Assembly (NCBI RefSeq): GCF_014280195.1
Contig: NZ_CP047960.1
Coordinates: 570,001 to 602,000 of the forward strand
DNA from: Synechococcus sp. A15-24
GTDB taxonomy: Bacteria; Cyanobacteriota; Cyanobacteriia; PCC-6307; Cyanobiaceae
Reading direction: 5' to 3'
Length of the DNA stretch: 32,000 bases
Part shown: positions 1 to 32,000 of the stretch, one piece after another
How the letters are laid out: every line of letters starts with the position of its first letter
How positions within the stretch are numbered: position 1 is the first letter of the stretch
Made by a program: the position numbers and the translations under genes
The notes under the pieces: model-generated
The model's database searches: none
Seen by the model: the letters and a program-made list of their open reading frames with translations, nothing else
Told to the model about the DNA's origin: nothing

Positions 1-1182
<1,182 letters not shown>

Positions 1183-1217
1183 TCACCGCCTCCTGCCATC
1201 CCATCGCTGAACCATCG

Positions 1218-1370
1218 ATGCTTGAGCCCAATGACATTCCCCAGCGTCGTTTGCCACGGTTTGGCTTCCACGGTCACACCGAGAAGCTCAATGGACGTGC
1301 CGCCATGCTTGGTTTCATCACCCTGCTCGCGGTGGAGATCAAGCTTGGCCACGGTCTTTTGATCTGGTGA
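1218..1370 (+). CDS. hli: High-light-inducible protein (HLIP, one-helix CAB/ELIP/HLIP family), 50 aa
   Basis: Hand translation from ATG 1218 gives [50 protein letters not shown], ending at TGA 1368-1370. It carries the chlorophyll-binding motif E-x-x-N-G-R-x-A-M-x-G-F followed by one hydrophobic helix. It falls below the 60-aa cutoff of the ORF track. Confidence 0.85.
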
Positions 1371-2410
1371 GCCAGATGTTGCTCGGTCGCAGCGCGGCCG
1401 AGCTGGAGAGCTGGGCGGTTGCTCAGGGGCAGAAGCCCTTTCGTGGGCGGCAGCTGCACGACTGGCTCTACGCCAAGGGAGCCCGATCCCTGTCGGAGAT
1501 CACCGTCCTGCCGAAGGCTTGGCGGGAGTCTCTCAAGGAAGACGGTGTTGAGGTCGGTCGCCTGAATGAGGTGCATCGCTCGGTTGCCGCAGACGCGACG
1601 ACCAAATTGCTGTTGTCCACCGATGACGGCGAGACGATCGAGACCGTTGGCATCCCCACTGATCAGCGGCTGACGGTCTGTGTGTCCAGCCAGGTGGGCT
1701 GTCCGATGGCCTGCCGTTTCTGCGCCACCGGTAAAGGCGGCCTGCAGCGCTCGCTGCGCACCCACGAGATCGTTGATCAGGTGCTCAGCGTGCGAGAGGT
1801 GATGGATCGCCGGCCCTCCCACATTGTGTTCATGGGCATGGGGGAACCTCTCCTCAACAGCCGGGCAGTTCTCGATGCCATTCGCTGCCTGAATGACGAC
1901 CTCGGGATTGGTCAACGTCGGATCACGGTGAGCACCGTTGGCGTGCCGAAAACCCTTCCGCAGCTGGCCGAGCTGGCTCTGGCGACCCTCGGTCGGGCCC
2001 AGTTCACCCTTGCGGTGAGCCTCCATGCCCCCAACCAAGCGCTGCGGGAAGAGCTCATCCCAACGGCTCATGCCTATCCCTACGGGGCCTTACTGGAGGA
2101 CTGTCGTCACTATCTGGCCGTGACCGGCCGTCGCGTCAGCTTCGAATACATCCTTCTGGGTGGTTTGAACGATGCCCCCGAGCACGCCGCAGAACTGGCC
2201 GATCGGGTGGGAGGGTTCCAGAGCCACGTGAATCTGATTGCCTACAACCCGATTGAAGAGGAGGAGTTTCAACGTCCCACCCGCGCCCGGATTGAGGGCT
2301 TCCAGCGTGTGCTCGAGCGTCGTGGTGTGGCCGTCAGTCTCCGCGCAAGTCGCGGCCTGGATCAGAACGCTGCCTGCGGTCAGTTACGACGTCAACGTCA
2401 GGGCAGCTGA
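1367..2410 (+). CDS. rlmN: 23S rRNA/tRNA adenine-C2 methyltransferase RlmN (radical SAM)
   Basis: 347-aa ORF with the radical-SAM cluster motif [11 protein letters not shown], a GMGEPLLN block and the C-terminal CGQL cysteine. The GTG start at 1367 overlaps the hli stop (GTGA). An alternative ATG lies at 1376. Confidence 0.92.
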
Positions 2411-2446
2411 GCGGAGCTACCTGAGGGACACTGCGGCCATCTGCTC

Positions 2447-4216
2447 TTGGCTATGGCGCCGATCGACTGGGCTCTGCTCGGGGGCTACCTGGTCCTGACC
2501 CTTGTGCTGGGGCTGTGGCTGGCCCGTCGCAACAGTGGTGAGGAGGACTATTTCGTCGCGGGCCGTCGTCTCAGCGGCTGGCTGGCTGGTGCGTCCATGG
2601 CTGCGACGACGTTTTCCATCGACACCCCCCTCTACGTCGCTGGCCTGATCGGCAGCCGCGGATTGGCGGGGAACTGGGAGTGGTGGAGCTTTGGCCTGGC
2701 TCACGTGGCCATGGCCGTGGTGTTTGCGCCGTTGTGGCGCCGCAGTGGCGTGCTCACTGATGCGGCGTTCACCGAACTTCGTTACGGCGGTCCGGCTGCG
2801 GCCTGGTTGCGGGGGATCAAGGCATTCCTGCTGGCCCTGCCCGTGAACTGCATCGGCATCGGTTACGCCTTTCTGGCCTTGCGCAAGGTTGTGGAAGCGC
2901 TGGGCATCGTCTCCGGAAGCCCGTCGGCCTTCGGTGTGCCCGACACGCTGTGGCTGCTGGCGGTGGTGGCTCTGATGGTGCTGGCTTACACCGTGGCCGG
3001 GGGGCTGTGGGCTGTGGTGGTGACCGACCTGGTTCAGTTGGTGCTGGCTTTGCTCGGAGCTCTCGCTGTCGCTGTCGCGGCGCTGCATGCTGCCGGCGGC
3101 ATGGGGGGACTCCTCGGGCAGCTCGGAGGCATGAATCGCCCGGAGTTGTTGTCTCTGGTCCCCTGGACCATCGAGGACGGGGGCGTGCATTGGTTGGAGG
3201 GGGCCGGCATTTCGGTGCCGATGTTCCTGGCCTACATCGCCGTTCAATGGTGGAGTTTCCGCCGCAGCGACGGCGGTGGTGAATTCATTCAACGCATGCT
3301 GGCCACCCGAGATGAGCAGCAGGCGCGGTTGGCGGGCTGGGTGTTCTTGGTGGTGAACTATCTGGTGCGCAGTTGGCTTTGGGTGGTGGTCGCCCTGGCG
3401 GCTCTGGTGCTGCTTCCCGATCAGGGGGACTGGGAGCTGAGCTACCCCGCCCTGGCGGTGCAACTGCTGCCTCCGGTGGCATTGGGGTTGGTGGTGGTGT
3501 CGCTGGTGGCGGCCTTCATGAGCACGGTGAGCACATCGGTGAACTGGGGCGCCAGTTACCTCACCCACGACCTCTACCAACGCTTCATCCGTCCCAATGC
3601 AGGATCTCGGGAACTGCTGCTGGTGGGGCAGCTCACCACGGTGTTGCTGCTTGGGCTTGGAGTGGTTACGGCATTGATCAGCGACAGCATTGGCACTGTG
3701 TTCCGTCTTGTGATCGCCATCGGCTCTGGGCCTGGCGTCGTTCTGGTTCTGCGTTGGTTCTGGTGGCGGGTGAATGCAGCGGCCGAGCTGGCGGCGATGA
3801 TCTGCGGTTTCATCGTCGGTTTGCTCACTTCGGTGCTGCCCCTCGTGAGAATTGAGGATTACGGCCTGCGGCTGGCGGTGATCACCGGTGTTTCAGCCGT
3901 GGTGTGGCTGAGTGCCATGTTGTTGAGTCCACCGGAATCAGAGGCGGTTCTGGAAACCTTCATCCGGCAGGTGCAGCCTCCCGGCCCCGGTTGGGCGCGA
4001 CTGCGGCAACGCTTCCAGGTGGAGCCTCAGGAGCGCCTATCGACGCTGCTGGCCCGGTTTGTTAGCTCCTGTGGGGTGTTGTTCGGCGGGTTGATCGGCA
4101 TCGGCGGGTTCCTGCTGCATCAGCAGTTCAGTGGTTGGGGCGGTCTTGTGGTGCTGGTGGGCTCATGGCTGCTTATGCGTCGTCTTCCACAGCAGAATGG
4201 CGCTCGAATGGTCTGA
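2447..4216 (+). CDS. Sodium:solute symporter (SSS) family transporter
   Basis: 589-aa polytopic membrane ORF with about 13 or more hydrophobic helices. The N-terminal pattern (EDYFVAGRRLSGW, then SIDTPLYVAG) is typical of SSS-family permeases. Substrate cannot be assigned. Confidence 0.8.
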   Translation: MAMAPIDWALLGGYLVLTLVLGLWLARRNSGEEDYFVAGRRLSGWLAGASMAATTFSIDTPLYVAGLIGSRGLAGNWEWWSFGLAHVAMAVVFAPLWRRSGVLTDAAFTELRYGGPAAAWLRGIKAFLLALPVNCIGIGYAFLALRKVVEALGIVSGSPSAFGVPDTLWLLAVVALMVLAYTVAGGLWAVVVTDLVQLVLALLGALAVAVAALHAAGGMGGLLGQLGGMNRPELLSLVPWTIEDGGVHWLEGAGISVPMFLAYIAVQWWSFRRSDGGGEFIQRMLATRDEQQARLAGWVFLVVNYLVRSWLWVVVALAALVLLPDQGDWELSYPALAVQLLPPVALGLVVVSLVAAFMSTVSTSVNWGASYLTHDLYQRFIRPNAGSRELLLVGQLTTVLLLGLGVVTALISDSIGTVFRLVIAIGSGPGVVLVLRWFWWRVNAAAELAAMICGFIVGLLTSVLPLVRIEDYGLRLAVITGVSAVVWLSAMLLSPPESEAVLETFIRQVQPPGPGWARLRQRFQVEPQERLSTLLARFVSSCGVLFGGLIGIGGFLLHQQFSGWGGLVVLVGSWLLMRRLPQQNGARMV

Positions 4217-4383
4217 CGCCCTTGTCCTTTTTTCGAACAACGCTTTTGCCGGCTCTGATCGTCGTTCTGTTCGCACTGGCGCTGGTCGCCGTCAGCGCCA
4301 GAATCTGGCTCCCGGGAGACATGCTGGCTCCAGCTCCTGTGGGATGACACGGTCTTTTGGGTCGTCTGTTCTGGATTCAACAA

Positions 4384-5187
4384 TCACCAAAGATCTGCAT
4401 TCAACCCCTCGTTTTCATCATTGTTATCGGATGATGAAATACTTTCTTCCTCAACTTCGTTGTCAAGGGCATCATCTTCTGGGATGTCCTTGATGTTGGC
4501 AATGTACCAGCTTTGACACGCCTCAAGGCTTCCGGTGTGAGCGATCTTGCCCTTGTGAAGAACAACACCATCTTGGCAGTGCTGCTGCAAAATGTTGGAA
4601 TCAGTGTGCGCCATGATCAATGACTTTCCCGTAAGACGCTCTCGCAGTGCCTGTTGAAGCTTCAGCAAACGCTCTGATGTGGCATCTGCTTTCCAGGCAA
4701 AAATCTTGGGAATGATATAAACATCAAAATCGAAAGCCAGGGCAACAGCGAGATAAAACCTTGCCCGCATGAACTTGTTGTAAACATGCAGAGGTTTATC
4801 AAAAAAACCTTCCTCAAGATCAGCCAAGGTTTGAATGATCTCGAGATCTTTGCTCCGCTGGCCGCCATGGCCATAGACACCTTGGAGGAAGGCGGCATTC
4901 TGTCGGCCCGTCAACGAACTCAGCAACCCGCCTCGAACACCGAGAGGCCAGCTGACGTTGGTGTTGATCGTTACCTGGCCTTTCTGTACAGATGCAACGC
5001 CGGCTGCGCACTCCAGAAAGGCATGGGCTTCTCGCATGGATGAGGAGATCACCCCCACCCGCTGACCTTCCAGTAATTGCCAAGTGACGTCATTGAGCAA
5101 ACGTTTGGTTGTTTCTTTGCTGCCGCTGACGTCTCGCACCACGCTCTCCAGGCTGAGGAGTGGTCGGGTTGGAGAAGCGAGCATCAT
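4384..5187 (-). CDS. kpsT: KpsT-like polysaccharide-export ABC nucleotide-binding protein with all catalytic motifs degenerate (pseudo-ATPase)
   Basis: 267-aa ORF with KpsT/Wzt-type blocks VSWPLGVRGGLLSSLTGRQN, YNKFMRARFYLAVALAFDFDVYII and SLIMAHTD. Walker A, the Q-loop Gln, the signature SGG and the Walker B D-E are all replaced. It has an acidic C-terminal tail and lower GC than its neighbours. Confidence 0.7.
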   Translation of the reverse strand: MMLASPTRPLLSLESVVRDVSGSKETTKRLLNDVTWQLLEGQRVGVISSSMREAHAFLECAAGVASVQKGQVTINTNVSWPLGVRGGLLSSLTGRQNAAFLQGVYGHGGQRSKDLEIIQTLADLEEGFFDKPLHVYNKFMRARFYLAVALAFDFDVYIIPKIFAWKADATSERLLKLQQALRERLTGKSLIMAHTDSNILQQHCQDGVVLHKGKIAHTGSLEACQSWYIANIKDIPEDDALDNEVEEESISSSDNNDENEGLNADLW

Positions 5188-6260
5188 CCTTGGGAGAAAC
5201 CCTTCTGGCCGGTCTTGACGGTATCGGCGATCAACTGGTCACGTAAAGCTTTGAGTTGACTGCTCTCCCAAGACTGCTGATCCGATGAGATGTCGGGTGG
5301 CAGGTTTTCGGGTTGTGGAGGGAAGAAGTCATCCCACTGCATCGTTGGCCAGAAGCATTGGCAGAAGTCCCTATTCGTCTGCCCGTAGCGATGCCGAATA
5401 GTCGCTCTAAGCTCAGCGTCAAGGCCGTTAAAGGGCTCTTCGGGCCAACGTCGCTCTTTAGCGAGGACCTCGATCGCGTTTCTCAATGCTTTCTTGTGTT
5501 GTCGAAGACATAGTGGGTTCTGTTCAGCACAATAGTTATTGATTGCTTGAGCCAAGGCCACGCCAAGGCGCCCTGGTTGCTGGTTCTTTGAGCGAGCCGG
5601 TAGAGATTGTTCGGCGAGTTTCGCCGGCAGTGGAAGCTCCGCAAGCAGTTGTTCATAGGGGTCAGGCCGTTCGTGGATCGATCGACCATTGAGGTTTTGT
5701 GCGGAACCAAAAGGGATCATTACAGTCTCGATTGAGGGTTCGTCCTTGAGCCAGCTGAACAACGTCATCAAGTCACACTCACTGATGGTGTTCTCGTTCA
5801 TCACTTTCGTCACATACGACTTGAAGTCGACATAAACTTTCAAACGTTTGACCAGTTGGGTGTAACGGGAGTTGAGGTAGCTCTCCTGGTCACGGATAAA
5901 GCCAACGATCTTTAAGCGCCATCCCTGAGACTGCAATTTTTTGGCTAACCAAAGCCCTCTGGGGTGGAGGTTGTCTTTCCCTGGTTTTGTAAGGACCCAG
6001 GACAAAGCTTCATGGGAGACAAGCAGTTGACACTCCATGGCGTCTGCCCGATCCAGCCAACGACGCCATTGTTTCCACGATCCTTTCTTGGTCGCTTGGA
6101 GCAGGATCTTGTCCTGGCGTCTTCGAGCAGGCATCAGTAAACCATGGCGTCGCAGCAGTCCACGGTTTTTGCGCAGGCGCTTCTGGATGTAGGTCGAGGC
6201 GGTCTTGTGCATGCCCACATGCAGCACCACAGTTCGCTCGACGGTTGGCTGCGCGGACAT
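5184..6260 (-). CDS. Sulfotransferase-like P-loop protein (hypothetical, polysaccharide-modification type)
   Basis: Start assigned to the internal ATG at 6260 (MSAQPTVERTVVLHVGMHKTASTYIQ...). The GMHKTAST motif resembles the PAPS 5-prime-phosphosulfate binding loop of sulfotransferase-family proteins. Its stop overlaps the kpsT-like start (ATGA at 5184-5187). The track ORF extends to 6722, but that part runs antisense to the HEAT gene and is Arg/Pro/Ser-rich. Confidence 0.55.
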   Translation of the reverse strand: MSAQPTVERTVVLHVGMHKTASTYIQKRLRKNRGLLRRHGLLMPARRRQDKILLQATKKGSWKQWRRWLDRADAMECQLLVSHEALSWVLTKPGKDNLHPRGLWLAKKLQSQGWRLKIVGFIRDQESYLNSRYTQLVKRLKVYVDFKSYVTKVMNENTISECDLMTLFSWLKDEPSIETVMIPFGSAQNLNGRSIHERPDPYEQLLAELPLPAKLAEQSLPARSKNQQPGRLGVALAQAINNYCAEQNPLCLRQHKKALRNAIEVLAKERRWPEEPFNGLDAELRATIRHRYGQTNRDFCQCFWPTMQWDDFFPPQPENLPPDISSDQQSWESSQLKALRDQLIADTVKTGQKGFSQG

Positions 6261-6334
6261 GAGCGACTCAACGGTGGTTGAATTCTCCCCGATCGACTTG
6301 TTCGTGCGGTGGTTTGTCGCTTTACGATCCGAGT

Positions 6335-7144
6335 ATGAGCGAAAGCGACTCCACGAAACGCGATCAGGGGTTGTCCAGCCTTTCACTGGATCCAGATTTG
6401 CTGGCGGAAGAGCTGGCCGCTGAACAGGACATCGACCCCCTTGATGCGATCGAGCCCGAGGAGTCACAGATCGACTCCCAGGGTGTGGCCAGGGCATGTG
6501 ATCAAGGGCTGGTTTGGCTTCAGCAGGGGCATGACCAGCGACTTCAAGGGTTGAGGATTTTCTGCGAGCACCGGGATCCCCGTGCTGTTCCTCTCCTGCT
6601 CGATTTGTTGAAGCGGCCTTGCCCGGTAGAACGGATGAGTGCCGTTTATGCCCTGGGTCGTAATCCGTCTCCTCCTGCTGTCGAGCCGTTGCTGAGCCTG
6701 CTCCAATCCGATGGCAATGCATACGTTCGCAAGGCCTCGGCCTGGAGCCTGGGAAATTATCCGGATGCTCCGATCCTCAATCCGTTGATACGAGCGCTGC
6801 AGGCCGATGTGGCGGCGGTGCGGATCTGGTGCCCTGGGTCTCTGGCTGAAGCCGGGAGCCGATCACCGGCCAAGGCCGATCCCGCAGCCGGTCAACTCTT
6901 GGTCAGTCTCTCCATCGATAGCGAGCCCGTGGTGCGTAGCAACAGCATCTGGGCGCTTGGTCGTCTTTACGAGCAACTGGTGGCTCCCAGGCAACTGGAG
7001 CTGGTGGAGGCACTGGTGTCTGCTCTGCTCCACGACGGTGAGGTATCTGTCCGCGATGAGGCCCGCACAGCCCTTGAACAACTGGAAGATCCGAGTGTTC
7101 TTGAACGATTGCAGACCTTGATCGATGAAGGCTTCCTGAGCTGA
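6335..7144 (+). CDS. HEAT-repeat protein (PBS-lyase HEAT-like repeats)
   Basis: Repeated A-V-x-A-L-G/R-x-A-x-x-L-G units (RMSAVYALGRNPSPPAVEPLLSLL, YVRKASAWSLGNYPDAPILNPLIRAL, VVRSNSIWALGRL, VRDEARTALEQL). The first ATG in frame is at 6335; the track start at 6278 is a TTG. Confidence 0.8.
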   Translation: MSESDSTKRDQGLSSLSLDPDLLAEELAAEQDIDPLDAIEPEESQIDSQGVARACDQGLVWLQQGHDQRLQGLRIFCEHRDPRAVPLLLDLLKRPCPVERMSAVYALGRNPSPPAVEPLLSLLQSDGNAYVRKASAWSLGNYPDAPILNPLIRALQADVAAVRIWCPGSLAEAGSRSPAKADPAAGQLLVSLSIDSEPVVRSNSIWALGRLYEQLVAPRQLELVEALVSALLHDGEVSVRDEARTALEQLEDPSVLERLQTLIDEGFLS

Positions 7145-7235
7145 TCCGCCGCCAGGCTTCCCGACAACCTGTAACGGAGGTGGCGACGGTCTCAACGGAC
7201 CCCGATTAGCATTCGCCCTTCAACACACTTGTTGG

Positions 7236-7439
7236 ATGCCTCAACGCACCGTTCGTTTCACAATTCGGCCCGATGGTCGCGTGGAGGAACTGGTCGAGGG
7301 GGTGTCTGGCGAAGCGTGTCAGCAGCTCACCGAGCGTCTGGAAGCTGCCCTTGGAACGGTTGAACGTCGGGAATCCACCGCCGAAGCCTTCCATCAACCC
7401 GAGGTTCAGTCCCAGTCCCTTCCGAATCACCTGCACTGA
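7236..7439 (+). CDS. Small conserved cyanobacterial protein (DUF2997-like)
   Basis: 67-aa ORF MPQRTVRFTIRPDGRVEELVEGVSGEACQQLTERLEAALG.... Its stop overlaps the start of the next gene (TGATG at 7437-7441). The family name is recalled from the typical pairing with DUF1257. Confidence 0.65.
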   Translation: MPQRTVRFTIRPDGRVEELVEGVSGEACQQLTERLEAALGTVERRESTAEAFHQPEVQSQSLPNHLH

Positions 7440-7831
7440 TGTCGCACTTCAGCACTGTCAAAACCGAATTGCGTCAAATCGATCCTCTCGTACAGGCGCT
7501 CAACGATCTTGGTTACTCACCGGATCAGGGTGAACGCCCTATTCGTGGCTATCGCGGCCAAACCGTGACTGCTGATCTCGCTGTATCTATGGACAACGGG
7601 GGTGATTTCGGATTCCGTTGGAATGATCAGACAGGTGCCTATGAGCTGGTCACCGACCTCGACTTGTGGAAGCAAACCATTCCCATTGAGCGCTTCCTCT
7701 CGAAGCTGACCCAGCGCTATGCCCTGAATACTGTCCTCAAAGCCAGCGTGACAGAGGGGTTTCAGGTTGCTGAACAGCAGGTCAAACAGGATGGTTCGAT
7801 CGAACTGGTTGTGACCCGCTGGGACGCCTGA
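7439..7831 (+). CDS. ycf35: Ycf35 (DUF1257) protein
   Basis: 130-aa ORF beginning MSHFSTVKTELRQIDPLVQALNDLGY, with the FLSKLTQRYALNTVL block characteristic of cyanobacterial and plastid Ycf35. Confidence 0.8.
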   Translation: MSHFSTVKTELRQIDPLVQALNDLGYSPDQGERPIRGYRGQTVTADLAVSMDNGGDFGFRWNDQTGAYELVTDLDLWKQTIPIERFLSKLTQRYALNTVLKASVTEGFQVAEQQVKQDGSIELVVTRWDA

Positions 7832-8190
7832 GCCAGTCCGATCCGATTGATCCGTCCCTGGCGTTCTCGGCTTCGGTTGACCAGCCGATTGAACTATCCG
7901 GGTGTGAGCCCCAACTCGGGGGCGCTCTTTGCGAAAGGGCGGTATGGGTCGATGAGTCCGTCTGCATCGGCTGTCGTTACTGCGCTCATGTGGCCGGCAA
8001 TACCTTCGTTGTGGAGCCGCACCTAGGACGTTCCAGGGCCATTCGTCAGGACGGCGACAGCACAGAGTGCATTCAGGAAGCCATCGACACCTGTCCTGTC
8101 GATTGCATCCATTGGGTTCCGTTTGAGGATCTCGATACGCTGCATGCCGATCTGATTCGCCAGGATCTGCATCAACGCCCACGGGGTTGA
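7828..8190 (+). CDS. 4Fe-4S ferredoxin-like protein; start codon uncertain (no ATG/GTG/TTG upstream of the first cluster motif)
   Basis: The frame is open from 7774. It reads CIGCRYCAHV (7963-7992) and later DTCPVDCIHW, together the cysteine pattern of a 4Fe-4S ferredoxin domain. The first canonical start, GTG 7990, would remove the first motif. CTG 7828 overlaps the ycf35 stop as CTGA and gives an N-terminus of SQSDPIDPSL.... Confidence 0.65.
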   Translation: MSQSDPIDPSLAFSASVDQPIELSGCEPQLGGALCERAVWVDESVCIGCRYCAHVAGNTFVVEPHLGRSRAIRQDGDSTECIQEAIDTCPVDCIHWVPFEDLDTLHADLIRQDLHQRPRG

Positions 8191-9392
8191 TGCCTGACCT
8201 GCCTACTCGTCGTTTTGGCCGCACGGAGTTGCCCATTCCGTTGCTCTCCCTGGGCGGAATGCGCTTTCAGCAGAGCTGGACCGATCTGCCGGCATCGGAG
8301 ATCACGTCCGACTCTCAATCCAACCTGCAGGCCACGCTTCAGCGCGCCACGCAGTTAGGCCTGCATCACGTTGAGACCGCTCGTCACTACGGCAGCTCCG
8401 AACTCCAGTTGGGCTGGGCTTTTCCCACAACGCCAGACCCGACACGGATCCTGCAAAGCAAGGTGCCGCCTCGGGAGGATCCTGATGCCTTCGAGGCCGA
8501 GCTGGCCCTCAGCTTTGAGCGGCTTGGCTGTCAGCGTCTGGACCTGCTGGCCATTCACGGCATCAACCTGCCGGAGCATCTGGAGCAGACCCTTCGTCCC
8601 GGCGGATGCATGGAGGTGGTGCGTCGCTGGCAAGCCGATGGACGCATCGGCCATGTGGGCTTCTCCACCCACGGTCCGACAGATGTGATCGTCGCCAGCT
8701 GCAGCAGTGGTGCCTTCGACTACGTGAACGTCCACTGGTATTACATCCGCCAGGACAACTCGCCTGCCCTGGATGCAGCGCAGCGGCAGGACATGGGGGT
8801 GTTCATCATCAGCCCCACCGACAAAGGCGGTCACCTGCACACACCATCACAACGTCTGCTCGAGTTGTGTGACCCTTTGCATCCCATCGTCTTCAACGAT
8901 CTCTTCTGTCTGCGTGACCCCCGCGTGCACACCATCAGTGTTGGGGCGGCCCGACCGTCGGATCTCGATCTGCACCTTGAAGCCGTTGGTCTCCTCGATC
9001 ACGCCGATGCGCTGATTGCGCCGGTGCATGCGCGGCTGCAGCAGGCGGCAAGGGAAACCCTGGGAGAGGCCTGGCTGAACAGCTGGCGGACAGGGCTTCC
9101 CACTTGGCAGGACACGCCGGGAGACATCAATCTTCCGGTGTTGCTCTGGCTGCACAACCTGCTCGAAGCCTGGGATCTTGAGAGTTATGCCCGGGCCCGT
9201 TACCGGTTGCTGGGCAGTGGTGGCCATTGGTTCGCGGGCTCCAATGCCGATGCCTTCGATGCGGGGGTCTCGATCGCCGAGCTGGATGCGGTCCTGCATG
9301 CCAGTCCATGGCGTCAGCAGATTCCCGACATCCTGCGCTTGCTCAAGGCCAGGCTGGCAGGGGAGGCGCAGATGCGTCTCAGCAGCGTTTGA
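8190..9392 (+). CDS. Aldo/keto reductase family oxidoreductase with a C-terminal extension
   Basis: About 400-aa ORF with AKR-type blocks (LGGMRFQ, HHVETARHYGSSE, LDLLAIHGIN, GHVGFSTHG). ATG 8190 overlaps the ferredoxin stop (TGATG). Confidence 0.8.
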   Translation: MPDLPTRRFGRTELPIPLLSLGGMRFQQSWTDLPASEITSDSQSNLQATLQRATQLGLHHVETARHYGSSELQLGWAFPTTPDPTRILQSKVPPREDPDAFEAELALSFERLGCQRLDLLAIHGINLPEHLEQTLRPGGCMEVVRRWQADGRIGHVGFSTHGPTDVIVASCSSGAFDYVNVHWYYIRQDNSPALDAAQRQDMGVFIISPTDKGGHLHTPSQRLLELCDPLHPIVFNDLFCLRDPRVHTISVGAARPSDLDLHLEAVGLLDHADALIAPVHARLQQAARETLGEAWLNSWRTGLPTWQDTPGDINLPVLLWLHNLLEAWDLESYARARYRLLGSGGHWFAGSNADAFDAGVSIAELDAVLHASPWRQQIPDILRLLKARLAGEAQMRLSSV

Positions 9393-10124
9393 TTACTCCC
9401 CCAGCGGTTGCCGGCTGGGAACACCGATAGCGCGCGGAAACTGTCTGGGACAGGGGCTGACCGGCTGGAGTCTGATCAGGTGCCGCACACCGCGCTCAGC
9501 AGGCAGCTGGCAGTTCTGGTTGGAGCTCAGTTGAGCGTTCAGAGGTACCAGGGCCCGTTTTAGCTGACGTTGATCCGTGTCCCCCCACTGGCCTCGGTAC
9601 AGCAGGGCCTTCCCATCGGGTTTCAGTAGCGGTACGAGGTATTCCGCCACCACCGGTGCAGCCGCTACCGCTCGCGCCATCGCCAGATCGAAGCCTCCTC
9701 GCAGGGTCCTGTCGTGGCCTGCGCTTTCGATGCGATCGGTTTGCACGCTGACCCGGTCACTCAGCCCCAGGTCGTTGACCATGGCCTGGACTGCAGCGGT
9801 CTTGCGGCCGACGGAATCCAGCAACGTCATCCGGGCGCCGGGCATGGCGATGGCCACGGCCAGGCCTGGAAAGCCGCCCCCGGTGCCCACATCAATTGCA
9901 AGCCGGCTCTGATGAGGGCTGCGCAGTTCGGTTTGCAGCGGCCAGAGGCTGTCGAACACCTGGTTGATCCAGTAGTCGTCCCCCTCTACCAGACGCGTCA
10001 GGTTGACCCGGCTGTTCCAGCTGCGCAGCAGATCCTGAAGGGCTTTCAGCTGATCGAGCTGTGCCGGCTCTGGAGTCCAGCCGAGCGCCTCCCAGAACGC
10101 GGCTCCCGGCAAGGAGTCGGGCAT
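9393..10124 (-). CDS. rsmG: 16S rRNA (guanine527-N7)-methyltransferase RsmG (GidB)
   Basis: 243-aa ORF with NLTRL near the N-terminus and the SAM-binding block [17 protein letters not shown], the typical RsmG layout. Confidence 0.9.
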
Positions 10125-10149
10125 GGGGGCTGCGGCAACTCTTCCTAGG

Positions 10150-10689
10150 ATGAATGACCAGCTGACCCCTGTGTCCGAGCGCGACCTCAGTCACTACGAG
10201 AGGTTGGGGGTGTCTGCTCAGGCGTCCCAGGCCAGCCTCCGGCAGGCTTTTCGCCGTCGTAGTAAGGCGTTGCATCCGGATACCACCACACTCCCGGTGG
10301 CTGAAGCGGCCAAGAACTTCCAGCAGCTCAAGGAGTCCTACGAGTTCCTGGCGGATCCCGAGCGTCGTCGTCATTACGACGAGCAATTGCGGCAACGCTT
10401 GCAACCGCAACGACCCCCTGCCCCGCAGCCCACCGACACCGTTGACCAGTGGGATGGCATCGGAGAACGCCGGCCCCTGTCTGGTGGAGAGTGGACAGCG
10501 TTGTTGTTGCTGGGCCTGGCGCTGCTGCTCAGCCTCGTTGTGGGGCTTTGTGTTGCAGGGGTTCAGGGGCGAGCCTGGCAGGTGTCTCCCGATTGGATGA
10601 ACGATGTTTCTTCAGCCCTCATCGAACACCCCGCTGAACCAGCATTCCATCAGGGCGCTGGAGGACTGGCTCATCAGCCTCAACGCTGA
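10150..10689 (+). CDS. J-domain (DnaJ-like) membrane protein
   Basis: The J domain carries the HPD motif ([32 protein letters not shown]). A Pro/Gln linker and one hydrophobic helix ([24 protein letters not shown]) follow. ATG 10150 is preferred over ATG 10123, which overlaps the rsmG start. Confidence 0.75.
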
Positions 10690-10873
10690 GCGGATCGATG
10701 GGGATCCCTGCCGTTGGGCCCTCACCAGGCCCGACTGGTCCGCCGAGATCCTGCTCGCGCGTGAGGATGTGGTGGTGATCTGGCAGCAGCCAGGTGCTGA
10801 GGAGCGTCGCTGCTCGTTGCCCTACGGCCTCTCCCGCGCCGATGTGACGGCGGCCATTCAGGCCGGCCCGTAA
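10604..10873 (+). CDS. Conserved cyanobacterial hypothetical protein (DUF3143-like)
   Basis: 89-aa [43 protein letters not shown].... The only start in this frame is ATG 10604, which overlaps the tail of the J-domain gene by 86 nt. The family name is from memory. Confidence 0.6.
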   Translation: MFLQPSSNTPLNQHSIRALEDWLISLNAERIDGDPCRWALTRPDWSAEILLAREDVVVIWQQPGAEERRCSLPYGLSRADVTAAIQAGP

Positions 10874-10901
10874 GCAGCTTCAACCGGCAGGCCGATGGTC
10901 G

Positions 10902-12188
10902 TCAGATCTGGTTCAGAGCCGTGGCGATGGCCTTGTAGCACTGTCCCAGCTGATCGTCGCTGATGCACAGCGGTGGCAGCAGGTACACCACCTGTCCCAG
11001 GGGGCGCAGGAACACCCCATGCTCCAGGGTGATCCGTTTGATGGTTGGCCCGGCTGGATTGAGATAGCCGGCATCGCCGCTGACATTCAGGTCGAAGGCC
11101 GCCACCGTGCCGGTCAGCCGGCAGCGCGTCACCTTCGGATGGGCCTGCAGTTGTTCCAGATGGGGGCGATGCCGTGCTTCGAACCCTCGGAACTGCTCGG
11201 GGTCCTGCTGCAGCAGATCAAGGCTGGCGTTGGCCGCTGCGCATCCCAGCGGATTGGCGGTGAAACTGTGGCCGTGCCAGAGGGTCAGGCTGGGGTCCGC
11301 CCCAACAAAGGCTGAGAAGACCCGTTCACTGGCCATGGTCACTCCCATGGGCAGACAACCGCCGGTCAGGCCTTTTGAGAGGGCCATCAGATCCGGCTGA
11401 ATCCCGGCTCGGTGACAGGCAAACCAGTCGCCGCAACGGCCGAATCCGGTCAACACCTCATCGGCGATCAGCAGGGCGCCCGCCTGCCGCACCAACGTCT
11501 CCACCTGCTTGAGGAAGGTGCAACGCACCATCGCCATCCCGCCGGCACCCTGGAGCAACGGCTCCAGGATCACCGCTGCGGTCGGTTGCTGCAGCGTGGT
11601 CTCCAGCACGGCCAGGGCCGCCTGTTCCCTGGTGTCCACATCAGGGTCATCCCACCATGTGGCGGGCCATGGACAACGGGCAACGGGGAACAGCTTGTCG
11701 TCGAAGGGTTCGCTGAACAGGTTGCGTTCGCCCACGGCCATGGCACCGAAGGTGTCGCCGTGATAAGCGCCGTCGAAGGCCACGATCTGGTGCCGCGGTT
11801 CGCCACGGTTCACCCACCATTGACAGGCGATCTTCAGCGCCACCTCCACAGCAGTGGAACCGTTGTCGGAGAAAAACAGCCGATCAAGTCCCGTGAGCTT
11901 GCTGAGCCGCTCCCCAAGACGTTCCGCCGGCTCATGGGTGAAGTCAGCAAAAATCACCTGTTCGAGGCGGGCGGCCTGATCGGCAATGGCCTTGGCCATC
12001 ACCGGGTGACCATGGCCATGCAGCGTCACCCACCAGCTGCTGATGGCATCGATCAGGGGAATGCCCTGCTCCCGCAGCAACAGGGCTCCATCCCCGGCAA
12101 TCACCCGTTGCGGCAGCGGTGCCGATTCGATCTGAGTGAAAGGCGGCCAGAGGTTGGGATGTCGTGACTGATCAGCCGTTGTTCTCAT
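10902..12188 (-). CDS. bioA: Adenosylmethionine-8-amino-7-oxononanoate aminotransferase (BioA)
   Basis: Class-III PLP aminotransferase blocks HLWPPFTQ-like (NLWPPFTQ), ADEVLTGFGRCG and the PLP-lysine block ALSKGLTGG. The start is placed at internal ATG 12188 (MRTTADQSRHPNLWPPFTQ); the track ORF extends to 12365. Confidence 0.92.
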   Translation of the reverse strand: MRTTADQSRHPNLWPPFTQIESAPLPQRVIAGDGALLLREQGIPLIDAISSWWVTLHGHGHPVMAKAIADQAARLEQVIFADFTHEPAERLGERLSKLTGLDRLFFSDNGSTAVEVALKIACQWWVNRGEPRHQIVAFDGAYHGDTFGAMAVGERNLFSEPFDDKLFPVARCPWPATWWDDPDVDTREQAALAVLETTLQQPTAAVILEPLLQGAGGMAMVRCTFLKQVETLVRQAGALLIADEVLTGFGRCGDWFACHRAGIQPDLMALSKGLTGGCLPMGVTMASERVFSAFVGADPSLTLWHGHSFTANPLGCAAANASLDLLQQDPEQFRGFEARHRPHLEQLQAHPKVTRCRLTGTVAAFDLNVSGDAGYLNPAGPTIKRITLEHGVFLRPLGQVVYLLPPLCISDDQLGQCYKAIATALNQI

Positions 12189-12240
12189 GGCGGCCTGGGC
12201 GTCTTTGTCATATTGAATCTCAGAGCCGCAGCGCCACTCC

Positions 12241-12516
12241 ATGGCCATGACGCGAACGCGACGGCTGTCCAAGCGGTTTGTTCCTGCTGCTGGGGCAGGA
12301 CCGGCGGCAGTCGGCCTCGATGGCCAACGGAGTGAGGTGTTTGCAGAGGGGGGCTGGCCCTCCATTCGCGTGTTTCTGGAGATGCGCGGGTGGTCTCCCC
12401 TGCAGATCGATCAGATACACGAGCAGTTGCGGCAAGGCTGGCCGTTGTCCCAGGCCGTTCGTCAGGTGTCCATCCGGATGGGAGTGTGCCCGCTGCGTTC
12501 GAAATCCCTCGGCTGA
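12241..12516 (+). CDS. Hypothetical protein, 91 aa
   Basis: ORF with balanced amino-acid composition (GGWPSIRVFLEMRGWSPLQIDQIHEQLRQGWPLSQAVRQV). The overlapping minus-strand ORFs are Arg/Pro/Ser/Thr-rich shadow frames. No family recognised. Confidence 0.45.
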   Translation: MAMTRTRRLSKRFVPAAGAGPAAVGLDGQRSEVFAEGGWPSIRVFLEMRGWSPLQIDQIHEQLRQGWPLSQAVRQVSIRMGVCPLRSKSLG

Positions 12517-12672
12517 TCAGCGGCAGATCTGGCTGCTTTTCTGGGCCTCTGTGGCGATCGAACCGCAGTTGACCCAACGCACCAGCAGTTGTTCAACATC
12601 GGTGAACAACACCAGAATCCCTCCGCAGAGGATCACCAGCACCAAGCTGATCAGGGACTGTGGTGGCTTCAT
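12517..12672 (-). CDS. 51-aa single-helix membrane micro-protein, translationally coupled to bioD
   Basis: Hand translation gives MKPPQSLISLVLVILCGGILVLFTDVEQLLVRWVNCGSIATEAQKSSQICR. Its ATG (12672-12670) overlaps the bioD TGA (12671-12669) as ATGA, the same junction used between all upstream bio genes. It is below the track cutoff. Confidence 0.4.
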   Translation of the reverse strand: MKPPQSLISLVLVILCGGILVLFTDVEQLLVRWVNCGSIATEAQKSSQICR

Positions 12673-13328
12673 GGCTGCTGGATGCCGAGCAGATCCTGGA
12701 ACTTAGAACTCAATCCCTGCCGTTTCCATTCCCTGGCGAGGGACTCAGCCGTCAGGGGAGACAGTGTCGGCAGATGGGCCAGAACTGGCACACCACCGAA
12801 CTGTTCAAGGGTGCCGGGGTTGTCGGCATGGGCCGGGCCATTGAGGATCAACCCCAGCACCGTCAGCTGACGACGGTTGAGAGCCTCCAGGCTCAGCAGT
12901 GTGTGGTTCAGGGTGCCGAGTCCGCTGCGGGCCACCAGGACGATCGGTCGATTCCAGCGCTGCAGCTGATCGATCTGCAGCCATCGCCGCGTTAACGGCA
13001 CCATCAGTCCGCCTGCGGTTTCCACCACCAGGGGCCCCGTGCAATGGGGAACGACCAGGTCATCCGGGTTGAGGGGGATGCCGTCCAGCTCAGCGGCCCA
13101 ATGGGGTGACACCGGTTGTTGAAAGGCATAGGCCTCGGGCAGCATGCGACGGGGGGGAAGGTTGAGCAGGGACTGCACCCGTCCACGATCGCCGCCGTCC
13201 TCTAGGCCGCTTTGAACCGGCTTCCAGTAGTGAGCATTCAGCCCCTGCACCAGCCAGGCACTGACGACGGTTTTGCCGACATCGGTGTCGGTGCCGCAGA
13301 CCACGATCTGGGGAGATGGATGATTCAT
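12669..13328 (-). CDS. bioD: Dethiobiotin synthetase (BioD)
   Basis: Start at ATG 13328 (MNHPSPQIVVCGTDTDVGKTVVSAWL). This is the BioD P-loop GTDTxVGKT. The start overlaps the bioC stop (ATGA). Confidence 0.9.
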   Translation of the reverse strand: MNHPSPQIVVCGTDTDVGKTVVSAWLVQGLNAHYWKPVQSGLEDGGDRGRVQSLLNLPPRRMLPEAYAFQQPVSPHWAAELDGIPLNPDDLVVPHCTGPLVVETAGGLMVPLTRRWLQIDQLQRWNRPIVLVARSGLGTLNHTLLSLEALNRRQLTVLGLILNGPAHADNPGTLEQFGGVPVLAHLPTLSPLTAESLAREWKRQGLSSKFQDLLGIQQP

Positions 13329-14071
13329 CGCTGCAGCATCAGGCTCAGTACGTGCCAGGTGAGGGTCGGGGTCTCCGAATCCGGCCAGGCTCGCGCGAGA
13401 CGGCGCCACTGACTGGGCCCCAAGCCAGCATGGGCGCTGGTGCTGGCCCCGATCGTGCGCATCGGACGCAGCAGCTCAAGAGGCCGTTGCGCTCGGCGGC
13501 TGAAGCAATGCAGTCGTTGATGTCGCACGGCAGAGCGAGGAACAACGTTCAGGAGATCATCGACTTCAGGGAAGCGCAGGGCTGTGCAGGGCAGTTGGGC
13601 CCGTTCGGCGGCCTGATGCCATTGCTGAAAACTGCCGGCAACGGGAACGGCAACAACCAGCCAGCCCCCTTCGGCCAGACGGTCATACCAGTGCTGCAGC
13701 CAGGTTGCTGGGCCGGTCAGCCAGTGCAGAACGAAGCTGGAACTCAGCAGCACAGGCGCTGAGCTCCAGTTGGGCAGCGGCTGATTCAGATCCAGGCAGC
13801 AGGTTCTGGTGGTTGGGTGATGACGGCGCAGCATGGCGTCGCTGCCGTCGACTCGCAGCACCGTCTGACCCGGATGCAGATGTTCCAGATCATCAGCCAG
13901 CAGACCCGTTCCACTGCCCAGATCCACCCAGAGCCCCCGGGGAATGCTCTGACGGCGGCACCGTTCAGCCAGTTGTCTGGCCATGGCGCGTTGGAGGTTG
14001 GCGGCACCGTCGTAACGATCAGCGGATCGACCGAAGCGCTCCACAACCCGTTGGCTCCAAGTGTTCGTCAT
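13325..14071 (-). CDS. bioC: Malonyl-ACP O-methyltransferase (BioC)
   Basis: 248-aa class-I SAM methyltransferase (VDLGSGTGLLADDL) lying between the esterase gene and bioD in the bio operon. Confidence 0.8.
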   Translation of the reverse strand: MTNTWSQRVVERFGRSADRYDGAANLQRAMARQLAERCRRQSIPRGLWVDLGSGTGLLADDLEHLHPGQTVLRVDGSDAMLRRHHPTTRTCCLDLNQPLPNWSSAPVLLSSSFVLHWLTGPATWLQHWYDRLAEGGWLVVAVPVAGSFQQWHQAAERAQLPCTALRFPEVDDLLNVVPRSAVRHQRLHCFSRRAQRPLELLRPMRTIGASTSAHAGLGPSQWRRLARAWPDSETPTLTWHVLSLMLQR

Positions 14072-14757
14072 GGATTGCCTGCCCAGCGCACCACTTGATC
14101 CAGCACCGCCGGTGTCACCACGGCATGACCCTCATCAGGGCGGAGCAGGTGGTCTGTGCGCGACGGGGGCAGGGCCTGCAGCAGTTGCGCGCGGCTGTCC
14201 GGGCAGACAATCGCGTCCTGCTCCCCCTGCACCACCAGCACCGATGCTCCCTCAGGCCAGCTCTCCGGAAGGCTCTGGCACTGCTGAAGCAGGACCAAAT
14301 CATCCTGCAGCCGCTGGCGGCCAGAAGGATGCATGCCGCGTAGCAGCGGATTGTTCGGCAGGGCCGAGAGCGGCAGAGGCGAGGCGCAGCGGCTCAGGAA
14401 TTTCCGCAGCATCCCTAGTTCGTTCGACGTCCCCAGGCAGGAGGCCATGCCTTTGAGGGCCACTGCAAGCGCCCGGCCGGCCGCTCCTGCTGGAACAAAG
14501 GCTGCAAAGCCCGCCAGGCTCACCACGGCATCTGCTTGTTGAAGCACCGGCTCCGGCAGCAGATGGAGTCCCAGGGAGTGGGCGATCACGAGGCGCTGTC
14601 CCGGCAGCTCTGCCCAGCTGGGCTGGTGGGGCTCACGCTGTCCATAGCCCCGTTCAACGGCATCCCAGTGCCAGCCCAGGGCCTCAAACCGCTGCTGCCA
14701 GGCCCGCCAGACCGTTGCATCCCCAGCCCAACCATGGGCGGCGATCACCTGATTCAT
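14068..14757 (-). CDS. bioK: Alpha/beta-hydrolase, probable pimeloyl-ACP methyl ester esterase (BioK type)
   Basis: 229-aa ORF with an N-terminal HGW oxyanion-type motif and the nucleophile elbow AHSLG. It sits between bioF and bioC, which matches the BioK class described for Synechococcus and Prochlorococcus. ATGA overlaps on both sides. Confidence 0.65.
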   Translation of the reverse strand: MNQVIAAHGWAGDATVWRAWQQRFEALGWHWDAVERGYGQREPHQPSWAELPGQRLVIAHSLGLHLLPEPVLQQADAVVSLAGFAAFVPAGAAGRALAVALKGMASCLGTSNELGMLRKFLSRCASPLPLSALPNNPLLRGMHPSGRQRLQDDLVLLQQCQSLPESWPEGASVLVVQGEQDAIVCPDSRAQLLQALPPSRTDHLLRPDEGHAVVTPAVLDQVVRWAGNP

Positions 14758-15902
14758 GGGCAGGGGAGGGCCTTGAGCAGCTGTCCCACCGTCTCATCCG
14801 GCAGGTCCCGGCGCAGCACCAGCCGCAGCCGAGCGGTCCCCTCCGGAACGGTGGGCGGCCGGATCGCCACACTCAGCAATCCGTGTTCTTCCAGAACCGC
14901 CTGAGCGGCGAGGGCCGCGGCATCGCTGCCCAGCAGTAAGGGCAGCACGGGCCCCACCCCCGCAGGTCGTATCCAGCCTTGGCCCTCCAGGGCATCCCGC
15001 CAGTGGCTCGCCCGCTGCTGCAGCTGTTGGCTCCAGTGCGGATAGGATCGGATCAGGTCCAGTGCCGTCTGTGCACCGGCCACCAGGGGTGGGGCCAAGG
15101 CAGTGGTGTAACGAAAGGCGCCACTGGTCTGCAGCAAGGCGTCACCGAGATCGGCATCACTGGCCAGGAAGGCGCCGCCGCTGCCGAAGGCCTTGCCGAA
15201 GGTGCCACTGATCAGTCGCACTGGTTCGATGCCAAAGCAGAGGCCGCGACCCTCCGGTCCCAGCACCCCGAGGGCATGGGCCTCATCCATCAGCAGATCG
15301 GCCCCAAAGCGTTGGCACAGTGCAGCCAGAGCTGCCACATCCGGGCTGGTGCCCTCCATGCTGAACAGGCTTTCGCTGAGCACCACCACGGATCCCGGCT
15401 GCCCTGCCATGGCCTGCAACCGCCGCTCGAGATCCGTCAAATCATTGTGCTGGAAGCGCTGCAGACGGGCACCGCTGGCCCGCACGCCCACCAGCAGCGA
15501 GTGGTGAATCAATCGATCGGCCAGAACTGTGGTGTGCCGGTCAGCCAGGACGCAGACGGCAGCGAGGTTCGCCTGGAAGCCACTGGGAAACAGCAAGACG
15601 CAGCTCCGTCCAAGCCAGTCGGCCAGGTCTGCCTCGAAACGCGCGTGACACGGCCGGCTGCCGGTGACCAGCCGTGACGCACCAGCCCCAACGCCGTCGC
15701 GATGGAGGGCTTCGGTGGCGGCGTCGATCACCGCCGGATGACGGCTGAGACCGAGATAATCATTGCTGGCCAGATCCAGCAGGGGGTGTTGCTCGGTCTC
15801 GGCCCGCTGCAGGGTCCAGGGGAGAGCAGCGCTGCTCCACGTGTGCAGCGTGCGGCGCCGTGCTGGATCCTGGGATGCCATGGCTCCAGTCTGGGCGGTC
15901 AC
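14754..15902 (-). CDS. bioF: 8-amino-7-oxononanoate synthase (BioF)
   Basis: PLP alpha-oxoamine synthase blocks SNDYLGLS, DEAHALG and the lysine block TFGKAFGSGGA. The start is GTG 15902 or ATG 15881. Confidence 0.9.
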   Translation of the reverse strand: MTAQTGAMASQDPARRRTLHTWSSAALPWTLQRAETEQHPLLDLASNDYLGLSRHPAVIDAATEALHRDGVGAGASRLVTGSRPCHARFEADLADWLGRSCVLLFPSGFQANLAAVCVLADRHTTVLADRLIHHSLLVGVRASGARLQRFQHNDLTDLERRLQAMAGQPGSVVVLSESLFSMEGTSPDVAALAALCQRFGADLLMDEAHALGVLGPEGRGLCFGIEPVRLISGTFGKAFGSGGAFLASDADLGDALLQTSGAFRYTTALAPPLVAGAQTALDLIRSYPHWSQQLQQRASHWRDALEGQGWIRPAGVGPVLPLLLGSDAAALAAQAVLEEHGLLSVAIRPPTVPEGTARLRLVLRRDLPDETVGQLLKALPCP

Positions 15903-15935
15903 CGGCGATAAGGATGGGTGTTTCGCTGGCCGGTG

Positions 15936-16883
15936 ATGTCCCTCGAGCGATTCACCACGCTGTTTCCCCTCTCGACGCTGCTGGGATCACTGCTGGCGTT
16001 GCTGCACCCTCCCTTGTTCGTCTGGTTTGGTGGACCACTGATCACCATCGGCTTGGGGGTGATCATGTTGGGGATGGGCCTGGGCCTGACACCGCGAGAC
16101 TTTCTGGGGGTCAGTCGACAGCCCCGAGCTGTGATCCTGGGGGTGACGGCCCAGTTTCTGGTCATGCCCAGCTTGGCTGCTGCTATCGCAGTTTTGTTGC
16201 AGCTGCCGGCACCCTTGGCTGTCGGTTTGATTCTTGTGGGCTGCTGTCCGGGGGGGACCGCCAGCAATGTGGTGACGCTGATCGCCAAGGGCGATGTGGC
16301 CTTGTCGGTGGTGATGACCAGCATCAGCACCGTGGCAGCTGTGGTGCTGACACCACGGCTCACAGAACTTCTGGCCAGCCAATACGTGCCGGTGGATGGT
16401 TGGTTGCTGCTGCTGAGGGTGCTGCAGGTGGTGTCGGTACCCGTGGCCTGCGGGGTGCTGCTGAAACAGGGGATGCCCAGGCTGGCCAATCGCGTTGAGC
16501 CGGTCATGCCTCCGATTGCTGTGGTGGCCATCGTGATGATCGTGGCCAGCGTGGTGGGAAGTCAGCGCCAGCTGCTGCTGGAGCAGGGGGCGCTGTTGCT
16601 GCTGGCCTGTCTGCTGCTCCATGGCGGAGGCTTCCTGCTGGGCTTTCTGATGGCTCGTTTGGTCGGTGCCTCCAGCCAGGCCCAGCGCACCATCAGCATT
16701 GAGGTGGGCATGCAAAACTCTGGTCTGGCGGTTGTTCTGGCTCGTACGGGCGGCTTCTCCACTCCGCTGACGGCTCTGCCTGGAGCAATCTCAGCTGTAG
16801 TCCATTGCCTCCTGGGCAGCGCCCTGGCCGCCGTTTGGCGTCGATCCGACCATGCAGAGGTCCCCAACAGCTCACATCCCTAG
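15936..16883 (+). CDS. Bile acid:sodium symporter (BASS/SBF) family transporter
   Basis: About 315-aa polytopic membrane ORF with blocks typical of the BASS family (GLILVGCCPGGTASNV, IEVGMQNSGLA). Start at ATG 15936, or GTG 15918 as in the track. Confidence 0.8.
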   Translation: MSLERFTTLFPLSTLLGSLLALLHPPLFVWFGGPLITIGLGVIMLGMGLGLTPRDFLGVSRQPRAVILGVTAQFLVMPSLAAAIAVLLQLPAPLAVGLILVGCCPGGTASNVVTLIAKGDVALSVVMTSISTVAAVVLTPRLTELLASQYVPVDGWLLLLRVLQVVSVPVACGVLLKQGMPRLANRVEPVMPPIAVVAIVMIVASVVGSQRQLLLEQGALLLLACLLLHGGGFLLGFLMARLVGASSQAQRTISIEVGMQNSGLAVVLARTGGFSTPLTALPGAISAVVHCLLGSALAAVWRRSDHAEVPNSSHP

Positions 16884-16910
16884 GATTCGTTTAGGTGTTC
16901 AGGGCCCGTG

Positions 16911-19640
16911 ATGGCTGCGTCCGGCCTCGACCCATCGACGATCTTTCCGTTCCCACTGGATGACTTCCAGCTAGAGGCGATTGATGCGTTGAACCAGGGC
17001 CACTCGGTAGTGGTCAGTGCTCCGACGGGATCCGGCAAGACCCTGGTGGGGGAGTACGCCATCCATCGGGCCCTCGCCCATGGCCAGAAGGTGTTTTACA
17101 CAACTCCACTCAAGGCGCTGTCCAACCAGAAGCTGCGGGATTTCCGGGAGGCCTACGGCGACGACAACGTCGGTCTGATGACCGGTGACCTCAGCGTCAA
17201 CCGTGAGGCATCAATCGTGGTGATGACCACGGAGATCTTCCGCAACATGCTCTATGCGGAAGCCAGCGAACACGACGACCCGCTGGCGGATGTGGAAGCC
17301 GTGGTGCTGGATGAGTGCCACTATATGAATGACTCCCAGCGCGGCACGGTTTGGGAGGAGTCGATCATTCACTGCCCGCCCTCGGTGCAGCTGGTGGCTC
17401 TGTCGGCCACGGTCGCCAATGCCGGGCAGCTCACCGATTGGATCGAGAAGGTGCATGGTCCAACCACCCTGGTGCTCAGTGACTATCGGCCTGTGCCGCT
17501 GCAGTTCAGCTTCTGCAGTGCCAAGGGATTGCATCCGCTGCTGAATGATGCTGGAACCGGACTGCATCCCAACTGCAAGGTCTGGCGTGCGCCGAAGGGG
17601 CACAAACGCAAGGGACGCTCCGCCAAACCTCCTCAGCCGGAGCCGCCGCCGATCAGTTTTGTGGTGGCGCAGATGGCGGAACGGGACATGCTCCCCGCCA
17701 TCTATTTCATCTTCAGTCGCCGCGGTTGCGACAAGGCTGTTCGCGATCTCGGCATCCAGTGCCTGGTCAACAAGGAGGAACAGGCCCGGATCCGGGCGCG
17801 GCTTAAGGCCTACAGCAGCGACAACCCTGAGGCGGTGCGGGATGGCATCCATGCCGATGCTCTGCTCCGGGGCATCGCGGCGCACCATGCCGGTGTGCTT
17901 CCGGCTTGGAAGGAGTTGATCGAAGAGCTGTTCCAGCAGGGCCTGGTCAAGGTGGTCTTCGCCACGGAGACCCTTGCCGCCGGGATCAACATGCCGGCTC
18001 GCACCACCGTGATCGCGGCCCTGTCGAAGCGCACGGAACGGGGACATCGTCCGCTGATGGGCAGTGAGTTCCTGCAGATGGCCGGTCGCGCTGGGCGTCG
18101 CGGCCTTGATTCCAGGGGCTATGTCGTCACCGTTCAGAGCCGGTTTGAGGGCGTTCGGGAAGCCGGTCAGCTGGCCACCAGCCCGGCTGATCCGTTGGTC
18201 AGCCAGTTCACGCCCAGTTACGGCATGGTGCTCAACCTGCTGCAACGCCATGACCTCAACAAGGCACGGGAGTTGGTGGAGCGCAGCTTCGGGCGCTATC
18301 TCGCCAGCCTCGATCTAGTGGAGGAGGAGGACGTGCTGTCCCAGCTGAGGCTGCAGCTCGGACAGCTTGAGGGGGTGGCCGGGGACATCCCTTGGGAAGA
18401 CTTCGAGGAGTACGAAAAGCTCAGAGGACGCCTGCGGGAGGAGCGGCGCCTGCTGCGGATTCTTCAACAGCAGGCTGAAGAGACCCTGGCCAACGAACTC
18501 ACCCTGGCGCTGCAGTTCGCCAGCACCGGAACGCTGGTGAGCCTCAAGTCACCGCAGCTGCGCGGACGGGTGACTCCTGCTGTGATCGTCGACAAGATTG
18601 AGGGCCCGGGCCAGTTCCCGCTGCTGCTCTGTCTGAGTGATGAGAACCTCTGGCTGCTGGTGCCATGCCAGTCCGTCGTCAGCATCCATGCCGAATTGAG
18701 CTGTTTGCAGGTGGATGGGGTCACGGCCCCTGATTTGCACAAGGCTGGCGAACTGCGCCATGGCGATCAGGCCAGTGGTGGACTGGCCCTGGCGGTGGCG
18801 CACGTGGCCCGGCGCCATGACATGACGACGCCTCAATACGACCTGGCGGGGGAAGTGCTGACTCAGGCCAGGACGGTGCAGGCCCTGGAACAGGAGCAGG
18901 AAGCCCATCCCGCCCATTGCTGGGGTGATCGCAAGCAGCTGAAGAAGCATCGGCGCCGGATGGAGGAGTTGGAGCAGGAGATTGAGGAGCGGCAGCGGTT
19001 GCTGCACCATCGCTCCAACCGCCACTGGGAAACCTTCCTGGCTCTGCTCGAGGTTCTTCAGCAGTTCGGCTGCCTTGATGAGCTGACGCCCACGGAGATC
19101 GGGCGGACCGTGGCGGCCTTGCGTGGTGACAACGAGCTTTGGCTTGGACTGGCCTTGATGAGTGGACATCTCGATGACCTCTCAGCGCCGGATCTGGCGG
19201 CGGTGTTTGAAGCGATCAGTACCGAGGTCAACCGGCCTGATCTCTGGAGTGGCTTCCCTCCCCCTCCCGCAGCGGAGGAGGCACTGCACGATCTCTCAGG
19301 ATTGCGCCGGGAGTTGTTGCGGGCCCAGGAGCGTCTCGGTGTGGTGGTGCCGGCTTGGTGGGAGCCTGAGCTGATGGGGCTGGTGGAGGCATGGGCGAAA
19401 GGGACGGACTGGTCCGATCTGATCGCCAACACCTCGCTGGATGAAGGGGATGTGGTGCGGATCATGCGCCGCACCGTGGATCTGCTGGCCCAGGTGCCTT
19501 ATTGCGAAGCGATCAGTGAGCAGTTGCGCAGCCATGCTCGTCAGGCCCTGCGAGCAATTAACCGCTTCCCGGTGGCGGAGGCCGAGGACCTGCTCAAGCA
19601 GGCTGGCGATCAGAACCCTGCCACCGAACGGGCGGCCTGA
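16911..19640 (+). CDS. Ski2-like DEAD/DEAH-box RNA helicase (HelY-type)
   Basis: About 909-aa ORF with Walker A APTGSGKT, DExH box LDECHYM, a SAT motif, motif VI QMAGRAGRRG and a long C-terminal domain typical of Ski2/DOB1-like helicases. ATG 16911 sits directly after GTG 16908. Confidence 0.88.
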   Translation: MAASGLDPSTIFPFPLDDFQLEAIDALNQGHSVVVSAPTGSGKTLVGEYAIHRALAHGQKVFYTTPLKALSNQKLRDFREAYGDDNVGLMTGDLSVNREASIVVMTTEIFRNMLYAEASEHDDPLADVEAVVLDECHYMNDSQRGTVWEESIIHCPPSVQLVALSATVANAGQLTDWIEKVHGPTTLVLSDYRPVPLQFSFCSAKGLHPLLNDAGTGLHPNCKVWRAPKGHKRKGRSAKPPQPEPPPISFVVAQMAERDMLPAIYFIFSRRGCDKAVRDLGIQCLVNKEEQARIRARLKAYSSDNPEAVRDGIHADALLRGIAAHHAGVLPAWKELIEELFQQGLVKVVFATETLAAGINMPARTTVIAALSKRTERGHRPLMGSEFLQMAGRAGRRGLDSRGYVVTVQSRFEGVREAGQLATSPADPLVSQFTPSYGMVLNLLQRHDLNKARELVERSFGRYLASLDLVEEEDVLSQLRLQLGQLEGVAGDIPWEDFEEYEKLRGRLREERRLLRILQQQAEETLANELTLALQFASTGTLVSLKSPQLRGRVTPAVIVDKIEGPGQFPLLLCLSDENLWLLVPCQSVVSIHAELSCLQVDGVTAPDLHKAGELRHGDQASGGLALAVAHVARRHDMTTPQYDLAGEVLTQARTVQALEQEQEAHPAHCWGDRKQLKKHRRRMEELEQEIEERQRLLHHRSNRHWETFLALLEVLQQFGCLDELTPTEIGRTVAALRGDNELWLGLALMSGHLDDLSAPDLAAVFEAISTEVNRPDLWSGFPPPPAAEEALHDLSGLRRELLRAQERLGVVVPAWWEPELMGLVEAWAKGTDWSDLIANTSLDEGDVVRIMRRTVDLLAQVPYCEAISEQLRSHARQALRAINRFPVAEAEDLLKQAGDQNPATERAA

Positions 19641-19642
19641 GG

Positions 19643-21040
19643 TCAGCGGTGGGGTGAGGCCATCGTGGCTGGATCGATCAACTGGTCAAACCGTTCGCCT
19701 GTGATCGCTCCGGATTGCATCGCGGCCTCCCGAAGCGTCAGTCCGTCTCGGTGGGCGTGCTGGGCGATCGCACAGGCTTTTTCGTAGCCGATCTCCGGCG
19801 TCAAAGCCGTCACCAGCATCAGGGATCGCTCCACGTAGAACGCGATCCGGTCACGGTCTGGTTCCATCCCGCTCACCAGATTCAGCCGGAAACACCGGCA
19901 GGCGTCCTGCAGCAGACGGATCCCCTCGATCAGGTTGAAGCCGATCAGGGGCTTGTAGACGTTCATCTGCAGATGCCCCCCAGCACCAGCCGCCGCCACG
20001 GCTGCATCCATGCCGATCACCTGGGTGCAGACCATGGCCATGGCCTCGCACTGGGTTGGATTCACCTTGCCCGGCATGATTGAGCTGCCCGGTTCATTGG
20101 CGGGCAACAGCAGTTCCCCTAGCCCAGCCCTGGGTCCGCAGGCCAGCAGGCGGATGTCATTGGCGATGGTGAGCAGCGTCACGGCCAGACGCCGCAGCTG
20201 AGCCATGGTCTGCAACAGGGCGTCATGGCCCGCCATCACGGCAAACAGGTTGTTCGCCGGCTGAAAGTCTGATCCCGTTCGGCTGGCGAGTTCAGCACAA
20301 ACCTCGTCGGCAAATCGGTCCGGCGTGTTTAAACCACTGCCGACGGCTGTGCCTCCGAGTGGCAGAGCCAGAAGGTCTTGATGGGCTGTGGTCAGCCAAT
20401 GGACGCCGTCGCTGAGTCGGTCGCGCCAGGCGCTGACTTCATCGCTAAGTCGCAGCGGTACTGCGTCCTGCAGATGGGTCCGCCCGATCTTGATTATGTC
20501 CTGCCAGGCATCGGCCTTGGCATCGAGACTCGCGATCAGCCGCTTCAGCTCTGGCAGCAGATCCTGCTGCAGCTGTAGAGCCGCAGCCACATGGATCGCT
20601 GCCGGGAAAACGTCATTTGTGGACTGGGACCGGTTGATGTGGTCATTGGGATGGAGGGGACGGTGCGAGCCGAGGCTCTCTCCGGAGTGCAGAGCAGCGA
20701 GGTTGCTGATCACCTCATTCACGTTCATGTTCGTCTGCGTGCCGCTGCCGGTCTGCCAGACACTCAGAGGAAAGTGGTCATCGTGCTGGCCTGTGTGGAT
20801 CGCCTGGCCCGCCCGTTCGATCAAGGCCACCTGTTGGTCGTTCAACAGACCATGGCGACCGTTCACAGCCGCGCAGCACTGTTTGATCCGTGCCAGGGCA
20901 TGAATCAGCTCCGCTGGAATCTTTTGATGACCGATGGCGAAGTTGTTGAGGGATCGCTGGGTCTGGGCTCCCCAGAGCGCTGCAGCGGGGACGTCGACAG
21001 CTCCCATGCTGTCGTGCTCCTGCCTCATCGGTTGGCCCAT
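19643..21040 (-). CDS. fumC: Class II fumarate hydratase (FumC)
   Basis: Fumarate lyase signature GSSIMPGKVNPTQCEA and N-terminal DSMGAVDVPAAALWGAQTQRS. The start is ATG 21040 or 21028. The track start at 21085 would overlap the divergent neighbouring gene. Confidence 0.92.
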   Translation of the reverse strand: MGQPMRQEHDSMGAVDVPAAALWGAQTQRSLNNFAIGHQKIPAELIHALARIKQCCAAVNGRHGLLNDQQVALIERAGQAIHTGQHDDHFPLSVWQTGSGTQTNMNVNEVISNLAALHSGESLGSHRPLHPNDHINRSQSTNDVFPAAIHVAAALQLQQDLLPELKRLIASLDAKADAWQDIIKIGRTHLQDAVPLRLSDEVSAWRDRLSDGVHWLTTAHQDLLALPLGGTAVGSGLNTPDRFADEVCAELASRTGSDFQPANNLFAVMAGHDALLQTMAQLRRLAVTLLTIANDIRLLACGPRAGLGELLLPANEPGSSIMPGKVNPTQCEAMAMVCTQVIGMDAAVAAAGAGGHLQMNVYKPLIGFNLIEGIRLLQDACRCFRLNLVSGMEPDRDRIAFYVERSLMLVTALTPEIGYEKACAIAQHAHRDGLTLREAAMQSGAITGERFDQLIDPATMASPHR

Positions 21041-21074
21041 TTGAGAATGCCGATCCCAATCGACAATCGTATGC

Positions 21075-21638
21075 ATGCCCTTCACCTGCCTCGCTGAGGC
21101 CAGTCATTGCTGCACGGTTGTGCTGCCCGGTGGCGAGAAGGCTGTGCTGCGGAGGTTTTTCCGGCGCCCGAAGCGATCAATGGCCGCCCTGCTCACCCGA
21201 CAGCGGATGGACTGCAAGGGCGATGGTCGCTTCCTCTACGCATCGCGGCCGTTTCAGCTCCTGCGATTTGAAATCAGGCCAGAGGTGCTGTTTGCCGCGC
21301 AGTGGTCGGATCAAGCCAAGGGGCTGGAGATTGCCTTTGAGGACTGCCGGATTCATGGCCTTGGCGCCATGCAGAACGCCATCCGCTTCGAGTGCACGGC
21401 GTTGCTTGTCCCCAAGCAGGAGGGTGTGGAGGCTCAGGCTCGAGCGGTGGTTCTTTTGTCGTCGGACAGTCCGTTGACTGCGCTGCCGACTGGCCTGCGC
21501 CAACGTTTGGCTACGCAGGCGTTGCAGCTGGTGTTTGCGCGGCTGGAGCGACGCTGCCAGGGCGGGCTGAAACGGGCCTTGCTGGATTGGATTGCGGAGG
21601 ATGCAATGGGGCGTGCTGATCTCAAGCGTGAGAGTTAA
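21075..21638 (+). CDS. Conserved cyanobacterial hypothetical protein (DUF1997-like)
   Basis: 187-aa ORF with core-like GC content. The family name is recalled from sequence style (GRFLYASRPFQLLRFEIRPEVLFAAQW) and was not verified. Confidence 0.55.
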   Translation: MPFTCLAEASHCCTVVLPGGEKAVLRRFFRRPKRSMAALLTRQRMDCKGDGRFLYASRPFQLLRFEIRPEVLFAAQWSDQAKGLEIAFEDCRIHGLGAMQNAIRFECTALLVPKQEGVEAQARAVVLLSSDSPLTALPTGLRQRLATQALQLVFARLERRCQGGLKRALLDWIAEDAMGRADLKRES

Positions 21639-21661
21639 AGTCTTGCGACCAATCCGGTGAC

Positions 21662-22483
21662 ATGAGCAAAATGCGAGCCGGATTTGTCGATCAGATCAAG
21701 TCAAGACTTGATCGCCTTTGGTTGCAAATCAGAATCGTTCTCGCGCTTTCTGAGACGGAGTTCGTCCTTAGGGCTGAAAAGGGATCCTTCGGTGTTTGGG
21801 GTGTCTTGTTTGAACCCTTGGCGTTGATGATGACCTTGTTAGCACTCAGGATTTTGATTCGGTTGAAGTCCACTGATTTGCTGAGTCCAGTGATCTGGCT
21901 TGCTTGCGGGATCGCACTTCTATATATGTTCAGAAAAATAGGAATCAAGGCATTAACAGGTGTTTCGAAGCGTCAGAAATTCTTTTTTTACCGTCGAATT
22001 CGTCCCCTGGACACGTTGTTAGCGTCGGCCTTGATTGAAGCCAGAATTCATGGTTCTATTCTGGTTTTGGTCTTCATTAGTGTTTCGTTTTGGAGTTGGC
22101 AGTTCAAGCTGGATGATCCAGCACTTGTTCTTATTGATTTCATTCTCACGATTGCTCTTGGCTTGGGGGTTGGCATCAGTGCTTTGGTGATCGGTCACCG
22201 CATCCCGATTGTTAAAACATTGACGAAATTCGGGATTAATCGATTGTTGCTTTGGACCTCTGGAATTTTTTATGCTACCTACACACTTCCTGGGCCGATA
22301 CGTCCACTAGTGACGTGGAACCCACTGCTTCATTCGGTTGAGTTGCTGCGACATGGAATTAATGTGGCCTATCCAATACCTGGAATCAGTCTGCAGTATC
22401 TGTTTGCGTGTAGTTCACTGAGCTGCGGGTTTGGACTACTGTTCTATTTCCTCAACGAGGCTCTCCTGCTCGCCGATGACTGA
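21662..22483 (+). CDS. kpsM: Capsule/polysaccharide-export ABC-2 permease (KpsM-like)
   Basis: 273-aa six-helix ORF with KpsM-type blocks RPLDTLLASALIEARIH and WNPLLHSVELLRHGI. Confidence 0.82.
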   Translation: MSKMRAGFVDQIKSRLDRLWLQIRIVLALSETEFVLRAEKGSFGVWGVLFEPLALMMTLLALRILIRLKSTDLLSPVIWLACGIALLYMFRKIGIKALTGVSKRQKFFFYRRIRPLDTLLASALIEARIHGSILVLVFISVSFWSWQFKLDDPALVLIDFILTIALGLGVGISALVIGHRIPIVKTLTKFGINRLLLWTSGIFYATYTLPGPIRPLVTWNPLLHSVELLRHGINVAYPIPGISLQYLFACSSLSCGFGLLFYFLNEALLLADD

Positions 22484-23699
22484 ACAGCCGCGTGTCAAAC
22501 GGACGGCCGGAATTTTTCCGAAACTCGGAGAAGGAGCTTCCTGGTTCGGTAACTCCTCAGATGATCCCTCCAGTTCAGACACGTCACAGCTCCGCTCTGG
22601 GCTACAGGGATCGTTGAAAGGTCTGATGAATTCGGGAACCTTGGCTGCTGCTTTTGTCGTCCTCTCGGCGATGTATTGCTTTGGTGTGGGCCGTGATCGC
22701 TATCAAGCGACGTCCGAATTTGTCATCAAGCAGCCGCTGCCCCCGGCTTCAGCCTCCACCATGGTTCTTGGCTCGATGCAGAGCTCCAGCGTGCTCTCGT
22801 CTCTGGAGGACGGTCGTTATTTGCAGGTTTACCTGAAATCCAATGCTGTGAAGCAGGCGGTTTTCCCTGATCCATCTGCGTTTAAGAGGACCTATGCACC
22901 TCAGGCTCCAGATCAATGGAGTGGCTTACGTCGTGATGCCAATGACCAGGAGCAGCTTGCTTTCTTCCGCCAGCAGCTCGATGTGATTCCCCAGGAACTC
23001 TCAGGGACCATCGTTCTATCCACAAGTGCGTTCACCGCAGACGATGCCTATCGCCTCAATTCCGATCTTCTGAAACAGTCGCAGCGCTTCGTTAATGAGG
23101 TGAATCAGTCGATCAGTGCGGATCAACAGAAGTTTGCTGAGGAGCAGGTGGCCTTCGCGAAGACCCGTCTCACCACGGCCACCAATGCGCTTGAAGCTTT
23201 TCAGGATCTTTACGGACAACTGGATCCTTTGGGAGAACAGACGGCTACCACTGGCTTCATTACTGGCTTGGAATCTCGGCTGGTTGATCTGAAGGTTGAG
23301 GAAGCCAGTCTTCGACGCCAGTTCCGTGATCCCAATGCTCCAGAGGTTGCTTTTGTCGCAGACCAAGTACGTGAGCTCGAGCGACAGATTCAGGAAGAGC
23401 GCCAAAAGGCCGTTGGAGCCGGGGGACGTGATCTGAACAAACTTGCTACGCAAGCCAGTCGCCTCCAAGGAGATGTGGATTTTGCACGGGAATCCTTGAG
23501 TTCAGCCATGCGTGCGGCTGACAACAGCAGGATGGAAAGCCAGCGTCAGCTGAAATTCATCGTGATGCTGAGCAAGCCGCAGATGCCCACCGGCCCTGAA
23601 ACGTCATGGCGTTGGAAGGCCTTTCTGTCATGCCTGGGTGTTTTGATTGTGGTCTGGGGCGTTGGAGGATTCATGTTGACGGCATTACGGCGTTATTAA
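22476..23699 (+). CDS. kpsE: Capsule polysaccharide export inner-membrane adaptor (KpsE-like, PCP-3 type)
   Basis: ATG 22476 overlaps the kpsM stop by 8 nt. It has an N-terminal helix followed by RYQATSEFVIKQ, a long coiled central region, and a C-terminal LSKPQMPTGP block plus a final helix, as in KpsE. Confidence 0.75.
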   Translation: MTEQPRVKRTAGIFPKLGEGASWFGNSSDDPSSSDTSQLRSGLQGSLKGLMNSGTLAAAFVVLSAMYCFGVGRDRYQATSEFVIKQPLPPASASTMVLGSMQSSSVLSSLEDGRYLQVYLKSNAVKQAVFPDPSAFKRTYAPQAPDQWSGLRRDANDQEQLAFFRQQLDVIPQELSGTIVLSTSAFTADDAYRLNSDLLKQSQRFVNEVNQSISADQQKFAEEQVAFAKTRLTTATNALEAFQDLYGQLDPLGEQTATTGFITGLESRLVDLKVEEASLRRQFRDPNAPEVAFVADQVRELERQIQEERQKAVGAGGRDLNKLATQASRLQGDVDFARESLSSAMRAADNSRMESQRQLKFIVMLSKPQMPTGPETSWRWKAFLSCLGVLIVVWGVGGFMLTALRRY

Positions 23700-23705
23700 A
23701 GTTTT

Positions 23706-23722
23706 AGAGTATTCAATACTCT
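23706..23722. terminator. 17-nt perfect palindrome agagtattcaatactct, 7 nt after the kpsE stop; possible terminator hairpin or operator
   Basis: agagtatt and aatactct are exact reverse complements around a central c, followed by ttta. It lies in the 168-nt AT-rich convergent gap between kpsE and the 979-aa glycosyltransferase gene. Confidence 0.3.
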
Positions 23723-23867
23723 TTATACAGATCGGTTGTATTTTGTTTTTGAGTTCAATGGATAGCCATATTGGGTTTAAGGATAAGAATGATTCCCATA
23801 CGAGCTTATAGATTAAAGTTTCTTGCGGAACGTTTTTGTCTCGTTTGGTAAGTTGAGCGTTTATTAT

Positions 23868-26807
23868 TCAATTATCTTGCTGTACTCGTGTTAGCCCTTC
23901 AAGATAATTTTCGATTTGTCGCGCTAATCGACGATTGCCGCGACGAATGGTTTCCTTCCAGTCTTTAATGTCTACCTCATGAGGGTTGTCTCGAAGCAAG
24001 CTAACCTTGATGAAGGGGAACTCATGATCCTCAATGAGTGATTTCCACTCAGCATGAAGAATATTGCCATTGGCATTTTTTGAATAAAGGCTTTCAAGAT
24101 TCATCCCATTCTCTTTGAGAAGGACAGAGAGTCCGACCTCATAGTTTTTGACAATGCTGCGTTTTTCATCCCAACACATTATGTTGTCCCAGAATTGCCA
24201 GAATGACGGACAAGAAACAGCGCGACGTTTAAACATTAGAAATGCAGATTGTAGATGGGGTTCGTACATGAGATTGTCCGTTAAACCAATCACATCCGCT
24301 TGGCTATTGGCAAGGCGATTGATCAGGCCGGTGAGGGGACGAATCGGACCCCAAAAACTATCGTTACAGAGCAATACAGACTTTCTTTGATCGATTAGAT
24401 CGCGACAAAACCTTAGACCAGTCATCCAGCTGCCAAAGTCATATCCTTCATTACCTCGAATGATTAGAGCATCGCTAACATTCTTAAGAGCTGCCAAATC
24501 ATGGTGGTGTTGCAACAACGATGGTGTCGCAGCAACGACTTGAATATAAAAATGGCGTCTGTACTTCCTTAACAGATCAAGAATGTCAGAGCGTATTGGT
24601 TTGTCAGGATTGGAGTCATATTGCGCAAATATCAGTGGTATGCGTTGGTCATTTGTTCTTAATGAACGCCTCCAGGTGAATAACACTGCTTCTCGTGCTG
24701 GCCTGAGAGGCACCACTTGTTTCAGGAGTGGTTCGTATCTCGTTGAATGATGATGAAGGAGGGGGCTGATTAATGGATCACCTTTCGCATAAATTGTTTT
24801 GTGCTTTTGGCGAAGGCGTCCTGATTCGCGTTGATGCCGTGCCCAAGCATATCCAACTTGATCCTTCCCACGACTGAGTGACTCATAGTGAGTGATTGAT
24901 GCATGTGGCGTCACAACAATGGCACCCCCTGCATCCCTGAGTCTGAGGCAAAGGTCGACATCATTAAAGACAACGGCGAGTTTTTCATCAAATCCACCAA
25001 CGAGGTCAAAACACTCGGCTTTCACCATCAAACAGGCTGCAGAGGCTGCGGAGAACTCTTCTTGTGTTCTGAGAGGTAGAAGGCTGGCTATGACCTCTTG
25101 CTCGTTAAGGTGCTTACCTGGTTCAAGAACGCAACGACGCTCTCCTGGAATAATGACAACTCCTTGATGTTGAATGCTTCCATCGGGATAATTAAGCCTT
25201 GAGCCGACGGCAACAGTTTTAGGGTGTGCAAAGGGATCTAGAAGTGCATTAAGGACACTTCCGGAGATAAATTCGATATCATTGTTGAGGAATAGCAGAA
25301 AATCTCCTCTACATAATTGGCGGGCTTTGTTGTTTAGTCGTGAGTAATTAAATTCTTCGTCGAGACGAATGCATTGAATATTGTCTTCCTCGATAACATC
25401 TCTTATCCATTCTTTTGTTGAATTTTTTGCGCTTCCGTTGTCAATTAGAACGATTTCATAATTACGATTTTTACCGGCATTAAGCTTGATCGAATTAACA
25501 CATGCCCTAGTTAATTCTACTTGATCTCTAAATGGAATCAATATGGAAATCAAGGATGATTTATCTGTAGGACGAGACAAGTCATGGCATCCTACCTGTA
25601 ACGGGTTGGGCTTGATTCCCCTCTCTATTCCAAAATATTGTTTGGCATGCTGACTTCTGATACGACCGATCTCATCTAATTGCTGATCACTCAATGGACA
25701 TCTTTCCCTGGGCCAGCCTTGTTCAGGTATTGAAGGATTCTGAGAGCTTTGATGCTTGACGAGTGCTATATGACAGTGGGTCGTCTTGATCGGATCGCGA
25801 GTTGTCTGTAGAAGTATGTCCAGACGTAATGCTTCTAGGCAGGTATAACTTGGAGCAAATTTACACCGCCTTAATTGAGAATAAGGTAGCGTTAGAAGTC
25901 CTCCAATGCCTCCGCGGGTACACAGACGAATGGCTGACACTGGGCTTCGGTATTGCCGATGTTCATATCCGAGCCCATCATTCCAAAGTTGGTAAACAAT
26001 AATGTCATCGCAGGTCAACACAGTGTCCGCTTTTGTTTGTTGGAGTTGTCCCGCTAAAGCATGTAGGGCTCCATTGGCCAAGATATCGCTGGCATGACAA
26101 ATAGTGATCCACTCTGCAGAGTTTTCTCTTAGCAGATTTGATAAAGAATTCATATTTGTCAAAGAGCAAGAAACCACATCGTTCCAACCACCTACAACAG
26201 CTAGAGATTGTGCTTGCTGTGTTGTTCCATCAATCACTAAAAGTAGATGCTTTGTTGTTAAAATCAAGGATTTTATTGTGGGTAACTTTGTTGGATGATA
26301 TCGATCAAGGCCTGTCGCAACAGATTCTTGCCGACGGAAATGATCCCACCCCTCCGTCGCGAGATGTTCGAGCAAAGAGATTTTATTAGTGCGTCTGATT
26401 TGTCTCTGTGTTTTGTTCAGGCCTGCGTCGTAGGCTCCAATGGGTATTGGCGGTAGATCTCCGTAAAGAGACAGATGACCATTTAAAATCTGATTCAGCG
26501 TCCCACTCACTAGTAACTCATTGATTGATGAGAGGTGCCGATGTTGAAGTAGTAAGGGGATTTTTTGAATTCCATCTTCCAGTGGGTTCCATGTTGTTGG
26601 CTCCAACAGTAGGGAGATGGGTAAATATCTTGGGTTAAGTAGATGAGAGTCTAAATAATCGTGCAAGCTTGCAAGATCTGATTTGATTAAATTAAGATCT
26701 ATGCCGATACGTTTGAATAGTCTGAGTTGTTTTTGTATAGAGCCAACAGAGATTCTTCCCTTTCTCCAATCTTGAAAAGATTTTGACCAGTGATCGTTGG
26801 GATTCAT
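23868..26807 (-). CDS. 979-aa three-domain glycosyltransferase: degenerate GT2-like, GT2, and RgpF-like (rhamnan synthesis F) domains
   Basis: The central GT2 domain reads ISILIPFRDQVELTRACVNSI...IVLIDNGS...FLNNDIEF...GSIQHQGVVI...FNDVDLCLRL. The C-terminal domain, with NEGYDFGSWMTGL and LQSAFLMFKR, resembles the RgpF family. An N-terminal region of about 400 aa has GT2-like remnants but lacks the catalytic motifs. Confidence 0.8.
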   Translation of the reverse strand: MNPNDHWSKSFQDWRKGRISVGSIQKQLRLFKRIGIDLNLIKSDLASLHDYLDSHLLNPRYLPISLLLEPTTWNPLEDGIQKIPLLLQHRHLSSINELLVSGTLNQILNGHLSLYGDLPPIPIGAYDAGLNKTQRQIRRTNKISLLEHLATEGWDHFRRQESVATGLDRYHPTKLPTIKSLILTTKHLLLVIDGTTQQAQSLAVVGGWNDVVSCSLTNMNSLSNLLRENSAEWITICHASDILANGALHALAGQLQQTKADTVLTCDDIIVYQLWNDGLGYEHRQYRSPVSAIRLCTRGGIGGLLTLPYSQLRRCKFAPSYTCLEALRLDILLQTTRDPIKTTHCHIALVKHQSSQNPSIPEQGWPRERCPLSDQQLDEIGRIRSQHAKQYFGIERGIKPNPLQVGCHDLSRPTDKSSLISILIPFRDQVELTRACVNSIKLNAGKNRNYEIVLIDNGSAKNSTKEWIRDVIEEDNIQCIRLDEEFNYSRLNNKARQLCRGDFLLFLNNDIEFISGSVLNALLDPFAHPKTVAVGSRLNYPDGSIQHQGVVIIPGERRCVLEPGKHLNEQEVIASLLPLRTQEEFSAASAACLMVKAECFDLVGGFDEKLAVVFNDVDLCLRLRDAGGAIVVTPHASITHYESLSRGKDQVGYAWARHQRESGRLRQKHKTIYAKGDPLISPLLHHHSTRYEPLLKQVVPLRPAREAVLFTWRRSLRTNDQRIPLIFAQYDSNPDKPIRSDILDLLRKYRRHFYIQVVAATPSLLQHHHDLAALKNVSDALIIRGNEGYDFGSWMTGLRFCRDLIDQRKSVLLCNDSFWGPIRPLTGLINRLANSQADVIGLTDNLMYEPHLQSAFLMFKRRAVSCPSFWQFWDNIMCWDEKRSIVKNYEVGLSVLLKENGMNLESLYSKNANGNILHAEWKSLIEDHEFPFIKVSLLRDNPHEVDIKDWKETIRRGNRRLARQIENYLEGLTRVQQDN

Positions 26808-27712
26808 TGTTTTTTCTTGCTTGCCAGTTTGAGAAGTCGTCGTACTACTGCAGGGAATAGCCCCTCTTTGTCAGAAGTTATGACTTCTAATTGTCTTTTT
26901 TCTTCGCTCATGTTCGTTCCGGAATCTTCAGTTACAACCTCATCATGATCACCTCTTACATTATGATCTTCTATCTCTGGCTTATTAGATATCGGTTGAA
27001 CCGATAAGGATTCTTTTAACTCCTTATTCTCTTCTACAAGCAGCGCATATTTAGCTCTTTGTTTTCTTAGAGACTTTTGTAGTCGTTCGTTTTCCCGCGC
27101 AAGGTACTCATAGTTATTTTGGATCTGTGCTAATTGATTTAAATTATTTTTCAATTCTTCAAAACTTGCTTCGCGGTCTAGGTTGACCTCCCACCAGTCC
27201 ATGAGTGCGAGATCAATCAATGAGCCTTGGCTTAACCTTTGTAGATAGTTGCTGTCAGCTTCCAGACCAAACAAGCATGATTTCAGTTCTAGATCAAGGT
27301 AAATATCGATAATTCTTGGTTCTTTTCTCGCAATCTCTAGGCTTAGTAAGCTGGAAAGGGGCTTTGGGCTAGGGAAGTTAATACTTTTGTCTAGCTGTGG
27401 ATTCTCACCATTACAAAGTCTTATGATCGATGTACTGTCAAGCGAATTCAGGCGCCAGCTTGACGAAATATGTTTGTATTTTGCAGATAACAAGGATAAC
27501 TCTTCGTAATATGCGCGAATTTCATTGCATGTTGTTGCGGTGCTTTCTTCAAGTCGTTTTTGTTCAAGCACTTGATTGGGCGCCGAATAAATTAATAGCA
27601 CATTTTGAGGTTCATTGTCAGAATTGACTGATGTAAGTGGCTTGAGTCCTGCTTTGGCTAGTTTGTCTTTTAGAGATGAAAGAATATTTGTTGTCGAATA
27701 CCAGTACTGCAT
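26804..27712 (-). CDS. Hypothetical protein with a C-terminal coiled coil, ATGA-coupled to the 979-aa glycosyltransferase
   Basis: ATG 27712 (MQYWYSTTNILSSLKDK...). It has a heptad-like stretch FEELKNNLNQLAQIQNNYEYLARENERLQKSLRKQRAKYALLVEENKELKESL. Its stop overlaps the glycosyltransferase start at 26804-26807. No family recognised. Confidence 0.6.
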   Translation of the reverse strand: MQYWYSTTNILSSLKDKLAKAGLKPLTSVNSDNEPQNVLLIYSAPNQVLEQKRLEESTATTCNEIRAYYEELSLLSAKYKHISSSWRLNSLDSTSIIRLCNGENPQLDKSINFPSPKPLSSLLSLEIARKEPRIIDIYLDLELKSCLFGLEADSNYLQRLSQGSLIDLALMDWWEVNLDREASFEELKNNLNQLAQIQNNYEYLARENERLQKSLRKQRAKYALLVEENKELKESLSVQPISNKPEIEDHNVRGDHDEVVTEDSGTNMSEEKRQLEVITSDKEGLFPAVVRRLLKLASKKKQ

Positions 27713-27738
27713 TTGATTCCTGATCCTTACACGCAGTC

Positions 27739-27744
27739 TATAAT
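27739..27744 (+). promoter_or_regulatory. Consensus -10 hexamer TATAAT in the 54-nt divergent control region
   Basis: A perfect TATAAT lies 22 nt upstream of ATG 27767. A TTGATT -35-like hexamer at 27713-27718 has a 20-nt spacer, which is longer than ideal. Confidence 0.3.
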
Positions 27745-27766
27745 GCAGAACGCTCCTGAAGCTCAC

Positions 27767-29359
27767 ATGACGTCCAGTCTATGCCTGAGTGTTTTAGTAG
27801 GCTGTCCAGTTTCACCAACGCAGCTCCCGGAAGGCCCTTGTTTGATCATTGATGCTGAGTCAATCGATAAGAAGGAATTGATTGCTCAGGAATCCTTTTA
27901 TGCACATTATCGTGAATTGTCGGCCGACGATGTAGTACTTCTCAATCAGACGGTGATATCAGAATTTGATCATCAGATTGTTGAATGGCATAACTTCTCA
28001 GACAGGCGATTCAATGGACCTTCTCAATTATCAGAGTTTTCCGAACAATATCCAAATCTAAGATTAATTGAAAGCAGGAAGATTGAAGGTATCACTCTTT
28101 CTACTGTATTGGTAGATCAAAAAATTCTATCCGATTCACTTTCAACCTTTCAGCTCATTTTACGTGAGGGTGATCCGTTAGTTGCTCTTCAAAGTGCGAA
28201 GGAGTGGTTGGCCCGATGTACTCGTATCTCTTTGCGTGGTTTAGTCACTAGCTCTAAATCTCGTGAGGCTGCTGAGGCATTTTTGGGGGCATCGGGCTTT
28301 TGCAAATCATCGGTTGATTCATGTGTATGGACTCCTGAGCTTGAGGTGTCGTCACTGCATCTATCCTTAATCAGATGTGGTTTGTTGGCCTTATTTAATG
28401 CTGATGTCTATCGAAAATTATATCCTCAGACGAAGGAAATGACAGATGTTGAGCTGATTAACCACTGGTTATCACAGCCTGATTTTCGAGAGATCGCCAA
28501 GGAGATCGACAAGAATACCCACAATTCATTAGATAGAGATGGAATATTGGCCTTATTTAATGCTGATGTCTATCGAAAATTATATCCTCAGACGAAGGAA
28601 ATGACGGATGTTGAGCTGATTGACCACTGGTTATCACAGCCTGATTTTCGAGAGATCGCCAAGGAGATCGACAAGAATACCCACAATTCATTAGATAGAG
28701 ATGGAATATTGGCCTTATTTAATGCTGATGTCTATCGAAAATTATATCCTCAGACGAAGGAAATGACGGATGTTGAGCTGATTGACCACTGGTTATCACA
28801 GCCTGATTTTCGAGAGATCGCCAAGGAGATCGACAAGAATACCCACAATTCATTAGATAGAGATGGAATATTGGCCTTATTTAATGCTGATGTCTATCGA
28901 AAATTATATCCTCAGACGAAGGAAATGACGGATGTTGAGCTGATTGACCACTGGTTATCGCAGCCTGATTTTCGAGATGTATCTAAATTAATGAATGATG
29001 CTATTCAGCGTAACCCAACTCCTCTTGCTGAATTGACGGACCAAGATCCCGTACTTCAGTTGTTGCATAATATTTTCCCTTTTGATTTTTATCGCTCTCA
29101 AAGATCAGATCTCTCACAGATCTCCAACAGAGAGTTGATCCATCACTATTGGACAAATGGGCAATATGAGGGAATTGATCTCTCGGAATCAAATGTCAAA
29201 AATGTACTCGATAAAGATCAATCTTTGCAGGTCAACCGTCTCACGACTCGTATCCATGAACTAGAGCATCTTTTATCGTGCGCCAACGCACAGATTAGTG
29301 CAATGCAGAAGTTGATTGTTAGTTCACGAGATTCGGGAGCTGCCAATGAACAAGACTGA
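27767..29359 (+). CDS. Hypothetical protein with 3.7 tandem 54-aa repeats and a C-terminal coiled coil
   Basis: ATG 27767 (alternatives at 27743 and 27713). The layout is a roughly 205-aa N-domain, then repeats of LALFNADVYRKLYPQTKEMTDVELIDHWLSQPDFREIAKEIDKNTHNSLDRDGI, a degenerate copy (FPFDFYRSQRSDLSQISNRELIHHYWTNGQYEGIDLS), and a coiled coil (RLTTRIHELEHLLSCANAQISAMQKL). Confidence 0.7.
   Translation: MTSSLCLSVLVGCPVSPTQLPEGPCLIIDAESIDKKELIAQESFYAHYRELSADDVVLLNQTVISEFDHQIVEWHNFSDRRFNGPSQLSEFSEQYPNLRLIESRKIEGITLSTVLVDQKILSDSLSTFQLILREGDPLVALQSAKEWLARCTRISLRGLVTSSKSREAAEAFLGASGFCKSSVDSCVWTPELEVSSLHLSLIRCGLLALFNADVYRKLYPQTKEMTDVELINHWLSQPDFREIAKEIDKNTHNSLDRDGILALFNADVYRKLYPQTKEMTDVELIDHWLSQPDFREIAKEIDKNTHNSLDRDGILALFNADVYRKLYPQTKEMTDVELIDHWLSQPDFREIAKEIDKNTHNSLDRDGILALFNADVYRKLYPQTKEMTDVELIDHWLSQPDFRDVSKLMNDAIQRNPTPLAELTDQDPVLQLLHNIFPFDFYRSQRSDLSQISNRELIHHYWTNGQYEGIDLSESNVKNVLDKDQSLQVNRLTTRIHELEHLLSCANAQISAMQKLIVSSRDSGAANEQD
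28385..28978 (+). repeat. Tandem direct repeat, 162-bp unit x 3.67 copies, in frame within a CDS
   Basis: Units start at 28385, 28547, 28709 and 28871. Copies 2 and 3 are identical over 162 nt. Copy 1 differs at 2 positions (one synonymous, one N/D). Partial copy 4 (108 nt) differs at 1 position. Confidence 0.97.
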
Positions 29360-30647
29360 TCAGATACTTGCCTGTCGTGTCTTGGTGAATGATTATTTAT
29401 CAGGAAGATGGCAGAATGTTATCAATACAGTCTGTTCGCTGAACGATTCAGCGGAATTTGATAACTGTTCCACTCTTCGTGACCTCGCGCGACTTCTTTT
29501 AAGTTTATCTCCTTCAGAAATTTTGAAGGAGGATTGGAAGCCTGCTTTAGTGTCGCAGCGCGCCTCTTTTACTGAAGCACGTCTTCGGTACTGCGCAACT
29601 CATTTACTTGGTGCTTGCAATAATCTTGCGTGCAGAAATGATCAACAATATAGCTACAAGCTTCAATTATTTTGCATTAGCTTAAGCGACTTGCTCAAGT
29701 CTGATGCTGATTTTATACTTGTTTCTGATATATTTTCATTTTCCGACTCTTTCATATCCCTCAGTCAAAGTATTCGTATATTCTATTTGGCTTATAGGCG
29801 TCGTTTGCATGAGTCATTTCCTCAACAGATGACGGTTGTTTTAGGGATGCACCGTAGTGGAACATCAGCGTTAACTGGACTGCTTGGTAATTTAGGCATT
29901 TCAGGACCTAAGGATCCATTAGGTGCCACGGAAAATAATCTGTTGGGATACTGGGAATCAACTTCTTTAGTTACTTCTTCTGATCGATTTTTGTTATCTC
30001 AAAATAGCCATTGGTCCCAACTTTACCACTGGTCTTTTGGTTGGTGGAAATCAGCGGCGGCTCTAGACTGGATTGATTCTTATTGGCACGATTTGCAAAA
30101 TGCTTACAATACGAATGAACACTTCGTCTTGAAAGATCCTCGCCTTTGTATTCTGCTCGAGGGCATAATTCCATGCCTAGTTGATTCGCTACTGCAGTTA
30201 GATTTTTTGTTGATATTGCGCTCTCCTGTTGAGGTTGTTATGTCCTTGTGTAAGGCAGAGGAAATTTCTCCATACGATGCTCTTAATTTGTGGATCGGAT
30301 CAGTATTTCGCGCAGAATGTAGTTCACGTCCGTATTCTCGCAATATTCTCACGTACTACCAGCTCCTTAGTAGGCCACAAACTATTTTGGATTCATTCGG
30401 CTTGAACTGGAATCAAAGCTTTATGGAATCCAGGCTTGATCAAGCAACATCCTTTTTAAAGACTTCATTGTATCGAACCAAGGTTGATAACGTAAGGGAA
30501 TCGTTCGTGGCAACAAATCCTGAGTTGACTAGTCTTCTTGTTTTGGCTGAACAGATTTTTGATTGTTTTCAACATCCAACCCCAGACATTGCTCGTACAT
30601 CAGAGAAATTAAGGTACCAGTGGGTCGAAATCTTGGCAGATCGTTAG
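29346..30647 (+). CDS. Sulfotransferase-family protein with an N-terminal domain of about 170 aa and unknown function
   Basis: ATG 29346 overlaps the upstream stop by 14 nt. The PAPS-binding-loop-like motif VVLGMHRSGTSALTGLL is followed by YWES and later FVLKDPR (3-prime-phosphate binding-like), typical of bacterial sulfotransferase-family proteins. Confidence 0.65.
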   Translation: MNKTDQILACRVLVNDYLSGRWQNVINTVCSLNDSAEFDNCSTLRDLARLLLSLSPSEILKEDWKPALVSQRASFTEARLRYCATHLLGACNNLACRNDQQYSYKLQLFCISLSDLLKSDADFILVSDIFSFSDSFISLSQSIRIFYLAYRRRLHESFPQQMTVVLGMHRSGTSALTGLLGNLGISGPKDPLGATENNLLGYWESTSLVTSSDRFLLSQNSHWSQLYHWSFGWWKSAAALDWIDSYWHDLQNAYNTNEHFVLKDPRLCILLEGIIPCLVDSLLQLDFLLILRSPVEVVMSLCKAEEISPYDALNLWIGSVFRAECSSRPYSRNILTYYQLLSRPQTILDSFGLNWNQSFMESRLDQATSFLKTSLYRTKVDNVRESFVATNPELTSLLVLAEQIFDCFQHPTPDIARTSEKLRYQWVEILADR

Positions 30648-30675
30648 CAAACTCTTCTGTAAATAACTTTGCAGC

Positions 30676-32000
30676 TTACTGTCGCTGATAGTAATCTTTC
30701 ATCCTCCTGAAATTGGACCTCAGTTCAATTCCTTGCATAACGCTTTCTGGTGAAGTGTTGAAACTAAAATTTTCATGAATCTTTGTTAGATTTGGATTGT
30801 AAAATAAATCACTTGGTAGTTCCCCATTACTTTGAATGTCGTATTGATTTAGCATGAAGTTTATCTCTCTCTTGAACCGTTCTTTCTTCTCGGGAGAGTC
30901 CTCAGCTCCGCGGGATATTGATTCGTGGTGAAACAGCTCAGCATACGGGGTGAAAATATTTCGATATCCTCTTCCGTGAACCCTTATGCAAAAGTCGACA
31001 TCGTTAAATGCGATTGTGAGGTCTTGTTCATTGAGGCCGCCGACTTCGTTGAAAATTTCTCTGCGAATTGCGAGACATGCTGCAGTTACTGCTGTCATCT
31101 GTTGTACATATTGAAGCCTGTCGACATAACCAGGACTATCTCCCGGAAAGTATTTATGGGCATGACCGGCGACTTGGCCAATTCCAATAACTACGCCTCC
31201 ATGCTGAATAGTCCCATTTGAATAGTATAACTTTGCACCGACACATCCAACGTCTGGCCTTGAAGTGTGGGAAACAATTTCTTGGAGCCATTCGCCAGAT
31301 ATGACCTCGACATCATTATTGATCAAAGTAACAACATCTGCTTTTGATTGTCGGACTGCATAATTATTGATGGCCGAGTAGTTGAACTTCTTGTTGTATT
31401 TTATTATATTTATTTTTTCGCCATGCGCCCTCTTCAGTTTTTTGAATAGATTCTTCGTGGCGACTTCTTGGCTCTGGTTGTCAACAATTGTGATTGTGTA
31501 GTTCGTGTATGTCGTCTTGGCAATGATTGAATCCACTGCGAGATTCAATACCTCTGCTTGATCTCTAGTGGGGATGATGAGCTCAACAGATGGTGGCTTC
31601 TCTGATGTATGCCACTGGCAGGTGAATCGGTTCCTGGCCTTGATTCGGGCTGTCGCCCTTACGCCTCCACGTCGATGCTGCTCGTCTAGGAAATTCTGGA
31701 CTGCCTTGTGACCGCTTTCAGTTGTGTAATCCTTGCTGTCTGGGTTGCTGGCGGTTGATTCGGAATGTGCTCGCCAGTGGTACAAGACTCTAGGGATGTG
31801 AATAATTTGGTCCGGGGAAGATTCCAGGACAGTTCTGAGTGCAAGATCGTGATCTTGGCTTCCCTCGAAGCCAACTCGGAAGCCACCAATTTGTTTGAGG
31901 ATCTCCCTTCTGTAAACACCCAAGTGTGAGATAAAATTGTATGACAATAAAAGATCAATGTTAAAAGCTGGCTTGAAGTGTGGGCATGAACGCATTCCAT
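30676..32000 (-). CDS. Tandem-GT2 glycosyltransferase, N-terminus beyond the window edge
   Basis: The visible N-terminal part is the tail of one GT2 domain (GGFRVGFEGSQDHDLALR...IHIPRVLYHWR). A complete second GT2 domain follows (VELIIPTRDQAEVLNLAVDSI...ITIVDNQS...LINNDVEV...GTIQHGGVVIGIG...FNDVDFCIR). The frame is still open at 32000. Confidence 0.85.
   Translation of the reverse strand, partial: GMRSCPHFKPAFNIDLLLSYNFISHLGVYRREILKQIGGFRVGFEGSQDHDLALRTVLESSPDQIIHIPRVLYHWRAHSESTASNPDSKDYTTESGHKAVQNFLDEQHRRGGVRATARIKARNRFTCQWHTSEKPPSVELIIPTRDQAEVLNLAVDSIIAKTTYTNYTITIVDNQSQEVATKNLFKKLKRAHGEKINIIKYNKKFNYSAINNYAVRQSKADVVTLINNDVEVISGEWLQEIVSHTSRPDVGCVGAKLYYSNGTIQHGGVVIGIGQVAGHAHKYFPGDSPGYVDRLQYVQQMTAVTAACLAIRREIFNEVGGLNEQDLTIAFNDVDFCIRVHGRGYRNIFTPYAELFHHESISRGAEDSPEKKERFKREINFMLNQYDIQSNGELPSDLFYNPNLTKIHENFSFNTSPESVMQGIELRSNFRRMKDYYQRQ

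What the first reader, a model, noticed from the sequence alone, without database searches (positions are those of the whole stretch)
4384..5187. Intact KpsT-like ABC subunit with every ATPase motif destroyed (pseudo-ATPase)
The 267-aa ORF keeps the KpsT/Wzt scaffold blocks VSWPLGVRGGLLSSLTGRQN, YNKFMRARFYLAVALAFDFDVYII and SLIMAHTD.

The catalytic positions are all replaced:
- The Walker A position reads ISSSMREAH, with no Gly-rich loop and no Lys.
- The Q-loop Gln is Leu.
- The signature SGG is NKF.
- Walker B hhhhDE is VYIIPK.

The frame is uninterrupted and is ATGA-coupled to the upstream gene. It ends in an acidic Ser/Asp/Glu tail. That pattern fits a maintained non-catalytic NBD, such as a regulatory or heterodimer partner, better than a decaying pseudogene. 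Motif comparison used the KpsT family pattern as I recall it.
Basis: partly seen in the sequence, partly recalled or inferred. Interest (0 to 1): 0.72.

Follow-up and report, generated by a model that had tools for sequence, protein, structure and literature searches.

The report
Capsule-exporter ATPase subunit without ATPase motifs
A marine Synechococcus keeps, under clear purifying selection, a KpsT capsule-export "ATPase" subunit that has lost every ATP-binding and ATP-hydrolysis motif, and it appears to be the only KpsT of a complete capsule export system, so how that exporter is powered is an open question.

Summary
ORF 4384-5187 (minus strand, 267 aa) is a true KpsT homolog. Its best solved relative is S. 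thermodepolymerans KpsT, by sequence and by predicted fold. Walker A, Q-loop Gln, signature, Walker B Asp-Glu, D-loop and switch His are all replaced.

It is not a pseudogene:
- About 35 protein clusters of 47-96% identity keep frame and length.
- dN/dS is 0.08-0.18, and 0.01-0.05 over the former signature/Walker B block.

The window is Synechococcus sp. A15-24 (clade III). The protein is already deposited as "polysaccharide efflux transporter ATPase component" (Cyanorak kpsT).

New here: related picocyanobacterial lineages carry equally degenerate KpsT genes directly upstream of kpsM-kpsE, sometimes overlapping kpsM. Published Cyanorak tables list a single kpsT. In the 16 Synechococcus genomes readable in the stored table it has the same presence/absence pattern as kpsM/E/D/C/S. 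So this looks like the cognate KpsM partner rather than a spare paralog.

In this strain it sits 17 kb from kpsM-kpsE. It is translationally coupled to an uncharacterised sulfotransferase-like P-loop protein.

Best reading: a non-catalytic docking or adaptor subunit of the capsule exporter. The energy source is unresolved. I found no report of the motif loss. Verdict: new variant of a known kind.

The parts
4384..5187 (-). Degenerate KpsT ortholog (KpsT'), 267 aa. NBD fold covers residues ~10-235; residues 236-267 form a disordered acidic tail.
   Evidence: ORF. PDB phmmer hit to KpsT 8tsi at E 4e-20. AF2 model pLDDT 82. Foldseek top hit is StKpsT 8tsl_A, E 3.6e-18, TM 0.85. The sequence is identical to QNJ28365.1 of Synechococcus sp. 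A15-24.
5020..5046 (-). Former Walker A (P-loop), residues 48-56: SSSMREAHA
   Evidence: Aligns with GRNGAGKST of canonical KpsT. The AF2 helix begins at residue 51, three residues earlier than the canonical Lys position (A54), so no open P-loop is predicted. dN/dS over residues 41-65 is 0.04-0.17.
4921..4923 (-). Former Q-loop glutamine, now L89
   Evidence: GGLQGSLTG in canonical sequences against GGLLSSLTG here.
4771..4779 (-). Former ABC signature, residues 137-139 (NKF), in place of S-S-G
   Evidence: The block 135-165 has dN/dS 0.01-0.05.
4705..4722 (-). Former Walker B, residues 156-161 (VYIIPK). P160-K161 replace Asp-Glu.
   Evidence: K161 aligns with StKpsT E151, and the E151Q mutation abolishes secretion (PMC11041684).
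4387..4482 (-). Acidic Ser/Asp/Glu-rich C-terminal tail, residues 236-267, ending in a conserved [DENA]-L-W
   Evidence: pLDDT below 50. L266 and W267 are at least 90% conserved in A2. dN/dS is 0.06-0.16.
5184..6260 (-). Upstream gene, 358 aa, ATGA-coupled to KpsT'. Uncharacterised sulfotransferase-like P-loop protein.
   Evidence: Start chosen from orthologs. 88 homolog clusters, all unnamed and without Pfam. AF2 pLDDT 91. Weak fold matches to P-loop kinases and sulfotransferases. Invariant G-x-H-K-T-A-S/T-T and R123-x7-S131 motifs.
21075..21638 (+). DUF1997 gene that precedes kpsM; a member of the published Cyanorak 'Kps cluster'
   Evidence: Pfam PF09366. Cyanorak CK_00002307. In L044 the degenerate kpsT lies between this gene and kpsM.
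21662..22483 (+). KpsM permease, the presumed membrane partner
   Evidence: NF050053 E 2e-29 and PF01061. dN/dS 0.05-0.10.
22476..23699 (+). KpsE (PCP-3) co-polymerase. Probable start at 22476, overlapping the kpsM stop.
   Evidence: TIGR01010 E 2e-50. Start and overlap, and by analogy with L014 and L017.

Best explanation
The ORF is the picocyanobacterial ortholog of KpsT, the cytoplasmic nucleotide-binding subunit of the KpsM-KpsT-KpsE-KpsD capsule exporter. It has lost all residues needed to bind and hydrolyse ATP but is kept as a folded, selected protein.

Shown:
- It has the KpsT fold and the KpsT-specific sequence blocks.
- Every catalytic motif is gone.
- It is under purifying selection.
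- Equally degenerate orthologs sit in the kpsT slot of the kpsM-kpsE operon in sister lineages.
- The published gene tables list one kpsT. It has the same presence/absence pattern as the other kps genes in the 16 Synechococcus genomes readable here.

Inferred:
- It still docks on KpsM. The block best conserved with canonical KpsT is S79-F100, the Q-loop region and the start of the helical subdomain. In ABC transporters generally, that region grips the coupling element of the membrane subunit.
- It serves as a non-catalytic structural or adaptor subunit.
- In this strain it is made in fixed ratio with a sulfotransferase-like P-loop protein from an ATGA-overlapping gene. It probably holds that enzyme at the exporter, so that modification of the polymer and its export are linked.
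- The conserved acidic tail ending in L-W is a likely docking peptide for a partner that has not been identified.

The energy for translocation must then come from elsewhere. The two options I consider most plausible are below; neither is tested.
- The membrane potential acting on a strongly anionic (sulfated, nonulosonic-acid-containing) polymer.
- An unlinked ATPase.
For: Homology and fold.

Motif loss.

ATP hydrolysis is required in a canonical system: StKpsT E151Q abolishes secretion (PMC11041684), and E151 aligns with K161 here.

Selection:
- dN/dS is 0.08-0.18 for this gene, against 0.03-0.13 for the flanking core genes.
- The former signature/Walker B block has dN/dS 0.01-0.05, and the tail 0.06-0.16.

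Operon evidence:
- L044/L045/L046: DUF1997 - degenerate kpsT - kpsM - kpsE. The kpsT end overlaps the kpsM start. KpsM is 71-74% identical to the window's.
- L020: up-homolog - degenerate kpsT - kpsM - kpsE.
- L018 (Prochlorococcaceae MAG): sulfotransferase - degenerate kpsT - kpsM - kpsE.

No canonical NBD is found in the window or in any picocyanobacterial locus fetched.

Cyanorak tables:
- A single kpsT (CK_00043447) is listed.
- It has the same presence/absence pattern as kpsM, kpsE, kpsD2, kpsC and kpsS in the 16 Synechococcus genomes visible in the stored table. The table is cut before the clade III columns (PMC7522525 Table S4; PMC10119275 Dataset 6).
- The deposited name of the window protein matches that product.

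Composition: GC3 is 0.55 for KpsT' and 0.61 for the upstream gene, close to kpsM (0.50) and kpsE (0.56) and unlike the core genes (0.72-0.77).

The coupling to the upstream gene recurs. The 4-bp overlap is seen in the window and in L020, and the pair is adjacent in more than 25 loci.
Against: - No direct evidence that KpsT' binds KpsM. No complex prediction or experiment was possible.
- I could not read the whole A15-24 genome, so an unlinked canonical NBD that serves KpsM is not excluded.
- That CK_00043447 is this protein rests on the identical product name. I did not see the cluster's sequences. The stored Cyanorak table is also cut before the clade III columns, so A15-24 itself was not checked in it.
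- A canonical KpsMT needs ATP hydrolysis, so an exporter with two dead NBDs has no precedent that I know of.
- In this strain the gene is 17 kb from kpsM-kpsE and paired with another gene. That would also fit a protein that has left the transporter.
- The sulfotransferase assignment of the partner rests on motifs and weak fold matches only: Foldseek E >= 3e-3, hhalign E 0.39.
Confidence: 0.6

Rival explanations
1. KpsT' is one half of a heterodimeric NBD pair. A canonical ATPase encoded elsewhere in the genome (for example a Wzt-type or orphan NBD) occupies the other KpsM and supplies the energy, while KpsT' acts as a regulatory partner.
For: ABC exporters with one degenerate ATP site are common (established knowledge: TM287/288, TAP1/2, CFTR, Pdr5). 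I could not scan the whole genome. A few partly degenerate KpsT-like proteins exist in the wider library, such as P0394 and P0387, which keep Walker A but lack Walker B Glu.
Against: KpsT' lacks its own signature motif as well as Walker A and B. Both composite sites of a heterodimer would therefore be incomplete, unlike known asymmetric pairs. No second NBD lies next to kpsM-kpsE in the window, L014, L017, L018, L020 or L044-46. The Cyanorak Kps tables list a single kpsT.
Confidence: 0.15
2. KpsT' has left the transporter. It is now a soluble partner (scaffold, chaperone or regulator) of the sulfotransferase-like protein encoded upstream, and KpsM-KpsE in this strain either work with something else or not at all.
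For: In the window and in more than 25 metagenomic loci the gene sits between the HEAT-repeat and SSF core genes, coupled to the upstream gene and away from kpsM. The acidic tail could mimic a polyanionic substrate (idea only).
Against: In three other lineages the degenerate gene is fused into the kpsM-kpsE operon, in L044-46 without the upstream gene. The block most conserved with canonical KpsT is the presumed membrane-subunit interface. In the readable part of the Cyanorak table its presence tracks kpsM and kpsE. KpsM and KpsE remain under strong constraint (dN/dS 0.05-0.12).
Confidence: 0.17
3. KpsT' still binds or hydrolyses a nucleotide through non-canonical residues, such as the conserved S-M-x-E-A-H-A-F-L segment.
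For: The replaced Walker A segment is itself highly conserved within the core family, which shows that it does something.
Against: There is no Gly-rich loop, no Lys and no Ser/Thr for Mg2+. An acidic residue sits in the loop, and Pro-Lys sits at the catalytic Asp-Glu. The predicted helix runs through the P-loop position. The segment is not conserved across the wider degenerate clade.
Confidence: 0.05
4. It is a decaying pseudogene or an annotation artefact.
For: All catalytic motifs are lost, and GC content is lower than in the flanks.
Against: Frames are intact and lengths conserved in all 13 DNA orthologs examined. dN/dS is 0.08-0.18. The former motif regions are strongly constrained. Hundreds of cluster members come from many ocean metagenomes.
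Confidence: 0.01

Closest known systems
KpsT of group 2 capsule ABC exporters (E. coli KpsT; S. thermodepolymerans KpsT, PDB 8tsh/8tsi/8tsl)
   Same: Best sequence and fold match. Shares the KpsT-specific blocks SWP(L/V)G..GG, SLTGR(Q/E)N, F(D)xP and M(R)xR..LAFDFDVY. Short single-domain size. Encoded with kpsM and kpsE, directly upstream of kpsM in sister lineages.
   Different: Lacks the A-loop, Walker A, Q-loop Gln, signature, Walker B Asp-Glu, D-loop and switch His. Carries a ~30-residue acidic tail ending in L-W. In this strain it is unlinked from kpsM and coupled to another gene. In canonical KpsT a single Walker B change (E151Q) already abolishes secretion.
Wzt / TagH / TarH / RfbE NBDs of type V polysaccharide ABC exporters
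   Same: Next-best sequence and fold matches, with the same overall NBD architecture.
   Different: Those proteins are catalytically intact. Many carry a substrate-recognising C-terminal domain. KpsT-type proteins lack the gate helix of Wzt and TarH (PMC11041684).
ABC exporters with one degenerate nucleotide-binding site (TM287/288, BmrCD, TAP1/2, CFTR, Pdr5; from established knowledge)
   Same: They tolerate non-consensus residues in ATPase motifs and use a non-hydrolytic NBD surface for regulation.
   Different: In those systems the degeneracy is split between the two NBDs, so one consensus site survives and the degenerate site still binds ATP. Here one polypeptide has lost all its motifs, and no intact partner is evident.
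Cyanorak 'Kps cluster' of marine Synechococcus (Dore et al. 2020, 2023)
   Same: This gene appears to be the kpsT (CK_00043447) of that cluster. The identification rests on the identical deposited product name. kpsM, kpsE and DUF1997 in the window are members too.
   Different: The papers treat kpsT as an ATPase component and the capsule as 'energy-consuming'. Neither mentions the loss of the ATPase motifs (literature searches).

Membership tests
KpsT / ABC transporter NBD (PF00005 ABC_tran) | NBD fold: RecA-like core plus helical subdomain | tested here: met
   AF2 pLDDT 82. Foldseek top hit is StKpsT 8tsl_A, E 3.6e-18, TM 0.85. More than 1000 ABC NBD chains match at E <= 1e-3.
KpsT / ABC transporter NBD (PF00005 ABC_tran) | Significant sequence homology to KpsT-type NBDs | tested here: met
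   phmmer against 8tsi gives E 4e-20. tblastn with canonical KpsT sequences gives E 1e-24 to 3e-31.
KpsT / ABC transporter NBD (PF00005 ABC_tran) | Reaches curated family thresholds (Pfam gathering score, NCBIfam equivalog cut-off) | tested here: not met
   No Pfam hit at E <= 10. Best NCBIfam score is 46 bits against a cut-off of 400.
KpsT / ABC transporter NBD (PF00005 ABC_tran) | Walker A GxxGxGK[ST] | tested here: not met
   SSSMREAH occupies the aligned position.
KpsT / ABC transporter NBD (PF00005 ABC_tran) | Q-loop glutamine | tested here: not met
   L89 at the aligned position; the residue varies across the family.
KpsT / ABC transporter NBD (PF00005 ABC_tran) | ABC signature (LSGGQ; YSSGM in KpsT) | tested here: not met
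   YNKFM.
KpsT / ABC transporter NBD (PF00005 ABC_tran) | Walker B hhhhDE with the catalytic Glu | tested here: not met
   VYIIPK. K161 aligns with StKpsT E151.
KpsT / ABC transporter NBD (PF00005 ABC_tran) | Switch (H-loop) histidine | tested here: not met
   T195 is at the aligned position. The adjacent residue 194 is H or N within the family.
KpsT / ABC transporter NBD (PF00005 ABC_tran) | Encoded with, and co-occurring with, kpsM and kpsE | tested here: met
   Directly upstream of kpsM-kpsE in L018, L020 and L044-46. In the window kpsM is 17 kb away. Same presence/absence pattern in the 16 Synechococcus genomes readable in the Cyanorak table.
KpsT / ABC transporter NBD (PF00005 ABC_tran) | ATP binding and hydrolysis; physical complex with KpsM | not testable with these tools
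   Needs purified protein or a complex prediction.
Asymmetric heterodimeric ABC NBD (one degenerate site) | The degenerate NBD keeps an intact signature motif, or Walker A/B, to complete one consensus site with its partner | tested here: not met
   Signature, Walker A and Walker B are all lost in the same polypeptide.
Asymmetric heterodimeric ABC NBD (one degenerate site) | A canonical partner NBD encoded in the same locus or genome | tested here: inconclusive
   None in the 32-kb window or in the Kps loci fetched. One kpsT in the Cyanorak tables. The whole genome was not readable.
Pseudogene | Frame disruptions or neutral evolution (dN/dS near 1) | tested here: not met
   No stops or frameshifts in 13 orthologs. 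dN/dS 0.08-0.18.
PAPS-dependent sulfotransferase (for the coupled upstream gene 5184-6260) | 5'-PSB loop (G-x-x-K-[ST]-[AG]-[ST]-T) and 3'-PB motif (R-x7-S) | tested here: met
   G16-M-H-K19-T-A-S-T23 and R123-x7-S131 are invariant or nearly invariant in 47 sequences. The same pattern appears in the Pfam-confirmed Sulfotransfer_1 proteins of L018 and L020 (IIIGAAKSATTT, VRHPLDRxVS). The motif definitions come from my own knowledge.
PAPS-dependent sulfotransferase (for the coupled upstream gene 5184-6260) | Significant sequence or fold match to known sulfotransferases | tested here: inconclusive
   No Pfam, NCBIfam or PDB profile hit. hhalign is in register but E 0.39. The best Foldseek hits mix zeta-toxin and adenylate kinases with sulfotransferases at E 3e-3 to 0.1.

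The most novel reading that the evidence does not exclude
Marine Synechococcus and its picocyanobacterial relatives may run an 'ABC-transporter-dependent' capsule pathway with no ATPase at all. In that reading a KpsM2-KpsT'2 complex works as a gated polyanion channel. Export of a sulfated, acidic polymer would be driven by the membrane potential or by polymer synthesis. The dead NBDs would serve only as a clamp and as a platform for a sulfotransferase-like enzyme. This would be the first ABC-type exporter known to have given up ATP, in one of the most abundant phototrophs of phosphorus-poor oceans.
Probability: 0.3. Interest if true: 0.9.

Novelty: new variant of a known kind. Interest (0 to 1): 0.74.

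Why it matters
KpsMT-type exporters are the textbook case of ATP-driven capsule secretion, and a single Walker B mutation kills the canonical system. Here the only evident KpsT of a complete kps system (kpsM, E, D, C, S) has lost every ATPase motif. It is nevertheless conserved across clades of globally abundant marine Synechococcus.

Possible outcomes:
- If it still sits on KpsM, it gives a natural experiment on what an ABC nucleotide-binding domain does apart from hydrolysing ATP. It also raises the testable question of what powers polysaccharide export.
- If an unlinked ATPase is involved, that would be an unusual case of an exporter borrowing its motor.

There are two practical consequences:
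- Automatic and curated annotations call these proteins 'ATPase component' or 'ATP-binding protein'. That name is probably wrong.
- Ecological arguments that the Synechococcus capsule is 'too energy-consuming' in some niches should not assume ATP-driven export.

Tried and rejected
- Pfam on the ORF gave nothing.
- The 263-aa ORF after kpsE in L014 looked like a possible relocated KpsT'. BLASTP shows it is unrelated.
- The genome-contig scan returned only 7 loci because the derived patterns were very specific. It gave taxonomy (marine Synechococcus single-cell and metagenome-assembled genomes) but no kpsM context.
- Looking up the organisms of the nearest canonical KpsT representatives gave almost no names. 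I could not show whether any canonical KpsT is cyanobacterial.
- I considered an intramolecular salt bridge (E53 in the old P-loop with K161 in the old Walker B) filling the nucleotide pocket. Acidic and basic residues co-occur in several subfamilies but not consistently. For example, SSLSARAFL occurs with P-K, and the D-P types have no acid. No model coordinates were available, so I dropped the idea as a claim.
- The promoter/terminator scan and Rfam gave nothing relevant.
- Literature searches for a degenerate KpsT or a pseudo-ATPase ABC subunit found no description of this case.
Full report
**What is there.** The finding's coordinates hold a 267-aa ORF on the minus strand (4384-5187). Its start overlaps the stop of the upstream gene in the sequence ATGA. 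By sequence it is a KpsT-type ABC nucleotide-binding domain (NBD):
- phmmer against all PDB chains gives the KpsT of the S. thermodepolymerans KpsMT-KpsE complex (8tsi/8tsh) at E 4e-20. Wzt, RfbE, TarH and TagH follow.
- NCBIfam gives only far sub-threshold Wzt/VexC/TagH matches.
- Pfam ABC_tran gives no match at all.
- An AlphaFold2 model built on 35 family members has pLDDT 82, with a disordered tail at 241-267. Its best structural match is StKpsT, with Foldseek E 3.6e-18 and TM-score 0.85 normalised to the target.

**The motif loss is real and complete.** The evidence comes from the HMMER alignment to 8tsi and MAFFT alignments with canonical KpsT sequences:

| Motif | Canonical KpsT | This protein |
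|---|---|---|
| Walker A | G-R-N-G-A-G-K-S | S48-S-S-M-R-E-A54-H55 |
| Q-loop | Gln | L89 |
| Signature | Y-S-S-G-M | Y136-N-K-F-M140 |
| Walker B | Asp-Glu | P160-K161 |
| D-loop | G-D | K166-A167 |
| A-loop | aromatic residue | Val |
| Switch (H-loop) | His | T195 |

- The model's helix starts at residue 51, three residues before the position of the canonical Lys, so no open phosphate-binding loop is predicted.
- K161 aligns with StKpsT E151. The E151Q mutant abolishes capsule secretion (PMC11041684).
- What is shared with canonical KpsT is the scaffold: G70, S79-W-P-x-G83, G86-G87, L92, R95, N97, F129, P132, Y136, M140, R143, F154-D155 and C204.

**It is maintained, not decaying.**
- A search of 5.8 billion proteins found about 35 clusters of 47-96% identity. 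All are 263-282 aa and none has a Pfam ABC_tran hit. Canonical KpsT sequences with PF00005 follow at 27-35% identity.
- Thirteen DNA orthologs all have intact frames.
- Pairwise Nei-Gojobori dN/dS is 0.08-0.18, and 0.31 for the closest pair, which has few changes. The flanking core genes give 0.03-0.08 (HEAT-repeat gene) and 0.05-0.13 (SSF symporter). The upstream gene gives 0.16-0.26.

Constraint varies along the protein:

| Region (residues) | dN/dS |
|---|---|
| 135-165, former signature to Walker B | 0.01-0.05 |
| 66-134 | 0.03-0.17 |
| Former Walker A region | 0.04-0.17 |
| Acidic tail | 0.06-0.16 |
| First 40 residues | 0.23-0.48 |

The replacement residues form family motifs of their own: S-M-x-E-A-H-A-F-L-x-C-A-A-G, Y-N-K-x-M-R-A-R-F, F-D-F-D-V-Y-I-I-P-K/Q, and a C-terminal [DENA]-L-W.

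**Whose gene it is.**
[quoted passage not shown] A15-24, a clade III strain.
- RS9915 has a 282-aa homolog. JGI pipelines name family members 'capsular polysaccharide transport system ATP-binding protein'.
- The loci found in genome collections are marine Synechococcus single-cell and metagenome-assembled genomes.

**Context in the window.**
- The gene and its upstream partner sit between two core genes, a HEAT-repeat protein and an SSF symporter. This synteny recurs in every locus of the core family.
- The flanks are 78-98% identical across these loci, while the two-gene cassette is 49-92% identical.
- The cassette's third-position GC (0.55 and 0.61) differs from the core genes (0.72-0.77) and resembles kpsM (0.50) and kpsE (0.56).
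- KpsM (21662-22483) and KpsE (probable start 22476) lie 17 kb away behind a DUF1997 gene. A low-GC glycosyltransferase island follows them.
- tblastn with five canonical KpsT sequences finds no other NBD in the 32 kb.

**The key comparative result.** In other picocyanobacterial lineages the degenerate gene sits in the kpsT slot of the operon:
- L044, L045 and L046 (KpsM 71-74% identical to the window's): FumC - DUF1997 - degenerate kpsT - kpsM - kpsE - RgpF/GT2 glycosyltransferase. The kpsT stop overlaps the kpsM start, and the protein ends in Q-L-W. This is the same syntenic site as the window's DUF1997-kpsM-kpsE.
- L020 (KpsM 60%): a homolog of the upstream gene overlaps a degenerate kpsT by 4 bp, followed by kpsM and kpsE.
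- L018 (a Prochlorococcaceae MAG, KpsM 46%): a Pfam-confirmed sulfotransferase, then a degenerate kpsT, then kpsM and kpsE.

All of these lack Walker A, the signature and Walker B. No canonical NBD occurs in any of these loci, nor in the kpsM-kpsE loci L014 and L017.

An exhaustive HMMER search of 1.84 billion representatives supports this. About 20 of the best 150 representatives lack all motifs, and those that carry an organism name (three clusters) are Synechococcus or Cyanobacteriota MAGs. The rest are canonical, with a few partial cases.

**What the literature already has.**
- Dore et al. 2020 describe a 'Kps cluster' of 12 genes shared by clades III and WPC1.
- Their Table S4 lists kpsT (CK_00043447), kpsE, kpsM, kpsD2, kpsC, kpsS and others. 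All are single-copy and have one identical presence/absence pattern in the 16 Synechococcus genomes visible in the stored table, which is cut before the clade III columns.
- Dore et al. 2023 group these genes into two gene clusters (Syn-eCAG_008 and 009), together with neuA/neuB and a carbohydrate sulfotransferase. They call the capsule possibly 'too energy-consuming' for low-iron niches.
- In many strains kpsT is in the same genomic group as kpsM.
- Neither paper, nor any paper found in four further searches, mentions that this kpsT has no ATPase motifs.
- The system and the gene name are therefore known. The pseudo-ATPase nature, and what it implies, appear not to be.

**The partner gene.** The upstream ORF is best read as 358 aa (5184-6260), by comparison with gene calls in orthologous contigs.
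- It belongs to a family of 88 clusters, all 'hypothetical', with no Pfam, NCBIfam or PDB sequence match.
- Its model is confident (pLDDT 91). Foldseek finds only weak matches within the P-loop kinase/sulfotransferase fold class: zeta toxin, adenylate kinase, retinol dehydratase and SULT enzymes, at E 3e-3 to 0.1.
- Two invariant motifs, G16-x-H-K-T-A-S/T-T23 and R123-x7-S131 (with S82-x-E84 as well), match the 5'-phosphosulfate and 3'-phosphate binding motifs of sulfotransferases as I know them. They also match the motifs in the Pfam-confirmed sulfotransferases of L018 and L020.
- hhalign puts them in register but without significance.
- I therefore call it sulfotransferase-like. This is probable, not proven. 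Paralogs occur in tandem elsewhere (L014).

**How it most likely works.**
- Shown: a KpsT ortholog that cannot use the canonical ATP chemistry, kept by selection and genetically tied to kpsM-kpsE.
- Inferred: it still docks on KpsM. The region best conserved with canonical KpsT (S79-F100) is the Q-loop and the start of the helical subdomain, which in ABC transporters generally contacts the membrane subunit. Operon coupling to kpsM also persists in sister lineages.
- Inferred role: a non-catalytic clamp or adaptor, which in this strain is made together with the sulfotransferase-like protein and may hold it at the exporter. The conserved acidic tail ending in L-W looks like a docking peptide.
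- The energy source is unknown. An inside-negative membrane potential favours export of a polyanion, and CFTR shows that an ABC architecture can serve as a passive anion pathway (established knowledge). Alternatively an unlinked ATPase may be used. Neither is tested.

**Rivals.**
- A heterodimer with a canonical NBD is weakened by the loss of the signature motif in the same chain and by the absence of any second NBD in the loci and tables. It is not excluded, because I could not read the whole genome.
- A protein that has left the transporter to serve the sulfotransferase-like partner fits the arrangement in this strain, but not the operon arrangement elsewhere.
- Non-canonical nucleotide binding is unlikely.
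- A pseudogene is excluded.

**Verdict.** Novelty is a new variant of a known kind. Interest is 0.74.

Noticed in passing
window 5184-6260 (-): The gene translationally coupled upstream of KpsT' belongs to an uncharacterised family. It has 88 clusters, no Pfam or NCBIfam match, and a confident AF2 model. Sulfotransferase-like 5'-PSB and 3'-PB motifs are invariant. Its dN/dS is 0.16-0.26.
   Followed up: partly
L014 3012-4040 and 4117-5142; L018 5143-6153 and 7068-8123; L020 5381-6409: Paralogs of that sulfotransferase-like family occur in tandem or scattered in other Synechococcus Kps regions. In L014 they lie between an SBF transporter and the DSHCT helicase, so the family has expanded in these genomes.
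   Followed up: no
window 4384-6260 versus 21662-23699: The KpsT'/upstream pair and kpsM/kpsE share atypical third-position GC (0.50-0.61), against 0.72-0.77 in the core genes. This suggests a common flexible-genome origin even though they are 17 kb apart.
   Followed up: partly
window 23868-32000: Low-GC island (GC 0.40-0.45, GC3 0.36-0.45). It holds a 979-aa GT2+RgpF glycosyltransferase, another GT2 (30676-31995), and three ORFs with no family match (26804-27766, 27713-29359, 29316-30647). The 548-aa ORF gave only low-complexity spurious hits.
   Followed up: no
window 22476-22483: kpsE probably starts at ATG 22476 and overlaps the kpsM stop (ATGACTGA), not at the TTG at 22431 listed by the ORF finder. 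The same 8-bp overlap is called in L014 and L017.
   Followed up: partly
window 4387-4482 (-), residues 236-267: The disordered acidic tail ends in a nearly invariant [DENA]-L-W carboxy terminus across the core family, and in Q-L-W in the kpsM-adjacent L044 type. It is missing in the L020 type. Its binding partner is unknown.
   Followed up: partly
proteins P0394, P0387, P0405, P0467: A few KpsT-like representatives outside the picocyanobacterial clade are only partly degenerate. Walker A is kept or has K changed to R, while the Walker B Glu or the signature is lost. One is from a Pseudomonadota MAG. They may be intermediates or independent losses.
   Followed up: no
window 10902-15902 (-): A biotin operon (Aminotran_1_2/BioF-like, hydrolase, methyltransferase/BioC-like, AAA_26/BioD-like, BioA) lies between the two Kps-related sites. 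In this high-GC region many long antisense ORFs (for example 2417-3580) are compositional artefacts.
   Followed up: no

Follow-up and report, generated by a model that had tools for sequence, protein, structure and literature searches.

The whole stretch of DNA analysed here, 32,000 nucleotides of Synechococcus sp. A15-24 (clade III) and hereafter the window, probably carries the core genes for synthesis and export in a Kps-type (group-2-capsule-like) surface polysaccharide system of the ABC-transporter pathway. The sequence predicts a sugar polymer that is probably rhamnose-based and probably sulfated. One odd feature of the system is a transporter ATPase subunit that, to judge from its sequence, has lost every ATP-handling motif. 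The first-pass annotation had called the combination of Kps-type assembly, sulfation and an RgpF-like enzyme uncharacterised. Our literature searches agree in finding no experimental characterisation of such a system and no reported chemistry of any such polymer, but the genes had already been catalogued: Doré et al. 2020 describe a "Kps cluster" common to clades III and WPC1, with kpsT, kpsE, kpsM, kpsD2, kpsC and kpsS in their Table S4 together with the DUF1997 gene of the window (CK_00002307) (PMC7522525), and Pereira et al. 2015 list SYNW0639, the WH8102 kpsM orthologue. New here are the degeneracy of the KpsT motifs, which orthologues keep under purifying selection, a 162-bp repeat whose copy number runs from 1 to 4, and a partner protein whose coiled coil is very variable in length.

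Base composition and extent

An abrupt fall in GC after position 21638, with no integrase, transposase or tRNA to mark the edge and a continuation past base 32000, had been claimed, and all of these observations hold. In 1-kb windows, GC is 0.62-0.64 across 17-21 kb, 0.49-0.54 over kpsM and kpsE (21.5-23.5 kb) and 0.39-0.45 from 23.5 kb to the end, a drop from about 0.62 to 0.39-0.54. Third-position GC (GC3) follows, at 0.72-0.77 in bioA, SBF, helicase, fumC and DUF1997, 0.50-0.56 in kpsM and kpsE, and 0.35-0.45 in the next five genes. There is no integrase or transposase domain among the island ORFs and no tRNA in the whole 32-kb window. The last ORF is open to 32000; in L086, the orthologous locus of WH8102 type, the low-GC stretch stops where the tandem-GT2 gene starts, at about 33.05 kb in window coordinates, about 1 kb beyond the window. 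The proposed extent of 21639-32000 thus describes a real low-GC block but not the whole system, because a second, smaller dip (GC 0.53) at 4.0-6.5 kb contains an islet (4.3-6.3 kb) that encodes a KpsT-like subunit, 16.5 kb upstream, and a second sulfotransferase-like protein. Low GC is frequent in polysaccharide loci, and here it is common to the orthologous clusters of other lineages.

The predicted exporter

The DUF1997 protein (21075..21638, + strand; PF09366, E=3e-12) has core-like GC. In each of the five related loci its gene adjoins kpsM; it is co-distributed with the kps genes, and in the clade I locus L003 it is not beside fumC. The claimed kpsM and kpsE are both borne out by HMM searches. 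KpsM is an ABC-2 type permease of 273 aa (21662..22483, + strand; NF050053 E=2e-29, below the equivalog cut-off) with about six hydrophobic segments and a full-length structure match to KpsM in 8tsh_C (E=3e-20); it is the orthologue of SYNW0639. KpsE, a PCP-3 type periplasmic adaptor of 407 aa (22476..23699, + strand), matches TIGR01010 (BexC/CtrB/KpsE) at E=2e-50, and its residues 62-405 match KpsE in 8tsh_E (E=7e-35), with a hydrophobic segment at either terminus. The kpsE start, picked from orthologue comparison, overlaps the kpsM stop (ATGACTGA), indicating translational coupling.

The KpsT-like nucleotide-binding subunit (267 aa, 4384..5187, - strand) has ATPase motifs that are degenerate, and its C-terminal tail is acidic. 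Among solved structures it is best matched by KpsT in the KpsMT-KpsE complex (8tsi_A/8tsh_A, E=4e-20), with residues 38-234 aligning to 28-221 of 234. Walker A reads SSSMREAHA instead of GRNGAGKST, the signature YNKFM instead of YSSGM, and Walker B IIPK instead of LIDE. All six orthologues compared (60-92% identity) carry the same signature and Walker B substitutions, and their Walker A never departs from the pattern S[SAK]S[MI][RQ]EAHA. The gene is under purifying selection (dN/dS = 0.09-0.23), and the invariance of the degenerate motifs indicates a retained function. Since this is the sole KpsT homologue seen and it lacks Walker A, Walker B and signature, ATP-driven export through KpsM by this subunit alone is doubtful.

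KpsD, KpsC and KpsS are encoded neither in the window nor in 10 kb of flanking sequence of relatives. Their link to the locus comes from the published presence/absence table, where kpsD2, kpsC and kpsS share one phyletic pattern with the rest of the "Kps cluster" (PMC7522525). The LPS of WH8102 is reported to be free of Kdo (PMC4515613), which is a poor fit with a KpsC/KpsS poly-Kdo anchor.

Proposed polymer assembly and modification

The 979-aa glycosyltransferase (23868..26807, - strand) has a GT2 domain at residues 421-645 (PF00535, E=2e-17) and an RgpF-like domain at 771-941 (PF05045, E=3e-22), both exceeding the gathering score; the RgpF match covers no more than the initial ~200 of 503 profile positions. 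No transmembrane segment is predicted. It had been described as a GT2-like/GT2/RgpF-like enzyme. The GT2 and RgpF parts stand, and the GT2-like part is not supported: the N-terminal 415 aa have no Pfam match and align to GT2 with a probability of 0.2% (hhalign). The claimed tandem-GT2 enzyme is confirmed. Its C-terminal 439 aa (30676..32000, - strand, cut by the window end) have a GT2 domain by HMM at residues 135-355, and the 792-aa L086 orthologue (11331-13709), 94% identical across the shared part, has GT2 domains at 223-412 and 480-737. In L086 the start of this gene overlaps the rmlB stop by 1 nt, and rmlBDCA, at core GC, are in the same operon; RmlA, B, C and D all exceed curated equivalog cut-offs. 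This arrangement, read from L086, makes rhamnose the likely sugar.

The start of the 979-aa enzyme gene is overlapped (ATGA) by the stop of the gene for a 302-aa protein (26804..27712, - strand), so that the two are translationally coupled. This protein has a conserved ~200-aa N-terminal domain and a coiled coil; it belongs to no named family, with weak coiled-coil matches alone, at residues 190-270. Among 1.84 billion proteins its family (alignment A5) counts 140 representatives. In nearly all of them the N-domain lies at the very start of the protein or close to it, and the C-terminal tails match coiled-coil families only. Among the larger members length runs from ~200 to 834 aa, and a Cyanobium M30B3 homologue has 1211 aa.

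The 530-aa repeat protein (27767..29359, + strand) begins with an alpha/beta N-domain of ~215 aa and ends in a coiled coil; between them a 54-aa repeat recurs 3.7 times. It has no Pfam family, signal peptide or transmembrane segment. Both it and the coiled-coil protein thus exist as had been described. The DNA repeat (TRF, 28385..28977) has a 162-bp period and 3.7 copies that are 99% identical; orthologues of 376, 430, 484 and 530 aa from strains and metagenomes correspond to 1-4 copies. This small family (110-141 clusters) is found in picocyanobacteria only. The AlphaFold2 model of the N-domain (pLDDT 83) finds nothing in the PDB under E=0.1 with Foldseek, and the modelled fold is novel. The gene is always paired with a sulfotransferase-like gene, and in the window it is translationally coupled to one, that of a 433-aa protein (29346..30647, + strand).

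The 433-aa protein has a helical N-domain of ~155 aa and a PAPS-sulfotransferase-like domain. Whereas profile searches recover KpsM, KpsE, GT2 and RgpF on the proteins of the window, this one has no Pfam match itself, and the claim that it is a sulfotransferase draws its support from family members, motifs and predicted fold. PF13469 (Sulfotransfer_3) is matched by 12 of 25 diverse members of the family; the motifs GMHRSGTSAL, KDPR and R..P.EV..SL are invariant; and the 35 best PDB matches of the AlphaFold2 model (pLDDT 89) are all PAPS-dependent sulfotransferases or the sulfotransferase-fold retinol dehydratase, headed by Stf1 (2zq5, 2.6e-4) and followed by OLS/CurM sulfotransferases and TPST2. 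UniProt names the WH8102 orthologue SYNW0644 "Sulfotransferase family protein". The predicted sulfotransferase domain includes an internal hydrophobic stretch (residues 267-285), the sole one among the enzymes. The second such protein, of 358 aa (5184..6260, - strand, start codon fixed via orthologue comparison), has the sulfotransferase-like motifs GMHKTASTY ... IRDQESYLNS. With no match in Pfam or NCBIfam and an hhalign probability of only 16%, at the P-loop, against the sulfotransferase-like family A1, it is by these motifs that it is so assigned. Its gene overlaps the kpsT-like gene (ATGA, translationally coupled) and is directly upstream of it in every one of L089 and L091-L095.

We infer the following pathway. 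The RmlABCD enzymes, encoded just past the window to judge from the orthologous locus, would make dTDP-L-rhamnose. A rhamnose-rich polymer would then be built on the inner membrane's cytoplasmic side by two soluble, membrane-associated multidomain enzymes, the 979-aa GT2+RgpF protein and the 792-aa tandem GT2, and one or two cytoplasmic PAPS-type sulfotransferase-like proteins may modify it, acting with the two picocyanobacteria-specific coiled-coil partners. The enzymes of the block have no N-terminal signal peptide, which fits cytoplasmic assembly. By homology, the finished polymer would exit via KpsM and KpsE with the distant KpsT-like subunit; the literature places KpsD2, KpsC and KpsS elsewhere in the genome.

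Age of the block and alternative explanations

The first-pass annotation had proposed a hypervariable surface island, and a recent, strain-specific insertion swapped under phage and grazer pressure would account for the strongly atypical GC and GC3, the variable repeat copy number and the patchy distribution, the locus being missing from the clade I contig L003 and from Prochlorococcus. Also in its favour, the central genes are just 29-41% identical between lineages, and within clade III kpsM-kpsE are 70-83% identical in nucleotides vs 92-97% in the flanks. The comparison beside fumC/DUF1997 largely refutes this explanation, which we regard as very improbable. The clade III relatives L081 and L086 (75-94% amino-acid identity) have identical gene order, and so do three lineages at greater divergence (L001, L082, L085), so that five independent loci keep synteny with graded divergence. 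Metagenomic homologues are plentiful (85-97% identity), the right edge lies inside an operon with the core-GC rml genes, mobility genes and tRNAs are missing, and the low GC recurs in other lineages. The block, orthologous to WH8102 SYNW0638-0649, is neither a recent nor a strain-specific insertion; it has long been resident in clades III and WPC1 and in part of clade II, where it is passed on vertically.

The two other explanations concern what the block makes. A rhamnose-containing O-antigen or outer-core LPS extension, polyprenol-built and ligated to lipid A-core after export, would suit the annotation of the 979-aa enzyme (QNJ28387.1, "O-antigen biosynthesis protein"), the rml genes and RgpF-type enzymes typical of ABC-transporter-dependent O-polysaccharides, and the matches of the KpsT-like protein to Wzt, VexC and TagH (NCBIfam, 1e-12 to 1e-8) and to RfbE. 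However, the permease and the adaptor are specific matches to KpsM and KpsE, and a PCP-3 adaptor belongs to capsule systems, not to Wzm/Wzt O-antigen systems. Rhamnose is present in LPS preparations of WH8102 (clade III) and absent from those of CC9311 (clade I) (PMC4515613), which matches the absence of the locus from L003 and suits this explanation and a capsule-like polymer alike, but WH8102 LPS reportedly contains just one rhamnose (PMC4515613), and kpsC, kpsS and kpsD2 follow the phyletic pattern of the block (PMC7522525). We consider an LPS extension unlikely. Rather less credible is a vestigial or repurposed exporter with a dead KpsT, in which case the glycosyltransferase-sulfotransferase module would decorate another acceptor, such as a surface protein or lipid. 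The loss of every ATPase motif from the only KpsT homologue points that way, as do Cyanobium-type genomes (L083, L087) in which the coiled-coil/repeat/sulfotransferase/RgpF module lies beside gltB without kpsM or kpsE. Against it, dN/dS is 0.04-0.27 for the genes tested (KpsT-like gene, kpsM, enzymes), indicating purifying selection, the degenerate motifs are invariant, and the coupled kpsM and kpsE are 68-84% identical between lineages. A15-24 also lacks swmA and swmB (PMC7522525), which rules out the motility proteins as the acceptor. A Kps-type surface polysaccharide is the reading we favour.

Comparison with known systems

The E. coli K1/K5 group 2 capsule (Kps; KpsMT-KpsE cryo-EM, PDB 8TSH series) is matched nearly full length by the subunits found here. 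In both, the export genes adjoin a low-GC biosynthetic region and the polymer is made in the cytoplasm (here inferred), and kpsC, kpsS and kpsD homologues are present in the same genomes (Doré et al. 2020, PMC7522525). Unlike in E. coli, the host LPS is reported Kdo-free (PMC4515613), the KpsT homologue is without Walker A, Walker B and signature, and export is encoded at no fewer than three loci. Further differences are the sugar, probably rhamnose and predicted to be sulfated, and two additional coiled-coil proteins.

The Streptococcus mutans rhamnan (Rgp) is an ABC-transporter-dependent polyrhamnose system. Shared with it are an RgpF-family domain, an adjacent rmlABCD operon, multidomain GT2 enzymes and an ABC-2 permease, but the partial RgpF match here (~200/503) is fused to GT2 and a 415-aa domain, the exporter is KpsM/KpsE-like and not RgpC/RgpD-like, and there is a sulfotransferase. 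Synechan (xss) is made by a Wzx/Wzy pathway from genes on a megaplasmid; it is reportedly the sulfated exopolysaccharide of Synechocystis sp. PCC 6803 described by Maeda et al. in 2021. Set beside xss by description, our locus is likewise a cyanobacterial surface or extracellular polysaccharide locus with sulfotransferases, but of ABC-transporter (Kps) type, chromosomal and rhamnose-linked.

WbdD (E. coli O9a) and WbbB (Klebsiella O12) are coiled-coil chain-length rulers of ABC-transporter-dependent O-antigens. The coiled-coil protein here resembles them, as a resemblance only, in being translationally coupled to a polymerase-like enzyme and in differing in coiled-coil length among homologues, and by analogy the modifying enzyme could cap the chain. 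Unlike in those systems, coiled coil, modifying enzyme and polymerase are separate proteins, and the KpsT-like subunit has no carbohydrate-binding module.

Composition and edges of the low-GC block

GC content in 1-kb windows is 0.62-0.64 up to 21 kb, 0.49-0.54 at 21.5-23.5 kb, and 0.39-0.45 from 23.5 kb on. GC3 is 0.72-0.77 in bioA, SBF, the helicase gene, fumC and DUF1997, 0.50-0.56 in kpsM and kpsE, and 0.35-0.45 in the next five genes. The abrupt drop that the first-pass annotation placed after 21638 is thus visible both in the 1-kb windows and gene by gene. The absence of an integrase, transposase or tRNA at the left edge also stands: a tRNA scan of the window returns none, and domain searches find no integrase or transposase domain among the island ORFs. 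An Rfam scan of the window reports no family above chance, and promoter and terminator scans of the window report nothing above chance.

The island had been said to run past base 32000, and it does. The last frame, encoding the C-terminal part of a tandem-GT2 enzyme (30676-32000, minus strand), is open to base 32000, and the position of the end can be estimated from L086, a clade III locus of the WH8102 type. The gene order in L086 is helicase, fumC, DUF1997, kpsM, kpsE, GT2+RgpF enzyme, coiled-coil protein, repeat protein, sulfotransferase-like protein, tandem GT2, rmlB, rmlD, rmlC, rmlA and a PEMT-like methyltransferase, followed by core genes. The low-GC block in L086 spans kpsM to the tandem GT2 only (10.9 kb), and the rml genes have a core-like GC3 (0.64-0.75). 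Because the L086 block stops at the tandem GT2 and the rml genes are core-like, the end is expected near 33.05 kb in window coordinates, inside the operon. Elsewhere in the window, positions 10902-15902 have core-like composition and carry a biotin-synthesis-like gene run that appears ordinary (class-III aminotransferase, dethiobiotin-synthetase-like AAA_26 protein, methyltransferase, hydrolase and class-I/II aminotransferase).

Conservation of the locus

An island of this composition could be a recent, strain-specific insertion, and the first-pass annotation proposed a hypervariable island. The composition is indeed atypical (GC3 0.35-0.56 versus 0.72-0.77). The other features of a recent island are lacking: the window has no tRNA target and the island ORFs no mobility domains, the five related loci show no presence/absence variation, and the right edge falls inside an operon. 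The synteny comparison suggested at the time, from fumC/DUF1997 to the next core gene, recovers one shared gene content and arrangement beside fumC in the relatives; the gene set and order adjoining fumC/DUF1997 are identical in all five loci (the clade III loci L081 and L086, and L001, L082 and L085 from more diverged lineages). Proteins more than 90% identical to those of the window occur in the clade III strains WH8102, WH8103, BOUM118, A18-40 and RS9915. In L081 and L086 the island genes have 75-94% amino-acid identity versus 92-96% for fumC, and fumC is 78-80% identical in L001, L082 and L085. L001 carries the name "Cyanobium sp. MED843", and its kpsM shares one 90% cluster with that of L082 and a Synechococcus BS307-5m-G38 MAG. 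The orthologous clusters are GC-poor as well (0.45-0.55 versus 0.60-0.66 in the flanks), and dN/dS of 0.04-0.27 in all genes tested indicates purifying selection.

Between lineages, amino-acid identity is 82-84% for KpsM, 68-76% for KpsE, 68% for the tandem GT2, 56-62% for the GT2+RgpF enzyme, 40-41% for the coiled-coil protein, 33-38% for the sulfotransferase-like protein and 29-33% for the repeat protein. The exception to the shared gene set is the clade I contig L003, where fumC clusters with that of WH8016 and is directly followed by purB; DUF1997 and the whole cluster are missing beside it. Judged from these comparisons, the block is a long-resident accessory locus that is patchy among clades, and not a recent or strain-specific insertion. 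As a separate observation, fumC (window 19643-21085) is 65% identical to its L003 counterpart and the adjacent helicase 85%, and in L001 identity falls towards the cluster, from 94% in the helicase to 80% in fumC and 64% in DUF1997. From this decay, the core genes flanking the cluster show elevated divergence.

Kps export genes

The assignment of kpsM and kpsE in the first-pass annotation, and with it the kind of system, a Kps-type surface-glycan pathway, is confirmed by family and structure matches. The KpsM-type ABC-2 permease (21662-22483, plus strand) matches NF050053 (E=2e-29) and, over its full length, chain 8tsh_C of the cryo-EM KpsMT-KpsE complex (E=3e-20), with about six hydrophobic segments. 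KpsE, a PCP-3 adaptor (22476-23699, plus strand), matches TIGR01010 (E=2e-50) and 8tsh_E (E=7e-35), and has two hydrophobic segments, one N-terminal (residues 54-72) and one C-terminal (383-401). The kpsE start overlaps the kpsM stop. The WH8102 orthologue of kpsM is SYNW0639, which appears as a KpsM/Wzm homologue in Pereira et al. 2015; the same authors name SYNW0404 and SYNW0420 as outer-membrane export (OPX) homologues of that strain. We find neither the outer-membrane export protein KpsD nor the Kdo-linker transferases KpsC and KpsS in the window or in the 10-kb flanks of L085 and L086; kpsD2, kpsC and kpsS are listed with the same phyletic pattern in Table S4 of Doré et al. 2020 (PMC7522525).

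Within clade III, the two export genes stand apart. Comparing window 21640-23640 with L086, kpsM-kpsE nucleotide identity is 70-83%, versus 92-97% in the flanking fumC/DUF1997 and 88-96% in most later genes, and dS of kpsM is 1.2 versus 0.16-0.26 in its neighbours. This divergence peak suggests that the kpsM-kpsE segment may have been replaced by recombination within clade III. In clade III only a 168-bp gap (window 23700-23867) lies between kpsE and the GT2+RgpF gene. In the three other lineages these genes are separated by an extra ORF of about 264 aa with no family match (L001 930-1724, L082 4258-5049, L085 4401-5195).

Glycosyltransferases and a probable link to rhamnose

The 979-aa enzyme (23868-26807, minus strand) had been described as GT2-like/GT2/RgpF-like. 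The GT2 domain (residues 421-645) and the RgpF-like domain (771-941) are retained by Pfam-type domain matches; PF05045 RgpF reaches 79 bits where the cut-off is 25, covering only profile positions 14-200 of 503. The "GT2-like" label for the N-terminal 415 residues falls, as this part has no Pfam match and hhalign against GT2 gives 0.2% probability. The tandem-GT2 assignment holds, through a GT2 domain match and a 792-aa L086 orthologue with two GT2 domains.

In L086, rmlB and the tandem-GT2 gene share one base, and RmlA, RmlB, RmlC and RmlD all score above curated equivalog cut-offs. An RgpF match above the gathering score is thus accompanied by a dTDP-rhamnose supply, the latter seen in L086. 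Given the rml operon together with RgpF, the most likely product is a rhamnose-rich polymer, with the two enzymes as putative rhamnosyltransferases. The LPS of WH8102 and of CC9311 is reported to be without Kdo and heptose, and rhamnose is reported in WH8102 LPS but not in that of clade I CC9311 (review, PMC4515613).

Sulfotransferase-like proteins

The protein at 29346-30647 (plus strand) had been called a sulfotransferase, with likely sulfation of the glycan. Pfam and PDB sequence searches with this protein itself give no match, and the support comes from its family and its predicted fold. The family has more than 1800 proteins; PF13469 Sulfotransfer_3 is matched by 12 of 25 diverse members, and the motifs GMHRSGTS and R-x-P-x-E-V-x-x-S are invariant. 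The top PDB matches of its AlphaFold2 model (pLDDT 89) are PAPS-dependent sulfotransferases (Stf1, OLS, CurM sulfotransferase domains, TPST2); their E-values start at 2.6e-4 and their target-normalised TM-scores span 0.38-0.50. A few other P-loop enzymes appear low in the list. Residues ~155-433 form the sulfotransferase domain, and the first ~155 are helical. The family motifs and the model thus provide the 5'-phosphosulfate loop, the 3'-phosphate motif and the fold of a PAPS sulfotransferase, which upholds the original call. The WH8102 orthologue is SYNW0644, and metagenomic homologues are numerous at 85-97% identity.

A second candidate, of 358 aa, lies at 5184-6260 (start corrected). Its conserved motifs GMHKTAST and IRDQESYLNS resemble the two PAPS-binding motifs. 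It has no Pfam, NCBIfam or PDB match, and hhalign against the first sulfotransferase-like family gives a probability of only 16%.

A coiled-coil, repeat and sulfotransferase-like module

Two further proteins are present as the first-pass annotation described them, a coiled-coil protein and a tandem-repeat protein. The 302-aa protein at 26804-27712 (minus strand) has a C-terminal coiled coil, and its stop codon overlaps the start codon of the gene for the 979-aa enzyme. Its family (140 representatives among 1.84 billion proteins) has a conserved N-domain of ~200 aa followed by tails, for totals of about 200 to 834 aa; the homologue in Cyanobium sp. M30B3 (L087) reaches 1211 aa. The family has no enzyme-domain fusions, and the tails match coiled-coil families only.

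The repeat protein (27767-29359, plus strand; SYNW0643 in WH8102) contains an in-frame tandem repeat of 162 bp at 28385-28977, present in 3.7 copies that are 99% identical. Orthologue lengths (376, 430, 484 and 530 aa) step up by whole 54-aa units: one in WH8102-type strains, two in BOUM118 and A18-40, and nearly four in A15-24. The copy number spans 1-4 among strains and metagenomic contigs, a natural length polymorphism. With 110-141 clusters the family is small, and where names exist it is confined to picocyanobacteria. The N-domain is predicted as an alpha/beta fold (AlphaFold2 model, pLDDT 83), and Foldseek with this model returns nothing below E=0.1. A motif reading of the N-domain as a degenerate FkbM-like methyltransferase is rejected on that result, and on the 34 family members searched, among which the sole methyltransferase-family match is PF07757 at chance level (E=0.04). 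Several genome records name the protein a "putative conserved secreted protein". We discard the secreted or lipoprotein reading, drawn from this annotation and an LVGC motif: the protein has no signal-like hydrophobic segment, and the N-terminal LVGC (window 27767-27850) sits in a conserved, predicted beta-strand.

The trio of coiled-coil, repeat-homologue and sulfotransferase-like genes recurs beside gltB in Cyanobium-type genomes, together with an RgpF enzyme and without kpsM or kpsE (L083 9066-13464, L087 6176-12279). In L083 rml genes are also present, and the repeat-homologue and sulfotransferase-like genes are tandemly duplicated. We read the trio as a putative functional module acting on a rhamnan. 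It could set the length of the chain or cap it, by analogy with WbdD and WbbB.

A conserved KpsT-like protein without ATP motifs

There is no nucleotide-binding subunit in 21639-32000, nor within the cluster of any related locus. A smaller GC dip (0.53) occurs at 4.0-6.5 kb, flanked by a sodium:solute symporter and a HEAT-repeat gene. This islet consists of two co-directional, overlapping genes, the one for the 358-aa protein upstream and a KpsT-like gene downstream, and belongs to this system despite lying 16.5 kb from kpsM. The 267-aa KpsT-like protein (4384-5187, minus strand), annotated as a polysaccharide efflux transporter ATPase component, has its best solved-structure match in KpsT of that KpsMT-KpsE complex (8tsi_A, E=4e-20) and also matches Wzt, VexC and TagH.

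All three ATP-handling motifs are replaced in this protein. Where canonical KpsT has the Walker A GRNGAGKST, the signature YSSGM, and the Walker B plus catalytic glutamate LIDE, the window protein has SSSMREAHA, YNKFM and IIPK, and it has no other P-loop. Such losses could mark a gene in decay. Six orthologues (60-92% identity), however, carry identical signature and Walker B replacements and an almost invariant Walker A replacement, and dN/dS of 0.09-0.23 indicates purifying selection. The conservation of the replacements under this selection argues that the protein is a maintained pseudo-ATPase rather than the product of a decaying gene. A strongly acidic C-terminal tail of ~35 residues (ending DENEGLNADLW; window 4384-4480) is kept among the orthologues, and solved KpsT is without it. 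In the L093 lineage, where the KpsT-like protein is 60% identical, an extra ORF by the symporter gene (3958-4521) has classic carbohydrate-sulfotransferase motifs (PKCANTS ... RDPLSRLQS).

Discussion

The first-pass annotation considered this combination uncharacterised in marine picocyanobacteria. That novelty does not survive the literature, where the Kps cluster is already catalogued (Doré et al. 2020, PMC7522525; SYNW0639 in Pereira et al. 2015). Table S4 of Doré et al. 2020 (PMC7522525) lists kpsT, kpsE, kpsM, kpsD2, kpsC, kpsS and DUF1997, as well as an acyltransferase, a glycosyltransferase, fabF2 and two hypothetical proteins. The same presence/absence pattern is shown by entries named "O-antigen biosynthesis protein", "P-loop NTPase" and "carbohydrate sulfotransferase"; besides clades III and WPC1 it takes in 7 of 10 clade II strains, and it leaves out clade I and Prochlorococcus. 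The first of these names is borne by the 979-aa enzyme, the second by the RS9915 sulfotransferase-like protein. Pereira et al. 2015 concluded that most exopolysaccharide genes have disappeared from the marine clade. Our literature search brought up no experimental study of this locus; WH8102 locus tags gave an unrelated mention only. The system belongs, as an uncharacterised member, to the Kps-type capsule pathway already catalogued by comparative genomics. New here are the link to rhamnose, the support for the sulfotransferase at the level of the fold, the KpsT that is conserved although degenerate, the polymorphism in repeat number, the coiled-coil partner of variable length and the kpsM-kpsE divergence peak within clade III.

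Clades III, WPC1 and part of II, dominant in warm, phosphorus-poor waters, retain a complete-looking capsule-type system, whose polymer is probably sulfated and rhamnose-rich. Such a polymer would influence phage adsorption, grazing, aggregation and carbon export, and carrying charge as sulfate instead of phosphate would fit phosphorus-depleted waters. WH8102 is genetically tractable, so these predictions are open to direct testing.

We put forward, tentatively and as a possibility somewhat against the odds, a joint reading in which the conserved pseudo-ATPase is the dedicated nucleotide-binding subunit of the Kps exporter and a ruler built of separate subunits serves the sulfated rhamnan. The pseudo-ATPase would be co-translated with the sulfotransferase-like 358-aa protein. 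Since all three motifs are lost in the dedicated subunit, export would have to be energised differently, either through a heterodimer with an unlinked canonical partner subunit or in some other way. The ruler that sets chain length or capping would consist of the coiled-coil protein, with its variable length, and the repeat protein.

A conserved KpsT without ATP-handling motifs would be an unexpected natural variant of a recently solved ABC-transporter system. Canonical KpsT has all three ATP motifs, whereas the Synechococcus KpsT-like protein has none of them. In rulers of the WbdD/WbbB type, a coiled coil ties the chain-terminating enzyme physically to the polymerase, and the terminal cap is recognised by the exporter. 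The likeness of the proposed ruler to WbdD and WbbB lies in gene adjacency, translational coupling and variable coiled-coil length, and is a resemblance only. Unlike in WbdD/WbbB-type export, the Synechococcus KpsT-like subunit, at 267 aa, is without a carbohydrate-binding module.

Follow-up and report, generated by a model that had tools for sequence, protein, structure and literature searches.

Do four genes in a low-GC, Kps-type, rhamnose-linked surface-glycan island of Synechococcus sp. A15-24 constitute a split chain-length ruler, in which sulfate would be the cap that terminates a polysaccharide? This is the question raised by the present locus, and the idea came from an earlier sequence-only reading of the window, namely the whole stretch of 32,000 nt analysed here. 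The features needed for the discussion are as follows.

21662..22483, plus strand: kpsM-like ABC-2 permease, 273 aa, at the left edge of the low-GC glycan island
22476..23699, plus strand: kpsE-like PCP-3 inner-membrane export protein, 407 aa, with an 8-nt overlap with kpsM
23868..26807, minus strand: GT979, multi-domain glycosyltransferase (GT), 979 aa
26804..27712, minus strand: ORF2, 302 aa
27713..27766, no strand: divergent intergenic spacer, 54 nt, in which a conserved TATAAT (27739-27744) precedes the ATG of ORF3, likewise conserved
27767..29359, plus strand: ORF3, 530 aa, or 538 aa from the alternative ATG at 27743
28385..28977, plus strand: tandem repeat in ORF3, 162 nt x 3.7 copies, 99% identical, in-frame 54-aa unit (TRF)
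29346..30647, plus strand: ORF4, predicted sulfotransferase (ST), 433 aa
30676..32000, minus strand: second polymerase-type GT, of which the window contains only the C-terminal part

The module is composed of two overlapping gene pairs, four genes in total, diverging from the 54-nt spacer. The sequence-only reading had described this layout, and its coordinates, the ATGA overlap of ORF2 and GT979 (26804-26807) and the 14-nt overlap of ORF3 and ORF4 were all confirmed; both pairs are translationally coupled. The alternative in-frame ATG of ORF3 lies upstream, at 27743, and is used as the start in annotations of some relatives; the spacer length of 54 nt stands, because the ATG at 27767 is conserved across six loci and, together with the TATAAT, is the only element conserved there. 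A promoter scan of the spacer gave nothing above chance, and no membrane-spanning segment was found in GT979, ORF2, ORF3 or ORF4. The same four genes, in the same orientation, with the same overlaps and at the same chromosomal site, recur in a further eight loci from marine Synechococcus, even where ST identity is as low as 31%, and because of this recurrence the arrangement is not ascribed to chance. The trio of ORF2, ORF3 and ST occurs together in every picocyanobacterial locus examined and is retained in the more distant picocyanobacteria (L001-L003).

The proposed link of the module to an ABC exporter was borne out, since the KpsM-like and KpsE-like genes adjoin it and an ABC-transporter pathway is thus encoded with the enzymes. 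The KpsM-like protein has multiple hydrophobic segments and matches Pfam ABC2_membrane and NCBIfam KpsM (NF050053, 2e-29, below the curated cut-off), and the KpsE-like protein, whose orthologues have 407-412 aa, has hydrophobic segments at its N- and C-termini and matches TIGR01010 BexC/CtrB/KpsE (2e-50, below the cut-off). These two are the only members of the group 2 (Kps) capsule set in the window; KpsT, KpsD and KpsS/KpsC were not found there. Neither the window nor the ±10 kb around any picocyanobacterial locus was found to encode an ABC ATPase and, because this nucleotide-binding component (NBD) is missing there, the same regions contain no carbohydrate-binding module (CBM), such as the C-terminal one with which a Wzt nucleotide-binding protein reads the cap.

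GT979, which had been regarded as a multi-domain polymerase-like GT, indeed contains a GT2 domain (aa 421-645, nt 24873-25547; Glycos_transf_2, 2e-17) and an RgpF-like domain (aa 771-941, nt 23985-24497; RgpF, 3e-22, covering only the first 200 of the 503 profile positions) behind an N-region with no Pfam match, and it is conserved in all related loci. We regard it as a candidate component of a rhamnan-type polymerase. The second GT, truncated in the window, has ~804 aa and two GT2 modules in the orthologous loci, which continue with rmlB-rmlD-rmlC-rmlA. The predicted modules of GT979 and this neighbour, neither of which has a transmembrane segment, would supply one GT module per linkage, as is characteristic of a cytosolic polymerase. 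The LPS of Synechococcus WH8102 has been reported as simple, with a single rhamnose, which counts against the ruler and terminator reading.

ORF4 had been called a sulfotransferase, and this assignment holds despite the silence of Pfam. Its sequence has no match in Pfam or NCBIfam, even at E<=10, nor to any solved structure in PDB, while several homologues carry PF13469. The AF2 model (pLDDT 89.8), when compared with PDB by Foldseek, gave sulfotransferases or close fold relatives as its top 22 matches (best E-value 1.9e-4), with Stf1, OLS-ST, Stf9, TPST and CurM-ST at the top. The sulfotransferase domain occupies aa 160-433 (nt 29823-30644), and its loop GMHRSGTS (aa 167-174, nt 29844-29867), R292 and S300 are invariant across 39 family members; on the basis of the fold we take these to be the PAPS binders, i.e., the 5'-phosphosulfate loop and the Arg/Ser for the 3'-phosphate. 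Judging from the modelled fold and these motifs, ORF4 is a sulfotransferase. The preceding helical N-domain (aa 1-155) is specific to picocyanobacteria, and neither the AF2 model nor the heptad scan detected a coiled coil in ORF4.

The relatives of the ST domain outside cyanobacteria are the main support of the ruler and terminator reading, which can be called partly supported on these sequence comparisons. There, the ST domain takes the place of the terminator, at the N-terminus of WbdD-like proteins (ST-long coiled coil, 500-930 aa) and WbbB-like proteins (ST-coiled coil-GT2/GT4/GT1, 1237-1827 aa, Pfam-confirmed for five proteins); the latter order is seen in the proteobacterial loci L018, L076, L071, L055 and L015. 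A heptad pattern directly follows the ST domain for at least 100 aa in 34 of the 78 non-cyanobacterial ORFs and for at least 200 aa in 17 of them, and heptad coverage above 25% was found in 40 of the 65 testable ST ORFs versus 10 of 788 background ORFs, these coiled-coil calls, like those in the window, coming from a heptad heuristic of our own that was controlled against an empirical background, and not from a published predictor. The GT modules fused behind the ST-coiled coil in proteobacteria are homologous to the downstream GT of the window (E 1e-77 to 1e-127). In six proteobacterial ST loci, L018 among them, a Wzt carrying Wzt_C (PF14524) is encoded within 8 kb. In L068, L070 and L076, the ST-coiled-coil protein is found alongside KpsE and a short KpsT-like ATPase, and a Kps setting is therefore compatible with the terminator reading.

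The two partner families supply the second line of evidence. ORF2, expected to be a coiled-coil protein coupled to GT979 through ATGA, does have a coiled coil, though a short one of ~60 aa or ~9 nm in the heptad scan (aa 179-238, nt 26999-27178); it follows a conserved N-domain (aa 1-178) and precedes an acidic linker, which is variable, and a C-terminal tail that is both basic and amphipathic (aa 284-302, nt 26807-26863). Nowhere in the protein is the hydrophobic/amphipathic moment higher than in the tail segment VVRRLLKLASK, and most homologues retain a basic tail of the form FPxxxAxRLxxxxxRKxQ. The family (95 matches, picocyanobacteria only) ranges from 234 to 589 aa with all variation within the coiled-coil/linker part; in marine lineages the coiled coil lengthens by 14 aa (two heptads) at a time, and it reaches ~300 aa in Synechococcus UW140.

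ORF3 is 100% identical to a hypothetical protein of Synechococcus sp. A15-24. It consists of an alpha/beta N-domain with no Pfam match (nt about 27776-28342), the 54-aa repeats, a single FPFDFYR..HY..G..EG motif (nt about 29075-29185) and a C-terminal coiled coil, and the description as a repeat-plus-coiled-coil protein overlapping the sulfotransferase gene was thus correct, the coiled coil being only ~30 aa by heptad scan (aa about 495-527, nt about 29225-29323). The expandable array is real and in frame, with 1, 2, 3 or 4 copies per strain in the protein alignment and homologues of 376/430/484/538 aa (422/530 aa if called from the second ATG). The 54-aa repeat itself does not form a coiled coil, which counts against the ruler reading. 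In the family as a whole, the N-domain and C-terminal helix are conserved and the middle is a tandem-repeat coiled coil of about 30 to 555 aa or, in the marine clade, consists of 1-4 motif repeats. Two members have an ORF3-type N-domain, a coiled coil and then a methyltransferase domain: P0385 (~190 aa heptad coverage; CmcI rhamnosyl O-methyltransferase) and P0412 (~120 aa; Methyltransf_24). Both families appear to behave like rulers, having conserved ends and a middle that varies in length by tandem repeats.

Combining these lines, we propose that the four proteins would act in the cytoplasm as a complex that polymerises and modifies a sulfated, rhamnose-containing surface polysaccharide, which would be exported via the Kps-type ABC exporter encoded next door. 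ORF2, co-translated with GT979, would tether it to the membrane with its N-domain, coiled coil and amphipathic tail, and ORF3, co-translated with ORF4, would serve as a shaft having an N-terminal base domain, 1-4 helical 54-aa repeats and a short oligomerising coiled coil, on which the helical N-domain of ORF4 would dock. ORF4, having no coiled coil of its own, would be held off the polymerase by these two spacers and sulfate the non-reducing end of the growing chain, whereupon elongation would stop; the spacer length, either repeat number or coiled-coil length, would bias the chain length, with sulfate replacing methyl, phosphomethyl or Kdo. We infer the contact of ORF4 with ORF3 or ORF2 from gene overlap and co-conservation only. 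To the module as a split WbdD/WbdA-like ruler with a terminating sulfate, for an exported rhamnose-containing surface polysaccharide, we assign a probability of about 0.42. In favour of the original proposal are the ABC link, the multi-module GTs, a real ST, variable repeats, WbdD/WbbB-like relatives and the six Wzt_C loci; against it are the lack of a coiled coil in ORF4, local coiled coils much shorter than the ~20 nm ruler of WbdD, the Kps-type exporter and the lack of NBD and CBM within ±10 kb of any picocyanobacterial locus. Judging from the relatives in other bacteria, sulfate may be a stop cap that sets sugar-chain length. We found no paper describing a sulfotransferase terminator in the literature, and sulfate, if the reading is true, would be an undescribed cap and a probable, though unproven, variant of the known terminator mechanism.

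A real, if somewhat doubtful, possibility is that ORF4 sulfates internal residues in every repeat unit, giving a polyanionic capsule or EPS, with ORF2 and ORF3 as plain scaffolds by which soluble enzymes are tethered or oligomerised at the membrane. Internal residues are the targets of most known polysaccharide sulfotransferases of bacteria, cyanobacteria included, and sulfated cyanobacterial EPS bear sulfate along the chain; the shortness of the local coiled coils, their absence from ORF4 and the Kps-type exporter with no CBM nearby fit this explanation as well. Length would then be set elsewhere, e.g., by exporter/polymerase stoichiometry, as in K. pneumoniae O2a-type systems, where stoichiometry sets length, and terminal pyruvate in O1 occurs without length control (PMC11231755). 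Internal decoration, however, leaves unexplained why the ST clade is so frequently located distally on long coiled coils, in front of GT modules and beside Wzt_C transporters, and why both partner families combine conserved ends with a length-variable middle.

Unlikely, in our judgement, is that ORF3 is a glycan-binding or catalytic accessory, whose repeats and FPxxxYR..HY..G..EG motif bind the nascent polymer so that copy number tunes avidity or processivity, and/or whose N-domain is an unrecognised enzyme (e.g., methyltransferase-like) adding a second modification. Large GT proteins and proteins of secretion type (RTX, cadherin-like, subtilase) contain 4-11 copies of a related ~40-aa motif; the latter proteins possibly bind surface glycan, and the presence of the motif in them could mean glycan binding rather than spacing; the O7 terminator of K. 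pneumoniae likewise carries an extra CBM (PMC11231755). An alpha/beta fold is predicted with confidence for the N-domain, in which the polar residues D87, R89, N105, Q142 and D144 are invariant, and Foldseek gives Rossmann-type methyltransferases and dehydrogenases as its weak neighbours. None of these matches is significant, however (best E-value 0.35), no Pfam family was found among 36 members of the ORF3 family, and no glycine-rich SAM motif is visible in the N-domain; since a plain coiled coil fills the repeat position in sister lineages, spacing is favoured over binding. That the four genes merely lie side by side in a hypervariable island and are functionally uncoupled suits the low-GC, island-like segment but is very unlikely, because overlaps, divergent layout and chromosomal site are kept while the proteins diverge to 31-52% identity and because the ST is fused to GT modules elsewhere.

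The proposed split ruler with a terminating sulfate can finally be compared with known systems. ORF4 shares the sulfotransferase fold and PAPS-binding motifs with mycobacterial Stf1/Stf9 and with rhizobial and cyanobacterial EPS sulfotransferases; unlike polysaccharide and glycolipid sulfotransferases, it adds the 155-aa helical N-domain and belongs to a clade marked by coiled-coil fusions. RgpF-type rhamnan synthesis in Streptococcus and other ABC-dependent rhamnans resemble the locus in the RgpF-like domain, the dTDP-rhamnose genes of orthologous loci and ABC-type export, whereas the partial RgpF match (first 200/503 positions only), the cyanobacterial Kps-like partners and the added sulfotransferase are different.

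A coiled coil is a characteristic marker of terminator proteins, and the modules may be split over several polypeptides; in K. pneumoniae O4, polymerase and terminator modules are spread over several complex-forming proteins as proposed here, but the O4 terminator keeps its own coiled coil while ORF4 has none (PMC11231755). The order terminator-coiled coil-GT of WbbB (R. terrigena/K. pneumoniae O12) and O7 ORF6 is shared by the five proteobacterial loci with the WbbB-like format, and the C-terminal GT2 modules of O7 ORF6 add rhamnose (PMC11231755), to which the present locus is also linked by the RgpF-like domain and by rmlABCD in orthologous loci; the differences are that a sulfotransferase replaces the Kdo transferase or methyltransferase-kinase and that the version in the window is unfused.

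WbdD/WbdA of E. coli O9a/K. pneumoniae O3 shares with the module the ABC-exporter pathway and the combination of a soluble multi-module GT polymerase with a separate enzyme transferring a small group. It differs in that the chemistry here would be sulfate from PAPS instead of phosphate plus methyl, that enzyme and coiled coils (30-60 aa) are on three separate polypeptides, and that the exporter is of KpsM/KpsE type with no Wzt-CBM found nearby. With its predicted coiled coil and amphipathic tail, ORF2 is similar to the C-terminal half of WbdD, in which a C-terminal amphipathic helix comes after a coiled coil (PMC11231755). A WbdD-type enzyme sits at the distal end of its own coiled coil, which ORF4 does not but many non-cyanobacterial homologues do, and the WbdD layout is copied directly by the ST-coiled-coil proteins of the proteobacterial relatives.

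The glycan genes of the window begin at a compositional step, with GC content at 0.61-0.68 across most of the first 21 kb and 0.41-0.51 in the rest of the window, beyond about 21.6 kb. The genes are laid out as follows.

Left part of the window: core genes, namely the end of rpoC2, a sodium:solute symporter gene, bioA, bioD, gidB, a DEAD-box helicase gene, fumC and a DUF1997 gene
Low-GC part, in order: a KpsM-like ABC-2 permease, a KpsE-like export protein, the four-gene module and a further glycosyltransferase (GT) cut by the window end
23868-26807, minus strand: GT979, a 979-aa multi-domain GT
26804-27712, minus strand: ORF2, a 302-aa coiled-coil protein, with an ATGA overlap with GT979
27767-29359, plus strand: ORF3, a 530-aa protein with 54-aa repeats; alternative start at 27743
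From 29346, plus strand: ORF4, a 433-aa sulfotransferase (ST), overlapping the end of ORF3 (29359) by 14 nt

The GC drop (from about 0.63 to 0.41-0.51) coincides exactly with kpsM, the first glycan gene, and the flanking core genes fumC and DUF1997 are syntenic in all related strains; positions 21000-32000 have the look of a surface-glycan island that is hypervariable and occupies a fixed site in the chromosome. Another, smaller dip in GC content (0.53) at 4001-6722 holds two overlapping minus-strand ORFs, 4384-5187 (267 aa) and 5184-6722 (512 aa), neither with a Pfam match at E<=1e-5.

The ORF coordinates, both overlaps and the 54-nt divergent spacer described in the sequence-only reading were reproduced by our ORF calls and a six-locus DNA alignment. 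The start annotated for ORF3 relatives is often an ATG further upstream (27743 in the window), which would leave a spacer of 30 nt; this start, first favoured from their annotation, was ruled out by the alignment, and the 54-nt spacer stands because only the ATG at 27767 and an upstream TATAAT (27739-27744) are conserved. At 54 nt the spacer is too short for both promoters, so that at least one of them must reach into a neighbouring gene; a promoter consensus scan of the spacer gave nothing exceeding chance. No transmembrane segment was found in any of the four module proteins. The kpsM and kpsE genes (21662-23699) share an 8-nt overlap; the window contains no kpsT or wzt ATPase gene and no kpsD, kpsC or kpsS, and no ABC ATPase lies within 8-10 kb on either side in any picocyanobacterial locus, including those of the more distant picocyanobacteria (L001-L003) and of the marine relatives (L081-L088), so that the exporter ATPase must be encoded elsewhere.

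WH8103 and several metagenome contigs share the gene order helicase, fumC, DUF1997, kpsM, kpsE, GT (about 980 aa, minus), ORF2 (minus), ORF3 (plus), ST (plus), GT (about 800 aa with two GT2 modules, minus), rmlB, rmlD, rmlC and rmlA. This order is kept where identity falls to 31-37% for ST and 42-52% for ORF2, and the ORF2/ORF3/ST trio is retained in Synechococcus UW140, Synechococcus ATX 2A4 and Cyanobium NAT70, three picocyanobacteria that are more distant. This makes a polymer that contains rhamnose and is synthesized at the cytoplasmic face the most likely product. As far as sequence, fold and conservation go, we regard it as established that the ORF2-GT979 and ORF3-ORF4 pairs are co-conserved and predicted to be translationally coupled, and that the locus encodes a putative cytoplasmic polymerase complex for a rhamnose-containing glycan. 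The published LPS of WH8102 is simple, with a single rhamnose, and the product of the module is probably another, uncharacterised surface glycan; a literature search on the WH8102 orthologues SYNW0640-0646 found nothing relevant. In one divergent marine locus (L088), an extra gene of 263 aa (4258-5049) without a Pfam match, absent from the window, lies between kpsE and the large GT.

The ORF4 protein of the window had no Pfam, NCBIfam or PDB-sequence match, lax thresholds included, and its homologues number more than 1800, some with PF13469. In an alignment of 39 family members, GMHRSGTS, KDPR, R292 and S300 are invariant, and the best PDB matches of the AF2 model (pLDDT 89.8, pTM 0.90) are all sulfotransferases: Stf1, the OLS and CurM sulfotransferase domains, Stf9 and TPST. 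Fold and invariant motifs thus bear out the earlier assignment of ORF4 as a sulfotransferase, and in these terms, together with its conservation, an intact predicted enzyme can be taken as established. Residues 1-155 form a separate helical domain, which proteobacterial homologues lack because their matches begin near residue 150-165.

Outside cyanobacteria, relatives of ORF4 carry much longer coiled coils. We analysed ORFs from 80 fetched genome loci matching the ST profile; in the non-cyanobacterial relatives the ST domain is usually N-terminal with heptad-patterned sequence behind it; by a simple heptad heuristic, checked solely against an empirical background, this pattern covers at least 100 aa in 34 and at least 200 aa in 17 of 78 non-cyanobacterial ORFs, and heptad coverage above 25% occurs in 40 of 65 testable ST ORFs versus 10 of 788 other long ORFs of the same loci. 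One format is an ST-coiled coil protein of about 500-930 aa, the layout of the terminator WbdD. The other is a giant ST-coiled coil-GT protein of 1237-1827 aa with Pfam-confirmed GT2, GT4 and GT1 modules, the layout of WbbB and of K. pneumoniae O7 ORF6; the downstream GT of the window is homologous to its GT2 part (E 1e-77 to 1e-127). A Wzt ATPase with the carbohydrate-binding domain Wzt_C lies within 8 kb in six ST loci, including one from Hyphomonas (L018) where about 340 aa of coiled coil separate ST from the three GT modules that come after it. KpsE and a short KpsT-like ATPase are present in other ST-coiled-coil loci, so that a Kps-type exporter is compatible with this architecture. The order is reversed in four non-cyanobacterial loci (L035, L053, L075 and L079), with a C-terminal ST domain in larger proteins, e.g., at aa 847-1080 of 1190.

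An extended coiled coil is the characteristic marker of chain-terminating proteins, and one to several polypeptides may share the modules (PMC11231755). By this criterion the ST clade looks like a terminator family, and its recurrent incorporation into terminator-type coiled-coil proteins outside the window is established as far as sequence, fold and conservation can tell. Full-text literature searches pairing WbdD or WbbB with sulfotransferase or sulfate turned up no account of a sulfotransferase terminator.

The repeat array of ORF3 (28385-28977) comprises 3.7 copies of 162 nt, 99% identical by Tandem Repeats Finder. Homologue lengths are 376, 430, 484 and 538 aa (422 and 530 aa if the second ATG is called), and the alignment shows whole 54-aa units cleanly gained or lost with the remainder conserved. 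Complete genomes have one copy (WH8102, WH8103, RS9915 and A18-46.1), two (BOUM118, A15-28 and A18-40) or four (A15-24), so the expandable array that had been proposed is borne out by lengths and alignment, at 1-4 copies between strains. Runs of N fall exactly within the array in two metagenome scaffolds (L085, 8802-9013; L086, 4633-4700), so that the ORF3 orthologue is split there into two calls (194/164 aa, with a further part uncalled); these runs are an assembly symptom of the same repeats, and repeat counts from short-read assemblies cannot be relied on.

For the ORF3 family, exhaustive HMMER searching yielded 125 representatives, about 70 of them with the family's N-domain; judged by sequence composition and fetched loci, most of these carriers look picocyanobacterial. 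In the window (27776-28342) the domain is alpha/beta (AF2 pLDDT 88.6), with five invariant residues (G20, W82, R89, N105 and G143) and three almost invariant ones (D87, Q142 and P145); Foldseek found no significant PDB neighbour, and 36 members had no Pfam match. It occurs alone or with a coiled coil of about 30 to 555 aa behind it, often built of tandem repeats, and fusions with GT modules (GT2+GT1, or WbsX+RgpF) exist as well. Two family proteins have a methyltransferase domain behind the coiled coil, namely CmcI rhamnosyl O-methyltransferase in P0385 (about 190 aa heptad coverage) and Methyltransf_24 in P0412 (about 120 aa). A Rosetta-stone fusion of N-domain and ST was sought among the 125 representatives and none was found. 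An FkbM-like methyltransferase identity, suggested by a strand order similar by eye, is a weak lead: the best Foldseek hit against PDB had E 0.35 and TM about 0.3, with generic Rossmann proteins only, nothing consistent emerged from Pfam for the 36 members, and a PDB profile search was empty. Several strains annotate ORF3 orthologues as 'putative conserved secreted protein', and ORF3 has an LVGC lipobox-like string. This label is probably wrong, since the protein begins with the first strand of a domain of cytoplasmic type; both secretion and a lipoprotein identity were rejected on the lack of a hydrophobic signal or transmembrane segment, a non-conserved Cys, and the position of the stretch in strand 1 of the alpha/beta domain.

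A canonical member of the family consists of the N-domain, a variable coiled coil, a single FPxxxYR..H(Y/F)..G..EG motif and, at the C-terminus, a short coiled coil that includes a conserved helix; in the marine clade, the place of the variable coiled coil is taken by a 54-aa version of the motif, present 1-4 times in tandem. The motif of about 40 aa, FPxxxYR..DL....L..H(Y/F)...G..EG (29075-29185 in ORF3; also in proteins P0402, P0431, P0446, P0441 and P0421), is without a Pfam model. Large multi-GT proteins, a WsaF-like rhamnosyltransferase among them, contain 4-11 copies, and the motif is also present in secretion-type proteins whose other domains are RTX/serralysin, cadherin-like or subtilase. 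It may represent a glycan-associated module that is widespread and so far undescribed.

The coiled coils noted earlier in ORF2 and ORF3 are present, though short, about 60 aa in ORF2 (aa 179-238) and about 30 aa in ORF3, where the coil is C-terminal, by a heptad scan. Members of the ORF2 family, which is confined to picocyanobacteria, start with a conserved N-domain of 180 aa and end in a basic amphipathic tail that is likewise conserved; between the two lie a coiled coil and then a variable acidic linker. The family's length steps in marine lineages are 14 aa (two heptads) with the heptad register preserved, and the coiled coil in Synechococcus UW140 reaches about 300 aa, made of about 98-aa repeats. 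Both families, from their builds, therefore have conserved ends and a length-variable middle, the pattern that would be expected of a spacer whose length matters. Two uncharacterised domains are thereby defined, the Pfam-less ORF3 N-domain and the picocyanobacteria-restricted ORF2 N-domain (no significant Pfam match in the window protein), both travelling with coiled coils and glycan enzymes.

Our main reading, to which we give a probability of about 0.42 as a whole, is that a rhamnose glycan would be polymerized in the cytoplasm and capped with sulfate by ORF4 at its non-reducing end; ORF4 would dock on ORF3 through its helical N-domain, ORF2 would anchor the polymerase at the membrane, and spacer length would bias chain length. 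Against a ruler split in this way speak the window ST without a coiled coil, the short local coiled coils, the lack of an ATPase or CBM nearby, and the presence of a motif related to that of ORF3 in secretion-type proteins. It is quite possible, at somewhat lower odds, that ORF4 instead decorates internal residues and that the coiled-coil proteins are scaffolds only. That ORF3 is a glycan-binding or catalytic accessory seems improbable.

A terminator combined with a coiled-coil ruler is the best-understood bacterial way to measure polysaccharide. The caps known in the searched literature are methyl, phosphomethyl and Kdo, as well as a non-regulating pyruvate, and a sulfate cap, if real, would add new chemistry to such systems; it may be common, because the ST profile matched hundreds of loci. 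The broadest claim, that sulfation is an undescribed, widely used chain-terminating cap in ABC-transporter-dependent glycan assembly, split with a repeat-tuned spacer in marine Synechococcus, strikes us as rather unlikely. If it were true, Proteobacteria, Bacteroidota and Verrucomicrobia would use the cap through WbdD-like and WbbB-like ST-coiled-coil proteins, and the globally abundant marine Synechococcus would have a split system whose spacer grows and shrinks by tandem repeats (1-4 copies between strains), making surface-glycan length a trait that evolves fast, with phages and grazers as a plausible source of selection. A repeat array differing between closely related strains is a testable handle on glycan-length diversification in this ecologically dominant phototroph.

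The analogy with O9a WbdA/WbdD, from which the sequence-only reading had derived a sulfate cap and a coiled-coil or repeat ruler, holds in part: it is supported by the ST-coiled coil and ST-coiled coil-GT relatives and the Wzt_C loci, and is weakened at the module itself by an ST lacking a coiled coil, short coils and no ATPase or CBM nearby. The module is not a demonstrated member of the terminator/ruler family; it is probably a new variant of that strategy, with a sulfotransferase as terminator, a division over several proteins and a repeat-expandable spacer.

Follow-up and report, generated by a model that had tools for sequence, protein, structure and literature searches.

An in-frame tandem repeat with strain-variable unit number in an uncharacterized protein of a marine Synechococcus polysaccharide island

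Within the window analyzed here, a stretch of 32,000 nt from the genome of Synechococcus sp. A15-24, one coding region carries near-perfect tandem copies of a 162-nt unit. A sequence-only reading of the window had taken it for a length-variable locus within a cell-surface glycan island. Does the number of units actually vary, by what route does it change, and what could such a change do in the context of surface glycan assembly? Glycan islands are the main battleground of marine picocyanobacteria with phages and grazers, and the variation known from them is mostly gene gain and loss or point mutation. We consider it likely that the array is a genuine, recombination-driven, in-frame amplification of a 54-aa module in a conserved accessory protein of the glycan cluster, which would act as a cytoplasmic scaffold that tunes the glycan.

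The array was recovered both by Tandem Repeats Finder and by direct unit-to-unit comparison, the latter giving a periodicity that extends over 593 nt or 3.66 copies, and the unit length, unit starts and differences of each copy previously described were all reproduced (Table 1). The period is divisible by three and all four units start in frame 0 of the ORF 27713-29359, confirming that the repeat lies in frame inside a coding region. Unit 1 has two differing positions, 60 (G>A, synonymous) and 76 (G>A, Asp>Asn). The sole change in the first 107 nt of unit 4 is at position 90 (A>G, synonymous), after which divergence is complete; 3' of this partial unit lies a diverged, older homolog of the linker, RDVSKLMNDAIQRNPTPLAE. 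Four 162-nt copies at 98.8-100% identity cannot have originated by chance. No further repeat families were detected within 21000-32000 of the window, and Rfam, tRNA and promoter/terminator scans returned no element tied to the array.

Table 1. Features of the repeat locus and its neighborhood, in window coordinates
Feature	Position	Strand	Remarks
ABC-2 (KpsM-like) permease	21662-22483	+	Start of low-GC island
BexC/CtrB/KpsE-family export protein	22431-23699	+	Family match 1e-50; start of low-GC island
979-aa glycosyltransferase	23868..26807	-	GT2 and RgpF rhamnan-synthesis domain
Divergent 302-aa gene	26804..27712	-	30 bp upstream; coiled-coil-like stretch; synteny conserved
Repeat-protein gene	27743..29359	+	538 aa from ATG 27743; from the ORF list
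N-terminal alpha/beta domain	27767..28384	+	About 206 aa, uncharacterized family; AlphaFold2 pLDDT 89.6, pTM 0.85
Repeat array	28385-28977	+	Tandem Repeats Finder: period 162, 3.7 copies, 99% matches, 0 indels, score 1165
Repeat unit 1	28385..28546	+	54 aa, a 36-aa motif and an 18-aa linker; A60, A76 (Asn), A90
Repeat unit 2	28547..28708	+	Hybrid: G60 and G76 shared with unit 4; A90 and linker shared with unit 1
Repeat unit 3	28709..28870	+	Same as unit 2 at 162/162 positions
Partial unit 4	28871..28977	+	Motif only; G60, G76, G90
Older diverged motif copy, FPFDFYRSQRSDLSQISNRELIHHYWTNGQYEGIDLSE	29075..29188	+	Profile matches at about 305-350 in many multi-repeat proteins
C-terminal long helix	29186..29332	+	aa 474-522; secondary structure from a low-pLDDT model
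Downstream 433-aa gene, sulfotransferase family	29346..30647	+	Homologs (32-56% identity) carry PF13469 Sulfotransfer_3
Double-GT2 glycosyltransferase (about 800 aa), C-terminal part	30676..31995	-	Gene runs upstream past the window end

The encoded protein is identical to WP_186498903 of Synechococcus sp. A15-24 (100% match), and the gene is an ortholog of WH8102 SYNW0643; a literature search on SYNW0643 and its neighbor genes found nothing relevant. Besides the ATG at 27743, alternative starts are the RefSeq ATG at 27767 (530 aa) and the TTG at 27713 of the mechanically called ORF (548 aa). A contig search with the single protein recovered no loci and one with an alignment recovered one, and loci were then gathered by exact-protein look-up. 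The lengths of about 130 homologs cluster at 376, 430, 484 and 538 aa, in steps of 54 aa that correspond to one to four motifs, and every homolog is in frame, as expected from the earlier proposal that the frame survives copy gain and loss. Among cultured isolates, WH8102, WH8103, RS9915 and A18-46.1 have one unit, A18-40, BOUM118 and A15-28 have two, and A15-24 has four. Synteny is conserved around the locus in about 124 alleles with one to four units. Strains differing in unit number can be nearly identical elsewhere: BOUM118 (two units) and WH8103 (one unit) show 0/618 and 3/381 differences in the two flanks and 99.2-99.5% identity across 7 kb, and the loci L010 and L006, again of different unit number, show 0/618 and 2/381 flank differences. 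Such orthologs, with one, two, three or four units between near-identical flanks, bear out the predicted length variability. On a tree of about 124 alleles we count at least 39 changes of unit number, which is an overestimate because many counts come from short-read metagenome assemblies that can collapse repeats. Given its in-frame array, its variation between strains and its hybrid units (see below), the locus is a coding VNTR specifying a size-variable tandem-repeat protein, and its interpretation as copy-number variable holds at the population level.

Assemblies from short reads may break at this site or get its unit number wrong. The four units of A15-24 itself deserve scrutiny. The A15-24 genome was assembled from Illumina reads of at most 250 nt with 4-10 kb mate pairs and finished by hand, and metagenome contigs frequently break inside the array; on both counts the earlier caution about short-read collapse or expansion is plausible. 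As the interior units 2 and 3 are identical, no read spans both, and the 500 nt separating the marker SNPs of units 1 and 4 exceed the reads, so that the count of two identical interior units rests on assembly. The array might accordingly exist with its number wrongly counted in this strain or, in the extreme case, be wholly an assembler loop. Against this, the hybrid unit (G60, G76, A90) is unlike both unit 1 and unit 4, implying at least three units if the SNPs are real. Further, two single-cell genomes, assembled separately, each have a four-unit allele, and in one of these all four units can be told apart; a three-unit allele is also present in MetaClust, this length-variant sequence being one that we take to be Sanger-era. 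We therefore judge a miscount or artifact improbable.

The route by which unit number changes can be read from the junctions between units. In L008 the middle unit is identical to the last unit over 105 nt at the 5' end and to the first unit over 57 nt at the 3' end; in the window, units 2 and 3 likewise agree with the last unit in their 5' part and with the first in their 3' part. The single unit of WH8103 matches A18-40 unit 1 on its 5' side and A18-40 unit 2 on its 3' side, and L012 is a mosaic. These hybrid junction units point to unequal homologous recombination rather than slippage; of the two routes proposed at the outset, the first is thus supported and the second disfavored. From allele comparison, then, unit number shifts by unequal homologous recombination, always preserving the frame, and does so fast relative to point substitution. 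The window units are 97-100% identical to each other, as against 80-96% mutual identity among the units of other strains' alleles, in agreement with the proposed recent expansion or gene conversion, and the closest alleles sampled are 3-7% different from the window in their flanking sequence. The best reading of this pattern is that the A15-24 allele arose from an ancestor with two units by two rounds of expansion, both probably very recent, with the crossover lying between unit positions 76 and 90.

Could the array then be a contingency locus, with units switching at high frequency within clones to give phase-like or size variation? Units 2 and 3 are 100% identical, the array offers RecA a good substrate in its at least 324 nt of perfect homology, and unit number outpaces substitution in the flanks. 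However, classical contingency loci are tracts of 1-8 bp, and 162-bp repeats recombine much more rarely. Moreover, the units of most alleles are 4-20% diverged, and those alleles must therefore have been stable over long periods. We regard high-frequency switching within clones as unlikely, and return to recombination that changes unit number between strains.

The genomic setting agrees with the glycan island claimed from the window sequence. GC content drops from 0.62 to 0.41 at the island, and GT2/RgpF glycosyltransferases and KpsM/KpsE-like exporter parts adjoin the repeat gene. A Wzt/KpsT-like ATPase is encoded elsewhere in the window, and syntenic loci contain dTDP-rhamnose (rml) genes. 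The island is a low-GC, ABC-transporter-dependent, rhamnan-type polysaccharide cluster of clade III marine Synechococcus. The product of the divergent 302-aa gene gave no family match. Downstream, the ATG of the sulfotransferase-family gene overlaps the stop of the repeat gene by 14 nt, and gene calls at L002, L006 and L011 show this overlap too.

The repeat protein itself is tripartite, with an alpha/beta domain at its N-terminus, then the repeats, then a zipper-like C-terminal helix. Each repeat unit pairs a helical motif of about 36 aa with the 18-aa linker. The motif, which has no Pfam family, is widespread and occurs also in RTX-type secreted proteins. The copy closest to the widespread consensus FDxxFYRxxNPDLxxLxxxELxxHYLxxGxxEGR is the older one at 29075..29188. 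The only Pfam matches of the protein above cutoff are RraB (PF06877) and DUF6368 (PF19895). We reject both, together with STI1-DP and others, since no stretch passes individually, the whole-protein score sums weak matches that recur from unit to unit, and homologs with a single unit lack any Pfam match. PDB sequence searches with whole-protein, N-terminal domain and motif profiles, as well as with the downstream protein, gave chance matches only. The C-terminal helix contains the invariant alignment block ELEHLLSCANAQ, and its a/d heptads, V..L...I..L...L..A...I..M...I, can be read straight from the sequence over about 4.5 heptads (about 45-49 aa); it is probably a zipper for oligomerization or partner binding. 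The full-length AlphaFold model, with a pLDDT of 45, is unusable for the geometry of the repeats, including whether the units form an extended rod.

The N-terminal domain matched no Pfam, NCBIfam or PDB sequence, and a Foldseek comparison with PDB folds gave nothing significant, the top hits being methyltransferases and the best of them a class I enzyme (E=0.27, TM 0.35). A homolog search with the domain profile found only 15 proteins. Its relatives occur at the N-terminus of GT2+GT1, WbsX+RgpF, CmcI/Methyltransf_24 and FkbM proteins, and distant ones seemingly have long coiled coils, as judged by eye, between this domain and the glycosyltransferase or methyltransferase modules; the gene context of two such distant proteins was uninformative. 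An origin from FkbM-like or class I methyltransferases, suggested by eye from 'QGDPLxxLxGA' against 'DVQGAEPLVxxG', was not supported: hhalign to an FkbM domain gave 0.4% probability; family members likewise matched no methyltransferase Pfam model even at E <=10. The protein brings together two uncharacterized families lacking a Pfam model, the N-terminal alpha/beta domain and the helical motif, both of which recur in glycosyltransferase- and methyltransferase-containing proteins.

Where the protein resides bears directly on its role. Were it a secreted or surface-exposed antigen comparable to streptococcal alpha C and Rib, unit number would alter antigenic size. The source protein bears the GenBank name 'putative conserved secreted protein', its N-terminal LSVLVGC resembles a lipobox, and the motif is shared with the RTX-type proteins mentioned above. 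Yet the N-terminus has no basic n-region, and the lipobox-like Cys is not conserved across the domain family, its position being G-[CASV]-[PS]. The SVLVGC stretch forms the first core beta-strand of the domain, which is confidently modeled, and the lipoprotein or secreted reading of the N-terminus was rejected on these grounds. In addition, relatives fuse the domain to cytoplasmic glycosyltransferase and methyltransferase modules, and the repeat gene overlaps the sulfotransferase-family gene. Neither an export signal nor surface anchoring is apparent from the N-terminal sequence and model. A surface antigen is thus very unlikely, and we infer that the repeat protein is cytoplasmic.

Whether unit number matters to the cell is a separate issue. 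The array could be a neutral coding VNTR, in which unit number drifts by recombination and one to four modules are tolerated without phenotype. All four states do occur among otherwise near-identical alleles, one-unit alleles are the commonest (68/124), and the linker evolves faster than the motif (mean dN 0.135 versus about 0.075). On the other hand, the gene has a dN/dS of about 0.2, the motif included, indicating purifying selection on the motif comparable to that on the remaining protein; distant members of the family, P0121 and P0124 among them, keep the two-unit layout; and islands of this type are known for selection on the cell surface. Neutrality is distinctly possible, but we do not think it probable.

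A functional role for the modules is suggested by the overall layout. The N-terminal domain, a variable helical spacer, the C-terminal zipper and the overlap with a sulfotransferase-family gene together resemble the terminator and scaffold proteins of ABC-transporter-dependent systems, so that a change in unit number would alter spacer length or module valency. This might in turn affect how long the chains of the surface glycan are or how they are modified, a trait on which phage and grazer pressure could select. By this analogy the repeats may be viewed as a tunable spacer or "ruler". The specific version, in which a polymorphic molecular ruler of repeat modules is the spacer of a scaffold controlling glycan length or termination with its sulfotransferase-family partner, we find doubtful; if true, gain or loss of modules would give the surface polysaccharide a new length or sulfation pattern, providing fast, reversible and frame-safe surface variation under phage and grazer pressure. 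More broadly, the frame-preserving change of module number by recombination, faster than point substitution, is a third route of variation in glycan islands. If module number affects the glycan, it would serve the cell as a simple tuning knob supplied by nature, and microdiversity of Synechococcus clade III could be followed with it as an easy marker sized by PCR.

Comparable repeats and layouts are known from several systems. Repeat-rich giant genes such as swmB share with this locus their occurrence in clade III Synechococcus and coding DNA so repetitive that short reads are hard to assemble across it, with swmB gaps left in the BOUM118 and RS9915 assemblies (PMC7522525). SwmB is, however, a giant cell-surface motility protein, unrelated to this glycan-cluster accessory protein of 376-538 aa. 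In its genetics the array resembles alpha C and Rib of group B Streptococcus and VNTR/MLVA loci, which likewise have long, near-identical, in-frame repeats that vary in number between strains by homologous recombination. Unlike alpha C and Rib, the repeat protein shows no export signal and, by its sequence, appears cytoplasmic; it belongs to a glycan-assembly cluster instead of being the surface antigen itself, its unit was amplified recently from a widespread motif of far greater age, and its variation is seen between strains. This is an ordinary kind of variable locus, here in an uncharacterized protein that may tune the cell surface.

In its architecture and setting the protein resembles WbdD, WbbB and the Klebsiella pneumoniae proteins ORF7-O4 and ORF6-O7. 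Glycan assembly that depends on an ABC transporter is marked by coiled-coil ruler proteins, one of which, ORF7-O4, has a helical-repeat bundle ahead of its coiled coil (PMC11231755). As with these, the repeat gene lies in an ABC-transporter-dependent cluster with multi-module glycosyltransferases, and its product would combine a globular domain, a helical spacer and a putative coiled-coil helix, with the variable helical modules placed between the N-terminal domain and the C-terminal heptad helix (as modeled at low pLDDT). Distant relatives of its N-terminal domain similarly show apparent long coiled coils that lead into glycosyltransferase or methyltransferase modules. We know of no description of natural length polymorphism in a glycan ruler. 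Several differences from the WbdD/WbbB type are also apparent. No chain-terminating catalytic module was recognized in the N-terminal domain in the Pfam, NCBIfam, PDB, Foldseek and FkbM-directed hhalign comparisons, and a sulfotransferase-family protein is instead encoded by the overlapping downstream gene. The C-terminal helix, modeled with low confidence, is far shorter than the ruler of WbdD, and a series of helical modules would form the spacer instead of a continuous coiled coil.

Comparison of orthologs bears out the expectation, first raised by the sequence-only reading, of a length-variable locus, with one to four units between strains. A search of 5.8 billion proteins recovered 132 homologs of the repeat protein, all from marine Synechococcus or marine metagenomes, whose lengths (376, 430, 484 and 538 aa, plus start-codon variants) form classes 54 aa apart, distinguished on alignment solely by how many 54-aa units they hold. 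By motif count of 124 alleles, 68 carry one unit, 47 two, six three and three four. Single units are seen in WH8102 (SYNW0643), WH8103, RS9915 and A18-46.1, two in A18-40, BOUM118 and A15-28, three in the MetaClust sequence P0291, which is presumably Sanger-era, and four in A15-24 and the single-cell genomes GCA_902592305 and GCA_902574855, in one of which all four units are distinguishable. Gene order is identical at every fetched locus, and alleles with one to four modules coexist in clade III populations.

In the window, Tandem Repeats Finder returned one strong array (period 162, 3.7 copies, 99% matches, no indels, score 1165). Base-by-base comparison confirmed the unit starts proposed earlier (28385, 28547, 28709 and 28871), the identity of units 2 and 3 at 162 of 162 positions and the few differences in the others, namely position 60 (G>A, synonymous Thr) and position 76 (G>A, Asp>Asn) in unit 1, and position 90 (A>G, synonymous Ser) in the first 107 nt of unit 4, which is divergent beyond. 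The units are indeed in frame, beginning in frame 0 of ORF 27713-29359. The surroundings of the array contained no further repeat family, RNA family or tRNA, and no ORF of at least 60 aa spans it on the opposite strand. A low-scoring 17-bp repeat within the GT2+RgpF glycosyltransferase gene is probably due to chance.

Assembly of the A15-24 genome used Illumina reads of up to 250 nt together with 4-10 kb mate pairs, and the result was finished by hand (PMC7522525). As the marker SNPs of units 1 and 4 lie about 500 nt apart, its identical interior units cannot be counted by read-through; nevertheless, the hybrid unit type, being distinct from units 1 and 4, implies at least three units, and a count of four is plausible given the four-unit alleles of single-cell genomes.

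The units themselves record how their number changes. In the three-unit allele L008, the 5' 105 nt of the middle unit are identical to its last unit and the 3' 57 nt to the linker of its first unit, and the two outer units correspond to the pair in the two-unit allele L001; an unequal crossover is expected to give this product. WH8103 has a single unit, which combines unit 1 markers of A18-40 (C34, C49) at the 5' side with the marker (A69) and tail of unit 2 at the 3' side, and is the reciprocal, deletion-type product. Likewise, the window markers (A60/A76/A90 in unit 1, G60/G76/A90 in units 2 and 3, G60/G76/G90 in unit 4) indicate that units 2 and 3 begin like unit 4 and end like unit 1, the switch falling between positions 76 and 90; the array is explained by a two-unit ancestor that underwent two unequal exchanges in succession. 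The four-unit allele L012 (3001-4617, GCA_902574855) is a mosaic of two identical interior units, nearly of the window type, within outer units and flanks of a different allele lineage, a pattern that points to recombination between alleles inside the array. The hybrid junction units of L008, WH8103 and the window thus substantiate the predicted copy-number change by recombination. With dN/dS of about 0.2 in the N-domain, motif and C-terminal part, this is a real, selected gene whose module number changes by unequal homologous recombination.

Unit number can differ between alleles with nearly identical flanks. BOUM118 (two units) and WH8103 (one) are 99.2-99.5% identical over 7 kb, with 0/618 and 3/381 flanking coding differences; the two-unit L010 and three-unit L006 differ at 0/618 and 2/381; and at the protein level flanks may be identical among one-, two- and three-unit alleles. 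A neighbour-joining tree of flanks requires at least 39 unit-number changes (about 45 with shuffled labels), a figure biased upwards, as repeats can be collapsed when metagenomes are assembled from short reads; in the databases, several fragments start or stop within the array. The recent expansion suggested for A15-24 is upheld, since its units are 97-100% identical, versus 80-96% in other alleles, and its flanks diverge by 3-7% from the nearest sampled alleles; the expansion is therefore very recent.

Each unit pairs a conserved stretch of about 36 aa, the motif (FNADVYRKLYPQTKEMTDVELIDHWLSQPDF), with an 18-aa linker. A more diverged motif copy (FPFDFYRSQRSDLSQISNRELIHHYWTNGQYEGIDLSE) lies downstream, and the tail 3' of unit 4 is an old, diverged linker homolog; recent amplification is therefore superimposed on an ancient duplication. 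Distant family members also show a two-unit architecture. When 1.84 billion representatives were searched exhaustively by profile, the motif (consensus FDxxFYRxxNPDLxxLxxxELxxHYLxxGxxEGR), for which there is no Pfam model or solved structure, proved to be widespread as a module of about 40 aa, with 3-13 tandem copies at periods of 39-54 aa or more in large proteins with GT1 or GT2 modules, RTX/serralysin-C or cadherin-like domains (e.g. P0141, P0188, P0190, P0207, P0213 and P0253).

The N-domain, of about 206 aa, has no sequence match in Pfam, NCBIfam or PDB and is an undescribed separate family. An AlphaFold2 model from a 36-sequence alignment gave a confident alpha/beta fold (pLDDT 89.6, pTM 0.85) with no significant PDB neighbour in Foldseek, the best being class I methyltransferases (E=0.27, TM 0.35). 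In distant relatives it lies N-terminal to GT2+GT1, WbsX+RgpF, CmcI/Methyltransf_24 or FkbM modules, often, by eye, with a long coiled coil between; N-domain proteins include P0142, P0149, P0161, P0196, P0209 and P0225. At the C-terminus, a long helix shows clean a/d heptad periodicity and includes a ELEHLLSCANAQ block that is invariant. The protein is a 100% match to the 530-aa hypothetical protein WP_186498903 of A15-24, labelled 'putative conserved secreted protein' in GenBank; we rejected this label, as the model shows the lipobox-like SVLVGC as a core beta-strand, other family members do not conserve its Cys and a basic n-region is absent. The protein is apparently cytoplasmic.

Features of the window in and around the glycan island
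Feature	Position	Strand	Remarks
Second low-GC patch	4384-6722	-	GC 0.53; 15 kb from island
Wzt/KpsT/TagH-like ABC ATPase	4384-5187		in second low-GC patch
ABC-2 (KpsM-like) permease and BexC/CtrB/KpsE-family export protein	21662-23699		in island
Rhamnan-type glycosyltransferase, GT2+RgpF			979 aa; in island
17-bp repeat	24505-24538		two copies, 88% identity
302-aa gene			coiled-coil-like stretch; divergent transcription; in island
Repeat gene	27743-29359	+	in island, between 302-aa and 433-aa genes
N-domain	27767-28384	+	
Tandem array	28385-28977	+	
Diverged motif copy	29075-29188	+	
433-aa gene	ATG at 29346		in island; overlaps repeat gene's stop (29357-29359) by 14 nt
Overlap	29346-29359		ATGAACAAGACTGA
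Double-GT2 glycosyltransferase			in island

The location of the array in a cell-surface glycan island holds up: GC drops from about 0.62, as in the marine Synechococcus chromosome, to 0.41-0.51 from about 21.6 kb on, and a KpsM/KpsE-like exporter and GT2/RgpF glycosyltransferases adjoin. At syntenic loci of other strains dTDP-rhamnose pathway genes come next in the cluster, and homologs of the 433-aa protein contain PF13469 (Sulfotransfer_3). Together, these genes define an ABC-transporter-dependent, rhamnose-type polysaccharide cluster, whose product is probably sulfated. The same gene overlap is called in other strains' fetched loci, which suggests translational coupling of the repeat gene to the sulfotransferase-family gene. 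The distant ABC ATPase may be the one missing from the exporter; an ORF adjoining it contains VVLHVGMHKTASTYIQ, which by eye resembles a sulfotransferase phosphate-binding loop. In A18-40 (CP047956; L003 2102-5041) the GT2+RgpF gene is called as two, of 653 and 290 aa, and may be disrupted in that strain by a frameshift or nonsense mutation.

Coding VNTRs that keep the reading frame and vary through recombination are a familiar class; more unusual is the protein in which this one lies, an uncharacterised polysaccharide-assembly accessory that is apparently cytoplasmic and belongs to an ecologically dominant phototroph. We tentatively propose that spacer length or module valency varies with the number of modules, which would in turn affect glycan length or modification. 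The main alternative is that unit-number variation is neutral, and we consider the glycan proposal rather unlikely because the coiled coil is short, modelling gave no usable geometry for the repeats and, unlike terminator/ruler proteins, the repeat protein has no detectable terminator catalytic domain. Terminator/ruler proteins use a coiled-coil spacer to set the length of the glycan chain, and in one of them a helical-repeat bundle precedes the coiled coil (PMC11231755). The proposal stems from what the repeat protein shares with them, namely a layout of globular domain, variable helical spacer and zipper, and an ABC-transporter-dependent setting with overlap with a sulfotransferase-family gene.
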